Source: an uncultured bacterium (GTDB taxonomy: Bacteria; Verrucomicrobiota; Kiritimatiellia; RFP12; UBA1067). Taken from it: a DNA stretch of 64,000 nt. The stretch spans positions 9,369 to 73,368 of the forward strand of contig CACXRO010000017.1 in assembly GCA_902770045.1 (NCBI GenBank), read 5' to 3'. The translations under genes were made by a program, and so were the position numbers. Shown in pieces: positions 1 to 64,000 of this stretch. Every line of letters starts with the position of its first letter. The first letter of the stretch is position 1. Below the pieces are notes generated by a model that worked only from the letters and a program-made list of their open reading frames with translations, had not been told where the DNA came from and did not search any database.

Positions 1-1083
1 GCAGCCTATACGGTTGCCAGGACGGGCGATGTCGACGTTGAGTACACTGCGAGGTTCGTGACCGCCGAGGAGGACAGGGCGGCGATAGCGCTGTCGGTCG
101 ACGGCGCGGCGCTTGCGGCGGACGCACCACGCCGGACGAATGTCTGGGCCGGCGTATACCTCGAATGGCCGGTTGCCGCGACGGCGCTTTCGGCGACGAC
201 GGTTAGGGTGACCGGGCTCCCTGCCGGGCTCAAGTTCGCGGCGAAGGACATAATGAAGAAGGGCTCGAAGACCGAGGTCGACATACCTGCAAACACGATC
301 TACGGGGCGCCGACCGCCGCGTCGAGGACGGACAAAGGAGGCAACGTTCTGCCCTCGAAGGCGGTGTTCACCGTCACGACCGCGGGCAGGTCGACGCGGA
401 CGTTCGCGATCGACCTCTTCGTTGACGCACTGCCCGTCTGGGCAGTCGGCTCGTTCGACGGTCTTGCCTGGGGCGGCGGGGGCGTGACCGGCGACGTGGG
501 GCTGGGTACGGTGTCGTTGGCGGTCGCGGCGAACGGCAAGGTCAGCGGCAAGCTGCTGGAAGGGGGCAGGACCTGGACGCTTGCGGCGACCTCGTTCGGA
601 AACGAGCTGGACGGAATCTTCTCGGCGGAGATCACGGCCAAGGTGGGCAAGGAGGCGGTCGCCGGCGAGGTAGTGGTCTCGGCGGACGGCGTCTCCGGGC
701 GGATGGCGTCCGAGCCGCCCGTTGCGTGGGGTGCCTGGCAGAACCTATGGAAGAGGGCGGACGCCAAGGCGGGGATGCCGGTCTTCAAGAAGAGTCTCGA
801 GCGGATGCTTCCGCTCGGCGAGGCAGGCGACGCCGACAACACGTTGAAGCTCACCTTCAAGAGGGACGGCGTTGTCGCCTTTGCCGGCAAGATTGGCGGC
901 GTGGGCGTTAGCGGCACGTCGCAGTTGGTGTTGGCTGGACGTGACGATCACCTGGCGCCGATGTATCAGGCGACTCTCTACGCACCGCCGAAGGCGAAGT
1001 TCGCGGGCTGGTGCGGCACGGTTGCGGTTCGGCTCGTCCTTGACGACCTGCTGGTCGTCGAGGATGTGGAACTGGACCCTTAG
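1..1083 (+). CDS. C-terminal part of a large surface/secreted protein with Ig-like repeats (5'-partial)
   Basis: Frame is open from base 1 (AAYTVARTGDVDVEY...) to TAG at 1083. Gly/Ala/Val/Thr-rich beta-type sequence (VTGLPAGLKF, VGSFDG). Confidence 0.6.
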   Translation, partial: AAYTVARTGDVDVEYTARFVTAEEDRAAIALSVDGAALAADAPRRTNVWAGVYLEWPVAATALSATTVRVTGLPAGLKFAAKDIMKKGSKTEVDIPANTIYGAPTAASRTDKGGNVLPSKAVFTVTTAGRSTRTFAIDLFVDALPVWAVGSFDGLAWGGGGVTGDVGLGTVSLAVAANGKVSGKLLEGGRTWTLAATSFGNELDGIFSAEITAKVGKEAVAGEVVVSADGVSGRMASEPPVAWGAWQNLWKRADAKAGMPVFKKSLERMLPLGEAGDADNTLKLTFKRDGVVAFAGKIGGVGVSGTSQLVLAGRDDHLAPMYQATLYAPPKAKFAGWCGTVAVRLVLDDLLVVEDVELDP

Positions 1084-1168
1084 CGCAGCAAGATCCGTAC
1101 CGCGCGTCTGAACCGCGAACCACGTGCCGCGATTTGTGGTATAATACGCGTCCAAAAGGTGCACAGGC

Positions 1169-2122
1169 ATGATGACGATCTACAGATGGGACAATGGAGC
1201 TCTCCGTGAGGCCACGGAGTTCTCGCCCTCGTGCTGGATAAACCTCGTCGAGCCGTCCACCACCGAGCTCGAGTCGGTGCTTTCCTTCAGCTCGGTGCCA
1301 CGCGACTTCCTCACCGACCCGCTCGACGCCGGCGAGAGACCGCGCTTCGACTGGGAGGACGACGCGATCATCCTCATCGTCCACGTGCCGATGGTCGAGC
1401 CCGAGGCCGAGGACGACGGCTGGACGATCCCCTACCGCACCGTCCCGCTCGGCATCATCCTCTGCCCGGGGACGGTGATCACCGTCTGCAGCGCGCGCAC
1501 CCCGGTCACCGCGGCGTTCCTCGACCAGATCCGCCGCGTCTGCCCGCCGTCCGACCGCTACCGCTTCGCCTTCCGCCTCCTCTGGCACGCCGGCGTCCTC
1601 TTCCTCCGCTACATCAACGACATCCACCAGCGCACCGCGGCGATCGAGGACGAGCTGCACGAGTCGATCTCCAACGAGTCGATCCTCAAGCTCTTCCAGA
1701 TCGAGAAGGCGCTCGTCTACTTCACCACCTCGCTCAAGGCCGACACCATCGCCCTCGCCCGCGCCAACACCGCGCGGCAGCTGACGCTCTCCGAGGACGA
1801 CCGCGACTCGCTCGAGGACGCGATGGTCGAGTACCAGCAGGCGCTGGAGACGGCGACAATCCACGCGAACATCCTCAACGGCACACTCGACACCTTCGCC
1901 TCGCTCATCAACAACAACCTCAACAACGTGATGAAGTACCTGACGGCGGCGACGATTTTGCTTGCGGTGCCGACGCTGGTGGCGTCCATCTACGGCATGA
2001 ACATCAACCTGCCGTTCCAGGGCCACGTGAACGCCTTCGCCATCGTGATGGGTCTTTCCGGGGTGCTGGCGGCGGTGATCGGCGCAATCTTCTACCTGCT
2101 CTCCCGCGCGCGCAAGTTCTGA
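1169..2122 (+). CDS. corA: CorA-family Mg2+/Co2+ transporter
   Basis: WINLVEP N-terminus, two C-terminal TM helices and the YGMN signature. TGGTATAAT promoter at about 1137-1145. Confidence 0.92.
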   Translation: MMTIYRWDNGALREATEFSPSCWINLVEPSTTELESVLSFSSVPRDFLTDPLDAGERPRFDWEDDAIILIVHVPMVEPEAEDDGWTIPYRTVPLGIILCPGTVITVCSARTPVTAAFLDQIRRVCPPSDRYRFAFRLLWHAGVLFLRYINDIHQRTAAIEDELHESISNESILKLFQIEKALVYFTTSLKADTIALARANTARQLTLSEDDRDSLEDAMVEYQQALETATIHANILNGTLDTFASLINNNLNNVMKYLTAATILLAVPTLVASIYGMNINLPFQGHVNAFAIVMGLSGVLAAVIGAIFYLLSRARKF

Positions 2123-3051
2123 TGGGCTCCGGCGCGCGAGGTTTGTCGCTCATGAGCGGCGGGCTCGACAGCCAGCTCGCGGTGCGCGTCCTCGAGCGCG
2201 CCGGCGCCGAGGTGGAGTGCGTCGCGTTCGAAAGCCCGTTCTTCTCCGCCGACGCGGCCCGCCGCGCCGCCGCGGCGCTCGGCGCGAAGCTGCGCGTCGT
2301 GGACTTCACCGCCGACATCATTTCGCTCGTCAAGTCTCCGCCCCACGGCTTCGGCGGCGCGATGAACCCGTGCATCGACTGCCACGCGGCGATGATCCGC
2401 CGCGCCGGCGAGATGATGGCCGCGGAGGGGCTCGACTTCGTCGCCACCGGCGAGGTGCGCGGACAGCGGCCGATGAGCCAGAACGCGCAGTCGCTCCTGA
2501 CGGTCGAGAAGGCGTCGGGGCTGAAGGGGCGGCTGGTGCGCCCGCTGAGCGCGAAGCTGCTGGAGCCGACCATCCCCGAGCTGGAGGGCAAGCTCGACCG
2601 CGAGCGGCTGCTCGACATCTCGGGCCGCTCCCGCGAGCGGCAGATCGCGCTCGCCGCGGAGTTCGGCATCGTCGACTACCCGAGCCCCGCCGGCGGGTGC
2701 AAGCTCACCGAGGAGGCGTTCTCGCGGCGGCTCGACGACCTGATGCGCCACGAGGGGCTCGACGACCTCGGCCTCGTGGGGATGCTCAAGTACGGACGCC
2801 GGTTCCGCCTGGAGGGCGGCAGCCTGGTGGTGCTCGGACGCGACCGCGGCGAAAACGAGTTCCTCGAGAGTTTCCGGTTTAATGGCTCGCGCCTGTTCCG
2901 TCCTTCCGGCGACAGGATCGGCGCGACGGCGTTCGTCCCCCGCCTCGCTTCGCCGGAGGACGCGGCGACGGCGCAGGCGATCGTCGACGCCTACGCGAAG
3001 GGGACTGTCCCCGCCGACCGCGAGACGTTCCGGCGCTGGCAGATCATTTAG
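2122..3051 (+). CDS. PP-loop tRNA sulfurtransferase (ThiI/MnmA-like, DUF814-type C-terminus)
   Basis: SGGLDS PP-loop, NPCIDCH, ATGEVRGQRPMSQ and PSPAGGC motifs. ATG overlaps the corA stop. True start lies inside ORF 1231..3051. Confidence 0.8.
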   Translation: MGSGARGLSLMSGGLDSQLAVRVLERAGAEVECVAFESPFFSADAARRAAAALGAKLRVVDFTADIISLVKSPPHGFGGAMNPCIDCHAAMIRRAGEMMAAEGLDFVATGEVRGQRPMSQNAQSLLTVEKASGLKGRLVRPLSAKLLEPTIPELEGKLDRERLLDISGRSRERQIALAAEFGIVDYPSPAGGCKLTEEAFSRRLDDLMRHEGLDDLGLVGMLKYGRRFRLEGGSLVVLGRDRGENEFLESFRFNGSRLFRPSGDRIGATAFVPRLASPEDAATAQAIVDAYAKGTVPADRETFRRWQII

Positions 3052-3054
3052 GCG

Positions 3055-3753
3055 ATGAAGACGGCGCGCGGACACAAGGTCGGGTTTTTCGACAGCGGGG
3101 TCGGGGGACTGAGCGTCCTCCGCGCGTTTCAGGCGCTGTGTCCGGAAGTGGAGACGGAGTATCTCGCCGATTCGGCGCATGCGCCCTACGGAAACCGTCC
3201 GGCGGAGGAGATTGCGCGCCTCTCGGAGGCGAACGCCGAGGAGCTGATCGCGCGCGGCTGCGACGTGGTGGTGGTGGCCTGCAACACCGCGACGGCGGCG
3301 GCGATCGACCTGCTGCGGCGGAAGCACCCGGAGATTCCTTTTGTCGGCATGGAGCCGGCGGTCAAGCCTGCCGCGCTGCGCTCGAAGTCAGGCGTCGTGG
3401 CGGTGCTGGCGACGGCCGGCACCTTCAGGGGCCGGCTCTACAACGAGACGAAGGGACGCTACGCCGGCGGGGTGAAGGTAATCGCGGCGGTGGCGGACGA
3501 GTTCGTCGCTGAGGCGGAGCGCATCAGAGGCGCACCTTACGCCGAATGGACCGAGGCCGACCGCGCGCGCATCATCGGGATCGTCCGTGCGCGGGTGGAG
3601 CCGCTTCTTGACGCGGGTGCGGACGTGATCGTGCTCGGCTGCACCCATTTCCCGCTGCTCATCGGCGCGATCGAGGAGGTCTGCGCCGGCCGCGCCGAGG
3701 TAATCGACCCCTCGCCGGCCGTCGCGCGCCAGATCCGCCGCGTCCTCGCTTAG
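3055..3753 (+). CDS. murI: Glutamate racemase
   Basis: FDSGVGGLSV, ACNTA and LGCTHFP catalytic motifs. Confidence 0.95.
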   Translation: MKTARGHKVGFFDSGVGGLSVLRAFQALCPEVETEYLADSAHAPYGNRPAEEIARLSEANAEELIARGCDVVVVACNTATAAAIDLLRRKHPEIPFVGMEPAVKPAALRSKSGVVAVLATAGTFRGRLYNETKGRYAGGVKVIAAVADEFVAEAERIRGAPYAEWTEADRARIIGIVRARVEPLLDAGADVIVLGCTHFPLLIGAIEEVCAGRAEVIDPSPAVARQIRRVLA

Positions 3754-3861
3754 CTTAGTTTCGGCTTGCGTTGTGGTTTGGGGGTGTAACCTTTCCCGGT
3801 CTCGGGTGTAGACAGGGTAGAAAGCGAGCGCCTAAAGGGCGCCAGACGATTTACCCCCCGC

Positions 3862-3892
3862 GCCCCCCGGTTCAACCGGGGGGCCATTTTTT
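3862..3892 (+). terminator. Rho-independent terminator-like hairpin
   Basis: GCCCCCCGG-TTCAA-CCGGGGGGC followed by CATTTTTT, downstream of the corA-murI run. Confidence 0.65.
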
Positions 3893-3950
3893 CGCCGTCG
3901 CGCGCCAGCTCCCCCGCGAGCCGCACCTCCGCGGCGGCTGACGCCTTGTT

Positions 3951-5057
3951 TCATCGACGCAGGAGCCATTCACCGAAAAACGGGCTGACAAAGCGATATT
4001 CGCCGTCGTAGTTGTATATGATGTCTTCGCGTTCAAGTTTCTCGACGGCCTTTTTCACCGATGCCGCATTAAAGATCTGCGCCTCGGCGAGGAATGCGCT
4101 GGAGAATATCTCCTTGCCGCCGCGCTCGGCGATGGTGCGGAGAACGCGCGTCTGCAGTGCCGTAAGCTGCTTGATCGCGAAAGTGAAGTGATCGTGTTCC
4201 CTGGCGAATATGATTGCAAGTGCCTTTTTGATGTCGGATTCCTCGAGTGTCGTTCCGTTGTCGCTCATCTGCCAGAGCGCATCGCAGAGTTCTTGGACAA
4301 AGCCAGGAGTTTCGTGCGCAGTGTGGGCGATGGCGTCGAACACTAGGCGCGGGAGTATTCGTCCGCCGGTGGCAAAGCGCCGCTTTATGAATTCGAAGAA
4401 GTCGTCCGCATCGATGTTTCCGACCTTGAAGGAGGCGGCGGAATGGTAGAACGGGCTGGAATACTTGAAGAATATCTCAGCCATCTTGTTACGAACGCTG
4501 CCGAGGAAAATATACGGAGTGTTTGCGTCGAGTTGGATCCTGGAGCGCAGTACGGCGAGCGTCCTTTCCCCGTCGTCTATGTCGAGTATGTCCTGAAATT
4601 CGTCGAGCAGGACGCATATCTTACGCCGCTTTGTTTGCTCCAGGAGCACGTCAAGCACGGAGTCGAGCGTCGTTGGTTCGGCGGCAACCCGTGCGTCAAC
4701 TGTTACCGTCGGAGAGCCGGATGACGGGTCGATGGAAACAGTCGGCCTGAGGTGCGCAAGCATGCGTAAGGTCTTTGTCGCCCAGCTTTCGGAATCCTCA
4801 AGACGCGCGATGGCGGCGACAAGTCTGCGGCAGACGTCTGCCTGGTCACGCACGCAGAGGAAATCGGCGTGGAAGAGGGCGATGTTTTTCATGTGGCGCA
4901 CGGTTTCGATCACTAGGGAGGTTTTCCCAGTTCTGCGGTCGCCCTGCATGACGACATTCTGTCCGGATTCTATGCGCGAGGCAAGTTCGCGTTCAAGTAC
5001 AGGGCGTGGGCAGAAGAAGTCTCCATTGACTGTGCAGCCGTATCTGAATGGATTCAT
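3951..5057 (-). CDS. AAA+/P-loop ATP-binding protein (archaeal ATPase-like) with C-terminal winged helix
   Basis: Walker A GDRRTGKT, Walker B LLDEFQ, IFLGS motif. Confidence 0.85.
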   Translation of the reverse strand: MNPFRYGCTVNGDFFCPRPVLERELASRIESGQNVVMQGDRRTGKTSLVIETVRHMKNIALFHADFLCVRDQADVCRRLVAAIARLEDSESWATKTLRMLAHLRPTVSIDPSSGSPTVTVDARVAAEPTTLDSVLDVLLEQTKRRKICVLLDEFQDILDIDDGERTLAVLRSRIQLDANTPYIFLGSVRNKMAEIFFKYSSPFYHSAASFKVGNIDADDFFEFIKRRFATGGRILPRLVFDAIAHTAHETPGFVQELCDALWQMSDNGTTLEESDIKKALAIIFAREHDHFTFAIKQLTALQTRVLRTIAERGGKEIFSSAFLAEAQIFNAASVKKAVEKLEREDIIYNYDGEYRFVSPFFGEWLLRR

Positions 5058-5223
5058 AATGGTTTCCTTTTTTTATTCATGTTCGTTATGTCAATTGGTA
5101 TTATACCATTTGGTATTATGCTATTTGGCATAACGTCTGTAGTATAGCATATTTTGATGTACTAGCGCAACTGGGCCATTTTTGAACCGATTCTGATGAC
5201 GCTACCGCGGCAGTTTGCGCGGC

Positions 5224-5317
5224 GCGAAAATCCCTGCCCAACCGGGTGGGGATTTTTGGTATAATTCACTCATCCCGCGAGGCGGAAGACGCGACGCGGG
5301 GTGATAGTCCGGGAAAC
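5224..5317 (+). repeat. Cassette-head repeat R, copy 1 (short): hairpin + TGGTATAAT promoter + leader stem-loop
   Basis: Near-identical to the first ~94 bp of 5918.. and 7741... Confidence 0.9.
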
Positions 5318-5336
5318 CAAGTTGGAGTTGTAGTAA

Positions 5337-5891
5337 ATGGACCAAAGCATAGTTGTCTACGAAAATGGCGATAACCTTCGTCTTCAGGTAAAGACCGATG
5401 GCGAAACAGTATGGCTTACCCAGGAGCAGATGTGTCAACTGTTTGGGCGGAATCAGTCGGTCATTGCTCGGCACATAGCCAACATCTTTAAGGAGGGGGA
5501 GTTGGAGAAAGAAGTGGTATATGCAAAATTTGCATATACCACTCGTCATGGTGCGATTGCTGGCAAAACGCAGATAAAAGAGGTAGGTCTATACAACCTT
5601 GATGTCGTCATCTCCGTGGGCTACCGCGTGAAATCCATACAGGGAACGAGGTTCCGTCAATGGGCCACGCGGATGCTTCGCGAGATGCTGTTGAAGCGAG
5701 TGGACGAGGTTCGGGAGATCGCCAAGTTGCGGCGGCGCATGGATGCCGCGGAAGGCGACATCAAGCAGATCAAGGGCGGCATGAGCTATCTTGTGAAGCA
5801 GCTGTCGGCACCTGAAACCCCGCGCCGCAAGATTGGGTTCGGCGCCAAGCCCGGCGAGACATCGGCAACCCCATACGGCCGCGCCAAGTAG
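5337..5891 (+). CDS. Virulence RhuM-family DNA-binding protein (short form)
   Basis: ETVWLTQEQMCQLF, HIANIFKEGEL, YNLDVVISVGYRVKS, FRQWAT motifs; RRKIGF tail. Confidence 0.85.
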   Translation: MDQSIVVYENGDNLRLQVKTDGETVWLTQEQMCQLFGRNQSVIARHIANIFKEGELEKEVVYAKFAYTTRHGAIAGKTQIKEVGLYNLDVVISVGYRVKSIQGTRFRQWATRMLREMLLKRVDEVREIAKLRRRMDAAEGDIKQIKGGMSYLVKQLSAPETPRRKIGFGAKPGETSATPYGRAK

Positions 5892-5917
5892 CCTCAGAAT
5901 TCGCCAATTTGTACGCT

Positions 5918-6250
5918 GCGAAAATCCCTGCCCAACCGGGCGGGGATTTTTGGTATAATTCACTCATCCCGCGAGGCGGAAGACGCGACGCGGGGTGATA
6001 GTCCGGAAAACGGGCAAGTAGTCAGGCCTCCCCGCGCCATGCGCGGCCGCCGCGAACGCCCCGCCAGACGTTCATCAATGTAGCATCAACGCTACACGTC
6101 GTTCGCACGAAATACGACCAACATTTCAAATCAGAACGGCACCAAGCGCAAATACGCCTGCTTTGGGCGCACTTTGTCTCTGTGTATTCTGATTGAGCCT
6201 TTGGTCGGGCTTCGTGCGAGTGCATGGGATAAGGTGCGCTCTTATTTTAT
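5918..6250 (+). repeat. Cassette-head repeat R, copy 2 (long)
   Basis: Aligns with 7741..8070: first ~200 bp nearly identical, the rest with conserved blocks. Confidence 0.9.
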
Positions 6251-6989
6251 GTATCGAAGGTGGTTTTTCGGCGGCAAAATATTGCGCAAGCAACAAAGGA
6301 AAAATCAAATGAGAAAAGACCCAGATCGCGAATACATGTATTCGCACTACCACCTCGACTGGGGGGAGGACTGGATTCGCACGCCGCGATACGGTTTTCC
6401 CTTGATAAAGCCAACAACACTCGTACCTGAACGTATGGTACCATTCGACAAGATTCGAAAATGGCGGCTTGAAGGAGCATGCGTCGAGTTCCATCTCGCA
6501 GATAGGCGCATAGATTGTGCCTGGTTGCATCCAGAGCGCTACATTGATCATTTGCGGAAGGCAGCATGTGTTGCCACGCCAGACTTTTCGGTTTTGCCTC
6601 GCATGGAGCGGGCGGACGTCATTCACAACGTTTCACGTTCGCTTCGTCTTGGGCGTCATTTCCAGAGCTTCGGGATAGAAGTGCTAATTACGGCTATATG
6701 GGCGCTTCCCGACACATACGACATTTGCTTCGAGGCGTTACCGCGAAACGCAATCCTCCTTGTGTCCACTGTTGGGAGCATGAATGATGTTGCTTCGCGA
6801 GGGATCTTGCGCGACGGATTGAAGGCCTTGTGCGAGCGCAAATCACCCAAAGGACTTGTTATCTATGGGAAGATGCCGAACTTAGATTTCGACATTCCGG
6901 TTGTCAGGCACTTTGAGCGATGTAATCCTACCGTTGATGGCGGATATCAGCCGGAACTTCAATTCAATTCAAAGGAAGGATGGTGCTGA
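6249..6989 (+). CDS. DUF4417-family protein
   Basis: RYGFPLIKP, VEFHLADRRIDCAW, ATPDFSVLP, ITAIWA...TYDICFEALP motifs. Start codon uncertain (6174, 6249 or 6309). Confidence 0.75.
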   Translation: MYRRWFFGGKILRKQQRKNQMRKDPDREYMYSHYHLDWGEDWIRTPRYGFPLIKPTTLVPERMVPFDKIRKWRLEGACVEFHLADRRIDCAWLHPERYIDHLRKAACVATPDFSVLPRMERADVIHNVSRSLRLGRHFQSFGIEVLITAIWALPDTYDICFEALPRNAILLVSTVGSMNDVASRGILRDGLKALCERKSPKGLVIYGKMPNLDFDIPVVRHFERCNPTVDGGYQPELQFNSKEGWC

Positions 6990-6990
6990 C

Positions 6991-7395
6991 ATGGGCTCAC
7001 GAAGAGAATGGGAATCGTCAAGGCATTTTTCGCTATATTTCGAGAGTCACTACCACAATGTTGCAATGGTCGATGGCGTGAAGGTGCTTCAGTATAACGA
7101 CAGGCCGAACTCCGCGTTGCCAGAGTACGCCAAGACGTCCGAGGCGTATCTGTCAATCAACCGGGAAGGTGAGATTCTACATCTTCGGATATACAAAGAC
7201 CACTTTCCCGTTATGGAGATTGACATTGGCCATTGGCAACATTACGGTAAAAGCAGGGGGTATGTCCATGTCCACGATTATGCCAAAGGCAGTGACGGAT
7301 ATCCGCAACGGCTTTCGCCAGGTAGGGATATCACTCCCGCAGAAGAAGCGAAATATGGTAAAATACTCATGCACATGAAAGGAACGCTCAAATGA
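6991..7395 (+). CDS. Small toxin-like protein with HxH motif (polymorphic-toxin-like)
   Basis: MGSR start, EIDIGH...HVHD motif, RBS AAGGAAGGA, 4-bp overlap with the next gene. Confidence 0.45.
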   Translation: MGSRREWESSRHFSLYFESHYHNVAMVDGVKVLQYNDRPNSALPEYAKTSEAYLSINREGEILHLRIYKDHFPVMEIDIGHWQHYGKSRGYVHVHDYAKGSDGYPQRLSPGRDITPAEEAKYGKILMHMKGTLK

Positions 7396-7721
7396 GAACT
7401 GCATTGGAAAAATTGGAATCAGCCATACAGGCAGAGAATGAAGGGCGTGAACATATGCTTTTTATTCTGTTCAAGTATGGAGGCTTTGAATTTGAATACC
7501 AGGGCCGTTATTATGCATATGTGCGTCCGATCGGAGACTGCCGAGGATGCGTTGAGGACGAGTATGGGTGGAGCGGCTTCGACGAAATGCTCGATGCCAC
7601 CATCACGCAGACGGGCAAGACCGTTCGCGAGATGCTTGCTGAAATTCCAGAACATGCCCTAGAAATCACCTTTGATTCGCCGACCCTGCCGCCTAATGCG
7701 GTTGTTGTCGATGAGGTGTGA
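7392..7721 (+). CDS. Small acidic hypothetical protein (candidate immunity protein)
   Basis: ATGA-coupled to the upstream gene. FEFEYQGRYY and FDEMLDATI...GKTVREML motifs. Confidence 0.45.
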   Translation: MRTALEKLESAIQAENEGREHMLFILFKYGGFEFEYQGRYYAYVRPIGDCRGCVEDEYGWSGFDEMLDATITQTGKTVREMLAEIPEHALEITFDSPTLPPNAVVVDEV

Positions 7722-7740
7722 GGACACAGCGGATAATTCC

Positions 7741-8070
7741 GCGAAAATCCCCGCCCAACCGGGCGGGGATTTTTGGTATAATTCACGCATCCCGCGAGGC
7801 GGAAGACGCGGCGCGGGGTGATAGTCCGGAAAACGGGCAAGTAGTCAGGCCTCCCCGCGCCCCGCGCGGCCGCCGCGAACGCCCCGCCAGACGTCCATCA
7901 ATGTAGCATCAACGCTACACGTCGTTCAGCCAAAATACGACCAATATTTTATTCCAGAACGACCTGTATGTGGAGATGCGCCCAGCTGGGCGCATTTTCC
8001 CTTCATGTATTCTGGAAAGGCCTTTGGTCGGGCTTGGCTGAGTGCATGAGAGGAAATGCGCTCTTTTTAT
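7741..8070 (+). repeat. Cassette-head repeat R, copy 3 (long)
   Basis: Perfect hairpin AAAATCCCCGCCC-AACC-GGGCGGGGATTTT, then TGGTATAAT, then the shared leader. Confidence 0.9.
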
Positions 8071-8210
8071 GCACAAGAATCCCCTTGCGGCGATAAGCGC
8101 TATTGGCAATGGGGACAAAGTTCCACAGCAGGCAAGGAAACGTAGCAGTTATGGCCGTTGCGATAATCGCGACGTCCTTGCTTCCGTTGTCTCCATCTAT
8201 TGGAGGGCAA

Positions 8211-9377
8211 ATGGGTGGTGATAACGTGGATGTAAATGTGTCAAGACATCTAGGAGTTGTTGGACGAGTCAATCTTGGCAGCTTCTATACACCAGCAAAA
8301 TACGTTCGAATAGCTTCGGAGTGGTTGCTTGCGCATGGCATTGGAGATGGTTGGACGATAGCCGATCTTTCATGTGGATACGGAGCGTTCTTTGAGTTGT
8401 CTGAAGTGGAAGGACTGCATGGCTGCCGATATGTTGGCAATGACATAGATCATGATGCGGTTAAAAAGGCAAAAGCGGCGTTTCCGAATGTCAGGTTTTG
8501 CGAATGTAATGCGCTTGTCGATGTTTCGCGGGAGAAATTTGGGATTGGTGCTTGTGACAAGCTTGTAATTGTCGGCAATCCTCCATATAACGATGTCACT
8601 TCGCAGATTAACCAGACCATAAAGAACAATTCGATTCCAATTGATTCGGATTTGAGGACCAGAGATATTGGCATGTCATCCTTGCTGGCGTATGATAAAC
8701 TTAAAGCAGAGTATGTTTTAGTGCTTCACCCTTTATCGTACATGATTAAAAAAGCAAACTTCTCCGTAACTCAGAAGTTCTTCAGAAATTATGAACTTGT
8801 TGAGCATGTGGTTTTTTCAAGTCAGGAGTTTGCGGGGACTTCAAGGCTTGCCGGATTTCCGGTTATTGTTGCTATGTACAGGAGAAATGAAGGCAACGGA
8901 CTTAGTTATGCAGATGTTTTCAGAATTTGGTTCCATACCGTCGATGGCAAATCATTTTCTCTTTCCGGATTTGACTATGTCACAGATGAGATAGACAAAT
9001 ACCCTGGCAAACAAAGATACACACCTGAAATCTTGTTCTATACTATGCGCGACATCAACGCTTTGCGGCGCAGTCGGACATTCTTGCAGGAGCGAATAGC
9101 AAATGCGATTGATGTCAATCCGGAAAAACTTGCTTACTACTGTTATGTTGATTGTTTCAAGCGATATGCAGAAGTGCCATATTATCTTGGCAATTTCAAT
9201 GTCCCTTTTGTTCGGGCAGAGTTCGCGTCAATATCAAATGATGTGACGAGGGTCTCAATGCACGGACATCCTGAAATTTTCGGTAGCAAGCAGGAGCCAG
9301 ATGCTTGCACTGTGGCAAGGGTTAAACAGTACATCGCAAAGGCATTACAAGGAAAGGAAACAAACAATGCAAACTGA
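8211..9377 (+). CDS. N6-adenine DNA methyltransferase, M.PabI-like
   Basis: RVNLGSFYTP, motif I DLSCGYGAF, motif IV GNPPY. RBS GGAGGG before ATG 8211. Confidence 0.85.
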   Translation: MGGDNVDVNVSRHLGVVGRVNLGSFYTPAKYVRIASEWLLAHGIGDGWTIADLSCGYGAFFELSEVEGLHGCRYVGNDIDHDAVKKAKAAFPNVRFCECNALVDVSREKFGIGACDKLVIVGNPPYNDVTSQINQTIKNNSIPIDSDLRTRDIGMSSLLAYDKLKAEYVLVLHPLSYMIKKANFSVTQKFFRNYELVEHVVFSSQEFAGTSRLAGFPVIVAMYRRNEGNGLSYADVFRIWFHTVDGKSFSLSGFDYVTDEIDKYPGKQRYTPEILFYTMRDINALRRSRTFLQERIANAIDVNPEKLAYYCYVDCFKRYAEVPYYLGNFNVPFVRAEFASISNDVTRVSMHGHPEIFGSKQEPDACTVARVKQYIAKALQGKETNNAN

Positions 9378-10137
9378 TGAAGCAAAGGTAGTGAATGCGA
9401 AAGGCGGACTGTTCGTCAATCTTCCTCTCACGAAGCCGACGGGTAAGATTCGTGTCAAGAGACGGAGCTTCTTTTCGGAGTACGGAGAACCGATTGCACC
9501 GAGAAGGGTTAAACTGACGCAATCGTGCTATGTGGAATGGCAGATCGGGTACGACCTCCTCGTCAGCCATGAGAACGCAGAAAAGACCAGTTTAAAGGGC
9601 CTAACCTTCATCAACTACAAGGGGGAGAAAAAATATGCATATGAATTGAGCGAAATTGTCTTCTACGCACATCGTCATGGGCTTATCAAAGATGCAGATA
9701 TTGCGCGCTGCATTGCGGATATCCGCGCCGTACCGGACAAGAATACATTTGAAGAGACATCGTCCATAAGCCGAACTAATCCCAAAGAGGTGACAATTAA
9801 TGGCTTGGCGTTTTATGAAATGAACGTTTCATATCCGCTGTTTGTTCACAGGTTCGGGCGGTACGAGATTTTTGCGGAGATCATGATTCGAGAGAAGCAG
9901 CGCGCAGTTGGAACTCAGGCAATGCTGTATGTGTGCTTGCCTATAACGGCAATGAATTTCAGCAGACAGGCGATAGGACGGACAATGGATGCGAAGGAGT
10001 GTGCCGAGTGGCGGATAGGCCGAGAGGAGGCCGCTCTGGCCTTGGAGCTGTTTCGAGTGTTTGGAATGCTTTCCCCAAAACACAGGCATGATGTCATGTC
10101 TATACTTGAAATGCTGTTTCCTGAGACCACGCGGTAG
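9367..10137 (+). CDS. R.PabI-family restriction DNA glycosylase (HALFPIPE fold)
   Basis: LPLTKPTGKIRVKRR..F.EYG.P and YVEWQIGYD match the R.PabI family as recalled. Coupled to the MTase. Confidence 0.8.
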   Translation: MQTDEAKVVNAKGGLFVNLPLTKPTGKIRVKRRSFFSEYGEPIAPRRVKLTQSCYVEWQIGYDLLVSHENAEKTSLKGLTFINYKGEKKYAYELSEIVFYAHRHGLIKDADIARCIADIRAVPDKNTFEETSSISRTNPKEVTINGLAFYEMNVSYPLFVHRFGRYEIFAEIMIREKQRAVGTQAMLYVCLPITAMNFSRQAIGRTMDAKECAEWRIGREEAALALELFRVFGMLSPKHRHDVMSILEMLFPETTR

Positions 10138-10185
10138 TAACTGTGGAGATGCTCTCATTTCAACAAATGAGGAATGATTGACGTC

Positions 10186-10335
10186 CTAGTCCACGCATGA
10201 AATGGCATCTTGAATTTCACCAATAAGAGAACGAAACTCATCTGAGTAACGGATGTCGGGGTCAATGGAAATACTCTTGGTCTTATAAAGTTCAAGTAGC
10301 TTTTCTGCGAGTGTAAGAAAAAGGTAGTCGTTCAT
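10186..10335 (-). CDS. 49-aa small ORF or truncated gene (MNDYLFLTLAEKLLELYKTK...)
   Basis: Own TATAAT at about 10360-10365 and an AAGGAAAA RBS on the minus strand. Below the ORF-track length cutoff. Confidence 0.35.
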   Translation of the reverse strand: MNDYLFLTLAEKLLELYKTKSISIDPDIRYSDEFRSLIGEIQDAISCVD

Positions 10336-10593
10336 TGTTGGTTTTCCTTGGTGTGCGAATATTATAACATAAAGATCGTTGGCTGTGCATAGGTCGCGCC
10401 GGGCTATAGATCCATTTCACGGTGAATGGAAAATCGCGGCGATGACCGCGGCAGATTGCGCGGCGGTTTTGGTATAATACGCATCGTTGTCTGGAGCAAG
10501 TGCAATGAACGGAACAACCATTTCAGGGGTGGCAGATGCCGGCTCGATGCGGACGCGAATCCTCGCGATCCGCGCGGTTTGCGCTCTCTGCGG

Positions 10594-11547
10594 ATGACGA
10601 CGGCGGCGATGGCAGGCGGATGGACAGCGGTTGGCGTGGTGATCCTTGTCTGGGGAATGACGTTCGCGTCGACGCGGGCGCTGCTCGCTGACTTCTCCGC
10701 GCTTGAAATCCTCCTGCTCAGGTTTTCGCTCGCATACGCCGCGCTCAGGATTGCGTTCGGGCGGTTCTGCGGACACAGGGAGCCCGAACGCCGCGGCGAC
10801 GGATGGCTGTTCGCGGCGATGGGACTCACTGGGATTGTCGCCTACCAGTTCCTCGAAAACTGCGCCATCTACTACACGAACGCGAGCAATGTCGCCATCC
10901 TCGTCTCCTTCGGTCCGGTCGTCACCGCGGTGATGGCGCGGATGCTGTCCGACGACCGCTCGCTTTCGCCGCGGCTCGTCGCCGGCTCGCTGGTCGCCGT
11001 CGCCGGCGTGGCGCTTGTGAGCCTCAACGACGTGGCGGTGTTCGAGCTGAGGCCGCTCGGGGACCTGATGGCGCTTGCCGCGATGGCATGCTGGGGGCTG
11101 TACTCGGTGCTGCTCGACGCGGCGAACCGGCGCGGAGTTCCGCCGGTCGTCGCCGTTCGCCGCGCCTTCGGGTGGTCGCTGGCGATGATGGCGCCGTTCG
11201 CTCTGTGGGGAATGACGGAGTCCGGTACCTGCGCGCTCGACGGCTCGTTCGCGATCATCCTCGACGCCCAGACCAACCTGGACCGGTTCCTCGACCCCGT
11301 CAACTGGATGAACTTAGTCTTTCTCGGCGTTCTCGCCTCCGCGGCGAGCTTCGTCCTCTGGAGCGCGGTGTGTGGTAGGCTTGGGGTGGTCAAGACCACG
11401 ATATCGCTTTATCTCACTCCGCTGGTCGGAGTTGCGTTCGCGACGGTGTTTCTCGGCGAGCAGGTGACGTGGCTCGAGGCAGCCGGAGGGTGCGTCATCC
11501 TTGTCGGCGTGGCGTTCGCGACGAAGGCGAAGGGAGGCGGGAAGTGA
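10594..11547 (+). CDS. DMT/EamA-family transporter
   Basis: About 10 hydrophobic helices; two EamA repeats (ILVWGMTF; YLTPLVGVAFATVFLGE). Confidence 0.9.
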   Translation: MTTAAMAGGWTAVGVVILVWGMTFASTRALLADFSALEILLLRFSLAYAALRIAFGRFCGHREPERRGDGWLFAAMGLTGIVAYQFLENCAIYYTNASNVAILVSFGPVVTAVMARMLSDDRSLSPRLVAGSLVAVAGVALVSLNDVAVFELRPLGDLMALAAMACWGLYSVLLDAANRRGVPPVVAVRRAFGWSLAMMAPFALWGMTESGTCALDGSFAIILDAQTNLDRFLDPVNWMNLVFLGVLASAASFVLWSAVCGRLGVVKTTISLYLTPLVGVAFATVFLGEQVTWLEAAGGCVILVGVAFATKAKGGGK

Positions 11548-11822
11548 AGAAGGCCATTGTCATTGCATCATTGCTGCTTGCCGCGGCGGTTTGCCATGCG
11601 GCAGGGCAAAAGTCTGCCGCGGCGACGAACGCGGTGCCGGAGAGCGCTTTTGCGGCGACGAACGCAGTGCCGACGAAGAAGAAGGCGTCCGCGCAGCAGC
11701 GCCCGCAGTGCGCGGCAACCACGCTGTCCGGCGGACGCTGCCGCCGCCGCGCAGCCGTCGGATCCATATACTGCCGCCAGCACGAGGCCATAATGCGCCG
11801 CCGCCAGGAGCAGGGGCAGTAG
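11544..11822 (+). CDS. Small secreted protein with C3H zinc-finger-like motif
   Basis: GTG start overlaps the upstream stop. Signal peptide KKAIVIASLLLAAAVCHA; QCAATTLSGGRC...YCRQH. Confidence 0.6.
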   Translation: MKKAIVIASLLLAAAVCHAAGQKSAAATNAVPESAFAATNAVPTKKKASAQQRPQCAATTLSGGRCRRRAAVGSIYCRQHEAIMRRRQEQGQ

Positions 11823-12014
11823 TATCACTGTGTAGCAAAACCGCGCCTCCGCGGCACTTTTCGCAGCGGATTGGATTTCGTCCGCACCGTAATCTCCGCG
11901 GCAGTTTGCGCGGCGAATTTTTGTGTAGTTTTGAGGGGGTTGAATCGCAGAAAACCCTTTATTTTCAAGGGCGGAAATGGTATAATACACATATCAAAAC
12001 GAAAGGATAATGAC

Positions 12015-12977
12015 ATGAAAGAAACCGCCCCAAAACGCTGTACGCTGAAGCTGAAGTTCTGGAAGGAAGGCGCCGAGGAAGACGCTCTGGAAGGCATCAT
12101 GACGACGGACTCGCTCCGCGCCGCACGGACAGAGTTTCGTCGCAAGATGCGCGCCCTGCTCCCTTACGACGCGCTGTCGCGCAATCTGCAGCGGGATATC
12201 GTCCAGTGCGGATATGTCGTTGCGGCTGGTCACTTCGTGAACGACACCGACCGCTTTGCGATGCTGCTGATCGACCAGAAGCATTTGGTCGAGAATCCGA
12301 CCATGGTTGCGTTCACCCTCTACGACAACGGCCACCGCATTCAGCTCTTCGAGCATGCGGACGGTGCACTGAAGTCAGAGGAGGATGATGGCGACAAGAA
12401 CGAGATGCCAGTCATCACCGAGGAGAATCCGGACAAGCCGAGCGCGAGCTACGACTGCGAGGCAATCGCCTGTGAGGAGGCAGAGGAATGCCTTGCGCGC
12501 GCAGACAGTCTGATATCAGATTTTCTGTCCGGCGAAGAGAATCTGGATGGCGAGGTGATCGACGAGGAACGCCTCGTCAGCGAGCTCGACTGCATACACT
12601 CCGAGCTGGGAGAATATGACGAAGAGGGGTGGCTCGGCTACCGCGATGCGATGGACGAAATTTCCAACCGGCTGTGGCAGAACGGCGTGGCATGGCCGCA
12701 GCAGCTCCCCTACTGGTCATGGGCGGATGTGGTCAGACCAGAGGACCTCAAGCGTGAGATCAGCCAGACTTGTCTGTTCAGAGACGACCTGCTGGAGATT
12801 CGCAGATACGCGGACGAGCTGAAATGCACCTTCAAGGAGGGGGTTCACAAGCTGATCGAGCATGCGCAGGCCACGCTGGCCGAATTCCCCAAGCCAGAGC
12901 CGCCGGAGCCAGAGGAAGATTCGAATGGCTCCCGCAAGAAAAAGTCCACGAAAAGAACAACTGCGAAACGCCGCTGA
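12015..12977 (+). CDS. Acidic hypothetical protein
   Basis: TGGTATAAT at about 11979, RBS AAAGGA, 320-codon ORF with basic tail. No family recognised. Confidence 0.7.
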   Translation: MKETAPKRCTLKLKFWKEGAEEDALEGIMTTDSLRAARTEFRRKMRALLPYDALSRNLQRDIVQCGYVVAAGHFVNDTDRFAMLLIDQKHLVENPTMVAFTLYDNGHRIQLFEHADGALKSEEDDGDKNEMPVITEENPDKPSASYDCEAIACEEAEECLARADSLISDFLSGEENLDGEVIDEERLVSELDCIHSELGEYDEEGWLGYRDAMDEISNRLWQNGVAWPQQLPYWSWADVVRPEDLKREISQTCLFRDDLLEIRRYADELKCTFKEGVHKLIEHAQATLAEFPKPEPPEPEEDSNGSRKKKSTKRTTAKRR

Positions 12978-13049
12978 CGCGGCACCTTGCGCGGCACTTT
13001 GCGATCTTTGTGTTCTTTGTGGCTAAAACAAAACAGATTCCCGTGGAGA

Positions 13050-14417
13050 CTATCGGCCGAGGACGCGGTCGGCGAAGTCGAGCATCCACTTCCAGTCGTG
13101 ACCGGAGATGCCGTGGGCGCCGCCGCGGCGGACGTAGCCGAGGCGCTCGCCGATCAGCGCGGTCGAGTAGTTCGGCGGGAAGTCGCCCTCCGGCAGACCC
13201 TTGCCGCAGAGCATTTTCCACGCCGGCGACGCGGCGCGGCAGGCGAGGTACTCACCCCTGGTGTCGAACCATTCGCTGTTGAAGCCCTCCACGAGCAGCG
13301 CGCGCGGCGCGATCGACGCGAGGAGCAGGTGCTGGTCGAAGGGCATAGCCTGCTCGTTGTCGATGTACTTCGCGTAGGCCGCGCAGTACCAGTGAGGGAA
13401 CATCTGCATCTCGGTGGAGACGTTCTCGCCGAAGTCGCGCTTGGCGAGCGGACAGCCGCCGCCGCCGGTCTGGTTGGGGACGCACACGGCGAAGCGCTCG
13501 TCGCGCGAGGCGGCGAGCAGGGCGGACTTCGCGAGGCGAGAGGATCCGGTCACGACGCACCGCTTCGCGTCGATCTCGGCGATGCGCTCGGCGAGGTCGA
13601 GTCCGCGCGAGAGCGTCCACGCCCACGCCCCGAGGGCCGTGGTGTTGTCGCTCCGCTTCGGGTCGCGCTTCGGCCAGAGCTCGAAGATCCGGGTGTAGGC
13701 GAAGTCCGGCGGGAGTTTGAAGCACGCCTCGGCGTCCGGCGAGACCTGGGCGTAGCAGGCGGTCAGGAGCGCGTAGCCGCGGGCGACGACGAAGTCGGCG
13801 GGGACGGTGGTGCGCGAGCGCGAGTCGCGGCCGAAGCCGCGGTTCTCCTCGCGCGGGCCGTTGTCGCGGCCCATGTCCTTCGGCTCGTCGCGGAACCAGC
13901 CGCCGTCTGGCATCGGCACCTCGGGGTCGTTCAGCACCGCGTGGTTGCCGCGGTAGTTGAGCATCAGCACCACCGGCGCCTTGTCCTGGTTCTCGCAGAC
14001 GACGTGTTCGTCGGCGACCTTCGGCTCGTTGCCGGCGATGCGGTTGGGGAGGACGAGCAGCCAGTCGACGAAGGGGCCGGAGCGGTCGCGCCGGAACCAC
14101 ATCCGGTACTGGCGGCGGATGGCGAGGCCGGCGAGGGTCGGGCCCTCCTCCTTCAGCTCGGTCACCACCGCCTCCGGCGCCGGCGGCGGCTGGCCGTACA
14201 TCTCGCGCGAGAAGATGTCGACGATCTCCTGTCGGCGCGCGGGCCAGTCCGCGGCGCCTGCGACCTTGCGTCCGTCGGCGAACGTGAGCGGGTCCTCGAG
14301 GGTGTAGGGGGCGACCTTCCCCTCGTCGTAGTTGGGCTCCCGCGCCGCCGCGGCGAGCGACGAAACGACGGTAACCGCGGAAAAGGCGATCTTTATGGCG
14401 GAGAATTTCGTTTTCAT
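13050..14417 (-). CDS. Secreted CE15-family (glucuronoyl esterase-like) carbohydrate esterase
   Basis: Signal peptide; NYDEGKVAPYTLEDPL, AWAWTLSRGLD, TGSSRLAK nucleophile motif, NQTGGGG, FPHWYC, PFDQH. Confidence 0.8.
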   Translation of the reverse strand: MKTKFSAIKIAFSAVTVVSSLAAAAREPNYDEGKVAPYTLEDPLTFADGRKVAGAADWPARRQEIVDIFSREMYGQPPPAPEAVVTELKEEGPTLAGLAIRRQYRMWFRRDRSGPFVDWLLVLPNRIAGNEPKVADEHVVCENQDKAPVVLMLNYRGNHAVLNDPEVPMPDGGWFRDEPKDMGRDNGPREENRGFGRDSRSRTTVPADFVVARGYALLTACYAQVSPDAEACFKLPPDFAYTRIFELWPKRDPKRSDNTTALGAWAWTLSRGLDLAERIAEIDAKRCVVTGSSRLAKSALLAASRDERFAVCVPNQTGGGGCPLAKRDFGENVSTEMQMFPHWYCAAYAKYIDNEQAMPFDQHLLLASIAPRALLVEGFNSEWFDTRGEYLACRAASPAWKMLCGKGLPEGDFPPNYSTALIGERLGYVRRGGAHGISGHDWKWMLDFADRVLGR

Positions 14418-14420
14418 GAA

Positions 14421-14461
14421 GTGCATTATACCACAAAGGCGGGATTTATGGTATAATGCAC
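14421..14461. promoter_or_regulatory. Back-to-back TGGTATAAT promoters forming a 13-bp perfect inverted repeat
   Basis: GTGCATTATACCA (14421-14433) and TGGTATAATGCAC (14449-14461) between divergent genes. Confidence 0.75.
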
Positions 14462-14520
14462 TCAAATGTATGTGGTGCCTGGTGCATATCCAGGCCATGC
14501 ATTCAACAAGAGGAGGCGAA

Positions 14521-15834
14521 ATGCACAAGAAGAAGGTGTCGCTGGTCGTCAAGATCATGATCGGGTTTCTGCTGGGCACGGTGGCGGGTCTGCTGATAAG
14601 CAGGTTCGGAGGGCCCGAGGCCGTCAAGAAGGTGGTGCCTTTCGTCGCCCCGTTCGGCAACGTGCTGGTGGCGATGCTCAAGATGGTGGTCTACCCGATA
14701 ATCCTCTTCTCGCTGATCCTCGGCGCGGCGTCGCTGCCGCTGAAGCGGTCGGGGCGGGTGGGCGCGAGCGTGCTCGCGTGGTACTTCGTCACCTCGATCC
14801 TGGCCACGGTGTTCGGAGTTGCGCTCGCCTACGCGCTCGATCCGTCGATGGCGTCGGCGAAGTCGGTCGCGAGCGGCTACATGGGCGGCGTCGAGGGGAT
14901 GGCCGCGAAGTCCACCGGCGGCACGTTCGGCGCGTTCTTCGTGGGGCTCTTCCAGAATCCGTTCGCGGCGCTCGCGAGCGGGCAGTTCCTGCCGATCATC
15001 GTCTTCTCGATCGGCTTCGGGCTCTGCGCCCGCTGGCTGCTGGACTCCGCCGGACTCGACGCGCGCACCCGGAACTCGGTGGAGACTCTGGTCGCCTGCT
15101 GCGACGGCGCCCAGAAGGTGGCGTTCAAGCTCATCGACTGCGTGATCCACTACTTCCCGATCGGCGTGTTCGCGCTTTCGCTCGTCAACTTCGCCGAGAA
15201 CGGGGTGCTGCTCTTCGGCCCCTACGCGAAGATCACGCTCTGCGTGGTGGTGGGGGTGGTGGCGATGATCGTAGTCGTCTATCCGCTCGCGATCGCGATC
15301 TTCTGCCGCGAGAACCCGTACAAGGTGCTCCTGCGCCTGCGCGAGCCGATGCTCACCGCCTTCGTGACCCGCTCCTCGGCGGCCACGCTGCCGGTGTCGT
15401 TCAAGGCGGCGGACGCGCTCGGCGTCGACCGCACGCTCTCGTCCTTCTCGCTGCCGATGGGGGCGACGATCAACATGGACGGCGTCTGCGTGCACCTTCC
15501 GGTCTTCGTGATCCTGGCGGCGAACATGTTCGGCCACGACCTCGGCGTGGTGGAGATCGCCACCCTCTGCGTGTCGATCGTCTTCGCCTCGGTCGGCGCG
15601 GGCGGCATCCCCGGCGGTTCGGTGTTCCTGCTCTTCATGGTGCTCGAGAACATGGGCCTGCCGTCCGACCAGGTGGCGATGGTGGTGGCGCTCTGCCTCG
15701 GGATCAACCCGGTCCTCGACATGTTCGAGACCTGCTGCAACGTGACGGGCGACAACGTCTGCACCTACATCGTGGCGAAGCGGGGCGGCCTCATGAGGCA
15801 AGGCGGCGGTTCAGCTCCGCGATCTTCGCCTTGA
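14521..15834 (+). CDS. Dicarboxylate/amino acid:cation symporter (DAACS)
   Basis: MLKMVVYPII, AFVTRSSAATLP, PMGATINMDG, DMFETCCNVTGD motifs. Confidence 0.93.
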   Translation: MHKKKVSLVVKIMIGFLLGTVAGLLISRFGGPEAVKKVVPFVAPFGNVLVAMLKMVVYPIILFSLILGAASLPLKRSGRVGASVLAWYFVTSILATVFGVALAYALDPSMASAKSVASGYMGGVEGMAAKSTGGTFGAFFVGLFQNPFAALASGQFLPIIVFSIGFGLCARWLLDSAGLDARTRNSVETLVACCDGAQKVAFKLIDCVIHYFPIGVFALSLVNFAENGVLLFGPYAKITLCVVVGVVAMIVVVYPLAIAIFCRENPYKVLLRLREPMLTAFVTRSSAATLPVSFKAADALGVDRTLSSFSLPMGATINMDGVCVHLPVFVILAANMFGHDLGVVEIATLCVSIVFASVGAGGIPGGSVFLLFMVLENMGLPSDQVAMVVALCLGINPVLDMFETCCNVTGDNVCTYIVAKRGGLMRQGGGSAPRSSP

Positions 15835-18800
15835 AGGTGCCGCCCTTGAGGAACTCCACGAAGGCGATCTCGCGCGAGCCGGCGCGGTAGAAGACCGCGC
15901 GCCCGTCCCGCACGTCCAGGTTCGAGATGCCGGCGCGCGCGCAGCGCACCCGCAGAGCCGCGACGTCCGCGAACTCCTCCGCCTCGCGCGGCAGCGGCCC
16001 GAACCGGTCCTTCATCTCCAGCTTCAGCGCCGCGATCGTCTTCAGGTCCTGCGCCTCGGCGAAGCGGCGGAGGAGCGCGAGCCGCTGCGCGTCCTCCTCG
16101 ATGTAGTCGTAGGGGATGCGCGGCTGGACGAAGTCGAGGTTTAGCTTCACGTCCACCGTCTCCTTCGCCTTCTCGCCCTTCATCAGCGCGATGGTGCGCT
16201 GCAGGAGCTGGCAGTAGAGCCCGAAGCCGACCGCGGCGATGTGCCCGGACTGCTGCGAGCCGAGGAGGTTGCCGGCGCCGCGCAGCTCCAGGTCGCGCAC
16301 CGCCAGGTTGAAGCCGGCCCCGAGCCCGCCGTGGCGGCGGAGCGCGGCGAGGCGCTCGCGCGCGTCGGAGTCGATGTCGCCGGAGGCGGGGATCATCAGG
16401 TAGGCGTAGCCCTGGCGCGACGAGCGCCCGACGCGTCCGCGCAGCTGGTAGAGGTCGGCGAGGCCGAAGGCGTCGGCGCGCTCGACGATGATCGTGTTCG
16501 CGCGGGGGATGTCGAGGCCGGACTCGACGATCGTCGTCGAGAGGAGAACGTCGAACTTGCCGCGCTCGAAGTCGCGCATCTTCGCGGCGAGCTCGCGCGC
16601 GTCCATGCGGCCGTGGGCGACGACGACGCGCGCCTTCGGCACCGCCGCGCGGATCCGCCGCTCGGCGAGGTGGATGGTGGAGACGCGGTTGTGGAGGTAG
16701 TAGACCTGCCCGCCGCGCGCGAGCTCGGCGGAGATGGCGGCGGACACCGCGGCGTCGGAGTCGCGCTCCACCTTCGTCTCCACCGCCACCCGCTCGCGCG
16801 GCGGCGAACGGAGGAGCGAGAGGTCGCGCGCGCCGGTCATCGAGAGGTAGAGCGTGCGGGGGATCGGGGTCGCCGAGAGCGTCAGCACGTCCGCCGTCGC
16901 GCGGAGGCGCTTGAGGAACTCCTTGTGCCTGACGCCGAAGCGCTGCTCCTCGTCGATCACGATGAGCCCCAGGTCGCGGAAGACCGTCCGGTCGGAGAGC
17001 AGCGCGTGGGTGCCGATCACGATGTCGCAGGTGCCGGCGGCGAGCCGCTGGAAGGTGCCGCGGCGGGTCTCGGGGCCCTGGAAGCGCGAGAGCGACTCGA
17101 TGCGCACCGGCGTTCCGTCGAAGCGCGAGGTGAAGGTCTCGAAGTGCTGCTCCGCGAGCACGGTGGTGGGCGCGAGCACGGCCACCTGCTTGCCGTTCAT
17201 CGCCGCGATGTAGGCCGCGCGCATCGCCACCTCGGTCTTGCCGTAGCCGGCGTCGCCGCAGACGAGGCGGTCCATCGGCTTGGTCGAGGCGAGGTCGCGC
17301 TTGACCGCCGCGATCGCCTCGGCCTGGTCCGGCGTCTCTTCGTAGGGGAAGGCCGCCTCGAACGCGTCGAGCCCGTCGCACTCGACGTCGTAGGCGAAGC
17401 CCGGCGTCAGGTCGCGCTTCGCCTGGGTCTCGAGCAGGGCGGCGGCGAGGTCGGTCACCGCCCGCTGCGCCTCGCGCTTGTCCTTCTCCCAGCGCCTGCC
17501 GTCCAGCCGGTGGAGCCTCACCTCCTCGCCGCGCACGCCGACGTAGCGCGAGAGGAGGTGCGCGTGCGCCGCCGGCACGTGCAGCTTGCCGCCGTCGGCG
17601 TACTCGATGGTGAACACCTCGCTGCGCCTGCCGTTGACGGTGATCTCCGACGACCCCACGAAGCGCCCGACGCCGTAGTCGACGTGCACCACGTACTCGC
17701 CCAGCTCGAGGTCCTCGAAGTCGGTCAGCCTCGCGCCGGCGTTGCCGGCGGCGCGGCGCGGCGGCGGCGCGGAGCGGCGCGCGAACACGCGGTCGGCCTT
17801 GGAGACCGCGAGGACGGCCTTGCCGCCTTCCGCGGCCGGCAGCTCGAAGCCGCCGGAGAGCCCGTCGGCCCGCGCCACCAGCGCGCCGCGATCCTCCGCC
17901 GCGGCGAGGTGCCGCTCCAGCCGGGCGCGCGACTGCTCGAAGAGCTCCGGATGCCGCGCGGCGTCCGCGCCGAGCTCCGCGAAGCCGGGCAGCGGCACGG
18001 TCTGGAAGGGGAAGGTGGGCGTGCCGCGCGGCGCGGGGTCGCCGGTGAAGACGATGGCGTGGTGGCTGTCTTTGCCGGCGAGCCGCGGCAGGAGGGCCGG
18101 GTATTCGTTGTGCTCGAACGCAATCACCGCCGCGCCGTCCGGGAGCCGGTCCGCGACCAGCGAGCCGCGGTCCGCAGGCTGCGCGCCGCCGCTTTCCGCC
18201 ACCGGCATGAACTCGGCTTCGGCGACCGCTTCGACCGACACCTGGGTGGCGGGGGAGAACGCCCGCAGCCCCTCGAGCTCGTCGCCGAAGAACTCGGCCC
18301 GGACCGGCAGCTCCTCGCCGGGCGACCAGGCGTCGATGATGCCGCCGCGCACGGAGTAGTCGCCTTCCTGCGCGACCTGCGGCACCCTTGAATAGCCGAG
18401 CGCGGCGAGGCGCGCGGCGAAGTCGCCGAACGAAGCCGCGGCTCCGGCCGCGAGCCTCAGCGGCTCCGGCGCGCGCGCGGGCAGCGGCGCGGCGACCGCG
18501 GCGGCCGGGGCGACAACGACGCATGGATACGGCATCGTCGCCCAGGCGCCGAGCGCCGCGGCGGTCTTGAGCCGCAGCGCGAACGCGGCGCGGTCGTCCG
18601 CGCCCGGCACCGGGAACTCGAGGACCCGCGCCTTGCGCCATTTGCCGCGCGACGCCGGCAGCGAATTGCAGATTACGCCGAGGTCGGCGAGGAGCCGGTC
18701 GGCGTCGGGGAGGCCGGGGACGACCGCCAGCACGACGCGCGGCTCCGCGGCGAGCGCGAGGGAGAGGAAGGCGTCGGCGGAGCCGGTGAGCGAGGGTATG

Positions 18801-18871
18801 GCGACGGAGCCTCCCGGTTTCAGCCCGGGGGGTGCGAAGCGTTTCCTAAATGTCTCCAGCGCCTTTTCCAT
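15791..18871 (-). CDS. mfd: Transcription-repair coupling factor
   Basis: YSVRGGIIDAW, VVHVDYGVG (CarD/TRCF), CGDAGYGKTE, DEEQRFG, QLRGRVGRS, DLELRGAGNLLG. Confidence 0.96.
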   Translation of the reverse strand: MEKALETFRKRFAPPGLKPGGSVAIPSLTGSADAFLSLALAAEPRVVLAVVPGLPDADRLLADLGVICNSLPASRGKWRKARVLEFPVPGADDRAAFALRLKTAAALGAWATMPYPCVVVAPAAAVAAPLPARAPEPLRLAAGAAASFGDFAARLAALGYSRVPQVAQEGDYSVRGGIIDAWSPGEELPVRAEFFGDELEGLRAFSPATQVSVEAVAEAEFMPVAESGGAQPADRGSLVADRLPDGAAVIAFEHNEYPALLPRLAGKDSHHAIVFTGDPAPRGTPTFPFQTVPLPGFAELGADAARHPELFEQSRARLERHLAAAEDRGALVARADGLSGGFELPAAEGGKAVLAVSKADRVFARRSAPPPRRAAGNAGARLTDFEDLELGEYVVHVDYGVGRFVGSSEITVNGRRSEVFTIEYADGGKLHVPAAHAHLLSRYVGVRGEEVRLHRLDGRRWEKDKREAQRAVTDLAAALLETQAKRDLTPGFAYDVECDGLDAFEAAFPYEETPDQAEAIAAVKRDLASTKPMDRLVCGDAGYGKTEVAMRAAYIAAMNGKQVAVLAPTTVLAEQHFETFTSRFDGTPVRIESLSRFQGPETRRGTFQRLAAGTCDIVIGTHALLSDRTVFRDLGLIVIDEEQRFGVRHKEFLKRLRATADVLTLSATPIPRTLYLSMTGARDLSLLRSPPRERVAVETKVERDSDAAVSAAISAELARGGQVYYLHNRVSTIHLAERRIRAAVPKARVVVAHGRMDARELAAKMRDFERGKFDVLLSTTIVESGLDIPRANTIIVERADAFGLADLYQLRGRVGRSSRQGYAYLMIPASGDIDSDARERLAALRRHGGLGAGFNLAVRDLELRGAGNLLGSQQSGHIAAVGFGLYCQLLQRTIALMKGEKAKETVDVKLNLDFVQPRIPYDYIEEDAQRLALLRRFAEAQDLKTIAALKLEMKDRFGPLPREAEEFADVAALRVRCARAGISNLDVRDGRAVFYRAGSREIAFVEFLKGGTFKAKIAELNRRLAS

Positions 18872-18984
18872 CGCTTGGGTGCGCGTATTATACCATATTC
18901 GCGGCAGAAGGAACCACAGGCCACGAATCACGAATCATGAATATGGTATAATACACAATCAATACGGCAAATGGGAGATTACTT

Positions 18985-19557
18985 TTGAAGATAATCGCAG
19001 GTCTAGGCAATCCAGGCGCGGAGTACGCCTCCACGCCGCACTCTGTCGGCTTCGAGGCGGTGGACGCGATTGCCGCGGAACTCGGCGGCGCGTGGGAGGA
19101 GAAGCGCCAGTACCGGTGCCTCTGGGCGCCGGTGCGGATCGGCGCCGAGCCGTGCATCCTCGTCAAGCCGCAGACCTACATGAACCTCTCCGGCGATGCG
19201 GTGGCGACGGTGGTGAAGTACCGCAACGCCGCGCCGGCGGACCTGATTGTGGTCCACGACGACATCGACCTCGCGCTCGGGCGCCTGCGCATCCGCCGCG
19301 GTGGCAGCTGCGGCGGCCACAACGGCGTGCGCAACGTCATCGAGCGGCTGGGGACGCAGGACTTCGTGCGCGTCAAGATCGGGGTCGGCAAGGACCGCGC
19401 CAACGTCGTCGCGCACGTGCTCGGCAAGTTCGACCCGGCCTCGCGGCAGATCGCCGACGCGGCAGTCGCCGCCGCCGCGAAGGCGGTGGTGGCGGTGGTG
19501 GGCCAGGGCGTGGAGCAGGCGATGAACCTCTTCAACTCATTCGACGCCAGTCCATGA
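18985..19557 (+). CDS. pth: Peptidyl-tRNA hydrolase
   Basis: IAGLGNPG, KPQTYMNLSG, VVHDDIDL, GGHNG. Confidence 0.96.
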   Translation: MKIIAGLGNPGAEYASTPHSVGFEAVDAIAAELGGAWEEKRQYRCLWAPVRIGAEPCILVKPQTYMNLSGDAVATVVKYRNAAPADLIVVHDDIDLALGRLRIRRGGSCGGHNGVRNVIERLGTQDFVRVKIGVGKDRANVVAHVLGKFDPASRQIADAAVAAAAKAVVAVVGQGVEQAMNLFNSFDASP

Positions 19558-20621
19558 CCGACGCTATCGCCATAGTTCCGGTGTTCAATCCCGAGCCCGG
19601 CCTCGTCGCGCTCTGCGAGGGGCTGCTCGGAGAGTTCGCCGGCGTGGTGGTGGTCGACGACGGCAGCGTGGAGGACCGGGAGCGCTTCGGCCTCCTGCCG
19701 CCTTCCGTCGTGCTGCTTGCGCACGAGGTCAACCGCGGCAAGGGCAGGGCGATGAAGACGGCGATCGAGTGGGTGCTCGCGAACCGCCCCTCCGCCGGCG
19801 CGGTGGTGTTCGTCGACGGCGACGGACAGCACTCGCCCGAGGACGCGCGGCGGGTCGCGGAGGCCGCGATCGCGAACGACGGCTGCGCGTTCGGAGTGAG
19901 GGACTTCAAGTCGGCCGGGGTGCCGCTCAGGAGCCGCTTCGGCAACGTGCTCACCGCCTTCCTCGTGCGGCTCATCTACGGCTTCGGGATCGAGGACACC
20001 CAGACCGGCCTCAGGGCCTTCCCGCTCCGGATGTGCCCCGCGCTCCTCGAGATCCCTGGCGAGCGCTACGAGTACGAGATGCGGCTCTTCGGCCGGCTGT
20101 CCGGCGACGGCGAGGCGCTCCACCAGGTGCCGATCAGGACGATCTACATCGCGAGCAACCGGTCGTCGCACTTCCGCCCGATTGTCGACTCGTACCGCGT
20201 GTACAAGGGGCTGTTCGGCGACTCGGTGGCGCGGCTGCTGCGCTTCTCGGCGTCGAGCGTCGCCGGGTTCCTCGCCGACAACCTCGTCTTCGCCGTCGCG
20301 ATGTTCGCCCTGCAGCGGACGGGGATGCTTCGCCGCTGGGAGATCCTCATCTCGCTCGCGGTGGCGCGCGCCGTCTCGGCCACGCTCAACTACGTCTGCA
20401 ACCGCTCCTTCGTCTTCCGCAGCCGCACTTCGTTCGCAGGCTCGTTCGTCAGGTACTGGGCGCTGGTGCTGCTCATCGCGGCGCTTTCGTACGTGCTCAC
20501 GGCGACGCTCTCGGCGTTGCTCGACGTGCGCGGCGCCTCGGTCACGGTGGTGAAGGTAGTGGTGGAGTCCGCGCTCTTCATCCTCTCCTACCGCCTGCAG
20601 AAAAAGTGGGTCTTCGGCTGA
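19554..20621 (+). CDS. GT2 glycosyltransferase fused to a GtrA-like domain
   Basis: VVVDDGS, NRGKGRAMK, VDGDGQH, DTQTGLRAFP, YEYEM; C-terminal four-TM GtrA (NYVCNRSFVF). Confidence 0.9.
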   Translation: MTDAIAIVPVFNPEPGLVALCEGLLGEFAGVVVVDDGSVEDRERFGLLPPSVVLLAHEVNRGKGRAMKTAIEWVLANRPSAGAVVFVDGDGQHSPEDARRVAEAAIANDGCAFGVRDFKSAGVPLRSRFGNVLTAFLVRLIYGFGIEDTQTGLRAFPLRMCPALLEIPGERYEYEMRLFGRLSGDGEALHQVPIRTIYIASNRSSHFRPIVDSYRVYKGLFGDSVARLLRFSASSVAGFLADNLVFAVAMFALQRTGMLRRWEILISLAVARAVSATLNYVCNRSFVFRSRTSFAGSFVRYWALVLLIAALSYVLTATLSALLDVRGASVTVVKVVVESALFILSYRLQKKWVFG

Positions 20622-20676
20622 GAAAGCGGCGCAGGATTTCGTCCGCACTCCTCTGGAAGAAGAAAGCAGGGAACTT

Positions 20677-22026
20677 ATGAACAAGGAAACAAATGCGCCG
20701 CGTCCGAGCGGCCTTGCGCTGGTGCCTTTCGCGGTGTTTGCCGCGTTTTACGTGGGGCTGTCGCTTTTCGCGTCCCACCTCGGCTATGAAATGCCCTGGT
20801 ACAAGGTCTCGATGCCCATCGCGTTTCTCGTGGCCTCGGCGGTGTCCATACTCATCGGGCGCCGCAAGCTCGACGAGAAGGTCGAAATTTACGCGAGGGG
20901 AATGGGCGAGCCCAACATAATGATCATGTGCCTCATCTTCATACTGGCTGGGGCGTTCGCGACGATAGCGAAGGGGGCGGGCGCCGTCGACGCCGCCGTC
21001 ACGATTGCGCAGGCGTTTGTGCCGACCCGCCTCATGGTGGCGGGGGTGTTCCTCGTCTCGTGCCTCATCTCGCTGGCCATCGGCACTTCCTGCGGCACCA
21101 TAGCGGCGGTGACGCCGATCGCGCTGGGATTTGTCGATCCGCTTGGTCTCGACCCCGCGCTTCTCATGGGCGCCGTGATCGGCGGCGCCATGTTCGGCGA
21201 CAACATGTCCATGATCTCCGACACGACGATCGCCGCTACGCGGACTCAGGGAGTGAGGATGAAGGACAAGTTCCTCGCCAACGGCCTGATCGCGGCGCCC
21301 GCGGCGCTGGTCGCGCTCTTCCTCTATGCGGCCTCCGGCTCTGCCGCGGGAGCGGTCGAGACGCCGGCCATAGCATGGCGGCACGTCGTCCTGGTCCTGC
21401 CCTATGTCTTCGTGCTCGCGCTTGCGCTGGCGGGATTCAACGTGATGGCGCTGCTCTTCTCGGGGACCTTGCTGTCGGCGGTCATCGGAGGCGTGCTCGG
21501 GCGCTTTGCGTTCTTCGACATCATGGATCTCCTTGGCAAGGGGACATTGGGAATGGGCGAGACGCTGATCGTCGCGCTCCTCGCGGGAGGGCTTTTCAAG
21601 TCGGTGCAGGCCAACGGCGGAATCGTGTGGCTCACCGACAGGATATCCAAGGTGATCCTAGGTCCGCGTTCCTGCGAGTTCGGCGTCTTTCTCCTGGTGG
21701 CGGCCATCAACTGCTTCACCGCCAACAACACGGTCGCAATCGTGATCGCCGGTCCCATCGCGAAGGAATGCGCCGACAAGTTCGGCGCGGCGCCAGTTCG
21801 CGTCGCATCGGTCCTCGACACCGCCTCCTGCGTAGTGCAGGGAATCATACCCTACGGCGCGCAGATTCTCATCGCCATGGGCGTCGCGAAGGGGCTCGAC
21901 ATGTCCGTCGACACCGTATCGCTGCTCTCGAGCCTATATTATCAGCCGCTCCTGGCCATTGCGGTCTTTTGCTCGATGCTGCTCTATGGCCGGCGCAAGC
22001 GCTCGCCGATCCCCACCGTCAACTGA
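20677..22026 (+). CDS. Na+/H+ antiporter NhaC-family protein (MetT-like)
   Basis: AIGTSCGT, GGAMFGDNMSMISDTTIAA, ANNTVAI, PYGAQIL. Confidence 0.88.
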   Translation: MNKETNAPRPSGLALVPFAVFAAFYVGLSLFASHLGYEMPWYKVSMPIAFLVASAVSILIGRRKLDEKVEIYARGMGEPNIMIMCLIFILAGAFATIAKGAGAVDAAVTIAQAFVPTRLMVAGVFLVSCLISLAIGTSCGTIAAVTPIALGFVDPLGLDPALLMGAVIGGAMFGDNMSMISDTTIAATRTQGVRMKDKFLANGLIAAPAALVALFLYAASGSAAGAVETPAIAWRHVVLVLPYVFVLALALAGFNVMALLFSGTLLSAVIGGVLGRFAFFDIMDLLGKGTLGMGETLIVALLAGGLFKSVQANGGIVWLTDRISKVILGPRSCEFGVFLLVAAINCFTANNTVAIVIAGPIAKECADKFGAAPVRVASVLDTASCVVQGIIPYGAQILIAMGVAKGLDMSVDTVSLLSSLYYQPLLAIAVFCSMLLYGRRKRSPIPTVN

Positions 22027-22072
22027 ACGGGGGGTAGGCGGCGGCGGTCCGATTTTGGTATAATTCGCATTT

Positions 22073-22636
22073 ATGAAAGCACTTTTCCTCTCTCTGCCGA
22101 TACTGGCGCTCGCCGGCTGCTTCACCGCCCACCTCCCGAACGTGACCGAGTGGACGGTCGAGAGCGCGGCGAAGGCGTCCGAGTCCGCCAAGCCGAAGTA
22201 CGGCACCGTCCGCATCTCCTACGTCGCGGTGCGCTCGCCCTACGACGGGCGCCGCTTAGTGGTGGCCCGGCCCGACGGTTCGCTCGCCTTCGACTCGTTC
22301 AACGCCTTCGCCGCGTCGCCGCCGCAGCTCCTGAAGGGCCCGGTGCTCGACGCGCTTGCCGCTTCCGGCCGCTTCAAGGCGGTGGTGGAGCCGAGCTCGT
22401 CCACGGTGGTGGACGGCATCGTCGAGGTCGCGGTGAACCGCCTCCGGCTCGACTGCCGCGAGAAGGACCGCCGCTTCGCCGAGGTGTCGGTATCGCTCAC
22501 GCTGCTCGACGCCTCGCGGGAGATCGTCGGGCGTGCGACCGGCGTCGGCGTCGCCGACGCGGCGGACGGCAGATACACGGCGGCGTTCTCGTCCGCCTTC
22601 GACGCGGCGATGGCGGAGGCGCTTGCGGCGCTGTAG
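22073..22636 (+). CDS. PqiC-like ABC transport auxiliary lipoprotein
   Basis: Lipobox LAGC; precedes mlaEFD. Confidence 0.75.
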   Translation: MKALFLSLPILALAGCFTAHLPNVTEWTVESAAKASESAKPKYGTVRISYVAVRSPYDGRRLVVARPDGSLAFDSFNAFAASPPQLLKGPVLDALAASGRFKAVVEPSSSTVVDGIVEVAVNRLRLDCREKDRRFAEVSVSLTLLDASREIVGRATGVGVADAADGRYTAAFSSAFDAAMAEALAAL

Positions 22637-22639
22637 GCG

Positions 22640-23377
22640 ATGGGCACGCTGGACTTCATCGGCGAGACGTGCGCGTGCGCGGCGGGGATGGTGTTCCATC
22701 CGCGGCGCTTCCGCCTGGGCGACTCGCTGCTGGCGTTCCAGCGCGCGGCCTACGACGGGCTCGCGGTAGTCTCCGGCGTCGGCTTCCTGCTCGGGGTGAT
22801 CCTCGCCTTCCAGTGCGCCGCGGCGCTGAAGATGTTCGGGGTGGAGATCTACGTCTCCGACATGCTGGCGATCGCGCTCTTCCGGGAGCTCGGCCCGGTC
22901 GTGACCGCGATCATCCTCGCCGGCCGCACCGGCAGCGCCTTCGCCGCGGAGATCGGCACGATGAAGGCGAACGAGGAGCTGAACGCGCTGACCACGATGG
23001 GCCTGCCGCCGGTGCGCTTCCTGGTGATGCCGCGCATCGTCGCCGCGGCGCTGGCGATGCCGCCGCTCACCATCTTCCACGAGCTCGCCGGACTCGTCGG
23101 CGGCGCGCTGGTGCTTTCGACGATGGGCATCCCGACGCAGGTCTTCTGGCAGCACGTCACCGCCACCTCCACCGCCTTCATGATCGTCTTCGGCCTCGCC
23201 AAGGGCGTCCTCTTCGGCCTGGTGGTCGGCCTCATCGGCTGCTGCGCGGGCATGCGCGCGCCGACCACTTCGGACGGCGTGGGCGCGGCGGCGACCGCGG
23301 CGGTGGTGTGGTCGATCGTGGCGATCGCGGTCGGCGACGGTCTCATCGCGGTGCTGGCGTGGATATGGGGGGTGTGA
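22640..23377 (+). CDS. mlaE: MlaE-family ABC permease
   Basis: RELGPVVTAIILAGRTGSAFAAEIGTMK..EELNAL motif. Confidence 0.92.
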   Translation: MGTLDFIGETCACAAGMVFHPRRFRLGDSLLAFQRAAYDGLAVVSGVGFLLGVILAFQCAAALKMFGVEIYVSDMLAIALFRELGPVVTAIILAGRTGSAFAAEIGTMKANEELNALTTMGLPPVRFLVMPRIVAAALAMPPLTIFHELAGLVGGALVLSTMGIPTQVFWQHVTATSTAFMIVFGLAKGVLFGLVVGLIGCCAGMRAPTTSDGVGAAATAAVVWSIVAIAVGDGLIAVLAWIWGV

Positions 23378-24132
23378 CGGTGGCGGAAGGTCCGATAGTC
23401 TCGCTCTCGCACGTCGACGCCGGCTACCCGGGCGCGACGATCCTCGCCGACGTGAGCTTCGACATTGCGCCGGGCGAGATCTTCATCCTGCTCGGCGGCT
23501 CGGGCTGCGGCAAGTCCACCATCCTCAAGCACATTATCGGCCTCAACCCGGTGCTCGCCGGCACCTTGACCGTGGCGGGGCTCGAGTGGACTGCCGCGAC
23601 GCGCGAGGGGCTCTGCCGGCGGATCGGCGTCATGTACCAGTCGGGCGCGCTCTTCGGCTCCATGACCTGCCTCGAGAACGTCATGCTGCCGCTCGAGGAG
23701 TTCACGCGCCTCTCCCGCGCCGAGCGGCGCGAGCGCGCGATGGGGCTGCTGCGCGACGTCGAGCTCGCGGACGCCGCCAACCTCATGCCCTCGGAGATCT
23801 CCGGCGGCATGTGCAAGCGCGTCGCGATCGCGCGGGCGATGGCGCTCGACCCCGAGGTGGTGTTCCTCGACGAGCCGAGCGCCGGCCTCGACCCGATCAC
23901 CTCGTCGTCGCTCGACGACCTCATACTCAGGCTGCGCGCGGAGAAGGGCATGACCTTCGTGGTGGTGTCCCACGAGCTCGCATCGATCTTCAAGATCGCC
24001 GACCGTGCGGCGATGTTCGACAAGTCCCGGCGGGCGATGGTCGCCCTCGGCGTCCCGGCGGAGCTGCGCGATTCGTCGGACGATCCATTCGTCCGCAGGT
24101 TCTTCAACAGGGGAGAGTCAGATGGCAAGTGA
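23374..24132 (+). CDS. mlaF: MlaF-family ABC ATPase
   Basis: GGSGCGKST, ISGGMCKRVAIARA, FLDEPSAGLDP. GTG start inside ORF 22150..24132. Confidence 0.92.
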   Translation: MTVAEGPIVSLSHVDAGYPGATILADVSFDIAPGEIFILLGGSGCGKSTILKHIIGLNPVLAGTLTVAGLEWTAATREGLCRRIGVMYQSGALFGSMTCLENVMLPLEEFTRLSRAERRERAMGLLRDVELADAANLMPSEISGGMCKRVAIARAMALDPEVVFLDEPSAGLDPITSSSLDDLILRLRAEKGMTFVVVSHELASIFKIADRAAMFDKSRRAMVALGVPAELRDSSDDPFVRRFFNRGESDGK

Positions 24133-24901
24133 AGGCAAGACCTCGTATACCAAGATCGGCTTCATCGTAGTCGCCGGCATCGTCGCCGTCGCCGGGTCGC
24201 TGTTCTACTTCGGCGGCGTCCGCGGCAACGGCGACCTCGTCTACGCCGAGACGTGCTTCGACCGCTCGGTGAGCGGGCTGTCGATCGGCAGCGCGGTCAA
24301 CTTCCGCGGCGTCAAGATCGGCGAGGTCAAGGAGATCTCGTTCGTCGGCAACAAGTACCACGTCCGCGGCGACGACAACCTGCGCGTCTACATCAAGATG
24401 GGCTTCCCGCGCTCCAGGCTGACCGCCTACGAGGACGAGGGCGTCAGCGCGGACGAGGCGCTCGGCTACATGGTCGAGTCCGTCGGCATCCGCGCCACCG
24501 TCTCCGCGAGCGGCGTCACCGGGCTCTCGCGCATCGAGCTGGACGCCGCGCCGGACTTCCCCGCGATCCAGCCGAGCTGGACCCCGGAGTACGCCTACAT
24601 CCCGCCGAAGCCGTCGTTCATCGACAACTTTTCAGACTCCGCCACCAGGGTGATGGACCAGATCAACCGCATGGACATCGCCGGCGTCTGGAGCAACGTG
24701 AGCGCGTCGGTCGAGTCGCTCGCGCGCCTCTCTGACGGCGTGAAGGCCACGCTCGAGGCGAGCCGCTCCGACGCCGAGCGGATCATCGGCAACCTCTCCG
24801 GCACCGCCGCCGCGGTGCGCGACCTCGTGGAGCGCCTGCGCGAGAACCCCTCGCTCCTGATCCGCGAGCACGAGGAGCAGCGCCTCCCCGAGACCAGGTA
24901 G
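24122..24901 (+). CDS. mlaD: MlaD/MCE-family protein
   Basis: N-terminal TM helix; SVSGLSIGSAVNFRGVKIGEV; NPSLLI tail. Confidence 0.9.
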   Translation: MASEGKTSYTKIGFIVVAGIVAVAGSLFYFGGVRGNGDLVYAETCFDRSVSGLSIGSAVNFRGVKIGEVKEISFVGNKYHVRGDDNLRVYIKMGFPRSRLTAYEDEGVSADEALGYMVESVGIRATVSASGVTGLSRIELDAAPDFPAIQPSWTPEYAYIPPKPSFIDNFSDSATRVMDQINRMDIAGVWSNVSASVESLARLSDGVKATLEASRSDAERIIGNLSGTAAAVRDLVERLRENPSLLIREHEEQRLPETR

Positions 24902-24912
24902 CGCCGCCCCCA

Positions 24913-24942
24913 TTGACAAGCGAGGGGCAAAAAGCGTATAAT
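24913..24942 (+). promoter_or_regulatory. Consensus sigma70 promoter of gap
   Basis: TTGACA (24913-24918), 18 bp spacer, TATAAT (24937-24942). Confidence 0.8.
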
Positions 24943-25005
24943 ACACACCCAATATCGCCGTCGGGAGGGGTTCCTGCGCGGACAAAAAAAAGAAAGAAAA
25001 GGTAA

Positions 25006-26011
<1,006 letters not shown>

Positions 26012-26027
26012 AAACGGCGAGCTCGTG

Positions 26028-26067
26028 AAAAAACGTCCGCGGGGGTATTGCCCCGCGGCGTTTTTTT
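26028..26067. terminator. Bidirectional intrinsic terminator
   Basis: AAAAAACG-TCCGCGGGG...CCCCGCGG-CGTTTTTTT after gap. Confidence 0.75.
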
Positions 26068-26133
26068 ATGGTATAATACGCCCCATAGTCAACCCCAACA
26101 GATTTCAAAGGAAAAAAACAGGAGAAAAACAAA

Positions 26134-26691
26134 ATGAAGTTCTCGACGATGACGGTGGTTCTGGCCGCAGCTCTCTGCATGGCCGGCTGCAAGTACGACA
26201 AGGCCGCCAAGGGCGGCGTTCCCGGCGATGGCAAGGCGAATGCCAGCGACATCTCTACTTCTGCCGACATCAATGCCGACGAGGGCTCGCTGGACTCCCT
26301 CTCCGAGGCGAAGTTCGACGACCTCTACGCGAAGTGCACCGACGTCGACTTCGCGGCCGTCTACTTCGGCTTCGACTCCACGGTGATCCCCCAGGGCGAG
26401 CTCGGCAAGGTGGACCTCGTCGCGGAGCACCTCAAGGCCAAGCCCGAGCGCGTTGTCCTCGTCGAGGGCAACTGCGACGAGCGCGGCTCCAACGAGTACA
26501 ACATGACCCTCGGCGAGAACCGCGCGATCATCGTGCGCAACTACCTGGTGCAGAACGGCATCGCCGAGAGCCGCATCCAGACCCGCAGCTACGGCGAGGA
26601 GCGCCCGGCCGCCGAAGGCCACGACGAGAGCGCCTGGGCGCTGAACCGCCGCGCCGAGTTCGGGATCTACGACACGACCCAGAAGAAGTAG
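26134..26691 (+). CDS. pal: Peptidoglycan-associated lipoprotein (OmpA family)
   Basis: Lipobox MAGC; VYFGFDS, EGNCDERGSNEYN..LGENRA, NRRAEF. Confidence 0.92.
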   Translation: MKFSTMTVVLAAALCMAGCKYDKAAKGGVPGDGKANASDISTSADINADEGSLDSLSEAKFDDLYAKCTDVDFAAVYFGFDSTVIPQGELGKVDLVAEHLKAKPERVVLVEGNCDERGSNEYNMTLGENRAIIVRNYLVQNGIAESRIQTRSYGEERPAAEGHDESAWALNRRAEFGIYDTTQKK

Positions 26692-26703
26692 GCTGGGCCC
26701 TGA

Positions 26704-27069
26704 ATGGCGCTGGCCATCATCTTTGACGGCGTCGGCTTCGGCGAGTGGTTTGTGCTGCTCGCCGTCGTTCTTGTCGTCGTGGGCCCGAAGCGCCTGCCGT
26801 CCGCCGCGCGGAAGTTCGGCCAGTACTACGCCAAGTTCCGCCGCGCCGCCGACAGCTTCAAGCGCCAGATCCTCGACATGGACACCGAGCTCGCCAACTC
26901 CGTGCGCGACGCCGCGCGCGAGGTCGAGAACGCCGCCAACGAAGTGACGAACGCCGCCGAGGACATGTTCCGCATCCCGGATCCCATTCCTCCAAGTCCC
27001 CCCAGCCCCGACAATCCTGTCAATCCTGTAAATCCCGTCGACAACACCGCGTCACCCGATGGCAATTGA
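26704..27069 (+). CDS. tatB: Twin-arginine translocase TatA/TatB subunit
   Basis: GFGEWFVLLAVVLVVVGPKRLP; lies upstream of tatC. Confidence 0.85.
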   Translation: MALAIIFDGVGFGEWFVLLAVVLVVVGPKRLPSAARKFGQYYAKFRRAADSFKRQILDMDTELANSVRDAAREVENAANEVTNAAEDMFRIPDPIPPSPPSPDNPVNPVNPVDNTASPDGN

Positions 27070-27817
27070 CCTCATCGCCAAGCCCGACGAGCGCAACGAC
27101 CCTCCGCGCCCGCTGCTCGAGCACCTCCTGGCGCTCCGGGACATGCTTGTCTTCGCCGCGGTCTCCTGGGCGTGCGGCGTCGTCGTGGCCGGCGTCTTCG
27201 CGCCGCAGATCCTCGAGCTCCTGAAGGCGCCCGCCGCCGAGTTCAAGGACCTTCTCCAGGTCGTGGGCATGACCGCGCCGTTCGATGTCTGGATGTCCAT
27301 CGCCGCCTGGGGCGGCACCGTCCTCAGCTTCCCGCTCGTCTCCTTCGCCGTCCTCCGGTTCGTCTTCCCCGCGCTCACCAACCGCGAGAAGCTCGTCATC
27401 CTCTGCGGCATCAGCTTCGGCACCGCTCTCTTCCTCGCCGGCGCCGTGCTCGCCTACGGCAAGACCCTCCCGCTCGTCGTCGTCGCCTTCCGCCAGATCG
27501 GCCGCTGGATGGGCATCGAGCAGCAGATCATCACCATCGACACCTACATCCCGATCGTCCTCAAGCTCATCGTCGCGTTTGGCCTCGTCTTCCAGATGCC
27601 GCTCATCATCTTCGTCCTGGGCTGCTTCGGCATGGTCACCTCGCAGGCGCTCCGCGAGAAGCGCCGCATCGCCATCGTCGTCGCCTTCGTGCTGTCGATG
27701 TTCCTGACGCCGCCGGACCCGATGAGCCAGGTGGTGATGGCGGTCCCGCTCTGCCTCCTCTACGAGATCTCGATCTGGGCGGTGTGGCTGCGCGAGAAGG
27801 GGAGGTTTAGGCGGTGA
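27059..27817 (+). CDS. tatC: Twin-arginine translocase TatC
   Basis: LLEHLLALR, FGLVFQMP, FLTPPDPMSQ..MAVPL.LLYEIS. Confidence 0.93.
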   Translation: MAIDLIAKPDERNDPPRPLLEHLLALRDMLVFAAVSWACGVVVAGVFAPQILELLKAPAAEFKDLLQVVGMTAPFDVWMSIAAWGGTVLSFPLVSFAVLRFVFPALTNREKLVILCGISFGTALFLAGAVLAYGKTLPLVVVAFRQIGRWMGIEQQIITIDTYIPIVLKLIVAFGLVFQMPLIIFVLGCFGMVTSQALREKRRIAIVVAFVLSMFLTPPDPMSQVVMAVPLCLLYEISIWAVWLREKGRFRR

Positions 27818-29127
27818 AGGGACGCGTCTCGGTAGCGCTCGGCTTCCTCGCGCTGATCTTCGTCGGCGCGGTCGTGCTGGCCGCCCCGTTCTCCCGCGCC
27901 GACGGCGCCTGGGGAGACCCGGTGGTCTCGCTCTTCACTGCCTGCTCGGCGGTCTGCGTGACTGGCCTTACCGTGGTGGACATCGCCGCGGAGTTCTCCC
28001 GCACCGGCCAGATCGTGCTGCTCGTCCTCGTCGAGGTCGGCTGCCTCGGCCTCATGACCTGCGGCACATTCCTCCTCATCGCGATTGGACGCCGCCTATC
28101 GCTCGCCCGCGAGTTCTCGCTCATGAACGCCTACGGCGTCGCCCAGATCCAGGGCCTCAAGGGGCTGATCTGCTGGACCGTCGGCTCGATGCTCGCCGTC
28201 GAGGGAATCGGCGCGGTGCTCCTCTACCTGCGCATCGGCGACGTCTACCGCAGCATCTTCTACTCCGCGATGAGCTTCTGCAACGCCGGCTTCAGCGTCG
28301 ACCCCGGCTCGATCGCCGTCTTCGCCGGCGACCCCTGGGTCGTCTTCATCCTCGCGGCGGAGACGATCCTCGGCGGCATCGGGTTCCTCGTGCTCTACAA
28401 CTTCTGCACCTGCTTCCTCGGCCGCCGGCGCGGCGCCCCGCGCGGCAAGCTTTCGCTCCACGCCCGCGTCGTCCTGCGCCTCACCGCCTACCTGCTCGTG
28501 CTCGCCTTCGCCTTCTTCCTCGTCGCGGAGTGGAACGGCGCGCTCGCCCCCTACCACGGCGCCCAGCGCTGGTGGGTGGCGTTCTACCAGGCCGTCACCC
28601 CGCGCACCTGCGGCTTCTGCATCATCCCCACCGAGTCGCTCCGGCCCATCACCCGCCTCGTCTACGAGGCGCTGATGTTCGTCGGCGGCGCGCCCGGCTC
28701 CGCCGCCGCCGGCATGAAGGTGACCACCTTCGCCGTGCTCGTCTACACCCTGCTCGCGATGTGCCGCGGCGAGCAGGAGACCACGCTCGACCACCGCATC
28801 GTCCCGGCCGAGATAGTGCGCGAGTCGATCGTCATCTTCATGGCCCTCGTCGGCTTCATCGTGCTCGTCACCGGCGCGCTCTTCATCACCGAGGACATGT
28901 CCGCCGACACCCCGGAGCGCCTCTTCTTCGAGGCCGTCTCCGCCGTCACCACCACCGGACTCTCCGTCGCCGACACCACCCCGAGCCTCTCATTCGCCGG
29001 ACGCTGCGTCATCATGGTCGCCATGTTCATAGGCCGTCTCGGCGCACTCTCGGTGGTGATGCTGATCGGCGACCGCGAGTCGAAGCGACACGTCCGCTTC
29101 CCCACCGGCGAACTGGTTGTGGGCTAA
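27814..29127 (+). CDS. trkH: TrkH/KtrB potassium uptake membrane protein
   Basis: SAVCVTGL, SFCNAGFS, PRTCGF, SAVTTTGLS pore loops. Confidence 0.9.
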   Translation: MKGRVSVALGFLALIFVGAVVLAAPFSRADGAWGDPVVSLFTACSAVCVTGLTVVDIAAEFSRTGQIVLLVLVEVGCLGLMTCGTFLLIAIGRRLSLAREFSLMNAYGVAQIQGLKGLICWTVGSMLAVEGIGAVLLYLRIGDVYRSIFYSAMSFCNAGFSVDPGSIAVFAGDPWVVFILAAETILGGIGFLVLYNFCTCFLGRRRGAPRGKLSLHARVVLRLTAYLLVLAFAFFLVAEWNGALAPYHGAQRWWVAFYQAVTPRTCGFCIIPTESLRPITRLVYEALMFVGGAPGSAAAGMKVTTFAVLVYTLLAMCRGEQETTLDHRIVPAEIVRESIVIFMALVGFIVLVTGALFITEDMSADTPERLFFEAVSAVTTTGLSVADTTPSLSFAGRCVIMVAMFIGRLGALSVVMLIGDRESKRHVRFPTGELVVG

Positions 29128-29906
29128 TTTGCCCCGATTACCGCAATCAGCGCAACTGCCGCGGTGTCGGTGCGGAGGATCCGCGGACCAAGGGAGAAGC
29201 GCCTGAAGCCGTGTGCTTCCAGGAGCTCGACCTCGTTGTCGGTCCAGCCGCCCTCGGGGCCGATGGCCAGGAGCGGACGTGGTTTGGTGCCGGGGTTCAC
29301 ACAGAGGCACAGAGGCACAGAGGTGTTGGGGGCTGAAGAGGGGTGGCTAGCGGGACGTGGTTTGTTAGGTGTGGCGCAGGGATGCGCCACGATTCGGTCG
29401 CTGTTGGGGAAGAGCGCGTCAAGCTCTTCGTCGAGGAAGCGGCGGAAGTTGCGGCGGACCAGCGGCTCGGGCAGGACGGTGGCGCCGCACTGCATCAACC
29501 CCTCGACGAGCAGCGGACGGTAGATCTCCTCCTTGAGCAGGGTGGCGCCCCAGAAGTCCTTCTCCACCTTGCGCGCGCCGACGAGCACGATGCGTCCGAC
29601 GCCGAGCGCGGCGAGCTGCGGCAGAAGCCGCTTCATCACCCGCGGGCGCGGCGGCGCGAGCACGAGGTCGATCCACGGCGCCGGCGCGGGCGTATCGTGG
29701 CAGACGCGCACGGAGACGCGCGGCGCCTCGCCGGGCGCGGAGACGGCGACGATTTCGGAGGTGCCGACGAGTCCGCCGACGACGCCGGTCTTGAGCGGCT
29801 GGCCGATTTCGCCGTGGAGGACTCCGAGGATGTGTTCGGCGCGCACGCCGCCGACGGTGGCGACGCCGTCGACAATCTCGTCAGGCTCGAAGAGGATCCG
29901 GTTCAT
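29124..29906 (-). CDS. rsmE: 16S rRNA m3U1498 methyltransferase
   Basis: IGPEGGW and LGPRILRTDTA SPOUT motifs. Contains a repeat-derived insert at about 29283-29390. Confidence 0.9.
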   Translation of the reverse strand: MNRILFEPDEIVDGVATVGGVRAEHILGVLHGEIGQPLKTGVVGGLVGTSEIVAVSAPGEAPRVSVRVCHDTPAPAPWIDLVLAPPRPRVMKRLLPQLAALGVGRIVLVGARKVEKDFWGATLLKEEIYRPLLVEGLMQCGATVLPEPLVRRNFRRFLDEELDALFPNSDRIVAHPCATPNKPRPASHPSSAPNTSVPLCLCVNPGTKPRPLLAIGPEGGWTDNEVELLEAHGFRRFSLGPRILRTDTAAVALIAVIGAN

Positions 29907-30691
29907 GCAAACGCCCTTTCTGCATTGGCGAAGGTCAACGCCGCGAAGTCGTCCGCCGCCATGCCGCGCCGCGCCGCGAGGAATTCGCAGGTGTGGCGCA
30001 CGAAGGCCGGCTCGTTCACCTTGCCGCGCAGCGGCACCGGCGCGAGAAACGGCGAGTCGGTCTCGATCAGGATGCGGTCGTCGGGCACGACCGCCGCGGC
30101 GGCGCGCACGTTGTCCGCCAGCCTGAAGGTGACGATGCCCGAGAAGGAAATGTAGAAGCCGAGGTCGAGGAACTCCTTCGCCGCCTCGGGCGTGCCGGTG
30201 TAGCAGTGGATCACGCCGCGGGACGGAACCTCGCGCAGCAGCGCGAGCGTGTCGTCGTCCGCCTCGCGGGTATGGATGATCACCGGCAGACTGCGCTTTG
30301 CCGCCTCCTCGAGCTGCGCGGCGAAGAGCCTGCGCTGCGCTTCGCGCGTCTCGGGCGAGTAGTGGTAGTCGAGTCCGATCTCGCCTATTGCTCGTGGGGG
30401 GTGTTCGGGATTCACACAGAGGCACAGAGAAACAGAGGAGTGTTTTTGAGATTGTGGATGGCCGGGGGAGTTGACCTGATCTCGATCAAAGCCAGTGGCG
30501 AAGCAGACCTTCGGCATGCCTTCGCCGGACGCGGCGACCTCCGCCGCCAGCTCCGCCGCGGCGTTGAGCGCCGGGCTCCCGCCGACCGCCATCACCGCCT
30601 CGACGCCCGCCGCGCGTGCGCGCGACAGGATGGCGGCGATCTCCACCGGGGACGCCGTCTCGAAATGGCAGTGGGTGTCGTAGAGCCTCAT
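29903..30691 (-). CDS. tatD: TatD-family hydrolase
   Basis: DTHCH, IGEIGLDYHY, IIHTREA, IHCYTG, IETDSPFLAP. Repeat-derived insert at about 30385-30475. Confidence 0.93.
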   Translation of the reverse strand: MRLYDTHCHFETASPVEIAAILSRARAAGVEAVMAVGGSPALNAAAELAAEVAASGEGMPKVCFATGFDRDQVNSPGHPQSQKHSSVSLCLCVNPEHPPRAIGEIGLDYHYSPETREAQRRLFAAQLEEAAKRSLPVIIHTREADDDTLALLREVPSRGVIHCYTGTPEAAKEFLDLGFYISFSGIVTFRLADNVRAAAAVVPDDRILIETDSPFLAPVPLRGKVNEPAFVRHTCEFLAARRGMAADDFAALTFANAERAFA

Positions 30692-32274
30692 CGCTCGAGG
30701 AATCTCCCGGCGTTGCGGCGCCCGGCTGCGCCCAGCGTGGCGACCGCGCCGTTGACGAGGACATGCCGCATCCCCTCGGCGAAGCGGTGCGGCTCGGTGT
30801 AGGTGGCGGGGGAGCGGAACTCCGACTCGCTCCAGACCGCGATGTCCGCGAAAGCGCCGCGCTCGATTGTCCCGCGCCCCCGGATCCCGAACCGCCGCGC
30901 CGGCACCGATGTCATGCGCGCTACCGCCGCCTCGCGCGTCACCCCGAGCGCCCGCAGCCGGCGGTAGAACTCCGGCATGGTGCCGTAGGCTCGCGGGTGC
31001 GGATGGTCGGCGCCGAGCGGACCCCACGGCGCGCGCAGCGACGCGTCCGAGCCGGGGACGATCCAGTCTCGCGAGAGGATCTTGTCGAGGTTCTCCTCGC
31101 TCATCCCGAAGAAGAACGCGCCGGTGCGGCACCGGTCAAGCTCGAGGATGCGGCAGATTAGTTCACCGGGGGAAATTGCCGAGGATTTGTTTTTTTGCCA
31201 CAAAGGACACAAAGGGTCGCAAAGTTCCGCAACCGTTTTGCCGCAGAGCGTCTTGGTCTCGGGATGCCAGGCGCCGCCGATCATCACCTGCGACCAGTCG
31301 CGCGGCGAGGCGTTCAGTTCCGCCACGATGCGCGCACGCGCCTCCGGGTCCGCGAGCCGCGCCATCTCCGCCGGAGCCGCGCCTTCCTGCGCCCAGTCCG
31401 GGAGCACGATGTCGAGGTCAGTCCCCGCGGCGCAGAACGGGTAGCGGTCGGAGCCGAGGAGGAGTCCGTCCGCGACGGCGCGGTCGATGCGCCCGAGGAC
31501 CGCGTCGATCTTGTGCCAGTTGCGCTCGCCGCTCGTCTTGAGATGCGAGATCTCCGCGCGGATGCCGGTCGCCCTGACGAGGTCGAGGACTTCGTCGATC
31601 GCCTCGAGAATCGCGTCGCCCTCGGAGCGCATGTGCGTCGCGTAGAAGCCTCCCTTCGCCGCCGCCGCCTTCGCGAGCGCGACGACCTCCTCGTTCGTCG
31701 AGTAGCGCCCGGGCTGGTAGATAAGCCCGGTGGTGAGCCCCCACGCGCCCGCGTCCAGCGATTCCTCCAGAAGCCGCTGCATCCGCTTGAGCTCGTCCGG
31801 CTCCGCAGGCCGCGCGGCATATCCCATCGCCGACGAGCGCAGCGTGTTGTGTCCCACGAACACGGCGGTGTTGATGGCGGGCTTGGCGGACTCCACCGCC
31901 GCGCGGTACTCGGCAAAGGACCGCCAGGTGAGCCGTTCGCCGAGGAGCGACGCCCAGTCGGAGGAGAGCCTCGCCTCGCCGTAGCGCGGCGCGGCGCTGC
32001 CGCCGCACTGTCCGTTGATCTCGGTGGTGACGCCCTGCGCAAGCTTAGAGGGCGCGTCGGGCTCGAGGACCAGGTACGCGTCCGAATGTGCGTGCGAGTC
32101 GATGAACCCTGGAGTGACCAGACACCCGCTCGCATCGACCACCTCGGCGCCGCCCTTGTTCCCCACGCCGCCGCGCACGACGTCGGCGATACGGTCGCCT
32201 TCAACTACCACATCGCCCGGGAAGGACTCCATCCCGGTGCCGTCGACTATCGTTCCGTTGGCTATGATGATCAT
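30688..32274 (-). CDS. N-acyl-D-amino-acid deacylase (D-aminoacylase, amidohydrolase 3)
   Basis: PGFIDSHAHSD, QGVTTEINGQCG, THMRSEG, SHLK, HPRAYGTMP. Confidence 0.9.
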   Translation of the reverse strand: MIIIANGTIVDGTGMESFPGDVVVEGDRIADVVRGGVGNKGGAEVVDASGCLVTPGFIDSHAHSDAYLVLEPDAPSKLAQGVTTEINGQCGGSAAPRYGEARLSSDWASLLGERLTWRSFAEYRAAVESAKPAINTAVFVGHNTLRSSAMGYAARPAEPDELKRMQRLLEESLDAGAWGLTTGLIYQPGRYSTNEEVVALAKAAAAKGGFYATHMRSEGDAILEAIDEVLDLVRATGIRAEISHLKTSGERNWHKIDAVLGRIDRAVADGLLLGSDRYPFCAAGTDLDIVLPDWAQEGAAPAEMARLADPEARARIVAELNASPRDWSQVMIGGAWHPETKTLCGKTVAELCDPLCPLWQKNKSSAISPGELICRILELDRCRTGAFFFGMSEENLDKILSRDWIVPGSDASLRAPWGPLGADHPHPRAYGTMPEFYRRLRALGVTREAAVARMTSVPARRFGIRGRGTIERGAFADIAVWSESEFRSPATYTEPHRFAEGMRHVLVNGAVATLGAAGRRNAGRFLER

Positions 32275-32520
32275 TTTCGTGGTTCGTGGTTTGAGATTTG
32301 GACAGGATTTACAGGATTAACAGGATTGGAGGCTGGGGTGTTGGCTCGGGCGGCGTCGATTTTCGCTATGAGCTCATTCGCCCACGCGACTGCGTCGTCA
32401 ACCGACGAGAGCACCAACGACGACATTCGCCATTGCCCGCGACAACCGCACGGGATCGCCGCTCCGGTCGATCTGGTTTATGGCCTTGATGAGGTTGACA
32501 CAGGTGTTCGGACGCTTCAT
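32271..32520 (-). pseudogene. Internally deleted AbiEii-like toxin remnant
   Basis: ATG 2 nt after the AbiEi stop gives MKRPNTCVNLIKAI...RAMANVVVG and stops after 40 codons. An adjacent frame gives VDDAVAWANELIAKIDAA, a C-terminus-like segment. Confidence 0.6.
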
Positions 32521-32522
32521 CT

Positions 32523-33047
32523 TCAGAACTCTTTATTGAGCATTTCCACCTCGCTGCTGCGGAGCAGACCCTTGCGTGTCGCGTCGCCTATCGCGGCGCG
32601 CAGACGTTCCGTCATCAGCTTTTCTCGACATTCAAGGATGACCTTGGCGAGGTTCTGACATCTTATCCCCTCGAAAACGTCCACTTCGCCCCCACTTGGC
32701 ATCTTCACCAGTTCAATCCATTTCGGCAACGCCCTGCGGACTCTGCGTTCTGCTGCGACCCGAACGCGCAGCGGGTTAACCATCGCCAGATTGTGCATGG
32801 CAAGAACGCTTTCCCCCCAAAGCGCAGCGTCTTTCCCCACTATCGCAACCGCTTCGGCATATCGATTGTACTCAGTGGGCAGATAATGCTCAATTCGATA
32901 GACCCCGCGCCCAAGTCTGGTCAAGCGGCCGAGCTTCACCCATTCAGCAAGGTCCTTCCGCCGAATTCCCAATGCCTCCGCCTCGGCGGTCGTGACAAGG
33001 CCGTAGTTTCCTATCGCCAGTTCACAAAGTTTATCGTATAGTCGCAT
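32523..33047 (-). CDS. Type IV TA system AbiEi-family antitoxin
   Basis: YGLVTTAEA...G...RLGRGVYR N-terminal winged-helix signature. Confidence 0.85.
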   Translation of the reverse strand: MRLYDKLCELAIGNYGLVTTAEAEALGIRRKDLAEWVKLGRLTRLGRGVYRIEHYLPTEYNRYAEAVAIVGKDAALWGESVLAMHNLAMVNPLRVRVAAERRVRRALPKWIELVKMPSGGEVDVFEGIRCQNLAKVILECREKLMTERLRAAIGDATRKGLLRSSEVEMLNKEF

Positions 33048-33124
33048 GTCATTTTGTCCCCTTTGAAGGGTACATTTTGTCCTGATGCCGCGTAGTATAC
33101 CATATTTTGGCAGGAATTATCAAC

Positions 33125-33172
33125 TGCAATTGTCAAAAGGTTCCCTACAAAGGGAACCTTTTGACAATTGCA
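33125..33172. promoter_or_regulatory. 22-bp perfect inverted repeat just upstream of the abiE promoter
   Basis: TGCAATTGTCAAAAGGTTCCCT-ACAA-AGGGAACCTTTTGACAATTGCA. The minus-strand TTGATA-18-TATACT promoter lies at 33094-33123. Confidence 0.7.
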
Positions 33173-33508
33173 AATTGCCGCGTTATTTGCCGCGCAATCT
33201 GCCGCGGAGGTCAGGCGGCATTGTCAGCGGCTTACACATTCAGCCTGTAACGCCAATAGCCAGGTTCGTGTTTGTTGTAGTAGTCTATTGCCGCAAGAAA
33301 CCCCTCGCGGGTCTCTGGATGCATCGAGCTCTTCATGTAGTCGCCCGCGCGTATGCCTCGGACAGCACTTCGGATGACGGGACGGGATGGGCTTCACCAT
33401 AGGGACATTATACAAATGGGGAATTATCGCCGCAATCGCCGCAATGAGATCACGGTGCTGACGAAATCCAGTCTGCACTTGCCAACGTCTAAAGACAAGC
33501 ATATGCAG

Positions 33509-34579
33509 TTATGGTTCTGGCCAACGCACTCCAATCGGTTCGTAATCCATGCGTAGTGGCTTTGTGCAAAGGTTGTTCTTCATGTCCCATTCAAGATTGC
33601 GGTCAAGTGATGTTGGGTTCAGATAATACAGGAAACTCGCGCCATTGAAACCGCTTTTGTCCGTCCCCCTGAATCTGAAATCGCCGTATATCTTGCCATA
33701 ATACGCTTCAATAAGGTTACCCCTGTCGTCGTATCTTGACCTAACACGAAAGCAGTAGCAGCAATCATCGTTGCTTTCCGTATAGTACTCAGGATATATT
33801 ACAGGCCCTGATGTATTCTTCTTTCGTCGTCCAAATTGCATGACCTTTTCGGAAACATAGCCCGACTCTGGCGCAGTCCTGACTCTTATGCCACAGTTGG
33901 AACCTCTGACAGACTTTTCGACAAGGCCATTCCCCTTGCCAGGAAACTCAATCGCTGAAATGAAATCGTAGAATGTTGTCTTGTGACTTCTCCATATGTT
34001 CAATGCTTCGCCGACTTCCAGTTTCGTTGTGATCGTCATATCCGAATATTTACCTACTCCGTGTGGAGGCAGCCAATCACCTTCCAGAAAATCAAACTTC
34101 AACACGGCGTTGGTTCCGTCGAATCCTCCAACACTTTCGCGTCGGCCGTCCAATATGACACGATTGACATATAACGGAATGGGATGCGCCACGCGTTGAA
34201 GGGCTACCGTGACGACAACATCCTCTGGTTGCCAGATTCTCAACAACGATCTTCTTGTATATTTCGTTCTTCCGCCATGTGCCGCTTCGTAATAACCTTT
34301 GGGTGCCTTATCAACCCAAATACTACTTCTGCCACAGTTTGTCTTTCCTGAAAGCCGACAAAAACCTTGCTTGTCCGTGAATCCCTCTGCTATGTCTGGA
34401 TTAGCTGATTCAGACCAAGCACGCCATCCAATGTCATCTTCAAAGTTTGCAACTATCTTTGCATCCGGCAAAGGAACATGGTTAACTGCATCCTCGACAT
34501 AGATACTCAGATATGCTCTGTCGGCTCTTGCAAGGTAACATGCTAACACTACGTTGAACACTAGCATTGTCTTTTTCAC
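33509..34579 (-). CDS. Secreted protein with carboxypeptidase-regulatory-like N-terminal fold (paralog 1)
   Basis: GTG start with RBS and signal peptide. FDFLEGDWLPPHGVGKYSD and YYGKIYGDF motifs shared with 34958..35941. Confidence 0.65.
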   Translation of the reverse strand: MKKTMLVFNVVLACYLARADRAYLSIYVEDAVNHVPLPDAKIVANFEDDIGWRAWSESANPDIAEGFTDKQGFCRLSGKTNCGRSSIWVDKAPKGYYEAAHGGRTKYTRRSLLRIWQPEDVVVTVALQRVAHPIPLYVNRVILDGRRESVGGFDGTNAVLKFDFLEGDWLPPHGVGKYSDMTITTKLEVGEALNIWRSHKTTFYDFISAIEFPGKGNGLVEKSVRGSNCGIRVRTAPESGYVSEKVMQFGRRKKNTSGPVIYPEYYTESNDDCCYCFRVRSRYDDRGNLIEAYYGKIYGDFRFRGTDKSGFNGASFLYYLNPTSLDRNLEWDMKNNLCTKPLRMDYEPIGVRWPEP

Positions 34580-34821
34580 TGGCTTTCTCCCGCTACGATT
34601 TTGTGGAATATGAAATTGACATAAAAGAAGGCTACATTGCAAATGTCAGAATGATGCCATTGACGACGTCGCTGGACAATTCGCTCTGAAGGCCAGTATG
34701 ACAATCCGTCGGGGGAAAGCTCTATGTTTCCATCAAGTACATTCACAATCGGATTTCTCCCCGCCGCGAAACTTGCCGCGGAGATTGCGTTGCGTAACTT
34801 CGCCTTGAGCGTGGCGCGGCA

Positions 34822-34875
34822 TCAAAGGTATTTGGCGGTGAAGGACTCTTTGCAGGCGCGGACCTGGTCGATCGG
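34822..34875 (-). repeat. Exact 54-bp copy of the uvrA 3' end including the stop codon
   Basis: Identical to 43283..43336. Confidence 0.95.
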
Positions 34876-34951
34876 AACTGCGAGGGAACGCCTCGGCGAG
34901 CATTTCAAATGCCAAAGACGCCAACAATAACAGACAACCAAGAGTTTTCAT
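34876..34951 (-). pseudogene. Signal-peptide stub of a truncated secreted-protein gene
   Basis: MKTLGCLLLLASLAFEMLAEAFPRS breaks off directly into the uvrA 3' copy. Confidence 0.55.
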
Positions 34952-34957
34952 GCAAAG

Positions 34958-35941
34958 TTACTGCTTTTTGTTTAGATTGCGAAGAACAGCACGTAGAGAA
35001 GTGCCGTCTTCAATATTGATATTGTTTTCAATCGGATTAAAACACCCATCGCTCAAGATCATGAACTCGGTATCGGACATCCATCGTCCAAGTATTTTCC
35101 CATAATGTGCTCCTGTTAAATGGCCTTGTTCGTCCACACGTGTACGCGTGCGAAACACTAAATACGAGTCGCTGTCAAGAAAATCCCAGTGTCTCGGCTG
35201 ACCAGGACTTTGTTCGCTCACAAAGGAAAATGATGTTCGATATGTTGCATTTGAATTGGCTTCATATTCCGTTGTCAATCTCGAGGACTTGTCCTCTTTC
35301 ATCAGATATGCACCGGCATAAGGATTATTCGTAAAAGATACATCCATAACATATCTGTAATCATGCATGCCTCTTTCTTCCGAAGAAAACCTTAGCAGCA
35401 CATCACAATTGCGTCCTTTCCCATATGGATAAGCCCAGTCGGCATATTCAAAGTCAAACCCAATCCATTTGTTAAATTCCGGGATGCGGCAACTGCGTAG
35501 CGAATCAGGGAATGCGCTAAGTTCTCCTGGATTTCGTATTTCTTTAAGTACTACAGTTCGTTTTTCTCCATAAGGCAACCATTTCCCATCGGCTATCTGT
35601 GGCATAGCTTCTTTGATAGGATACGATATGGAGAACTCAGACGGATAGTATCCGCGTTTCCTAATGCCGCATCTAAGTCTGTGCGTACACTTCCCAATAA
35701 CAACGTAGTCACCGTTCGTGTTGGTCGCGCCTTCTATCGAAGAAAAGTCGTTTAAACTATCGCCCGTTTGCATTCCGCCACGCAACCTGGCCTGCGGAAC
35801 AGGATTCCCATTGGAATCCACAACATGCAAACAGATATTCACCTTTGCCCCATTACGGGTCGCGTTGTAAAGTGTCAAATCCGGCTGTGCCGAAATCGCC
35901 ATCAACGGAATGACGGCAAAGATGCGAAACGCTGTTTTCAT
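34958..35941 (-). CDS. Secreted protein with carboxypeptidase-regulatory-like N-terminal fold (paralog 2)
   Basis: RBS AGGAGA, signal peptide; GFDFEYADWAYPYGKGRNCD, FRTRTRVDEQG, HYGKILG. Confidence 0.65.
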   Translation of the reverse strand: MKTAFRIFAVIPLMAISAQPDLTLYNATRNGAKVNICLHVVDSNGNPVPQARLRGGMQTGDSLNDFSSIEGATNTNGDYVVIGKCTHRLRCGIRKRGYYPSEFSISYPIKEAMPQIADGKWLPYGEKRTVVLKEIRNPGELSAFPDSLRSCRIPEFNKWIGFDFEYADWAYPYGKGRNCDVLLRFSSEERGMHDYRYVMDVSFTNNPYAGAYLMKEDKSSRLTTEYEANSNATYRTSFSFVSEQSPGQPRHWDFLDSDSYLVFRTRTRVDEQGHLTGAHYGKILGRWMSDTEFMILSDGCFNPIENNINIEDGTSLRAVLRNLNKKQ

Positions 35942-36028
35942 TGCATGTCTCCTCTTGTTACGAGTTGTTCGTAAAGTTTGTACACATAGAAATACGCCAT
36001 GTCTTTCATGTCGGAATGAAGCCACGAC

Positions 36029-36754
36029 TCAATGACCATCGCCTCCACGATTCCCTTTTGACGCCCTCTTCCTGCCTTCCTCTACCGAAGTGCCTTTTGC
36101 GTTCACACGCAGCGCAGCATCCTCCATGCCTGAACCGGGCGGAAGGCTGCTAGCCTCCCGAAGAAGCGTGTCAAACGCAACTGCGACACCGTATAAACCC
36201 AGCTCTCTGCATCCTGCAGCATTTTCGGGGGATCCAAACAGCGACAACGCCTTTCCGTTTCTGGCGAAGAGAATTAAATCACTACCAATCATATCCGCCT
36301 CGATCAGCTCCGTCCTGCCGCCGCCAACCCGGGCTATGCAAAATTCACCGACAAGGTTTGTTGATACGCCAAGTCTGCCAAGCATGAAATCCTGCGGCAT
36401 TGAAGTGGTGAAGTGTTGCCGTAACATGGCATTCGCCGACTCACCAGGCAAAGACGACTCCCACAGGATTCCACTAACAATACGCTTCCCGCTTCTTGTG
36501 CATACGGTAAACTCGGTGACGCTGGAGTACTTATTCTCTTCAGTGCGCAACTCAGACACATCATAGTCAAACAGCAGAAATCTCTGCTGTTTATGAGTGA
36601 ACATGGGGCTTCCCTTGCGAAATGCTTCATTGTTGCGCAAAGCAAAATGGTCGACCGTCTTTTCGCGACAAACATCAAACGGATCTATAGTTTTGTCATT
36701 GGCAAAGAGAACCGCGCTGACGGCCAGAATCGTGAACATTGGCGTGAATCTCAT
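36029..36754 (-). CDS. Secreted hypothetical protein (partner or immunity candidate of the upstream effector)
   Basis: Signal peptide MRFTPMFTILAVSAVLFA; RBS AGGAGGG; follows the 36770 ORF by 15 bp. Confidence 0.6.
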   Translation of the reverse strand: MRFTPMFTILAVSAVLFANDKTIDPFDVCREKTVDHFALRNNEAFRKGSPMFTHKQQRFLLFDYDVSELRTEENKYSSVTEFTVCTRSGKRIVSGILWESSLPGESANAMLRQHFTTSMPQDFMLGRLGVSTNLVGEFCIARVGGGRTELIEADMIGSDLILFARNGKALSLFGSPENAAGCRELGLYGVAVAFDTLLREASSLPPGSGMEDAALRVNAKGTSVEEGRKRASKGNRGGDGH

Positions 36755-36769
36755 TAATTTCCCTCCTGT

Positions 36770-38281
36770 TTATTTGACAACCTGGACAGAAGTTGTGTAA
36801 ATATTGCTTATTGTCCCGGCAGCATTTGCTTCGCTTGTCGTCGAGACATCAATGGCAACAGACACATATCCCACCTCGTCTAGAGAGCCAAGCTGCGGTC
36901 CAGCACAGGCATCAAACACCTTTCCGCTCAACGAGACAAACATATGATTCAGAAATCTAGAGCGTTCCGGCTCCACAAGGTCAACACCTGTAAGTTTCTC
37001 GTTGTTGTATAAAGGGTAAAAGGGATTATTGCACATTCCCTCTCCAACGAGATTCAAAGGATTAATGTAACCAAATGGCATCATAAATCGACAATGCGCA
37101 TTCACCCCAAACAAACGGGCGAGCGTAGCTACTCCGCCCGCCTGATCATAGCAGTTGACAACATTTCCACTTGTGTTGTGCTTCAAAGATGACTTGTTCA
37201 TGTACTCCGTCAACCTGAACTCAATTACGCCCGCAGTGCTCGACATATATTTCGGGCGCCCGGCCCCTGCAATTGCATTCGTCGCAACACCGATGTCGTA
37301 CGTCAGCCCGTGCCCGCTGTGCAGATATGTCGTAATCGCCGCGAGCGCAGCCTTGTCCGTGTTTTTCCCCTGAGCGCCCGCCTTGACGATCGCGAACTCC
37401 AGCGCGTTCGTCCATGCGTTCTTCTGATTGCCGTAGTCGTTGGCCCAAGGCGGCTTGGGCTCGCCGAGTATCGTGTAGACGAGATGCGGGCCCGAGTCGT
37501 TCATCTTGCAGCCAGACTGGCCATTGACACTGTCCGCCGACCAATTCAAAACTCCCCCGCCGCTTCGGTCTATGCAGCCGAGCGTCCTGCTCGACATCGC
37601 GAACTCAACATATTCCGGCGACGAAACTCCCCCCGAAAACGCGATGTTTGTCGGCAGAAGGCTGGAAAGCGAACCGCCTGCCCCGGCACATGTCGCCCGT
37701 ATCACTGCAGAAGTTATGAAGCCAGACGCCTCGAACCTCGCCTTCACGGTCGCCGCGCGGTTTGTCGTGTAGCAGAACGGTTCGTTCGTCACAACACCGC
37801 CGTCCTCAAACCACTCACCGTTCGAGACGTCAATCTTACCGGCTGAATCCTCGAAACAGCGCCTTATGTTGATGGCATCGTGGTTGGAAGACGAAGTGTC
37901 GTGGTTGAACTTGATGTTCGTCACGCGGAGCTTAACGCTGGTAAACTTTGCGACATCGACCGCTCCGCTTGATTCGTGCTCGGCCTTGATTTCCCGGTCG
38001 CGAAGCCCGCCGGACTGGCCGTTGATTTCGGTGGTGATGCCCTGCGAAAGTTTCGAAGGCGCATCCGGCTCGAGCACGAGGTAGGCATCGGAGTGGGCGT
38101 GGGCGTCGACAAAGCCGGGGGTGACGAGACAACCCGAAGCGTCGACTACTTGAGCATCGCCCTTCGCGGCAATGCCGCCGGGAACGATGTCGGCGATGCG
38201 GTCGCCCTCGACGGCGACGTCGCCCGGGAAGGCCGGTCTTCCCGTGCCGTCAATGATGGTTCCGTTGGCGATTATGGTCAT
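36770..38281 (-). pseudogene. Chimeric ORF: 92-aa D-aminoacylase N-terminal relic fused in frame to a ~410-aa transglutaminase-like C-terminal module
   Basis: Codons 1-92 (38006..38281) are 74/92 identical to the 30688..32274 protein. The remainder has NCYDQA, FLNHMFV and FDAC (Cys-His-Asp). Confidence 0.75.
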
Positions 38282-38304
38282 TGTTTTCCCAGAACCCCCA
38301 AGTC

Positions 38305-39582
38305 CTATGGCCTTAATGCGCCTATTGGGCAAACGATTATCCCGTCCTTGCGGCGATAGGCGAAATCGCCAACGGCAGTCAGCACCATCTGAAAAGACGG
38401 CTTCTTCATCTTGCCGTCGTCGATCTTTGCAGAAAGCCTGTTCAATGTTGCAACGCCTTTTTCTATGAGTTCCTTGCCGCCGATTTTTACTTCCACCAGC
38501 GCATAGCGCCCATTGCGCAGATGCAACACTGCGTCGCATTCAAGACCTGATGCATCGAGATAGTGGGCTACCGAACCGGAAAGCGCGTCCATGTAGACGC
38601 GAAGGTCTCTCACGGCCATTGTCTCGAAAAGAAGTCCGTAGGTCTTCAGGTCGTTCATCAGGTCTTCCGGCCCAAGCCCCAATGACGCAACGGCAACGGA
38701 AGGATCCACAAAATAGCGCGTGTCACCGGTTCTTATCGGCGTCTTGCAGCGAAGGTTCGGACACCACGCCGGCATGTCCTCGATAACAAACAGCTTTTTA
38801 AGCGCAGACACATACGACACGACGGTGTCAACCGAGCACGGTCTCGCCTCATTCGCCTCGATATCGGCCTTTATGACGGAATAGGCGGACTGCGTCGCCT
38901 GGAGCCGCGCATACGAGCGCATGATTCGCCTCGCTCGGCCTTCATCCCTGTTTACCTTGTCAACCCGCGATATGTCGCGCTTCACGGTCGCGTCAACATA
39001 GGAAAACGCCCTTTTGAGAGCTACCCTGCCAGAGAGATTGCAAGCGTATGGCCAACCGCCGCGACAAAGAAGGAATGCCAACTCCTCCAAATCCGGGCAT
39101 GCCGATTTCGCGCCGGTGACGTCTTCTCCTGCAAACAAAGCAGATAGACTCGCCTCGCCCGACGACTCGCACGACTCCCACAACGTCATCGGCCTCATCT
39201 TGAGCCAAGAGAAACGCCCTGCTCCGGAATGCCTGATTTCTTCGTCATCCGCAGGAACGGCAGAACCTGTGAGAATGTATCGACCCGGAGCATCCATGTG
39301 ATCGACATTGTAGCGCACGGAATCCCATATTGCCGGAGCCAACTGCCACTCGTCGATAAGCCGCGGATATTCGCCATCAAGTATTCTCTCTGGCTTTGTC
39401 CTGGCAAGGATGATGTTCTCTTCCATCTTGCCAGTCTCGTCGATGTATATCGCACTTTTGGCAGCTTGCTCTGCCGTTGTCGTCTTACCACACCATTTTG
39501 CACCTTCAATAAGAACGGCACCAGCTCCTGACAGTTCCTCTTGGAGAAGTCGGTCACAAATTCTACTTTTATATGATTTCAT
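38305..39582 (-). CDS. AAA_14 ATPase with DUF4143 (PD-(D/E)XK-like) domain
   Basis: IEGAKWCGKTT, LIDEWQLAP, YILTGS, YFVDPS, ECDAVLH, LVEVKIG. Confidence 0.9.
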   Translation of the reverse strand: MKSYKSRICDRLLQEELSGAGAVLIEGAKWCGKTTTAEQAAKSAIYIDETGKMEENIILARTKPERILDGEYPRLIDEWQLAPAIWDSVRYNVDHMDAPGRYILTGSAVPADDEEIRHSGAGRFSWLKMRPMTLWESCESSGEASLSALFAGEDVTGAKSACPDLEELAFLLCRGGWPYACNLSGRVALKRAFSYVDATVKRDISRVDKVNRDEGRARRIMRSYARLQATQSAYSVIKADIEANEARPCSVDTVVSYVSALKKLFVIEDMPAWCPNLRCKTPIRTGDTRYFVDPSVAVASLGLGPEDLMNDLKTYGLLFETMAVRDLRVYMDALSGSVAHYLDASGLECDAVLHLRNGRYALVEVKIGGKELIEKGVATLNRLSAKIDDGKMKKPSFQMVLTAVGDFAYRRKDGIIVCPIGALRP

Positions 39583-39770
39583 GCGTGGATTATAGCATAT
39601 TAATGAGTAAGCCGTCAATGACCAATCCTCAAATTATTGCATTCTCGTTCCTCAATTTGTTGGCTTAATATTCCTTGATTTGTTGGCATTTCGTTCGGCG
39701 CTTTGGCGCGTTTTCGTTCGGCGCTTTGGCGCAATTGGGCTCCACTTCAGGGACTGTCCCCCACATTCTG

Positions 39771-40167
39771 CGGCGACGGTCATCGCGAGGACGTCGGCGA
39801 TGTTCTTGCCGGCGTAGGCGACTTCAAGCGTTTCGGCGTTGAAGCGGCGGCCGCCGCACTGCTCGCAGGTGACGTAGACGTCCGGGAGAAAGCTCATTTC
39901 AAGCTTGCGCACGCCGTCCCCGCCGCAGACCTCGCAACGTCCGCCCTTCACGTTGAAGGAGAAGCGCCCGGCGGTGTAGCCACGCGCGCGCGCGGCCTCG
40001 GTCTTGGCGAAGAGCTCGCGGATCTCGGAGAAGAAGCCGACGTAGGTCGCGGGATTGGAACGCGGGGTGCGGCCGATCGGCGACTGGTCGATCTCGACGA
40101 TCTTGTCGAAGTTCTCGGCGCCGGCGAGCTTGGCGAAACGACCCGGGACGTCCTTGGCGCGGTAGAA
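39771..40167 (-). pseudogene. Stranded ~397-bp internal fragment of a divergent uvrA allele
   Basis: Ungapped alignment to 43711..44107 with about 37 mismatches by manual count (~91%), mostly synonymous. Confidence 0.9.
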
Positions 40168-40188
40168 AGAGCTGCGGGGTCTGTCCCC

Positions 40189-40610
40189 GATGAATGACCA
40201 CTTGGGAAACAAAGGAAATACGGCAGTCCCGTCTGAGAATGTATCCACACGATTGCACGAAGGGCATGATTGCCATCTTTCGTCAACACTGTAATGCGAA
40301 CTTCCCAGATCTTGTCTCCGATCTTTGCGTAATCCTTTACAGAAAAACCAAGCTCAACTAGAATCGTTTTTGAAGGACCTTCCATTGCCGAGAGACCTGA
40401 TGACTTATGAAAATATGCATCCATCGCAAGGCGTGACGCACATTCTGCGTCTGAAACCAGTGCGCCAGGAAGTTTGACCGTCGAGGCCTCATGAAATACT
40501 GGAAGCAACAAATTTCCTCCTGACAGCAATGGCCCGCACGCCAGCAAAACCACGAGAAATGTTAAGATCGAACGCCACCGCATCCACTCTTTCAGATTGC
40601 TATCTGTCAT
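40189..40610 (-). CDS. Secreted partner protein (3' end cut at a REP-like motif)
   Basis: Overlaps the upstream effector stop. Signal-like [17 protein letters not shown]. Native sequence ends at about FPSGHS, where GGGGTCTGTCCCC and the uvrA relic begin. Confidence 0.55.
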
Positions 40611-43248
40611 ATCGCACCTCCCGAATTTCCAATCCTGGTTGATTACTCTTTATGAGTAAAACATTGACAATAACTTTCAAATCAATTTTGTCGCCATCAT
40701 CATTCAAGTCGCAATTTACCATAGGTTCATCAATAGGCAACTGAAATGGGCCAATATAGAAACCATCTATTGACTGCGCTTCGAGTTCTTCAAGACTAGA
40801 GTACTGTACTCCATACGAAGGATCGTAATATTTGCCTTCGATAACCACTTGGTGATTATTGAACAACGATGCCGGATTGTGATTCCCCTGTCCTGGAATG
40901 CCAACGGCATCGTTTACTTCTGCATATTTCCACCGATACTCCGTCAAACCAATAAACCCGGAATCCAATATATTCAAGTACGGATACTGGGGGTAGCCAC
41001 TCAAACCCACCCCAGAAAAAGTCCAGTTCTTTACCAAGAAGCCAACATAGTTCTGCGGAATTCCAGGCGGAGCAATTGGGTAGAACACAACATATTCATT
41101 TTTGTCGTCAATACCTTGAACCTTACGCAAATCTATAAACAAGGAAGCCCACGCCCCACACTGGCCATCTCCATGCAACAGAAGAGTTGCTGTGTCCACA
41201 TTAGCGCAATTATATGATGCGTAATATGTAAGTTGTACTCCATCAACCCTTCGGACATCCCGATCAGTAAACTCGTCCCAAATTTTTGCCGTGCAATTTT
41301 GCGCCGACACCTCGCCTTGTGCGTTTCTACAGCCGATATGTGCAAGCGTGTGATATACAGTTGTTAGCGGATCGCCGAGTGTGATGTAAGTTTGGTTGCT
41401 GCATGTCCCGCCATCTAGCCATGTCTTCAATCCGTTCATGCTTATTGAAATGCTCCAGTCAATCAGCATCGGGTCAAAGAAATCTACCTTATTGGCGAAC
41501 GGAATGTCGCATTCCAAGTCTACAATCGTCAATTGATTCCCATTTTTCATTACTGCCGTCTCAGGAAAATCAAGTCCATTGGGACCATCACCCTTTACGG
41601 TAATCGCCCAAGGCAGCTCCGAAGGCTCGACTATCCACTTTGCGGATACTTTCATTTTCGAATTCCGAGTAAAACATACTGGATAAGCCCTGTCTCCCGC
41701 GTCGGAAGCGTCACCATCCAGCGGAAATGAATTATCCTGCCAATGCGGTGCCGTATAATTCATGCTCCCGTCATCTTTTGTGACAAGGTGATACTTTGCC
41801 CCGCCAAAGGTCACCTCCTTGAGATTTAGTTTTATGCATGTATACTTCGCCATATCCTTCGCCCCGCTATCTGGATGTTCTATCTGGATTATTTCATCTC
41901 TACATGTACCCGACACAGTATGTCCATGAAGGGCGAACTCCTGACCCGCCAGGATACGAGCCGGAAAGTCGAATTCCACTGGCATCTCGTAGTACTTACC
42001 GCTGCGCTTTACATACAATGATTTCTCCGGAGTAGTTATCGTCACAACCTCTCCATCCGGCAGGTCGCGCGGCTCGCAGGTGATAGACACTGCGACAAGG
42101 GCATTCGTCCCCTCCTCGGTCCACCGCCCGTCCGCCGCGTCCGCGACATAAGGAATGAACGCGCCCTCGGTCTCCTCCTTGTCCTCTCCGACGCCGCCGA
42201 TCGTGACGTCGACCTTCACGACCGTGAAGTTGGTGGTGCACGTCGCCGAGTCCGAGTGGCCGGAGCCGTCGGAAACCGTCGCCGACACTGTCAGCGGCTC
42301 CGCAAGAAACGCGGCGCTGGCGGTGTCGTTGCTGGGCGCGAAGTAGCTCGCCTCCGCCGTGTCCGTGCGCCCGGTGAACGAGCAGATGCCGCAGTCCGAC
42401 CAGGAATAGGACGTGCCGTCCGCCGCCGGGTCGACCAGCGCGGCCGCGACGTTGACGACCGGGCTGGCCCTCCCGGCGTCCGTCCGGTCGAGTCCAAGGT
42501 AGTCGGGCCGCGAGACCGACAGCTCGTGGACGTCGACAACGGAATTGGTTGCCGCGCTGCAGACGCATCTGGAGCAGTCGTTGGACCCGACCACGCGGAA
42601 GGATATCCTCTGCCCCACGCCCTTGGCCATCGGCCCGGCCCAGACCGAAGCCGGAACGACGACGCCGGCGCCGGCCGCCCTCCAGCCATAGGACGTCGGA
42701 TACGTGTCGATGTATTCCTTCACCACCTGTGGGTTGTGCGTGGCTCCGCATATCGGGCACGGGTGCCATGTCGTCACGATCACATGCACCCCGTTGGTCA
42801 CCACCTCCACTGCCGAAGAAACCGAGACCTCCGTGTTGGTCTCCGGGAGCGCGTACAGCCTGACGATCTTCTCCTCGGAGACCGTCGCGCGGATCTTCGG
42901 GGCCGAGACGTGGTTGGTGACTACGGTACACGAAAACACGCAGTCCTCGTAGGGGATGTGCTCCTCGTCCTCGCCGAGGACGCTCGTGGCGCGGAATGCG
43001 CCGCGCTCCCCGGGGCGGTGGACGAAGGAGACCGACCTCCGCCCGTCCACGCGCCAGCCCACGCGGGCGTCGACCCTGACCGGCACCGGCGAAGTCGCGT
43101 TCGAGAAGTGGATGCGCCCGTCTCCAGCGGCCCGGACGCCAGGCGCGTCGACGACGACAAACGAATTGGCCGCGCGGTCCGCGACGAAGGACCGCGACCG
43201 CCGCCCGCCATGCGGCGGAGGGCCTGCCGGAGAGCTTCTGCCTGACAA
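40600..43248 (-). CDS. Large modular secreted-type protein with C-terminal transglutaminase-like (Cys-His-Asp) domain; 5' end disrupted
   Basis: DGQCGAWA, FNNHQVV and YYDPSYG motifs. High-GC 5' half and low-GC 3' half. The promoter-proximal ATG (43258) is in a different frame. Confidence 0.65.
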   Translation of the reverse strand: MSGRSSPAGPPPHGGRRSRSFVADRAANSFVVVDAPGVRAAGDGRIHFSNATSPVPVRVDARVGWRVDGRRSVSFVHRPGERGAFRATSVLGEDEEHIPYEDCVFSCTVVTNHVSAPKIRATVSEEKIVRLYALPETNTEVSVSSAVEVVTNGVHVIVTTWHPCPICGATHNPQVVKEYIDTYPTSYGWRAAGAGVVVPASVWAGPMAKGVGQRISFRVVGSNDCSRCVCSAATNSVVDVHELSVSRPDYLGLDRTDAGRASPVVNVAAALVDPAADGTSYSWSDCGICSFTGRTDTAEASYFAPSNDTASAAFLAEPLTVSATVSDGSGHSDSATCTTNFTVVKVDVTIGGVGEDKEETEGAFIPYVADAADGRWTEEGTNALVAVSITCEPRDLPDGEVVTITTPEKSLYVKRSGKYYEMPVEFDFPARILAGQEFALHGHTVSGTCRDEIIQIEHPDSGAKDMAKYTCIKLNLKEVTFGGAKYHLVTKDDGSMNYTAPHWQDNSFPLDGDASDAGDRAYPVCFTRNSKMKVSAKWIVEPSELPWAITVKGDGPNGLDFPETAVMKNGNQLTIVDLECDIPFANKVDFFDPMLIDWSISISMNGLKTWLDGGTCSNQTYITLGDPLTTVYHTLAHIGCRNAQGEVSAQNCTAKIWDEFTDRDVRRVDGVQLTYYASYNCANVDTATLLLHGDGQCGAWASLFIDLRKVQGIDDKNEYVVFYPIAPPGIPQNYVGFLVKNWTFSGVGLSGYPQYPYLNILDSGFIGLTEYRWKYAEVNDAVGIPGQGNHNPASLFNNHQVVIEGKYYDPSYGVQYSSLEELEAQSIDGFYIGPFQLPIDEPMVNCDLNDDGDKIDLKVIVNVLLIKSNQPGLEIREVRYDR

Positions 43249-43282
43249 GGAACTTCATGTGTGAATTATACCATAATTGCGG

Positions 43283-46183
43283 TCAAAGGTATTTGGCGGT
43301 GAAGGACTCTTTGCAGGCGCGGACCTGGTCGATCGGGCCTTCGCAGACGACGCGGCCGCCGGCGTCGCCGCCGCCGGGGCCGAGGTCGACGATCCAGTCG
43401 GCGCACTTCATGACGTCGGTGTTGTGCTCGATCACGATCACCGTGTTGCCCTGGTCCCGGAGGCGCAGGAGAAGCTTCATCAGCTTGGCGACGTCGTCGA
43501 AGTGGAGCCCGGTGGTGGGCTCGTCGAGGAGGTAGAGCGTGCGTCCGGTCGAGCGCCGCGAAAGCTCCGTCGCGAGCTTGATGCGCTGGGCCTCGCCGCC
43601 GGAGAGGGTGGTGGCGCTCTGCCCGAGCTGGATGTAGCCGAGGCCGACGTCGTCGAGGGTGGCGAGCTTCCGCGCAAGCGAGGGAATCTTCGCAAAAAAG
43701 TCCTTCGCCTCGGCGACGGTCATCGCCAGGACGTCGGCGATGTTCTTGCCGGCGTAGGCGACTTCCAGCGTCTCGGCGTTGAAGCGACGGCCTCCGCACT
43801 GCTCGCAGGTGACGTAGACGTCGGGCAGGAAGCTCATCTCCAGCTTGCGCACGCCGTCGCCGCCGCAGACCTCGCAGCGCCCGCCCTTGACGTTGAAGGA
43901 GAAGCGCCCCGCGGTGTAGCCGCGCGCGCGCGCCGCCTCGGTCTTGGCGAAGAGCTCGCGGATCTCGGAGAAGAACCCGACATAGGTGGCGGGATTGGAG
44001 CGCGGGGTGCGGCCGATCGGCGACTGGTCGATCTCGACGACCTTGTCGAAGTGCTCCGCGCCGGTAAGCTTCGCGAACTTCCCCGGAACCTCCCGCGAGC
44101 GGTAGAAGCGGCGCATGAGCGCGCGCTTGAGCGTCTCGTCGACGAGCGTCGACTTGCCGGAGCCGGAGACGCCGGTTACCACCGTGAACGCGCCGACGGG
44201 GAAGTGCGCGGTGATGTTCTTGAGATTGTGCTCGCGACAGCCGGAGATGGTGAGGTGGTTTAGTGGTTTGGCAGTTTGGTGGGATAACACACGGATTTGT
44301 TCGCGACTAACGTCGCTCACATTTTCAGAATCGCGAGGTTGAATCTTCTTCCTGCCTGTCAAATAGTCGGCAGTGAGCGACTTCGCCTTGAGAAGTCCCT
44401 TGAACGGGCCCTGGTACATCACCTTGCCGCCTTCGCGGCCGGCGCCGGGACCGAGGTCGACAATCCAGTCCGCCGCGCGCATCATCTCTTCGTCGTGCTC
44501 GACGACGACGACGGTGTTGCCGCGGTCGCGGAGCCCCTTGAGGGCGGAGATGAGCCGATCGTTGTCCCGCGGGTGGAGCCCGATCGTCGGCTCATCGAGG
44601 ACGTAGAGGACCCCGGTCAGACCCGAGCCGATCTGCGTTGCCAGGCGGATGCGCTGCATTTCGCCGCCGGAAAGCGACGAGGCCGCGCGGTCGAGGGTGA
44701 GGTAGTCGAGCCCGACGTCAAGCAGGAACTGGAGGCGACGGCAGATCTCCGCCACGATTTCGCCCAGCCCCGAAAGGTTTGTTGCTTGGGGTGCGGTTTT
44801 TTTAGCCGCATAGGACGCAAAGGTCGCAAAGGGTGCGTTCTCTGCGTTCTTTGCGTTCTTTGCGGCTAAACACAACCCATTGAAGAAGGCTAGGGCTTCG
44901 CCGACCGGCATCGCCATTACCTCGACGATGGTCCTGCCGGCGACGGTGGCGGCACGGGAGAACTCGTTGAGGCGGGCGCCGTGGCAGGTCGGGCAGGTGC
45001 GGTAGCTCTGGTACGTCTCCCACTTCGCGCGCGTCTCCTCGTCCTCCGCCTCCTCGAGCCGCTTCTGCAGCGTGGCGAGGACGCCCTCGAAGGGACGGTC
45101 GACGGAGCGCCAGGGCAGAATCAGGTCGTCCTTGAACCCGTGCATCAGGTCGTGGCGGAACTTGGCGGGCAGCTTTTCGTAGGGAGTGGAGAGCTTCACC
45201 TTGTACTGGCGCGCAATCTGCTCCAGGAGCGCGTTGTAGTACATGATCGCGTTGTGTCCGGCGCGGCGCCAGGGGTGGATGCACTCGCGCAGCGGGAGCG
45301 TGCGGTCTGGCACCACCAGCTCCTCGTCGAAGTAGTAGAGGTGGCCGAGGCCGGAGCAGGTCGGGCACGCGCCGTAGGGCGAGTTGAAGGAGAACGACCG
45401 CGGCTTCAATTCGTCGAAGGAAAGTCCGCACTCGACGCAGGCGTTGAGCTCGGAGAACACGGTCGGACGGTCGGGCTTGTCCGCCAGCTCCACCGACATC
45501 ACGCCCTTGCCGGTCTTGAGGGCCAGCTCTACCGAGTCGGTGAGGCGGGTGCGGTCGCAGGGAAGGACAATCCGGTCGACGACGACGTCGATCGTGTGGG
45601 CCTTCTTCTTGTCGAGCGCCGGGACCTCGTCGATCGGATACACCGTGCCGTCGACGCGCACGCGGGCGAACCCGTTGCGCGCGAGCGCGGCAATCGTCTC
45701 CTCGTGGCGTCCCTTCTTGCCCTTGACGACCGGCGCGTAGAGGATTATCCGGCCCGGCTCTCCGGCGGCGAGGGTGTCCACTATCTGTTCGGCGGACTGG
45801 CGGGTCACCGGCCGGCCGCACTTCGGGCAGTGGGGCGTCGCGGCGGATCCGTAGAGGATGCGCAGGTAGTCGTGGATCTCGGTGACGGTGGCGACGATCG
45901 AGCGCGGGTTGCCGCTGGTGGTGCGCTGCTCGATCGAGATCGCGGGCGAGAGGCCCTCGATGCGCTCGACGTCCGGCTTCTGCATCCGGTCGAGGAACTG
46001 CCGCGCGTAGGCCGAGAGCGACTCCACGTAGCGGCGCTGGCCTTCGGCGTAGAGGGTGTCGAAGGCGAGGGACGACTTGCCCGAGCCGGAGAGCCCGGTG
46101 ACCACGGTGAGCGAGTCGCGGGGGATGACGACGTCCACGCCCTTGAGGTTGTGGACCTTCGCGTTCCTGATGGTGATGTCCAT
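43283..46183 (-). CDS. uvrA: Excinuclease ABC subunit A
   Basis: Two ABC cassettes (GLSGSGKSS; GVSGSGKST), LSGGEMQRI and [10 protein letters not shown], zinc fingers. Two repeat-derived in-frame inserts. Confidence 0.98.
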
Positions 46184-46204
46184 GGCGCCGCGTCCCTCCC
46201 GCGC

Positions 46205-47734
46205 CTACTGCAGGTTCTTCAAGTCGAGCGCGAGCAGGAACTGCGGGTTCGACTGGGTCTTCTTGAGCGAGTTCAGCACCGAGCGCATGGCGCTTTCGGT
46301 GCCGGCGGCGGCGAGGTAGCGGCGGAGCGCCCAGGTCTTCTCGAGCTCGAGCGGGTCGAGGAGGAGGTCCTCCTTGCGGGTGCCGGACTTCTCGATGTCG
46401 ATCGCCGGGAAGATGCGCTTGTCGGCGAGGCCGCGGTCGAGCACGATCTCCATGTTGCCGGTGCCCTTGAACTCCTCGAAGATCACCTCGTCCATGCGCG
46501 AGCCGGTGTCGACGAGGCCGGTCGCGATGATGGTGAGCGAGCCGCCGCCCTCGATGTTGCGGGCCGCGCCGAAGAAGCGCTTGGGGCGGTGCATCGCGAG
46601 CGCGTCGACGCCGCCGGTGAGGATCTTGCCGGAGTGCGGCTGCACCGTGTTGTAGGCGCGGGCCATGCGCGTGAGCGAGTCCATGAGGATGATCACGTCG
46701 CGGCCGTTCTCGACCTGGCGCTTGGACATCTCGAGCACCATCTCGGTGACGTTGACATGGTGCTGCGGCTCCTCGTCGAAGGTGGAGGAGAGCACCATCG
46801 CCTTCGTGTTGCGCTGCATGTCGGTGACCTCCTCCGGGCGCTCGTCGATCAGCAGGATGATGAGCATCGCCTCGGGATGGTTCTTCGAGATGGCGTTGGC
46901 CATCTTCTGCAAAAGCACCGTCTTGCCCACGCGCGGCGGCGCGATGATGAGGCCGCGCTGGCCGAAGCCGATGGGCGTGAAGAGGTCGACGACGCGGGTG
47001 GAGAGCTCCTTCGGGTCGGTCTCGAGGATTATCCGGCGCGTCGGGAAGGTGGCGGTGAGGTTCTCGAAGTGGATCACGCGCGCGGCGGCGGACGGCTCCT
47101 TGCCGTTCACCGAGACCACGGCGCCGAGGCAGAAGAAGCGGTCGCGGTCGCGCGGGTCGCGCACCGGTCCCTCGACGATGTCGCCGGTGCGGAGCGCGTG
47201 GCGGCGGATCTGCTGCTGGGTGACGAACACGTCCTCTGGGCAGGCGAGGAAGTTGTTCTTCGCGGAGCGCAGGAAGCCGTGGCCCTCGCGCACGATCTCC
47301 AGGCAGCCGGAGGCGAGCACCGCGCCGCCGCGGGCGAGGTAGGAGCGGATTGCCGCGAAGATGAGCTCGTGCTTGCGGTAGCTGCCGAGCTCCTCGGGGT
47401 CGGCGCCGGGCATCATCCGCTCGACGATCGCGGGCGCTGGCCAGGTCTGGATGTCGGCGAGGCGGTACTCGGGCAAATCCGGGTTGCGGTTGGGGTTGAC
47501 GGCCGGCGCGGCCTCCGCGGCGACTGGCTCGGCCGGGAGCGGCGCGTTGAGGAGCGGATTCACCGACTCCTCGCCGTTTGCCCCGCGGATCGGGGAGTTG
47601 TTGGCCTTCGCCGGGCCGGGCGCGCGGTTGAACTTCTTGAACGTGCGGTACTGTTTGGGCTTTGCCGGCCCGTTCTGGCGAGCGCCGCCCTTGGGAGGCA
47701 CCGCGCCCGCGAAAACATCGAGTTCTTCGGACAT
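46205..47734 (-). CDS. rho: Transcription termination factor Rho
   Basis: [49 protein letters not shown]. Confidence 0.97.
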
Positions 47735-47899
47735 GATTGGATTTGTGGTTTGGGGTTGGGGGTTGCCATGCCGCCTGTCGCGATTAGGCTGCTTGCGGCC
47801 AGGCGGCAACAAAGTCATTGGTGCGTATTATACCATATTTCCGGATCGTGATTTTTAGTTTCGTCGAAGTTATAAGTGGTGAAACGGTTTGGGATATTT

Positions 47900-48128
47900 G
47901 GAACTCCGATGGTTGTGGCTCCCGCTACCGCTCCGCGGCTTCGCATCACACAACCACAATCCAGTAGATTGCGTTATTTGGTTTTATATCTGGGGGCAAG
48001 CCCCCAGACCCCTGCGGCGGAGCCGCAGATGTATAACATGGCCATAGTGGCCGTGTAAGACGAATGTCAAATGCTAAGCGCACACCATTCTGCGGAGCGG
48101 TAGCGAGAGCCCCACAGATCGGAGTTTC
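47900..48128. mobile_element. MITE/REP-like non-coding element with ~38-bp imperfect terminal inverted repeats
   Basis: 47900-47937 GGAACTCCGATGGTTGTGGCTCCCGCTACCGCTCCGC versus the reverse complement of 48091-48128. Internal hairpins TCTGGGGGCAAGCCCCCAGA and CTGCGGCGGAGCCGCAG. Confidence 0.55.
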
Positions 48129-48177
48129 AAACACTACGCCGTCGGCACTTCCACAAAATTCTTTGAAGAACTGATTT

Positions 48178-48852
48178 TTACTGGACGAAGTAGTAGAGGC
48201 GCTGGATGTCGAGGGGGAAGAGGTCCGGGATCTTGCCCTCGAGCGCGGCGGCAATGCGGCGGTCGCAGCAGGTGAAGCGCACCTGGGCGCCGAGCGCGTC
48301 CGCGACGGCCTGCGCGTAGGGGACGGACGCAGCGACGTCCTCCGGCCGCGTCTGCTGGCCGAGGTTGGTGTTGTTGACGACGCCGGTGAAGGGGATTCCC
48401 GCGGCGGCCTCGATCTCGCGCAGCGTCGCGACGGCGTCGGCTGGCGTGCGGGTGAGCGGGCGCGACGCGTTCACGACCGCGAGCATGTCGTAGTCGCCCT
48501 CGGCGAGGATGTCGCCGGTCCAGCGGCCGAGAGCGAGCGCGCCGCGGTCGTCGCCGCCGACGTCCATCACCACGTGCGTCGAGCGGTCGGCGACGAGCGC
48601 GTAGATCTCCTTCGGAAGCGCGGGGAAGTCGACGTTCGAGTTGGCGAAGGGCGAGACGACGAGCCCGATGCCCTCCGCGGCGAGCGCCGCGGCACTGTCC
48701 TTGGTGCGGAAATACGGGTTGACGATGTCGAGGTCGGCGATGCACGTCCGCAGACCGGCGCGGGCGAGCGCCCGCGCGTAGTTGAGCGCGATGTTGGTCT
48801 TGCCGCTGCCGTAGTGGCCGGCGAAGATGGTTACTCTGCGGGACGGGTCCAT
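48178..48852 (-). CDS. P-loop ATP-binding protein (MinD/CobQ-like family)
   Basis: AGHYGSGKTN, DLDIVNPYFRT, DVGGDDRGA. Confidence 0.8.
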   Translation of the reverse strand: MDPSRRVTIFAGHYGSGKTNIALNYARALARAGLRTCIADLDIVNPYFRTKDSAAALAAEGIGLVVSPFANSNVDFPALPKEIYALVADRSTHVVMDVGGDDRGALALGRWTGDILAEGDYDMLAVVNASRPLTRTPADAVATLREIEAAAGIPFTGVVNNTNLGQQTRPEDVAASVPYAQAVADALGAQVRFTCCDRRIAAALEGKIPDLFPLDIQRLYYFVQ

Positions 48853-48926
48853 TTGCGCGTAGTATACCATTTTTTGGTATAATACGCGTCAACGGCTTAA
48901 ACCACATAAGGAAAGGTCAAAAGGAC

Positions 48927-49934
48927 ATGAACCAGGCAGAGAAGGAGCGCCTCGCCCGAGTCGGCAGGACGTTCAACGCAAAGAAGTACATTGCCGAGGA
49001 GATCGAGGCCATCAGGAAGCAGGTCGGCAACCGGAAGGTGCTGCTCGCGATGTCGGGCGGCGTCGACTCGTCCGTCTGCGCGGTGCTGCTGCAGAAGGCG
49101 ATCGGCAAGCAGCTCGTCTGCGTGTTCGTCGACCACGGCTGCATGCGCCTCAACGAGGCGAAGGAGGTTAAGAAGGTCTTCAAGGGCAAGTTCGGCATCA
49201 ACCTCATCCAGATCGACGCCGAGGCCCGCTTCCTCAAGAAGGCGAAGGGCATCACCGACCCCGAGCTCAAGCGCAAGTGCATCGGCGGCGAGTTCATCAA
49301 GGTCTTCGCCGACGTCGCGCGCGACCTCAAGAAGAAGTTCGGCGACATCGACTTCCTCGGCCAGGGCACGATCTACCCCGACATCATCGAGTCGGGCGTC
49401 GGCGGCAACAAGGCGGTGAAGGCCCACCACAACGTGGGCGGGCTCCCGAAGGACATCATCTTCAAGGGCCTCGTCGAGCCGGTGAAGTACCTCTACAAGG
49501 ACGAGGTGCGCAAGGTCGGCAAGCTCCTCGGCATCCCCGAGGAGATGGTCATGCGCCAGCCGTTCCCGGGCCCGGGCCTCGCGGTCCGCTGCATCGGCGA
49601 GCTCACCAAGGAGAAGCTCGACATCCTCCGCCAGGCGGACTTCATCTTCCGCGACGAGATGAAGAAGGCGAAGCTCGACAGGAAGGCGCAGCAGTTCTTC
49701 GCGATCAACTCGAACGTGAAGGCGGTCGGCGTCAAGAACGGCGCGCGCACCTACGGCTACGTGATCGCGATCCGCGCGATCTCCACGCAGCAGTTCGTCA
49801 AGGCCGGCGTCGTGGAGCTGCCGTTCAAGTTCGTGACGGCCGTCGCCGAGAAGATCGCGACGAAGGTGAAGGGCGTCAACCGCGTGGTGTGGGACGTGAC
49901 GCCCAAGCCGCCCGCCACGATCGAGTGGGAGTGA
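48927..49934 (+). CDS. guaA: GMP synthase ATP-pyrophosphatase (B) subunit, no glutaminase domain
   Basis: SGGVDSSV, QGTIYPDIIES, HHNVGGLP, RQPFPGPGL, DVTPKPPATIEWE. Only 335 aa. Confidence 0.85.
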   Translation: MNQAEKERLARVGRTFNAKKYIAEEIEAIRKQVGNRKVLLAMSGGVDSSVCAVLLQKAIGKQLVCVFVDHGCMRLNEAKEVKKVFKGKFGINLIQIDAEARFLKKAKGITDPELKRKCIGGEFIKVFADVARDLKKKFGDIDFLGQGTIYPDIIESGVGGNKAVKAHHNVGGLPKDIIFKGLVEPVKYLYKDEVRKVGKLLGIPEEMVMRQPFPGPGLAVRCIGELTKEKLDILRQADFIFRDEMKKAKLDRKAQQFFAINSNVKAVGVKNGARTYGYVIAIRAISTQQFVKAGVVELPFKFVTAVAEKIATKVKGVNRVVWDVTPKPPATIEWE

Positions 49935-49944
49935 TCTCGCCGAG

Positions 49945-51333
49945 GTGAAGCGCTCGGCCAGGGCATGGACGCTGTTCGCGGCGACCCGAGTCGTCGGGCT
50001 CGCCGCGGACGTCTGCGCCGTCGGCGCGGCGTACTACGGGGCGATCCTCCTCAGGTTCGACCTGCGCGCGCCGCGCTGGGGCTGGACGGCGGTGCTGACC
50101 AGCTTCTCGGTCGTCGCGCTCGTCCACGTCCTCGCCCTCGCCGCCGCCGGCTGCTACCGCCTCGCCTGGCGGCGCACGCGCCTGAAGGACCTCTCGCGCT
50201 ACCTCGTCGCGACCGCGGCGGCCTGCGCGGTGCTCACCGGCCTCAGGTTCGTGCTGCCGGTGGAGAGCTACGCCCACGTGCGCCCGCCCTACTCGGTGAC
50301 GCTCATCTGCTTCGTGCTCGCGTCGGTCGCGCTGGTCATCTGGCGCATCGCCTGGAGCTGGCTGTGGCAGTCTCGCGCGAGCGACGAGCGCCTCATCGAG
50401 CGGAGCGTGGCGAGGATGGACGCCGCGCCCGCCACCGGGTTCATCTGCGGGCGCACGGTGATGGTGACCGGCGCCGGCGGGTCGATCGGCTCGGAGCTCG
50501 TGCGCCAGGCGCTCGCGGCGAAGCCGAAGCGGCTTTTGATGGTGGAGCGCGGCGAGAACGCGCTCTACCAGATCGAGCGCGAGGTGCGCTCGCGCTTTCC
50601 GGAGGCGGACGTCCGCGCACTGATGAAGGACGTGAACGACGTCGCCGCGATGCGCGAGATCTTCGCCGAGCACCGTCCGGAGATCGTTGTCCACGCCGCC
50701 GCCTACAAGCATGTGCCGATGGTGGAGGCGAACCCGGAGGAGGGCTGGCGCAACAACACCGAGGCGACGCGCGCGCTCGCGGAACTCGCCCGCGAATTCG
50801 GCGTCCGCCGCTTCGTCCTCATCTCCACCGACAAGGCGGTGAACCCGGTTTCGGTGATGGGCAAGACCAAGCTTGCCGCGGAGCAGGCGGTGATGGAGCT
50901 CAACTGCGACTGCTCCGCCGAGTCGCTCGCGCCGCAGACGAGCTTCTGCGCGGTCAGGTTCGGCAACGTGTTCGGTTCCTCGGGATCGGTGGTGCAGCTC
51001 TTCCGCGAGCAGATCCTCGGCCGGCGTCCGGTGACGGTGACCGATCCGGCGATGGAACGCTACTTCATGACCGTCTCCGAGGCGGTGGGGCTGGTGCTGC
51101 AGGCGGCGAGCAGGTCCGAGAAGGCGATCTACACCCTGGACATGGGCGAGCCGGTGAGGATCCTCGATCTCGCCGAGGGGATGATCCGCCAGGCCGGGCT
51201 GAGGCCGTATGTGGACATACCGATCGTCTTCACCGGCATCCGCCCCGGCGAGAAGCTGCGCGAGGAGCTGGACGTCTCGGACAAGTCGGCCTACAAGACC
51301 GACATGGCCAAGATCTACATCACGAAGGCCTAA
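49945..51333 (+). CDS. CapD/PglF-like nucleoside-diphosphate sugar dehydratase
   Basis: Four N-terminal TM helices; TGAGGSIGSE, HAAAYKHVP, ISTDKAVNP, VRFGNV.GSSGSV, GIRPGEKL. Confidence 0.9.
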   Translation: MKRSARAWTLFAATRVVGLAADVCAVGAAYYGAILLRFDLRAPRWGWTAVLTSFSVVALVHVLALAAAGCYRLAWRRTRLKDLSRYLVATAAACAVLTGLRFVLPVESYAHVRPPYSVTLICFVLASVALVIWRIAWSWLWQSRASDERLIERSVARMDAAPATGFICGRTVMVTGAGGSIGSELVRQALAAKPKRLLMVERGENALYQIEREVRSRFPEADVRALMKDVNDVAAMREIFAEHRPEIVVHAAAYKHVPMVEANPEEGWRNNTEATRALAELAREFGVRRFVLISTDKAVNPVSVMGKTKLAAEQAVMELNCDCSAESLAPQTSFCAVRFGNVFGSSGSVVQLFREQILGRRPVTVTDPAMERYFMTVSEAVGLVLQAASRSEKAIYTLDMGEPVRILDLAEGMIRQAGLRPYVDIPIVFTGIRPGEKLREELDVSDKSAYKTDMAKIYITKA

Positions 51334-51336
51334 ACC

Positions 51337-54300
51337 TCAGATCTCGTTGAGCCCGGGCTTGAGTTCGAGCGACTGTCCGCCGTAGACGAACCTGCCGGCG
51401 ACGGGCGTCCGCACGGTGCCGGCGGCCTTGCCGTCCGCGAACCTGAGCTCGACCTCGATCCAGCCCTTCGGGTGCGGGTGCGACGCCTTGAGCTCGCCGA
51501 GCGGACCGGGGCACGGCGCGACGAGCACCTTCTCGAAGAACGGCGCGTCGGACCTGATGCCGGCGAGCCCGGTCTGCATGAACCAGATCGGGTGCGCGCC
51601 CCAGGCGTGGCAGTCGCTTCTCGACTCCTGCTGCCCGTTCTTGCCCTTGTCCGGTGCCTCCTGCGTCGTGGCGAGGCCCTTCTTCACGTAGTCTCGCCAG
51701 AGGTCGAGCCGCTTGAGGAAGAGGTCGCCGCGCCCGTACTTGAAATACGCCTCGAAGAGATAGTACGAGAAATACACGGTGCAGCGCTTGAGGTTCCTGT
51801 CTTCGACGAGGTGGCGGAACGCGGCGGCGGCCTTGTCCTCGGGCAGGACTTCGCCGACGAGCGCGAGCGCCTGCGCGTGCTCCGAGAAGTCCTTCTTCGC
51901 CGGCGTGTCGGCGAGGAGGGAGCGCCTCGGGTCCCAGAACTTCTCGACGATCTTCGCCTTCAGCGCCGCGGACTTCTCCTCCCAGTACTTCGCCTGCAGC
52001 TCGTGGCCGAGCGCGCGCTCGACCGCCGCGGCGGAGCGCATGGCGAGGTTCCAGTAGAGGTTGAGCTCGGCGTTGACGCCGTCGCCGAAGCGGCAGCCGC
52101 GCGCGGTGCCGTCGCCTTCCCAGCCGTCCGTCCAGTCCATGAAGTTCCAGCCCGGCAGGTTCTCGAGCAGTCCGTCCTTGTTCTCGTAGTACTCCATTCC
52201 CGCCATCGACTTCCTGAGGCCGGGCAGCCGCGCGCGCAGCCACGCGCGGTCGGCGTGGTTCATCGCGTAGTCGCCGTACATCAGCAGGTAGCAGAGTGTG
52301 TAGCTCGCGCCCTCCTGCGTGTAGCGCGTCGGATAGTTGAACGGGCACTGCCCGTCGTCGCGCGTGTTGAGGTCGTAGATTTCGATCGCGCGCCTGATGA
52401 TGCGGTCGTCGCGCGACATCGCGGAGAGGACGTTCAGCTGCACGCGCGTGTCGCCGGGATACATCTGCTGCTCGTAGAACGGGCAGTCGAAGAGCATCTC
52501 GTGGCAGCACATCTGCATCGCGCGCGCGGAGATGCGGCGGATGTCGGCGAGGGACGCGTCGTCGGCCGACGAGAACGCGCTCTCCAGCTCCACCGGATAG
52601 CGCGACTCGATGAGCGCGACGGAGTCGACCGTGAGCGGCTCGTCGCCGGTCTCGACGTCGATCCTCACCCACTTGCCGCAGCGGAACCACGGCGCGGAGA
52701 ACCGCGCCTTCGTCCGCCCGTCGGAGACGAACGTGTCGCCGAAGGCGTTCAGGTAGCGGCCGACGATCGCGTCGCGCGAGCCCGGTTCGCTCGTCTTGAG
52801 CTTGCTGTCGCCGCGCAGCGTCGCCTCGGCGAAGTTGAGCGAGAACTTCGCGCCCTTGCCGCCTGAGAGGACGACGTCCGGGTAGGCGCAGTAGTAGTTG
52901 CCGAGGTCCCACGCAAGCTGCATCTTCGTGCGCGCGGGGACGGTGAACGGCTTGGAGAGGTCGACCGTCTCCTTCGCCTCGTCCTCGGTGTAGACGTGGG
53001 GGCGGCGGAATTCCGTTCCCCTGGCGACCGCCTTGACCCTGCCGGGCGTGCAGCGGATCTCGGTCTGGTCGGGGAGCTGCGAGGGGAAGAGCATCCACCC
53101 GGTCGTGCGGATGCCGTAGATGAACGGACCTGGCACGCCCGCAGGCCCGCGCACGACCTCCGGCTTCGTCCACTCGGCCGGCTCGCCGGAATACGGACCG
53201 CACCCGGTGATCTCGAACTGGTCGCCGCCGCCCCAGGCGCCGCCGTCCTTGCCGGCGGGGCGGATTCCGGAAATTCTCCCCACCGTCCAGGCGCCCTTGC
53301 CGGTGGTGAGCTTCGCGTCGAACTGCCCGTTCGCCTTGAAGATAAAACCGCCGCGGTAGGAAAGCTGCGCGAGCGGGGCCGAGTCGCCGATGACCTGCAC
53401 GTACGCCTCGAAGACGTGGCGCCCCGGCTTCAGGTCGGCGACGTAGGTCTGATACTGCCAGTTCTCCACCGTGCCGCGGTTGGGCCCGCGCGCGACGAAC
53501 TCGCCGTCGAGCAGGAGCACGAAGCGCTCGTCGGCCGAGACGTCGAATACGAGCGGGGCCGCGCCCTCCGCGACCTCGAACTCGTTGCGGAACTTGACGA
53601 AGCAGAACCTGTCGTTCGCCGCGCCGGGCAGCCACAGCCACGACGCGTCGTCGACCGGCTGCACCTTGAGGATGTTGGTGTTGCCGCGGGTGACGCGAGC
53701 GTCGCGGAAGGCGCGGCGGACCCTGGCGCCTTCGACGGCGTCCATCGCGGCGCCGCGGAGGACTTTCGCGCGGCCGTCGTCGAGCCAGTCCGGCCGGTAT
53801 TCGCACTTGCGCACGTCGGCGCCGAAGAGCTTGGCCGTCCATACCAGCCCCTGCAGGTACTGCCCCTGCCGGTTGAAGTGGAAGTCCGGGCTGGTGAAGA
53901 GCTGGTTGCGGTCGTCGACGAACTCCGCCGCGGTGCCGACGGGGATGACCTCCAGGGCGTGCCGCTTCGCGAATGCGGCGTAGGCCGCCCTCAGCCGAGC
54001 GTACATCTCGACCTGGTCGAAGCCGTATTTCCCGAGGCGCCGGTCCCACGGCGGATAGCTCCACGTCTCCTGCACGACGATCTTCGCCTGCGGCGCGAGT
54101 TCGCGGATCTTCGCGACGAGCCTGTCGCCCTCGGGCTGGAACGTCGACGGGTTCCAGCTGTCGTGGCTCGCCTGCTGGACCGTCACCACGTCCCACTTCT
54201 CCATCGCCAGCGCGTCGGGGATGTTGGCGCGTCCGTCCGAGACCTCGGCCTTGCCGTCGGCAGTGCGGTCGAAGCGGTACGGCTTGAACGCGGCGTTGGT

Positions 54301-54543
54301 GGAGGCGACCACGTTGTTCCAGTGGCGCTTGAGCGAGCAGCCGGGGATGTAGAGCGAGCCGAGGTCGAGCTTGAGGCCCATCGACTTCGCGATCGGCGGC
54401 ATCTCCTTCAGGTTGCAGATCGAGAAGCTGTTTCCGATCATCAGCACCTTGAGGGGTTTCTCTTTGGCAGCCGCGGCGGACTCGGCGGCGGGGGCGAACG
54501 ACGCCACGGCGCACGCCGCGGCCAGGATGATGATTTTCTTCAT
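51337..54543 (-). CDS. Secreted DUF4886 (SGNH-like) + GH78 alpha-L-rhamnosidase fusion
   Basis: Signal peptide; IGNSFS, WDVVTVQQAS, QETWSY; then DCPFYEQQMYPGD and SDCHAWGAHP (GH78). Confidence 0.85.
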   Translation of the reverse strand: MKKIIILAAACAVASFAPAAESAAAAKEKPLKVLMIGNSFSICNLKEMPPIAKSMGLKLDLGSLYIPGCSLKRHWNNVVASTNAAFKPYRFDRTADGKAEVSDGRANIPDALAMEKWDVVTVQQASHDSWNPSTFQPEGDRLVAKIRELAPQAKIVVQETWSYPPWDRRLGKYGFDQVEMYARLRAAYAAFAKRHALEVIPVGTAAEFVDDRNQLFTSPDFHFNRQGQYLQGLVWTAKLFGADVRKCEYRPDWLDDGRAKVLRGAAMDAVEGARVRRAFRDARVTRGNTNILKVQPVDDASWLWLPGAANDRFCFVKFRNEFEVAEGAAPLVFDVSADERFVLLLDGEFVARGPNRGTVENWQYQTYVADLKPGRHVFEAYVQVIGDSAPLAQLSYRGGFIFKANGQFDAKLTTGKGAWTVGRISGIRPAGKDGGAWGGGDQFEITGCGPYSGEPAEWTKPEVVRGPAGVPGPFIYGIRTTGWMLFPSQLPDQTEIRCTPGRVKAVARGTEFRRPHVYTEDEAKETVDLSKPFTVPARTKMQLAWDLGNYYCAYPDVVLSGGKGAKFSLNFAEATLRGDSKLKTSEPGSRDAIVGRYLNAFGDTFVSDGRTKARFSAPWFRCGKWVRIDVETGDEPLTVDSVALIESRYPVELESAFSSADDASLADIRRISARAMQMCCHEMLFDCPFYEQQMYPGDTRVQLNVLSAMSRDDRIIRRAIEIYDLNTRDDGQCPFNYPTRYTQEGASYTLCYLLMYGDYAMNHADRAWLRARLPGLRKSMAGMEYYENKDGLLENLPGWNFMDWTDGWEGDGTARGCRFGDGVNAELNLYWNLAMRSAAAVERALGHELQAKYWEEKSAALKAKIVEKFWDPRRSLLADTPAKKDFSEHAQALALVGEVLPEDKAAAAFRHLVEDRNLKRCTVYFSYYLFEAYFKYGRGDLFLKRLDLWRDYVKKGLATTQEAPDKGKNGQQESRSDCHAWGAHPIWFMQTGLAGIRSDAPFFEKVLVAPCPGPLGELKASHPHPKGWIEVELRFADGKAAGTVRTPVAGRFVYGGQSLELKPGLNEI

Positions 54544-54597
54544 GTGCGCATTATACCATAATTTCCGGTCCAGTGGTTGAAGCCCGGTGCCTATTAA

Positions 54598-54870
54598 AGT
54601 TGAAAGGTTGAAAAGTTGAAAGGTTGAAAGGCCGCGGCAGATTGCGCGGCGGTTTTGGTTTAACACGCGGATTTGTTCGCGTCTAACGACGCTCACCTTT
54701 CGCGGCGGCGGAAATCTGCCGCGAAAGCCAACACGGCCCGCGGCAAAAATGGTATAATTCACGCGATGAACAACCGTGACAAGTCCGCGCTTGCGCTCGC
54801 CCTCGCCATCGTGGGCGGAATTGCGGCTGGCTTGCGCTACACCCCGCGCCCCGCGGCATATACAGTAAAA
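54598..54870 (+). repeat. Direct repeat S copy 1: TTGAAAGG tandems + 12-mer + palindrome + promoter + signal-peptide stub
   Basis: Aligns with 56071..56359. Contains the stub ORF 54766..54882 (MNNRDKSALALALAIVGGIAAG...). Confidence 0.9.
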
Positions 54871-54907
54871 ACATGTAGGTGAAGACGGGGGAGAAGGAGG
54901 TTCGCTG

Positions 54908-56008
54908 ATGCCATACGACGATCCGGCACTTAAGGAGTTTGACGGCTATTATCAGGCCAGGAGCGCGAGTCAGAGGGAGCGCGCCGAAAACTGGGCTGTC
55001 GCCATCGGTTTGCAGAAAGTGGATGGGCTTGTTCCGTCGGAACACTTGATTTCCGTTGCGAAGCGTCATATTGAAGGGCAGATTACCGGTGCGGAGGCGA
55101 CAAGTCTTGTCGATCGTTATTACGAGACCAAGGCCGGACATGATCTGCCGGAAGATGTGAAGGAAGCCGATCGCGTCGCTGCCAGGATCAATGAGGTCAT
55201 TGAGGACGAAGGCTTCAGTTTCTCCCCGACATATCTTGTCGCTTTGCATGGATTGATATTCGAGGGCGTGTTCCCCCACGCTGGATCAATCCGCGATGTA
55301 AACCTCCGCAAGCGCGAGTGGGTGCTAAGGGGCGACAGCGTGACATACGGCCACGCTCCGGCGATCGAAAAGACACTGGACTACGATTTCGACCGTGAAC
55401 GGGAATATTCATATTCCGGCAAGGGCAAACGCGAAATCATTGCCCACTTCTCGCGCTTCATTGCCGGGATATGGCAGATACATCCCTTTCGGGAGGGCAA
55501 TACGCGCACGACTGCGGTTTTTGCGATAAAATATTTGAAGTCGATGCGCATCAAGGCAACGAACGATCTTTTTGCGGAGAACTCGTGGTTCTTTCGGAAT
55601 GCCCTTGTGAGAGCCAACTATGAAAATCCGCTTTCCGGAATTTCGCGCGACATGGAGCCTCTCGAACGCTTCTTCCGCAATCTTATCCTTGGCGAGGAAA
55701 ACGAACTTAAGAACCGGTATTTGCTTGTCGGGATCAAACCGTCCGAAAAGGCGCAGCTTGATGCCAACCGGCAAGGCAGTCAGAAAAAAGCGGTCAGAAA
55801 AAAGCGGTCAGAAAAAAGCGGTCAGAAAACGGCTGACCGGCTGGTGTCGCTGCTCAAGGCAAATCCGCATCTCACGCAGGAGGGAATGGTTGCGGCTCTA
55901 ATGATAACGCGGAGCACTGTCCAGAAGCATATTTCAAACTTGAAAAAGTCGGGCCTCCTTCGCCGTGTCGGACCAGACAAGGGAGGACATTGGGAGGTTG
56001 CGAAATAA
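54908..56008 (+). CDS. Fic-family protein with N-terminal VbhA-like antitoxin segment and C-terminal HTH
   Basis: HPFREGNTRT Fic motif; AIGLQKVDGL.PS N-terminus; RRVGPDKGGHWEV winged-helix tail. Confidence 0.9.
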   Translation: MPYDDPALKEFDGYYQARSASQRERAENWAVAIGLQKVDGLVPSEHLISVAKRHIEGQITGAEATSLVDRYYETKAGHDLPEDVKEADRVAARINEVIEDEGFSFSPTYLVALHGLIFEGVFPHAGSIRDVNLRKREWVLRGDSVTYGHAPAIEKTLDYDFDREREYSYSGKGKREIIAHFSRFIAGIWQIHPFREGNTRTTAVFAIKYLKSMRIKATNDLFAENSWFFRNALVRANYENPLSGISRDMEPLERFFRNLILGEENELKNRYLLVGIKPSEKAQLDANRQGSQKKAVRKKRSEKSGQKTADRLVSLLKANPHLTQEGMVAALMITRSTVQKHISNLKKSGLLRRVGPDKGGHWEVAK

Positions 56009-56070
56009 TGACAAAAGGGTTGGACCCTTCTGTATAACGCCGGTTGAAAGGTTGGGCGGAGCCGGTTGAG

Positions 56071-56359
56071 AAGTTGAAAAGTTGAAAGGTTGAAAGGCCG
56101 CGGCAGTTTTGATTAACACGCGGATTTGTTCGCGTCTAACGACGCTCACCTTTCGCGGCGGCGGGAATCTGCCGCGAAGGTTAACACGGAGCGCGGCAAA
56201 AATGGTATAATTCACGCGATGAAACCCCATGCCAAGACCGCGCTTTCCCTCGCCCTCGCCATCGTGGGCGGAATTGCGGCTGGCATGCGCTGTGACGCGT
56301 CCGTGACGGTGGAAACCCCGACGCAGATCAACCCGCGCCCTGCGGCATATACAGTAAAA
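56071..56359 (+). repeat. Direct repeat S copy 2
   Basis: Same order of elements as 54598..54870; stub MKPHAKTALSLALAIVGGIAAG. Confidence 0.9.
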
Positions 56360-56653
56360 GCATATACAGAAGGGTCTGCCCCTTTTGTCCCACTCACTGG
56401 TCAGGCATGGGCCGAATCACCCGACGAAAAGACGGCTGATGCGTTCGCGGCAGACATGCTGTTGCCGGCGTCTTGCAACAGGGAGGTAGCGGCACTCAAT
56501 TCTCTTGCAGAAGTCAGGCGCTTCGCAGATGACCACGACCTTTCGCCGGGCATAGTCGTGGGACGGTATCGCCATATCACGCAACGATTCAACGCATTCG
56601 GCAATTCCATAGCCCGCTTCACATGGTCAGAGGGGATGTGGAGGGTTGCATAG
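56219..56653 (+). pseudogene. Chimeric ORF: signal-peptide stub fused to an ImmA/IrrE-like C-terminal fragment
   Basis: After the S-repeat stub: EKTADAFAADMLLP...SPGIVVGRYRH. The HExxH core is absent. Confidence 0.55.
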
Positions 56654-56704
56654 AGCGCAGCCATCGCGCCAGTCCAATAGAGGCTGACATTGGGAGGTGG
56701 AGAA

Positions 56705-57439
56705 ATGACAAAACTCATTGAAAATGCGCGGCGGGAAGAGTGGATTGCGCTTGCTAAAAGAGTAGGCTACATTCATGCTGCCGATGTTATTGCCTCAGGC
56801 GACATGTCGCAAGAGTGGATGTTTGCCGAACTGATAATTGCATTTGCGGCGGGGCGAGAAAGGGGGCAGGAGGGTTGCTTCTACGATGTCGTACCAGTTG
56901 GCAGCACCGAAACAAGTCCGATTGATGCCTATGATGACAATTGGCTGCTAGAAGGCAAACCAGAAGGAACTGTCGTGCCGCCGGCGAGCGGGCGCGAGAC
57001 AATTAGGACGCCAAACCTGAAATGTGCAAACCCGTCATTCGCGGCAAGATTGATTATGTATGTAAGGGACAAGTTTGGCGGAGATGCACCGACCATATAC
57101 CGGGCAGCGCATATTAGCCGTAAAACGTATTCGGCAATCATCAGCAATGAACTGCGACCGGTCTCAAAGCATGTTGCCATTGCATTTGCCTTTGCGCTAA
57201 GGTTGTCTCTAGCCGAGGCGAAGGAGTTGTTGCGCTCTGCCGGTCACGCACTTTCGGACTTCATCCTTGAGGACATAATCTATCAAGCCTGCATTATCGC
57301 TGGGATTTACGATATAGCACGGGTAAATCAAATATTAACCGCTCATAATGCAAAGCCTTTGCCTTGTCAAGATGAGGCATCAAAATGTCTCCAACGCGGA
57401 GACAACTTAAAAAAAGAACAAACCTACATTCCATTGTGA
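56705..57439 (+). CDS. XRE-type HTH protein (the family often fused to macro domains)
   Basis: IYRAAHISRKTYSAI, SKHVAIAFAFAL.LSL.EAKELLRSAGHALS, YDIARVNQIL. Confidence 0.7.
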   Translation: MTKLIENARREEWIALAKRVGYIHAADVIASGDMSQEWMFAELIIAFAAGRERGQEGCFYDVVPVGSTETSPIDAYDDNWLLEGKPEGTVVPPASGRETIRTPNLKCANPSFAARLIMYVRDKFGGDAPTIYRAAHISRKTYSAIISNELRPVSKHVAIAFAFALRLSLAEAKELLRSAGHALSDFILEDIIYQACIIAGIYDIARVNQILTAHNAKPLPCQDEASKCLQRGDNLKKEQTYIPL

Positions 57440-57484
57440 CAAAAGATATGTTATCATGTTGCACATTGAGAAAGGAACGATAAC

Positions 57485-58615
57485 ATGCTAGATGAATCTA
57501 CAGTAGATAGTCAGTATGAGTTAAAGCAGTGGATTAATCTCATGGATAGAAACGAATGGGCTGTGAAATATCTCGGACGGCGAGTCAAGAAAGAGTTTTG
57601 GGATGAATTTTCATATCATGATCGTTATGCACGTAACAATGGTTTTTCGCGGCATAGAAAGTTTGAATGGGACGGAGGAATCCCCATAGTTGAAGACAGA
57701 AATTTAGAAACTACGAGTTTTGTGCACCTTCTTGAGGTTTCTTTTTATGAATCTGGAGATGAGGAGGGTCGGATAAAGAGTATAGATGCTCAACATATGG
57801 AGTATTGGGAAAACTATTCTAACTGGCAAGATCATGCGGAGCATAGAGTCAGTAACATTCGTCCGCCGACATGGAATGAAATTAGACAGTATTCTGAAAT
57901 CCTTGACAAATATACAATAAAAGAACCAAATGTTGTTATTGAACATTTGCTTTCCTATTTGGAACATATAAGTCAGCGAAAGAGTGGTGATCTTATCCTT
58001 GAGCGGGAGTATGGAGCCACGAATTGTCTTAGAGGATTTCGCCTCAGGTTCAAAACGAGCAAAAACCATTTTGATATTGGGGCCGAAGAACTAGAGAGCG
58101 TGCTTTGTAGGCTCCATTTTGATTTGGGTGCGTTTATATTTGCAAAGGGTGGAGTGAAATATGTATTGAATTTGCTTGATTTCGAGAGAGAGTTCGGGAT
58201 TAGAGAAAGAATTGATAAACTAAAAGATGCGTTCTTATTGCGGCTGTATAAAAGTTCTGAGCAGTACATAACATTTACTGGTGAAAGCAAGAGAATGTGG
58301 TGGCGAAAAGCCAGATGGCGTTTAGCTGAATTGCTTTCGCAAGAATATCGAGAGTTTGAGAATGGTTTGATTTTACACGGATGTGCTGCCGACGTGCCAC
58401 GTAATTATCTGGATCATGATTGGTTCTTCTTTGATCCGTGCTGGGAAATCGTGAATTCTGTTAATGGGTTTTGTGATTTGAAAGAGCCGCCAGTCATATC
58501 AGTACAAATTCCTCCTGTGGCGACGCAAGCGTCGGGCGAGGAATTATTAGATGATGAAGAAAATAGCGCGATAGAAGAGGTAGATGATATTGGGCATCGC
58601 GGGGGATATTATTAA
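57485..58615 (+). CDS. Hypothetical low-GC protein
   Basis: 376-codon ORF with RBS AAAGGA. No family recognised. Confidence 0.6.
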   Translation: MLDESTVDSQYELKQWINLMDRNEWAVKYLGRRVKKEFWDEFSYHDRYARNNGFSRHRKFEWDGGIPIVEDRNLETTSFVHLLEVSFYESGDEEGRIKSIDAQHMEYWENYSNWQDHAEHRVSNIRPPTWNEIRQYSEILDKYTIKEPNVVIEHLLSYLEHISQRKSGDLILEREYGATNCLRGFRLRFKTSKNHFDIGAEELESVLCRLHFDLGAFIFAKGGVKYVLNLLDFEREFGIRERIDKLKDAFLLRLYKSSEQYITFTGESKRMWWRKARWRLAELLSQEYREFENGLILHGCAADVPRNYLDHDWFFFDPCWEIVNSVNGFCDLKEPPVISVQIPPVATQASGEELLDDEENSAIEEVDDIGHRGGYY

Positions 58616-58665
58616 TGTGAGTCGCAATATGTAGTAATGTTCACTCATAAAGAAAGGAAATGTAA

Positions 58666-64000: not shown

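Follow-up and report, generated by a model that had tools for sequence, protein, structure and literature searches.

To our knowledge, palindromic repeats that invade essential genes in frame are a textbook phenomenon only for Rickettsia, where they have been tied to an intracellular, reductive lifestyle. The Rickettsia palindromic elements (RPEs) are repeats of about 100–150 bp in obligate intracellular Rickettsia (Ogata et al. 2000, summarised in PMC10969869). In-frame genic insertions have also been described for bacterial MITEs, including ERIC, BOX and the Anabaena MITEs (PMC10969869). REPINs, by definition, lie outside genes and are linked to a flanked RAYT gene (Bertels & Rainey 2011, PMC3116915). 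We here describe a dispersed hairpin repeat, termed S, that lies in frame in uvrA of an uncultured cattle-gut Kiritimatiellae bacterium, known from a metagenome-assembled genome (MAG) of 2.27 Mb in 87 contigs. Coordinates refer to the window, the 64,000-nt stretch of DNA that was analysed. The uvrA stretch is probably a truncated repeat module carried as a neutral, RPE-like passenger, and not a new functional domain.

Results

The features of uvrA that bear on the S copy are as follows.
43283–46183, minus strand: uvrA coding sequence, from the open reading frame list and its translation; encodes a class I UvrA of 966 aa (P0001), all of whose motifs are preserved
44255–44338, minus strand: whole repeat-derived stretch, delimited by homology; 84 nt, UvrA residues 616–643 (28 residues)
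44255–44284, minus strand: three degenerate 8-nt tandem units and a 6-nt remnant, on the plus strand GTGGTTTA GTGGTTTG GCAGTTTG GTGGGA; codes for 10 residues
44285–44320, minus strand: S left arm, found by profile search and by its match to intergenic copies; the 36-mer, with letters given on the plus strand, is TAACACACGGATTTGTTCGCGACTAACGTCGCTCAC
44303–44316, minus strand: small hairpin GCGAC-TAAC-GTCGC in the S left arm
44321–44338, minus strand: S central loop and, of the right arm, only the first 2–3 nt, ATTTTCAGAATCGCGA-GG

The host gene encodes a complete UvrA. Its product matches the Pfam families UvrA_inter (PF17760), UvrA_DNA-bind (PF17755) and ABC_tran (PF00005), and has the two ABC modules, the UvrB-interaction and DNA-binding insertion domains and the three zinc modules of class I UvrA. 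Every column that is invariant in an alignment of 39 UvrAs is retained, residues 3–966 align to the solved UvrA 2R6F, and full-length matches are also obtained to 3ZQJ and 3PIH. Compared with these solved proteins, it is a full-length orthologue with the same Walker, signature and zinc motifs, but it has two lineage-specific segments without counterpart, one of ~25–30 aa after residue 437 and one of ~16 aa in the inter-module linker. The linker is ~15 aa longer than in solved UvrA or in congeners, leaving a 16-residue gap against 2R6F, and 332 codons separate the S copy within it from the 3' end of the gene. An island containing uvrA relics adjoins the gene.

A sequence-only reading had proposed that 44255–44340, in the linker preceding the second ABC domain, is a copy of an intergenic palindrome, citing a 36-mer that recurs at about 54661 and 56115. 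The interval coincides with the repeat-derived stretch as delimited here, and residues 616–643 indeed come after ABC module I has ended and ahead of the Walker A motif of module II. The recurrences are also real, lying at exactly 54661–54696 and 56114–56149 with 3 mismatches each. The kinship with intergenic S therefore stands, but what uvrA holds is one arm and the loop behind 8-nt units, not the whole palindrome.

The two intergenic copies are built alike.
54661–54696, plus strand: single-arm S copy between genes, after which come a second hairpin and a TGGTATAAT promoter-like box
56114–56149, plus strand: also a single-arm S copy between genes, laid out in the same way

S is a dispersed family: a profile search gave 32 arm hits at about 24 loci in the 2.27-Mb genome, overwhelmingly extragenic. 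Against a profile from 21 other S arms, built without the uvrA copy, the latter scores 53.4 bits (E 3.5e-14), and the 36-mer had no chance match in 100 dinucleotide-preserving shuffles. Two of the three mismatches to the intergenic copies form a compensatory pair that turns GCGTC-TAAC-GACGC into GCGAC-TAAC-GTCGC. Among 23 distinct arms, taken from 10 genomes, the stem of this small hairpin shows covariation, with 97.4 % of cells paired and 9 double changes, a level reached in none of 500 shuffles. Palindromic and single-arm subtypes both occur. The full element is ~80–90 nt long, ends in the arms ACACACGGATTTG...CAAATCCGTGTGT and folds at −40.2 kcal/mol (z −7.1). Most full copies have TA at both ends; since TA is itself palindromic, it is inseparable from the S inverted repeat. 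Rfam 15 gave no S-related hit over 43000–57000 of the window at E up to 1, and S was hence rejected as a known RNA family.

On profile scores, the closest kin of the uvrA copy is the full palindromic subtype (49.4 bits) and not the promoter-linked subtype with one arm, to which the copies at 54661 and 56114 belong (38.3 bits). Its loop is identical to that of a full palindrome in the relative G043 (contig C51, locus L108), to which the uvrA stretch is 96 % identical over 55 nt, and G031 carries the same 35-mer arm with a similar loop on contig C15. Homology reaching into the promoter-linked part of the 54661 and 56114 copies was rejected, as the match to the single-arm subtype stops at 44324. 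The array in front of the arm also has a parallel outside uvrA: at locus L110 of G070, a (GTGGTTAG/GTGGTTGG)n array directly precedes an S arm, in the same layout. Because ~84 nt of repeat took the place of ~40 nt of native linker, the S stretch is not a clean addition. RNA folding of the uvrA mRNA at the insert gave only a 5-bp hairpin (z −1.25), which lends no support to a strong mRNA structure.

Full S palindromes also occur in frame in an ELM1-family gene of G043 and in a large NPPF-motif gene of G060, on the same strand and in the same frame as in uvrA. The three unrelated proteins have an S peptide in common, RDSENVS(D/G)VSREQIRVL and RDPENVSRVSGEQIRVL, the latter from the G060 gene. This is explained by the palindrome having a single open reading frame out of six, which is the frame used in the genic copies. 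In the genome studied here, the orthologue of the G043 ELM1-family gene is without S and the surrounding loop has diverged. Judging from the open frame, 44255–44338 most likely contributes 28 translated residues to the flexible inter-ABC linker. AlphaFold confidence is low across the insert (pLDDT 51 for residues 621–630 and 48 for 631–640) against a whole-model mean of 82.9; a helix drawn at residues 624–634 has a pLDDT of about 50.

The sequence-only reading would have failed had the segment been an ancestral linker found in distant taxa. It is absent from 19 UvrAs of the same genus or order, from 38 further UvrAs including those of distant phyla, and from the solved 2R6F, and by this comparison it is not ancestral. 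At the same linker site, G031 and G043 (96 and 95 % aa identity in UvrA) carry a third dispersed family, of which the genome studied here has at least 10 copies, and G074 (93 % aa) carries tandem units. The polymorphism among these close strains is directly visible, and different families at one site between 93–96 % identical UvrAs mark the linker as an apparent landing pad for repeats. The natural series of alleles comprises a near-empty site, an array only, a hairpin of family A, B or C, and a partially deleted hairpin.

The S allele itself is found in 28 protein clusters with at least 95 % identity across residues 585–665, on dozens of independent ENA and NCBI contigs, and three other assemblies match its insert DNA exactly. 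Allele P0029 lacks 12 nt of the arm (ATCCGTGTGTTA), flanked by ATCC direct repeats, a 4-aa deletion that appears to be decay in progress. Four site-1 alleles and two variants of the backbone are seen in combination with the S-arm allele, and the 30 nt on the 5' side of the insert hold 8 clustered, mostly synonymous differences to three relatives, which together argue for spread by recombination. An earlier proposal that the insert is younger than the split from G031 was withdrawn, given that the alleles recombine and the flank is unusually diverged.

S is not the only repeat in the gene.
44801–44870, minus strand: second in-frame uvrA insert, a complete palindrome of another family; residues about 438–462; TTAGCCGC(AAAGNACGC)3...(GCGTNCTTT)3GCGGCTAA

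This palindrome folds as RNA at −48.8 kcal/mol (z −7.75) and is missing or replaced in relatives. It lies at an equally weakly modelled position (AlphaFold pLDDT 46–50), around which the alignment to 2R6F breaks (residues 446–476). The near-empty site-1 allele P0003 gave no clean boundary for the family. Members are found in frame in uvrA, carB, pyrG, gltB, purF and mnmG of this genome, and arrays related to the 8-nt units of uvrA code for (HLTTQPPN)n in its CarB, GltB and PurF. In-frame repeats are, on this gene survey, a general habit of the genome.

Neither coaBC-eno nor ELM1 nor uvrA yielded a clean empty site from which a target-site duplication could be read. G031 shares the S palindrome between coaBC and eno, and the upstream neighbours of eno differ in G074, G043, G006 and G084, leaving no empty site there. 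The search for a cognate mobilising enzyme for S in these genomes found none. This genome has three weak Y1_Tnp hits (24–31 bits), with the nearest S copies about 10–13 kb off; no S lies within 300 nt of Y1_Tnp genes here, nor in G031, G043, G074 and G084. A RAYT link was rejected on the present data from these five genomes, as no Y1_Tnp gene is flanked by S or near it. The TA ends had suggested an IS630/Tc1-type parent, and this was rejected as well: IS630-type DDE_3 is absent from this genome (G000) and its three closest relatives G031, G043 and G074, where absence from MAGs is weak evidence, and the ends of a DDE_3 copy in G060 are not S-like.

Discussion

We propose that an S module inserted at a linker already used as a landing pad for such repeats, that its right arm was then lost through a short-homology deletion, and that the resulting allele spread among strains by homologous recombination; this order of events is our best guess. 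As non-coding selfish or junk DNA, the stretch would survive in an essential-type gene since it offers a stop-free frame, one of six, is a multiple of three in length and sits in a disordered surface segment that tolerates extra residues. The insert would then be neutral, and the insertion would presumably have required an enzyme. The identical insert kept in many assemblies and the low-confidence helix at 624–634 may leave room for some function.

The same stretch could have arisen without transposition, through exchange between the hairpin-flanking 8-nt arrays of intergenic regions and linker. Gene conversion, or illegitimate or microhomology-mediated recombination, would have copied or patched it in, so that one module replaces another. 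We consider this possible, if somewhat doubtful. Three repeat families at one linker site in 93–96 % identical strains, all ending in 7–8-nt arrays beside LTISG, are in line with such exchange, as are the replacement of the native linker instead of its mere extension and the clustering of differences in the 5' flank of the insert. Native uvrA also offers GTGAGCGAC (44373–44381), a 9-nt inverted match to the arm end, and the adjoining island with uvrA relics points the same way. That uvrA has only part of the palindrome is likewise what patching would leave, but the deletion inside the arm of one allele makes truncation after insertion plausible. Complete palindromes in frame in two other genes are as unit insertion predicts, and no donor junction was identified. 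For the exchange of ~40 nt of linker for ~84 nt of repeat, recombinational patching fits as well as insertion followed by decay.

An adaptive role, in which the peptide with its possible helix or an mRNA hairpin gives UvrA a new interaction or regulatory feature that is selectively kept, strikes us as improbable. Several independent assemblies have the same insert DNA, and it is retained on different backbones, yet sister strains are without it and have unrelated repeats in its place, and an allele with a 4-aa deletion exists. The recurrence of one peptide in three unrelated proteins would be suggestive, had the single open frame not accounted for it, and the helix that AlphaFold draws at 624–634 has a pLDDT of about 50, while the mRNA forms only the 5-bp hairpin (z −1.25). 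Repeats are classic sites of misassembly and the MAG is in 87 contigs, but a misjoin of the repeat into uvrA during assembly or binning is hardly credible for an insert that is in frame, has uvrA sequence on both flanks and recurs across other samples, in 28 protein clusters and on dozens of contigs, three of which have identical DNA. We give just as little credence to the reverse direction, intergenic S having derived from the uvrA linker, or to a coincidental or ancestral likeness, for which nothing speaks beyond the similarity itself. G031, G074, G043, G084 and others have S copies and a uvrA without the insert, the uvrA copy is a truncated form of the full palindrome, the shuffles (0/100) and the profile E of 3.5e-14 exclude chance, and distant UvrAs are without the segment.

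It is conceivable, though we think it unlikely, that S, the TTAGCCGC family, the CCGCCTTCGCC family and other array-plus-hairpin modules of gut Kiritimatiellae belong to a single, undescribed class of mobile DNA, homing to and replacing one another at landing pads of 7–9-nt tandem arrays, including pads in flexible loops of housekeeping proteins. A dedicated enzyme would drive them, for instance a Y1 HUH protein or the GxxExxY nuclease that lies within one of the families (contig C42 of this genome). If so, protein loops would turn over rapidly among strains otherwise >93 % identical. The natural allelic series makes the entry of such DNA into genes, its turnover rate and the tolerance of the linker testable. 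In practice, the repeat segments inflate apparent divergence and break marker-gene alignments (uvrA, carB, pyrG), and they may be mis-annotated as low-complexity domains.

Comparison with known systems

S resembles REP and REPIN sequences in its full form, an inverted doublet with a long hairpin fold, and in the occurrence of singlets, a small covarying stem and an overwhelmingly extragenic distribution. In contrast to the REPIN/RAYT system, Y1_Tnp-like genes are not flanked by S in this genome and four relatives, and some copies lie inside genes. Like MITEs, S is small and non-coding, with terminal inverted repeats, full copies mostly bounded by TA, and possible translational fusions; it differs in that no autonomous parent IS with matching ends and no filled/empty pair was found.

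The closest parallel is with RPEs. S is a dispersed palindromic family with in-frame copies in conserved genes (uvrA, the G043 ELM1-family gene and the G060 NPPF-motif gene) that are absent from orthologues, and with one peptide and frame. Both S and RPEs are palindromic repeats found between genes and in frame in unrelated housekeeping genes, read in one frame as a conserved peptide per family and placed at fold-tolerant sites, and neither encodes a transposase. S is not an RPE proper, a distinction based on host and size: the host is a free-living gut Kiritimatiellae bacterium, and the full element is ~80–90 nt, with the uvrA arm and loop only 54 nt. S in uvrA is also joined to 8-nt tandem arrays, and near-identical strains hold different families at the same site. 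The uvrA insert is a free-living gut or rumen counterpart of the Rickettsia "selfish DNA inside genes", with much shorter elements and in an enzyme with solved structures.

Results

The window belongs to contig C17 of a genome of 2.27 Mb (87 contigs, 64.7% G+C); among public records, those nearest to it are MAGs of Kiritimatiellae from gut and rumen. The sequence-only reading had claimed that an in-frame insert of uvrA, in the linker before the second ABC domain, is a copy of the palindrome of S, an intergenic repeat. The relevant features of the window are:

43283-46183, minus strand: uvrA (protein P0001), ORF of 966 aa with UvrA_inter, UvrA_DNA-bind and ABC domains
44255-44284, read on the plus strand: three degenerate 8-nt units and a 6-nt remnant (GTGGTTTA GTGGTTTG GCAGTTTG GTGGGA)
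44285-44320, read on the plus strand: S left arm in uvrA, a 36-mer matching two intergenic copies
44321-44338, read on the plus strand: entire S loop and the GG of the right arm
44801-44870: second in-frame insert, UvrA residues ~438-462, a complete 70-nt palindrome of 9-nt units, TTAGCCGC(AAAGNACGC)3...(GCGTNCTTT)3GCGGCTAA
54661-54696: intergenic S copy, single-arm subtype, three mismatches to the uvrA 36-mer
56114-56149: intergenic S copy, single-arm subtype, three mismatches to the uvrA 36-mer

The host gene keeps, in its Walker A and B motifs, signature motifs and zinc cysteines, every residue invariant in 39 UvrAs. Downstream of it lie a partial copy (39771-40137; 367 nt, 92.6% identity to cds nt 2107-2473) and a 100% copy of its last 54 nt (34822-34875).

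The match between the 36-mer and the intergenic copies was reached in 0 of 100 dinucleotide-preserving shuffles, and two of the three mismatches form a compensating hairpin pair (intergenic GCGTC-TAAC-GACGC versus GCGAC-TAAC-GTCGC in uvrA). Against a profile of 21 S arms built without it, the uvrA copy scores 53.4 bits (E 3.5e-14), and the genome-wide search places the arm at about 24 loci. The proposed kinship with S is thereby borne out, as is the in-frame position ahead of the module II Walker A. The claim of a copied palindrome stands for the left arm and the whole loop and fails for the right arm, which is absent beyond its GG. Models with flanks limit the S homology to ~44274-44338, and the palindromic subtype fits (49.4 bits) better than the promoter-linked one (38.3 bits). 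A full palindrome in the related genome G043 (locus L108) shares the arm with one mismatch and an identical loop, ATTTTCAGAATCGCGA (96% identity over 55 nt); contig C15 of another relative, G031, has a 35-mer identical to that of uvrA and a similar loop. In genome G070 an array, (GTGGTTAG/GTGGTTGG)n, adjoins an S arm and other S copies have 8- to 12-nt arrays upstream; the array-then-arm layout is thus not peculiar to uvrA. In the uvrA mRNA, the 5-bp hairpin alone forms at the insert (z -1.25). Native uvrA GTGAGCGAC (KSLTA codons, 44373-44381) matches the S-arm end GTCGCTCAC (44312-44320), ~50 nt off, perfectly over 9 nt in inverted orientation, which may be insertion microhomology or chance.

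Elsewhere, S occurs as a full imperfect palindrome of ~80-90 nt (TAACACACGGATTTGTTCGCGACTA(A)CGTCGCTCAC, loop, GAAGGTCGTAGACCTGAGCAAATCCGTGTGTTA; fold -40.2 kcal/mol, z -7.1) or as a single arm with another hairpin and a TGGTATAAT box after it. Full copies frequently lie right behind a stop codon, ~35 nt upstream of the box; often, as at C9 25436, C11 513 and 9251, and C14 91339, the stop directly ahead of the palindrome is that of a gene ending in ...YYLR. The S 35-mer is present in 10 of the 101 genus genomes sampled. In a set of 23 distinct arms, 97.4% of cells in the 5-bp stem are paired and there are nine double changes, UA, GC, CG and AU all being found at one position; 0 of 500 shuffles scored as high and the slid controls all collapsed. 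The search pattern had N at both covarying positions and so did not impose the pairing; the element is thus under some structural constraint at the DNA or RNA level. An Rfam search of window 43000-57000 found no family resembling S.

ABC module I precedes the S segment and the Walker A of module II follows it. It is missing from 19 same-genus or same-order UvrAs, in which the GRK-to-LTISG linker spans 15-20 aa versus 31 aa in P0001, and from another set of 38 UvrAs that takes in Victivallales, Omnitrophota, Chloroflexota and Deinococcus. UvrAs from outside the gut Kiritimatiellae have short linkers of constant length, and in the alignment to the solved UvrA 2R6F gaps of 1, 8 and 7 residues fall exactly at the S segment. 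By these absences and gaps the segment is not an ancestral linker, the alternative that the sequence-only reading had raised. With ~84 nt of repeat versus ~45-60 nt at that place in relatives, the native linker was replaced and not just lengthened.

The closest genomes by UvrA amino acid identity (G031, 96%; G043, 95%; G074 or RUG14537, 93%) hold other occupants at this site. G031 and G043 have a different hairpin, CCGCCTTCGCCTAGGCTACGGCGG, between (CACGAACC)n units, and the tandem units of G074 form yet another mixture. The hairpin of G031 and G043 is a dispersed repeat in its own right; the present genome has at least 10 copies of it (up to 96% identity), among them these members of the CACGAGCCACCCGCCTTCGCCTAGGCTACGGCGGGCAGGCGAGCC family:

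C68 871-965: copy of the hairpin family in the uvrA linker of G031 and G043
C58 2914-2970: copy of the same family
C67 5088-5138: copy of the same family
C37 1951-1998: copy of the same family

All three linker inserts terminate in 7-8-nt arrays beside LTISG, and the linkers of many other Kiritimatiellae UvrAs contain tandem-repeat peptides. The site thus looks like a landing pad for repeats. Tandem-repeat peptides occupy both variable UvrA sites in many gut Kiritimatiellae (L029, L035, L036, L038, L060, L061), e.g. NNRIIESSNNRIVESS, SNSQTLKPSNSQTLK and LTPNPCPLTPNPSSL.

A search confined to UvrA residues 585-665 returned 28 protein clusters that match at ≥95% identity with the insert counted in, spread over dozens of ENA and NCBI contigs (one cluster on 21 contigs, another on 12), and three other assemblies have identical insert DNA. 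The allele is carried by two backbone variants and seen with four states of the other variable site: RTTN, RTTNHEPRTTN, the second palindrome, and the palindrome plus one extra 9-nt unit. By these comparisons it is real, widespread and recombining. In allele P0029, 12 nt (ATCCGTGTGTTA) are gone between ATCC direct repeats within the arm, a loss that directly shows decay through short-homology deletion. Within the 30 nt 5' of the insert, eight differences from G031, G043 and G074 are clustered and for the most part synonymous, versus ~3-6% elsewhere in uvrA, which points to an old allele or one imported along with its flank.

The second insert (fold -48.8 kcal/mol, z -7.75) belongs to the TTAGCCGC family of 32 arms at 26 loci. 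G031 shares it, G043 has (CACGAACC)n and G074 (GAAAGGGAC)4 instead, and allele P0003 is nearly empty. Further open frames of the present genome carry the family in frame, including several within C4 40840-53106 and C15 29193-29872; reading by eye, we take these genes to be carB (twice), pyrG, gltB, purF, mnmG (three times) and a glycosyltransferase. They also contain peptides encoded by 8-9-nt tandem arrays, (HLTTQPPN)n, NPVNPVNPV and TTNHEPRTTNHE among them. One locus is a candidate autonomous form of the family:

C42 10677-11145: GxxExxY gene, 128 aa (TIGR04256, 108.9 bits), between two inverted TTAGCCGC arms

Upstream of eno, the (CACGAACC)n array that separates an S palindrome from the TGGTATAAT box has 2 units in the present genome (C13, ~20700-20760) and ~9 in G031 (C23, L121), so array copy number shifts fast among close relatives.

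S also enters other genes. Full palindromes lie in frame inside an ELM1-family gene of G043 (PF06258, 136.8 bits), whose orthologue in the present genome is without the element, and inside a large NPPF-motif protein of genome G060, as IKQTDLLTPNGVRDPENVSRVSGEQIRVLN. Strand and frame are those used in UvrA, the single stop-free frame in six-frame translation. Because the other five hold stops, the shared peptide is a survivorship effect; since frame and stops would be irrelevant to a segment removed or bypassed, this also argues that the uvrA segment is translated. The AlphaFold model (39 input sequences; mean pLDDT 82.9, pTM 0.70) drops to pLDDT 51 at residues 621-630, 48 at 631-640 and 46-50 in blocks 451-470, which are the two inserts, with a low-confidence helix predicted at 624-634.

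Discussion

The outcome that we observe is a dispersed-repeat module in truncated form, which sits in frame within a disordered linker and is polymorphic among recombining strains. Searches for Y1_Tnp and DDE_3 found no cognate enzyme for S. The genome has three Y1_Tnp-like (HUH) genes (24-31 bits), whose products have long C-terminal extensions:

C37 22007-22723: Y1_Tnp-like gene
C25 25047-26138: Y1_Tnp-like gene
C56, minus strand, around 16538-16771: Y1_Tnp-like gene

No S copy lies within 300 nt of them, the nearest being ~10-13 kb away, and the Y1_Tnp genes of four relatives likewise have no S alongside. The C37 gene has GGGGACAGTCCCC-type palindromes upstream, not S. IS630-type DDE_3 was found in neither this genome nor its three closest relatives, and the ends of the single G060 copy are unrelated to S.

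Insertion of the whole module, with the right arm lost afterwards, is the route we lean towards, at somewhat under an even chance. Most full S copies have TA at both ends, TA itself being palindromic, and no empty site was found when the coaBC-eno and ELM1 sites were compared with relatives. Recombinational patching between arrays is a possibility we hold more tentatively, and some other route is unlikely. Insertion with arm loss and array patching would both end in the same passenger, one resembling the Rickettsia palindromic element (RPE).

REPIN/RAYT systems (REP doublets and a Y1_Tnp transposase) resemble S in its doublet and singlet architecture (PMC3116915); S differs in lacking RAYT linkage and in not being strictly extragenic. 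The closest known phenomenon is RPE, which S matches as a dispersed palindrome, in frame, each family giving one peptide where the protein surface tolerates it. For RPE families, the peptide shared within each is likewise attributed to survivorship by frame (PMC10969869). S differs from RPE in its shorter elements (54-90 nt versus 100-150 bp), its host and lifestyle, its coupling to 7-9-nt arrays, and the exchange of one family for another at a given protein site between strains that are nearly identical.

Follow-up and report, generated by a model that had tools for sequence, protein, structure and literature searches.

A gene for a Fic-domain protein lies in the window (the whole stretch of 64,000 nucleotides that was analysed) between two direct repeats, each of which carries a promoter-like motif and the start of an apparently exported protein. 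This raises the question of what the repeats are and what they do for the DNA next to them. The sequence-only reading had taken them for the 5' end of a large exported-protein gene that serves incoming DNA as recombination anchor and promoter donor. Comparison with related genomes and metagenome contigs gave another origin: the repeats are two copies of a dispersed family of elements of 0.3 to 0.6 kb, termed heads here, found within one small clade of Kiritimatiellia from rumen and gut. The genome of the window is designated G000 and its contig of 86.5 kb C17; the features referred to below are listed in window coordinates.

51337..54543, minus strand: rhamnosidase gene, the core left flank, encoding a DUF4886/GDSL esterase fused to an alpha-L-rhamnosidase (Pfam)
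54580..64000, plus strand: part of a strain-specific island inside the window, recognised by the empty site in the relatives G019 and G047 and by a lower GC profile
54599..54877, plus strand: head copy 1, both ends cut short (repeat search, alignment), with GTTGAAAG tandems, the 12-mer CGCGGCAG, an S-repeat and then the hairpin CTTTCGCGGCGGCGGAAATCTGCCGCGAAAG (54697-54727), the promoter motif TGGTATAAT (54750-54758) and an ATG (54766)
54766-54882, plus strand: stub ORF of copy 1, 38 codons, signal-peptide-like, ending ...PRPAAYTVK
54908..56008, plus strand: cargo 1, Fic-domain protein (Pfam Fic, 3.1e-11) with a C-terminal winged HTH (MarR_2/HTH_11)
56010-56389, plus strand: head copy 2, complete, with the hairpin motif at both ends
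56010..56036, minus strand: left terminal hairpin motif of copy 2, GACAAAAGGGTTGGACCCTTCTGTATA, an inverted repeat belonging to a genome-wide family
56037..56362, plus strand: body of copy 2, with GTTGAAAG tandems, 12-mer, S-repeat, hairpin, TGGTATAAT (56203-56211), ATG (56219) and a 47-codon signal-peptide stub
56219..56653, plus strand: stub ORF of copy 2 together with a gene fragment, 144 aa in all
56343..56389, plus strand: right terminal 47-nt motif of copy 2, GCATATACAGTAAAAGCA plus the 27-mer TATACAGAAGGGTCTGCCCCTTTTGTC, outer edge sharp
56705..62600, all plus strand: cargo 2, proteins of 244 aa, 376 aa and 198 aa (the last with a weak VRR-NUC match), a Sel1-repeat protein, and proteins of 747 aa and 125 aa
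62885..63690, plus strand: two tandem arrays of the 12-mer CGCGGCAGTTTG flanking a 203-aa lipoprotein-like gene (62985-63596)

The repeat pair around fic proved to be real. Copies 1 (54599-54877) and 2 (56065-56366) have approximately 280 bp in common, the MAFFT alignment joining three segments from the repeat search, i.e., a core of 185 nt with 91% identity (54654-54838 and 56107-56291), a segment of 45 nt with 93% (54599-54643 and 56065-56109), and one of 38 nt with 89% (54840-54877 and 56329-56366). The alignment contains indels of 13 nt and 36 nt; the 36-nt gap of copy 1 is a recent in-frame deletion, which two other metagenome assemblies lack at this locus. All the parts previously named (tandems, 12-mer, hairpin, promoter motif, ATG, and signal-peptide ORF) were found in copy 1, and the common break point described for the two repeats was confirmed, their divergence starting directly after ...CATATACAGTAAAA(A/G)CAT. 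Overlooked in the sequence-only reading was that copy 2 extends 27 nt further, into a hairpin motif. This stretch (56363-56389) and positions 56010-56036 are inverted over 27 nt with 89% complementarity, and together they bracket copy 2. Copy 1 breaks off on the right at ...GTAAAAACAT, within the 47-nt motif, which also contains the left junction of the fic cassette, away from the motif's edge; the homology of L076 to the window stops at the outer edge of copy 2's right motif. A third copy, fused to an Rhs fragment, is located 9 kb downstream on the same contig, beyond the window. The order rhamnosidase, copy 1, fic, copy 2, cargo was recovered in independent assemblies with 98 to 100% identity and is therefore no assembly artefact.

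A complete head has an inverted hairpin motif of 27 to 47 nt (TATACAGAAGGGTCTGACCCTTTTGTC) at each end, and such terminal inverted ends were found on elements of 170 to 640 bp. The terminal motif is an imperfect palindrome, ACAGAAGGGT-CTG-ACCCTTTTGT, with CATATACAGTAAAACA before it, and the interior comprises short tandem repeats (GTTGAAAG, CGCGGCAGTTTG), a small palindrome, the promoter motif, and the 47-codon stub ORF. Complete heads are present at C37, C26, and C17 copy 2 of the genome of the window and in RUG14537, where L140 is a cassette array with heads between the cassettes and 47-nt inverted ends. Inverted dimers of the 27-mer were found in C17, C37, C26, G014 C56, L160, L162, L176, L203, and L204; G000 contains 14 copies of the 27-mer, G019 13 (reversed control, 0), and RUG14537 at least 8. 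The genome of the window holds at least 10 heads, with 13 BLAST matches to the family, compared to 12 in G019 and 11 in G047 (sister species). A head match of any kind was obtained in 16 of the 61 genomes of the genus, and all 25 matches among 185,579 species genomes belonged to rumen or gut Kiritimatiellia-type MAGs. An upstream similarity of 85 to 95% over 130 to 280 nt precedes non-homologous genes (Fic, LemA, GH28, and CesT-like), and the same degree of head similarity was also seen before AlbA_2-like, BNR-like, Rhs, and other genes. At truA, a CesT-like gene, and the C10 stub, heads occupy orthologous positions in G000 and G019 and are therefore stable on that timescale. No clean pair of an empty and a filled site for a single head was obtained at the truA and C24 loci, where the synteny of the relatives differs or 51 kb separates the flanks in G019, and transposition of a head was not seen there.

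The 27-mer is also associated with a transposase gene. A 375-aa ORF at L198, located between inverted 27-mers, matches Pfam Y1_Tnp (32.7 bits; cut-off, 23), features a Fic-like_C wHTH domain, and carries the motifs HIH and Y-V-D-C-N-P (Y---NP). Homologs with 67 to 81% identity that adjoin 27-mers were found in G012, G016, G074, and four metagenome contigs. Inverted copies of the motif stand on either side of the Y1 gene at L198 and in G012 (L217 = L135); the motif is present on one side at L214, L218, L177, and L143, where the contig or the gene is cut, and its orientation is ambiguous in G074; Y1 paralogs with 36 to 41% identity are without the 27-mer. A close homolog of the motif-associated gene was found neither in G000 nor in G019, the two genomes richest in heads, which have Y1 paralogs of 33 to 38% only, those of G000 bearing another hairpin, AGGTCWGACCT. 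As G000 is 85% complete, absence of the cognate gene is not proven. At the sequence level, the PDB yielded no match of the L198 ORF to a RAYT. Since the terminal motif forms the inverted flank of a Y1 gene in relatives, the heads look like gene-less dimers of element ends that now enclose a promoter, and judging from sequence they seem to be derived from a tyrosine-transposase element of the RAYT/TIRYT kind.

The outer edge of the motif is sharp at about 100 distinct junctions, including 38 distinct outer flanks in genomes; in metagenome contigs, the edge is sharp in 70 of 72 flanks, 57 of those with the 47-nt inner part. One junction lies inside a coding sequence: a 936-aa esterase-GH28 protein of G019 has the GH28 domain as its C-terminal half, and in G000 a head stands in place of the first approximately 460 residues, with homology resuming 2 nt past the 27-mer. 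Inspection of the flanks by eye at the C17, C37, and C26 pairs revealed no target duplication. A Y1 enzyme that cuts single-stranded DNA at the foot of the hairpin would create such a precise outer edge, and cutting at this point would account for junctions of heads with arbitrary DNA, mid-gene included, that invariably fall on one nucleotide and lack target duplications. A terminator scan rated the 27-mer as terminator-like on the minus strand only. The idea that the 27-mer stands directly before a start codon, in the style of integron cassettes, was abandoned, as an ATG follows within 5 nt in 11 of 38 junctions and only two of these open long ORFs. Taken as a whole, the heads are probably dispersed, hairpin-bounded promoter and signal-peptide elements, i.e., gene-less dimers of a Y1 element, which punctuate the island and act as homology for exchange. 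In the window, heads punctuate the island that occupies the spacer between parC and the rhamnosidase gene; copy 1 stands before fic and copy 2 before the next block.

As to expression, the motif TGGTATAAT occurs 298 times in 2.27 Mb compared to 2.5 expected occurrences, and about half of these are followed, 6 to 10 nt downstream, by the start codon of an ORF of at least 60 aa. By these counts, no other promoter type of the genome comes close in frequency to the putative promoter of the heads, which is spaced for a leaderless start; in heads the motif lies 7 nt before the ATG, and the rhamnosidase gene has its own TGGTATAAT and a leaderless start. A generic sigma-70 promoter scan did not call the head promoter because a match to the -35 region is absent. 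Each head would transcribe the DNA downstream of it, in agreement with the proposed role of the repeat as promoter donor, and unrelated cargo follows this predicted promoter. The 47-codon ORF reads as a Sec signal peptide plus linker, and where the junction is in frame, the head would also provide the start codon and the export signal of a protein. In-frame fusions of the stub were found to GH28 (G000 C24), a rhamnosidase (G019), a SASA esterase, a DUF1566 protein, and a 759-aa protein. Cataloguing what follows the stub bore out the expectation of unrelated cargo, with at least six unrelated bodies and no single parent in the database; most stubs reach a stop shortly past the motif. Among 21 stubs, variable sites are spread evenly over the codon positions (15/13/16); the coding-selection analysis of these stubs was uninformative or negative, and purifying selection at the protein level was not seen.

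It is possible, albeit unlikely, that the heads are instead regulatory leaders, i.e., a promoter followed by a leader (ORF or RNA), with downstream expression controlled by the terminal hairpin of that leader, selected as such and spread by homologous recombination, with the Y1 gene a passenger. In 11 promoter-type junctions, the hairpin precedes a real gene by at most 60 nt, the stub is 141 nt long in 21 of 23 copies, and single-sequence folding predicts long helices for the leader, all of which would suit a leader. Inspection of the aligned stubs by eye, however, revealed no convincing compensatory changes, and the leader has no Rfam match, the scan of 53500-64000 at E ≤ 1 giving a chance-level match only. 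A regulatory leader also leaves unexplained the one-nucleotide precision of the junctions described above, one of them within a gene, the inverted copy of the motif at the 3' end of upstream genes, and the occurrence of the motif beside one Y1 clade but not beside its paralogs.

Comparison of the contexts of fic addressed the proposed recombination anchor. The gene (95 to 100% nucleotide identity) is found in other metagenome contigs beside different downstream genes, with the breaks inside the downstream head; the head that follows the cassette can be that of LemA (ortholog of G000 C1), and the cassette was also found before a further gene and with a break inside the hairpin. The head copies themselves are mosaics of alternative blocks, all four block combinations of which occur, and copies 1 and 2 are each closer to copies elsewhere (92 to 94%) than to each other (87%). 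The occurrence of the fic cassette in other contexts with breaks inside heads supports the function as recombination anchor and promoter donor that had been assigned to the repeat. As this comparison shows, heads of approximately 90% identity act as portable homology, and a cassette between two heads can be exchanged into any other head through ordinary homologous recombination. A further step, which we regard as rather unlikely, is the capture of cassettes on single-stranded hairpins: a Y1 (TIRYT-type) enzyme would join the head end to arbitrary DNA, and recombination between heads would then shuffle the resulting cassettes. Its products would be ready to be expressed and sometimes to be exported, with the decapitated GH28 domain, the tip of Rhs, and the gene fragment behind copy 2 as examples, and the function would be integron-like but based on an HUH enzyme instead of an integrase.

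It is quite improbable that the 27-mer is an attachment site of a tyrosine or serine recombinase and that the blocks between inverted 27-mers are mobile cassettes resembling those of integrons or dif modules. Gene blocks tightly enclosed by inverted 27-mers do exist (C44, C26, G019 C27, L168, L173, and L174), with stop codons that abut or overlap the motif and sharp junctions, but such bracketing is automatic if every intergenic head has inverted ends. The (+)...(-) blocks contain no transposase, and their contents are unrelated (small membrane proteins, an exported protein, GH13); the sole gene that recurs between motifs is the Y1 transposase. Moreover, the assembly is without a serine recombinase and has four tyrosine recombinases, none of them on C17, and the centre of the palindrome measures 1 to 3 nt rather than the 6 to 8 nt of a recombinase spacer.

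The locus itself bears on the supposed parent gene. The island, 13.56 kb in total (C17:63948-77504), passes the end of the window, reaching the equivalent of window coordinate 68136, and is missing from G019 and G047. The orthologs of the rhamnosidase gene in these relatives (97% in G019, 77% in G047) directly adjoin parC, and the site filled here is, in both, a divergent promoter spacer of approximately 45 to 70 bp between the two genes. The cargo is therefore variable between strains, as the sequence-only reading had supposed, whereas the intact parent sought at this position does not exist; the empty site in two relatives means that no parent exported gene resided there, and the stub is not the decapitated start of one. 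The possibility that the repeats are duplicated 5' ends of a single large exported-protein gene, produced by integration in the style of tRNA ends, would account for direct repeats with foreign DNA after each, a plausible signal peptide inside, and a copy 3 on the same contig that is fused to a real protein fragment. It is largely refuted by the empty site and very improbable also in view of the many unrelated proteins and dead-end ORFs that the stub heads at other loci and in other species, of the more distant relationship between copies 1 and 2, and of the 86.5-kb contig, on which no integrase was found. The tRNA search of the window was negative, and a tRNA-type attachment site is therefore absent from it.

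Concerning the cargo, fic is preceded by a GGAGG ribosome-binding site of its own, and its stop codon lies directly against the inverted hairpin motif. The Fic protein has NCBIfam matches below the cut-off only, and 8 other contigs, in several contexts, encode an identical protein. For the gene fragment behind copy 2, neither Pfam nor NCBIfam gave a family match or confirmed the suspected ImmA/IrrE-like tail. The single Rhs fragment (L001 2794-3984; RHS_repeat, 1.6e-07) has a small gene downstream; a classical orphan Rhs tip/immunity array was rejected, a full-length rhs not being found in the assembly.

Flipping of copy 2, a promoter between 27-nt inverted repeats, as an inverton or shufflon that switches expression between its sides is exceedingly improbable, since a single orientation was found in all of approximately 15 independent metagenome contigs covering fic and copy 2, the head before the essential truA is the same way round in G000 and G019, no invertase (Resolvase-family gene) is present in the assembly, and a flipped copy 2 would read only antisense into fic.

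If the model of heads as gene-less Y1-element dimers holds, one block supplies promoter, start codon, and Sec signal and is at the same time the homology for strain-to-strain exchange of Fic, toxin tips, defence-type genes, and glycoside hydrolases. This would offer a mechanism for the prompt expression of foreign low-GC genes in a host of 65% GC and for rewiring the secreted-enzyme repertoires in an abundant uncultured rumen lineage.

The known systems closest to the heads include REPtrons and TIRtrons, in which Y1 transposases (RAYT, or TnpA-REP, and TIRYT) go with flanking REP or TIR repeat families (Di Nocera 2013, PMC3733652; Quentin 2018, PMC6006769; Ton-Hoang 2012, PMC3333891). Class 2 Y1 proteins have the signature Y---NP, and their subclass 2.1 comprises long proteins with a C-terminal HTH, beside whose genes no REP-like structures have been reported (Quentin 2018, PMC6006769). 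The Y1 HUH protein found here combines HuH and Y---NP with a C-terminal HTH as in subclass 2.1, and, as in REPtrons and TIRtrons, inverted, partly self-complementary repeats flank the gene, tens of gene-less repeats are scattered between genes, single or as inverted dimers (BIMEs, REPINs), and no target duplications are made. The subclass 2.1 (TIRYT-type) enzymes would thereby gain a candidate DNA substrate, which is missing according to the literature (PMC6006769). In contrast to REPtron dimers of a few tens of bp, head dimers span 170 to 640 bp and contain an entire promoter along with a start codon and a signal-peptide ORF; the copy number is low (14 to 20 per genome), and the cognate Y1 gene was not seen in the two head-richest genomes, unlike in REPtrons and TIRtrons.

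Neisseria REP2 and the Borrelia IR occur as 20 to 30 dispersed copies with promoter, translation start, and ATG plus open frame and, like heads, lie directly upstream of unrelated genes, sometimes as ORF fusions (Delihas 2011, PMC3184786). REP2 is without terminal inverted repeats and has no known enzyme, whereas heads have a leaderless start and a signal-peptide frame. Correia elements make TA duplications, and their ends, unlike those of heads, are not the hairpins of a Y1 element. Correia elements (CREE) of Neisseria measure 104 to 157 bp (Siddique 2011, cited in PMC3184786; Nijveen 2012, PMC3575422), and Correia elements and putative mobile promoters are, much like heads, small, non-coding, and bounded by terminal inverted repeats, with outward promoters; they are located at either end of genes (5' or 3') and can overlap ORFs (PMC3184786, PMC3575422). 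With Correia-type MITEs, the heads share the terminal inverted repeats, but neither a target duplication nor filled and empty sites were found; with mobile promoters and REP2-like repeats, they share highly similar promoter-bearing upstream regions before non-homologous genes.

Integron arrays and CALINs likewise consist of same-strand, mostly promoter-less accessory genes in tight spacing with a repeated hairpin site between them. Here, however, the contig has no integron integrase, the four Phage_integrase matches all lying on other contigs, the sites alternate in orientation, each junction has its own promoter, and the site, a 10-bp stem with a 3-nt loop, shows no R/L box layout as in attC, so that the features of an integron or CALIN are not present. 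The heads are a variant among the REP/TIR-dimer and mobile-promoter kinds, and the result ties the REP/TIR repeats of domesticated Y1 transposases to "mobile promoters," two subjects that are usually treated apart.

The two direct repeats that the sequence-only reading described on either side of fic were borne out by repeat search and pairwise alignment. The search returned collinear blocks of 45 nt (93% identity), 185 nt (91%), and 38 nt (89%), which the alignment merged into a single unit of ~280 bp with indels of 13 nt and 36 nt. The order of parts is the same in both copies: GTTGAAAG tandems, one CGCGGCAG 12-mer, a small palindrome (TAACACGCGGATTTGTTCGCGTCTAACGACGCTCAC), a GC hairpin, TGGTATAAT, 7 nt, and the ATG of a signal-peptide-like open reading frame (ORF), referred to here as the stub. 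Copy 2 continues for a further 27 nt, into TATACAGAAGGGTCTGCCCCTTTTGTC.

54599-54877: copy 1, before fic
56010-56389: copy 2, after fic
56010-56036 and 56363-56389: inverted 27-mers bounding copy 2 (repeat search; 89% complementary)

The left 27-mer of copy 2, a reverse complement, lies immediately 3′ of the fic stop codon. The 36-nt indel reflects an in-frame deletion in copy 1; in two other metagenome assemblies, the locus does not have this deletion. Neither the 27-mers nor the deletion had been noted in the sequence-only reading. The gene order at the locus was recovered in independent assemblies at 98 to 100% identity. Copy 2 is a complete unit, termed head, whereas copy 1 has lost both ends.

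When all 87 contigs of the assembly (2.27 Mb; window at C17:9369-73368) were searched by BLAST with either copy, a third copy was detected on the contig of the window, 9 kb downstream, along with full or partial heads on contigs C52, C44, C24, C21, C71, C10, C1, and C8. Many separate matches in the assembly comprised only the GTTGAAAG arrays or the small palindrome, so that the parts of the head are modules with their own distributions; the palindrome (TAACACACGGATTTGTTCGCGACTAACGTCGCTCAC) was also picked up by repeat search 10 kb upstream, at window positions 44280-44324. Copy 1 shares 92 to 94% identity with heads on other contigs, compared to only 87% with copy 2; the pair did not originate by local duplication. 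Among 61 genomes of the genus, 13 matches were found in the source genome G000 and 12 and 11 in the sister species G019 and G047, respectively; most of the others had none or matched only the last ~45 nt.

To the left of copy 1 lies the rhamnosidase gene, whose orthologs in G019 (97%) and G047 (77%) adjoin a parC-like gene across a divergent promoter spacer of ~45 to 70 bp. In G000, this spacer contains an insert of 13.56 kb (C17:63948-77504), located between ...GAAGCCCGGTGCCT and TGAACCACGAATATGC..., and the left border of this island coincides exactly with the start of copy 1.

Island part 1: copy 1 and fic
Island part 2: copy 2 and at least seven unrelated low-GC genes, one encoding a Sel1-repeat protein
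Island part 3: lipoprotein gene flanked by two 12-mer arrays
Island part 4: ATPase_2 gene
Island part 5: copy 3 joined to an Rhs core end and tip, then a small gene
Island part 6: ISL3 zinc-ribbon fragment

The fusion at copy 3 (L001 2794-4357 = C17:75162-76725, just past the window end) consists of 14 head codons, ~280 residues of Rhs core ending in ...DPINRTDPSGL, and a tip of ~110 aa. Together with the following gene (123 aa), this tip looks like a lone toxin-tip/immunity pair whose start is borrowed from the head. Just before the parC promoter, the island ends on the right (L001 ~4660-5136) with the ISL3-type fragment and several GGGACAGTCCCC-type palindromes.

To catalogue the stubs, all ORFs opening at a head ATG were taken from G000, G019, G047, and other genomes. 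Most end after 28 to 95 codons, at many different points, and a few continue into real proteins: GH28 (G000 C24) and a BNR-like protein (G000 C8), the Rhs fragment, and, in G019, a rhamnosidase. A database search with the first 58 residues of the stub returned only five proteins of 290 to 924 aa with unrelated bodies (DUF1566, an SASA esterase, a 759-aa protein, and two mis-called read-throughs). The proposal that the stub is the 5′ end of one large exported-protein gene is thus not upheld: no parent gene was found, the bodies are unrelated, and none of the relatives carries a stub-headed gene at the rhamnosidase-parC site, which in G019 and G047 is the promoter spacer. The stub is rather an N-terminal module common to unrelated proteins.

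The 27-mer forms an imperfect palindrome, its 10-bp arms separated by a 3-nt loop, and usually has CATATACAGTAAAACA on its 5′ side. About 20 copies are present in G000, in both orientations, and 13 in G019 (reversed control, none); in the species collection, the motif is confined to rumen/gut Kiritimatiellia-type MAGs. Its outer edge is sharp, with 38 distinct outer flanks in genomes and 70 of 72 metagenome sites being distinct. When a promoter lies on the inner side, a real gene begins within 60 nt; 27-mers with the other inner context abut the 3′ end of an opposite-strand gene, at times overlapping the stop codon. An array in the related MAG RUG14537 runs from a gene through an inverted 47-mer, 12-mers, GTTGAAAG arrays, palindrome, hairpin, promoter, stub, and 47-mer to the next gene; a complete head is therefore an intergenic unit of 0.2 to 0.6 kb with 47-nt inverted ends. 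One complete head of 270 bp (G000 C37:13154-13423, L080) is located between a decarboxylase-like gene and truA, its left 27-mer containing the stop codon of the upstream gene. From this head, truA gains an in-frame ATG and an N-terminal extension of ~30 codons in G000 and G019 (partial version in G047), whereas in most of the genus it starts with MKRKYK. In G019, the ortholog (94%; C39, L115) of the GH28 protein of G000 (C24:20691-22390; L005, L114) forms the C-terminal half of a 936-aa fusion of an esterase with GH28. In G000, a head stands in place of the first ~460 residues of this fusion, and homology returns 2 nt past the 27-mer, in frame. As this junction lies inside a gene, the motif edge can be joined to arbitrary DNA; here, the enzyme has been shortened and has acquired a new promoter and a predicted signal peptide. 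The 119-aa gene at this C24 locus is followed 3′ by quite different cassettes in RUG14537 (L137) and G019.

On the metagenome contig L198, a 375-aa ORF between inverted 27-mers matches Pfam Y1_Tnp (Y1, HUH tyrosine transposase) above the cut-off; it features HIH and YVDCNP motifs and a C-terminal Fic-like_C winged helix. Homologs with 67 to 81% identity lie beside 27-mers in three relatives (G012, G016, and G074) and on four more contigs, end remnants of the gene lie beside further 27-mers, and Y1 paralogs at 36 to 41% have no 27-mer nearby. Neither the G000 nor the G019 assembly contains the close homolog. Two RAYT-like Y1 paralogs of ~365 aa with HFH and YIHLNP motifs and a C-terminal HTH are encoded in G000:

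C25:25077-25757: first paralog
C43:4290-4967: second paralog

The hairpins on either side of each gene belong to a different family (...AAAATNAGGTCWGACCNAAATT...) and have the GGTCWGACC tip in common with the 27-mer; this second hairpin is also found inside some heads (C44, L140). In REPtrons and TIRtrons, a Y1 gene lies between inverted, partly self-complementary repeats that are also dispersed singly and as dimers (PMC3733652). Long Y1 proteins with a C-terminal HTH are placed in class 2 subclass 2.1, whose genes had no reported flanking structures (PMC6006769). Since the 27-mers and the Y1 gene have the REPtron/TIRtron layout (PMC3733652), we read the heads as putative gene-less dimers of the ends of this Y1 element. 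The Y1 enzyme would then have made the sharp head junctions.

TGGTATAAT occurs 298 times in the G000 assembly, compared to 2.5 expected from base composition, and about half of these sites are followed, 6 to 10 nt 3′, by a start codon with an ORF of ≥60 aa. On the basis of this excess and spacing, expression in G000, a Kiritimatiellia genome, seems to rely mainly on leaderless mRNAs transcribed from an extended -10 box. The spacing in the head, 7 nt, fits this layout exactly. A GGAGG site belonging to fic itself follows the stop codon of the stub by 26 nt, no terminator-like site intervenes, and fic would be transcribed from the head. A purely regulatory leader acting at the RNA level is a possible role of the head, but it would leave the junction pattern and the Y1 link unexplained. 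Within fic, the stretch that links the Fic domain to the HTH contains three tandem 14-nt units (AAAGCGGTCAGAAA; window 55773-55828). As 14 is not divisible by 3, the basic linker encoded by these units (QKKAVRKKRSEKSGQK) does not repeat. In L105 (3218-4304), a 78-kb metagenome contig with the same locus from another sample, fic is broken into ORFs of 304 and 77 aa, suggesting a frameshifted allele in the population.

Eight further contigs carry a gene for an identical Fic protein. Three of these contigs match the window (95 to 98% at the nucleotide level) from copy 1 through fic into copy 2 and depart from it at different points:

Departure 1: directly past the -10 box, into a LemA gene
Departure 2: exactly at the 27-mer outer edge, into another gene
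Departure 3: within the GC hairpin

The LemA gene is the ortholog of a G000 C1 gene, which has the same head without fic. One of the three contigs carries the other allele of the stub middle block upstream of the same fic junction, and every combination of the three alternative stub blocks was seen among 21 full-length stubs. Such varied departures and shuffled blocks are the pattern that repeated homologous exchange between heads would produce. The suggested role as recombination anchor is supported to this extent, but via dispersed homology and not via a resident gene. Integron-like or invertase-based systems are disfavored, as the contig lacks an integrase, the assembly lacks a serine recombinase, the 27-mer palindrome has no spacer, and, against an invertase, a single orientation is found in all contigs. 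A classical Rhs orphan array was rejected, with a full-length rhs gene absent from the assembly.

Systems already known include promoter- and ATG-bearing dispersed repeats (Neisseria REP2, Borrelia IR), promoter-bearing TIR elements (Correia), and "putative mobile promoters" (PMC3184786, PMC3575422). The REP/TIR families of Y1 enzymes are known as well. What is new is the combination, i.e., predicted long TIRYT-type TIR dimers around a putative leaderless promoter and signal-peptide ORF, apparent in-frame donation of this ORF to exported glycoside hydrolases, and comparative evidence of cassette exchange via the heads.
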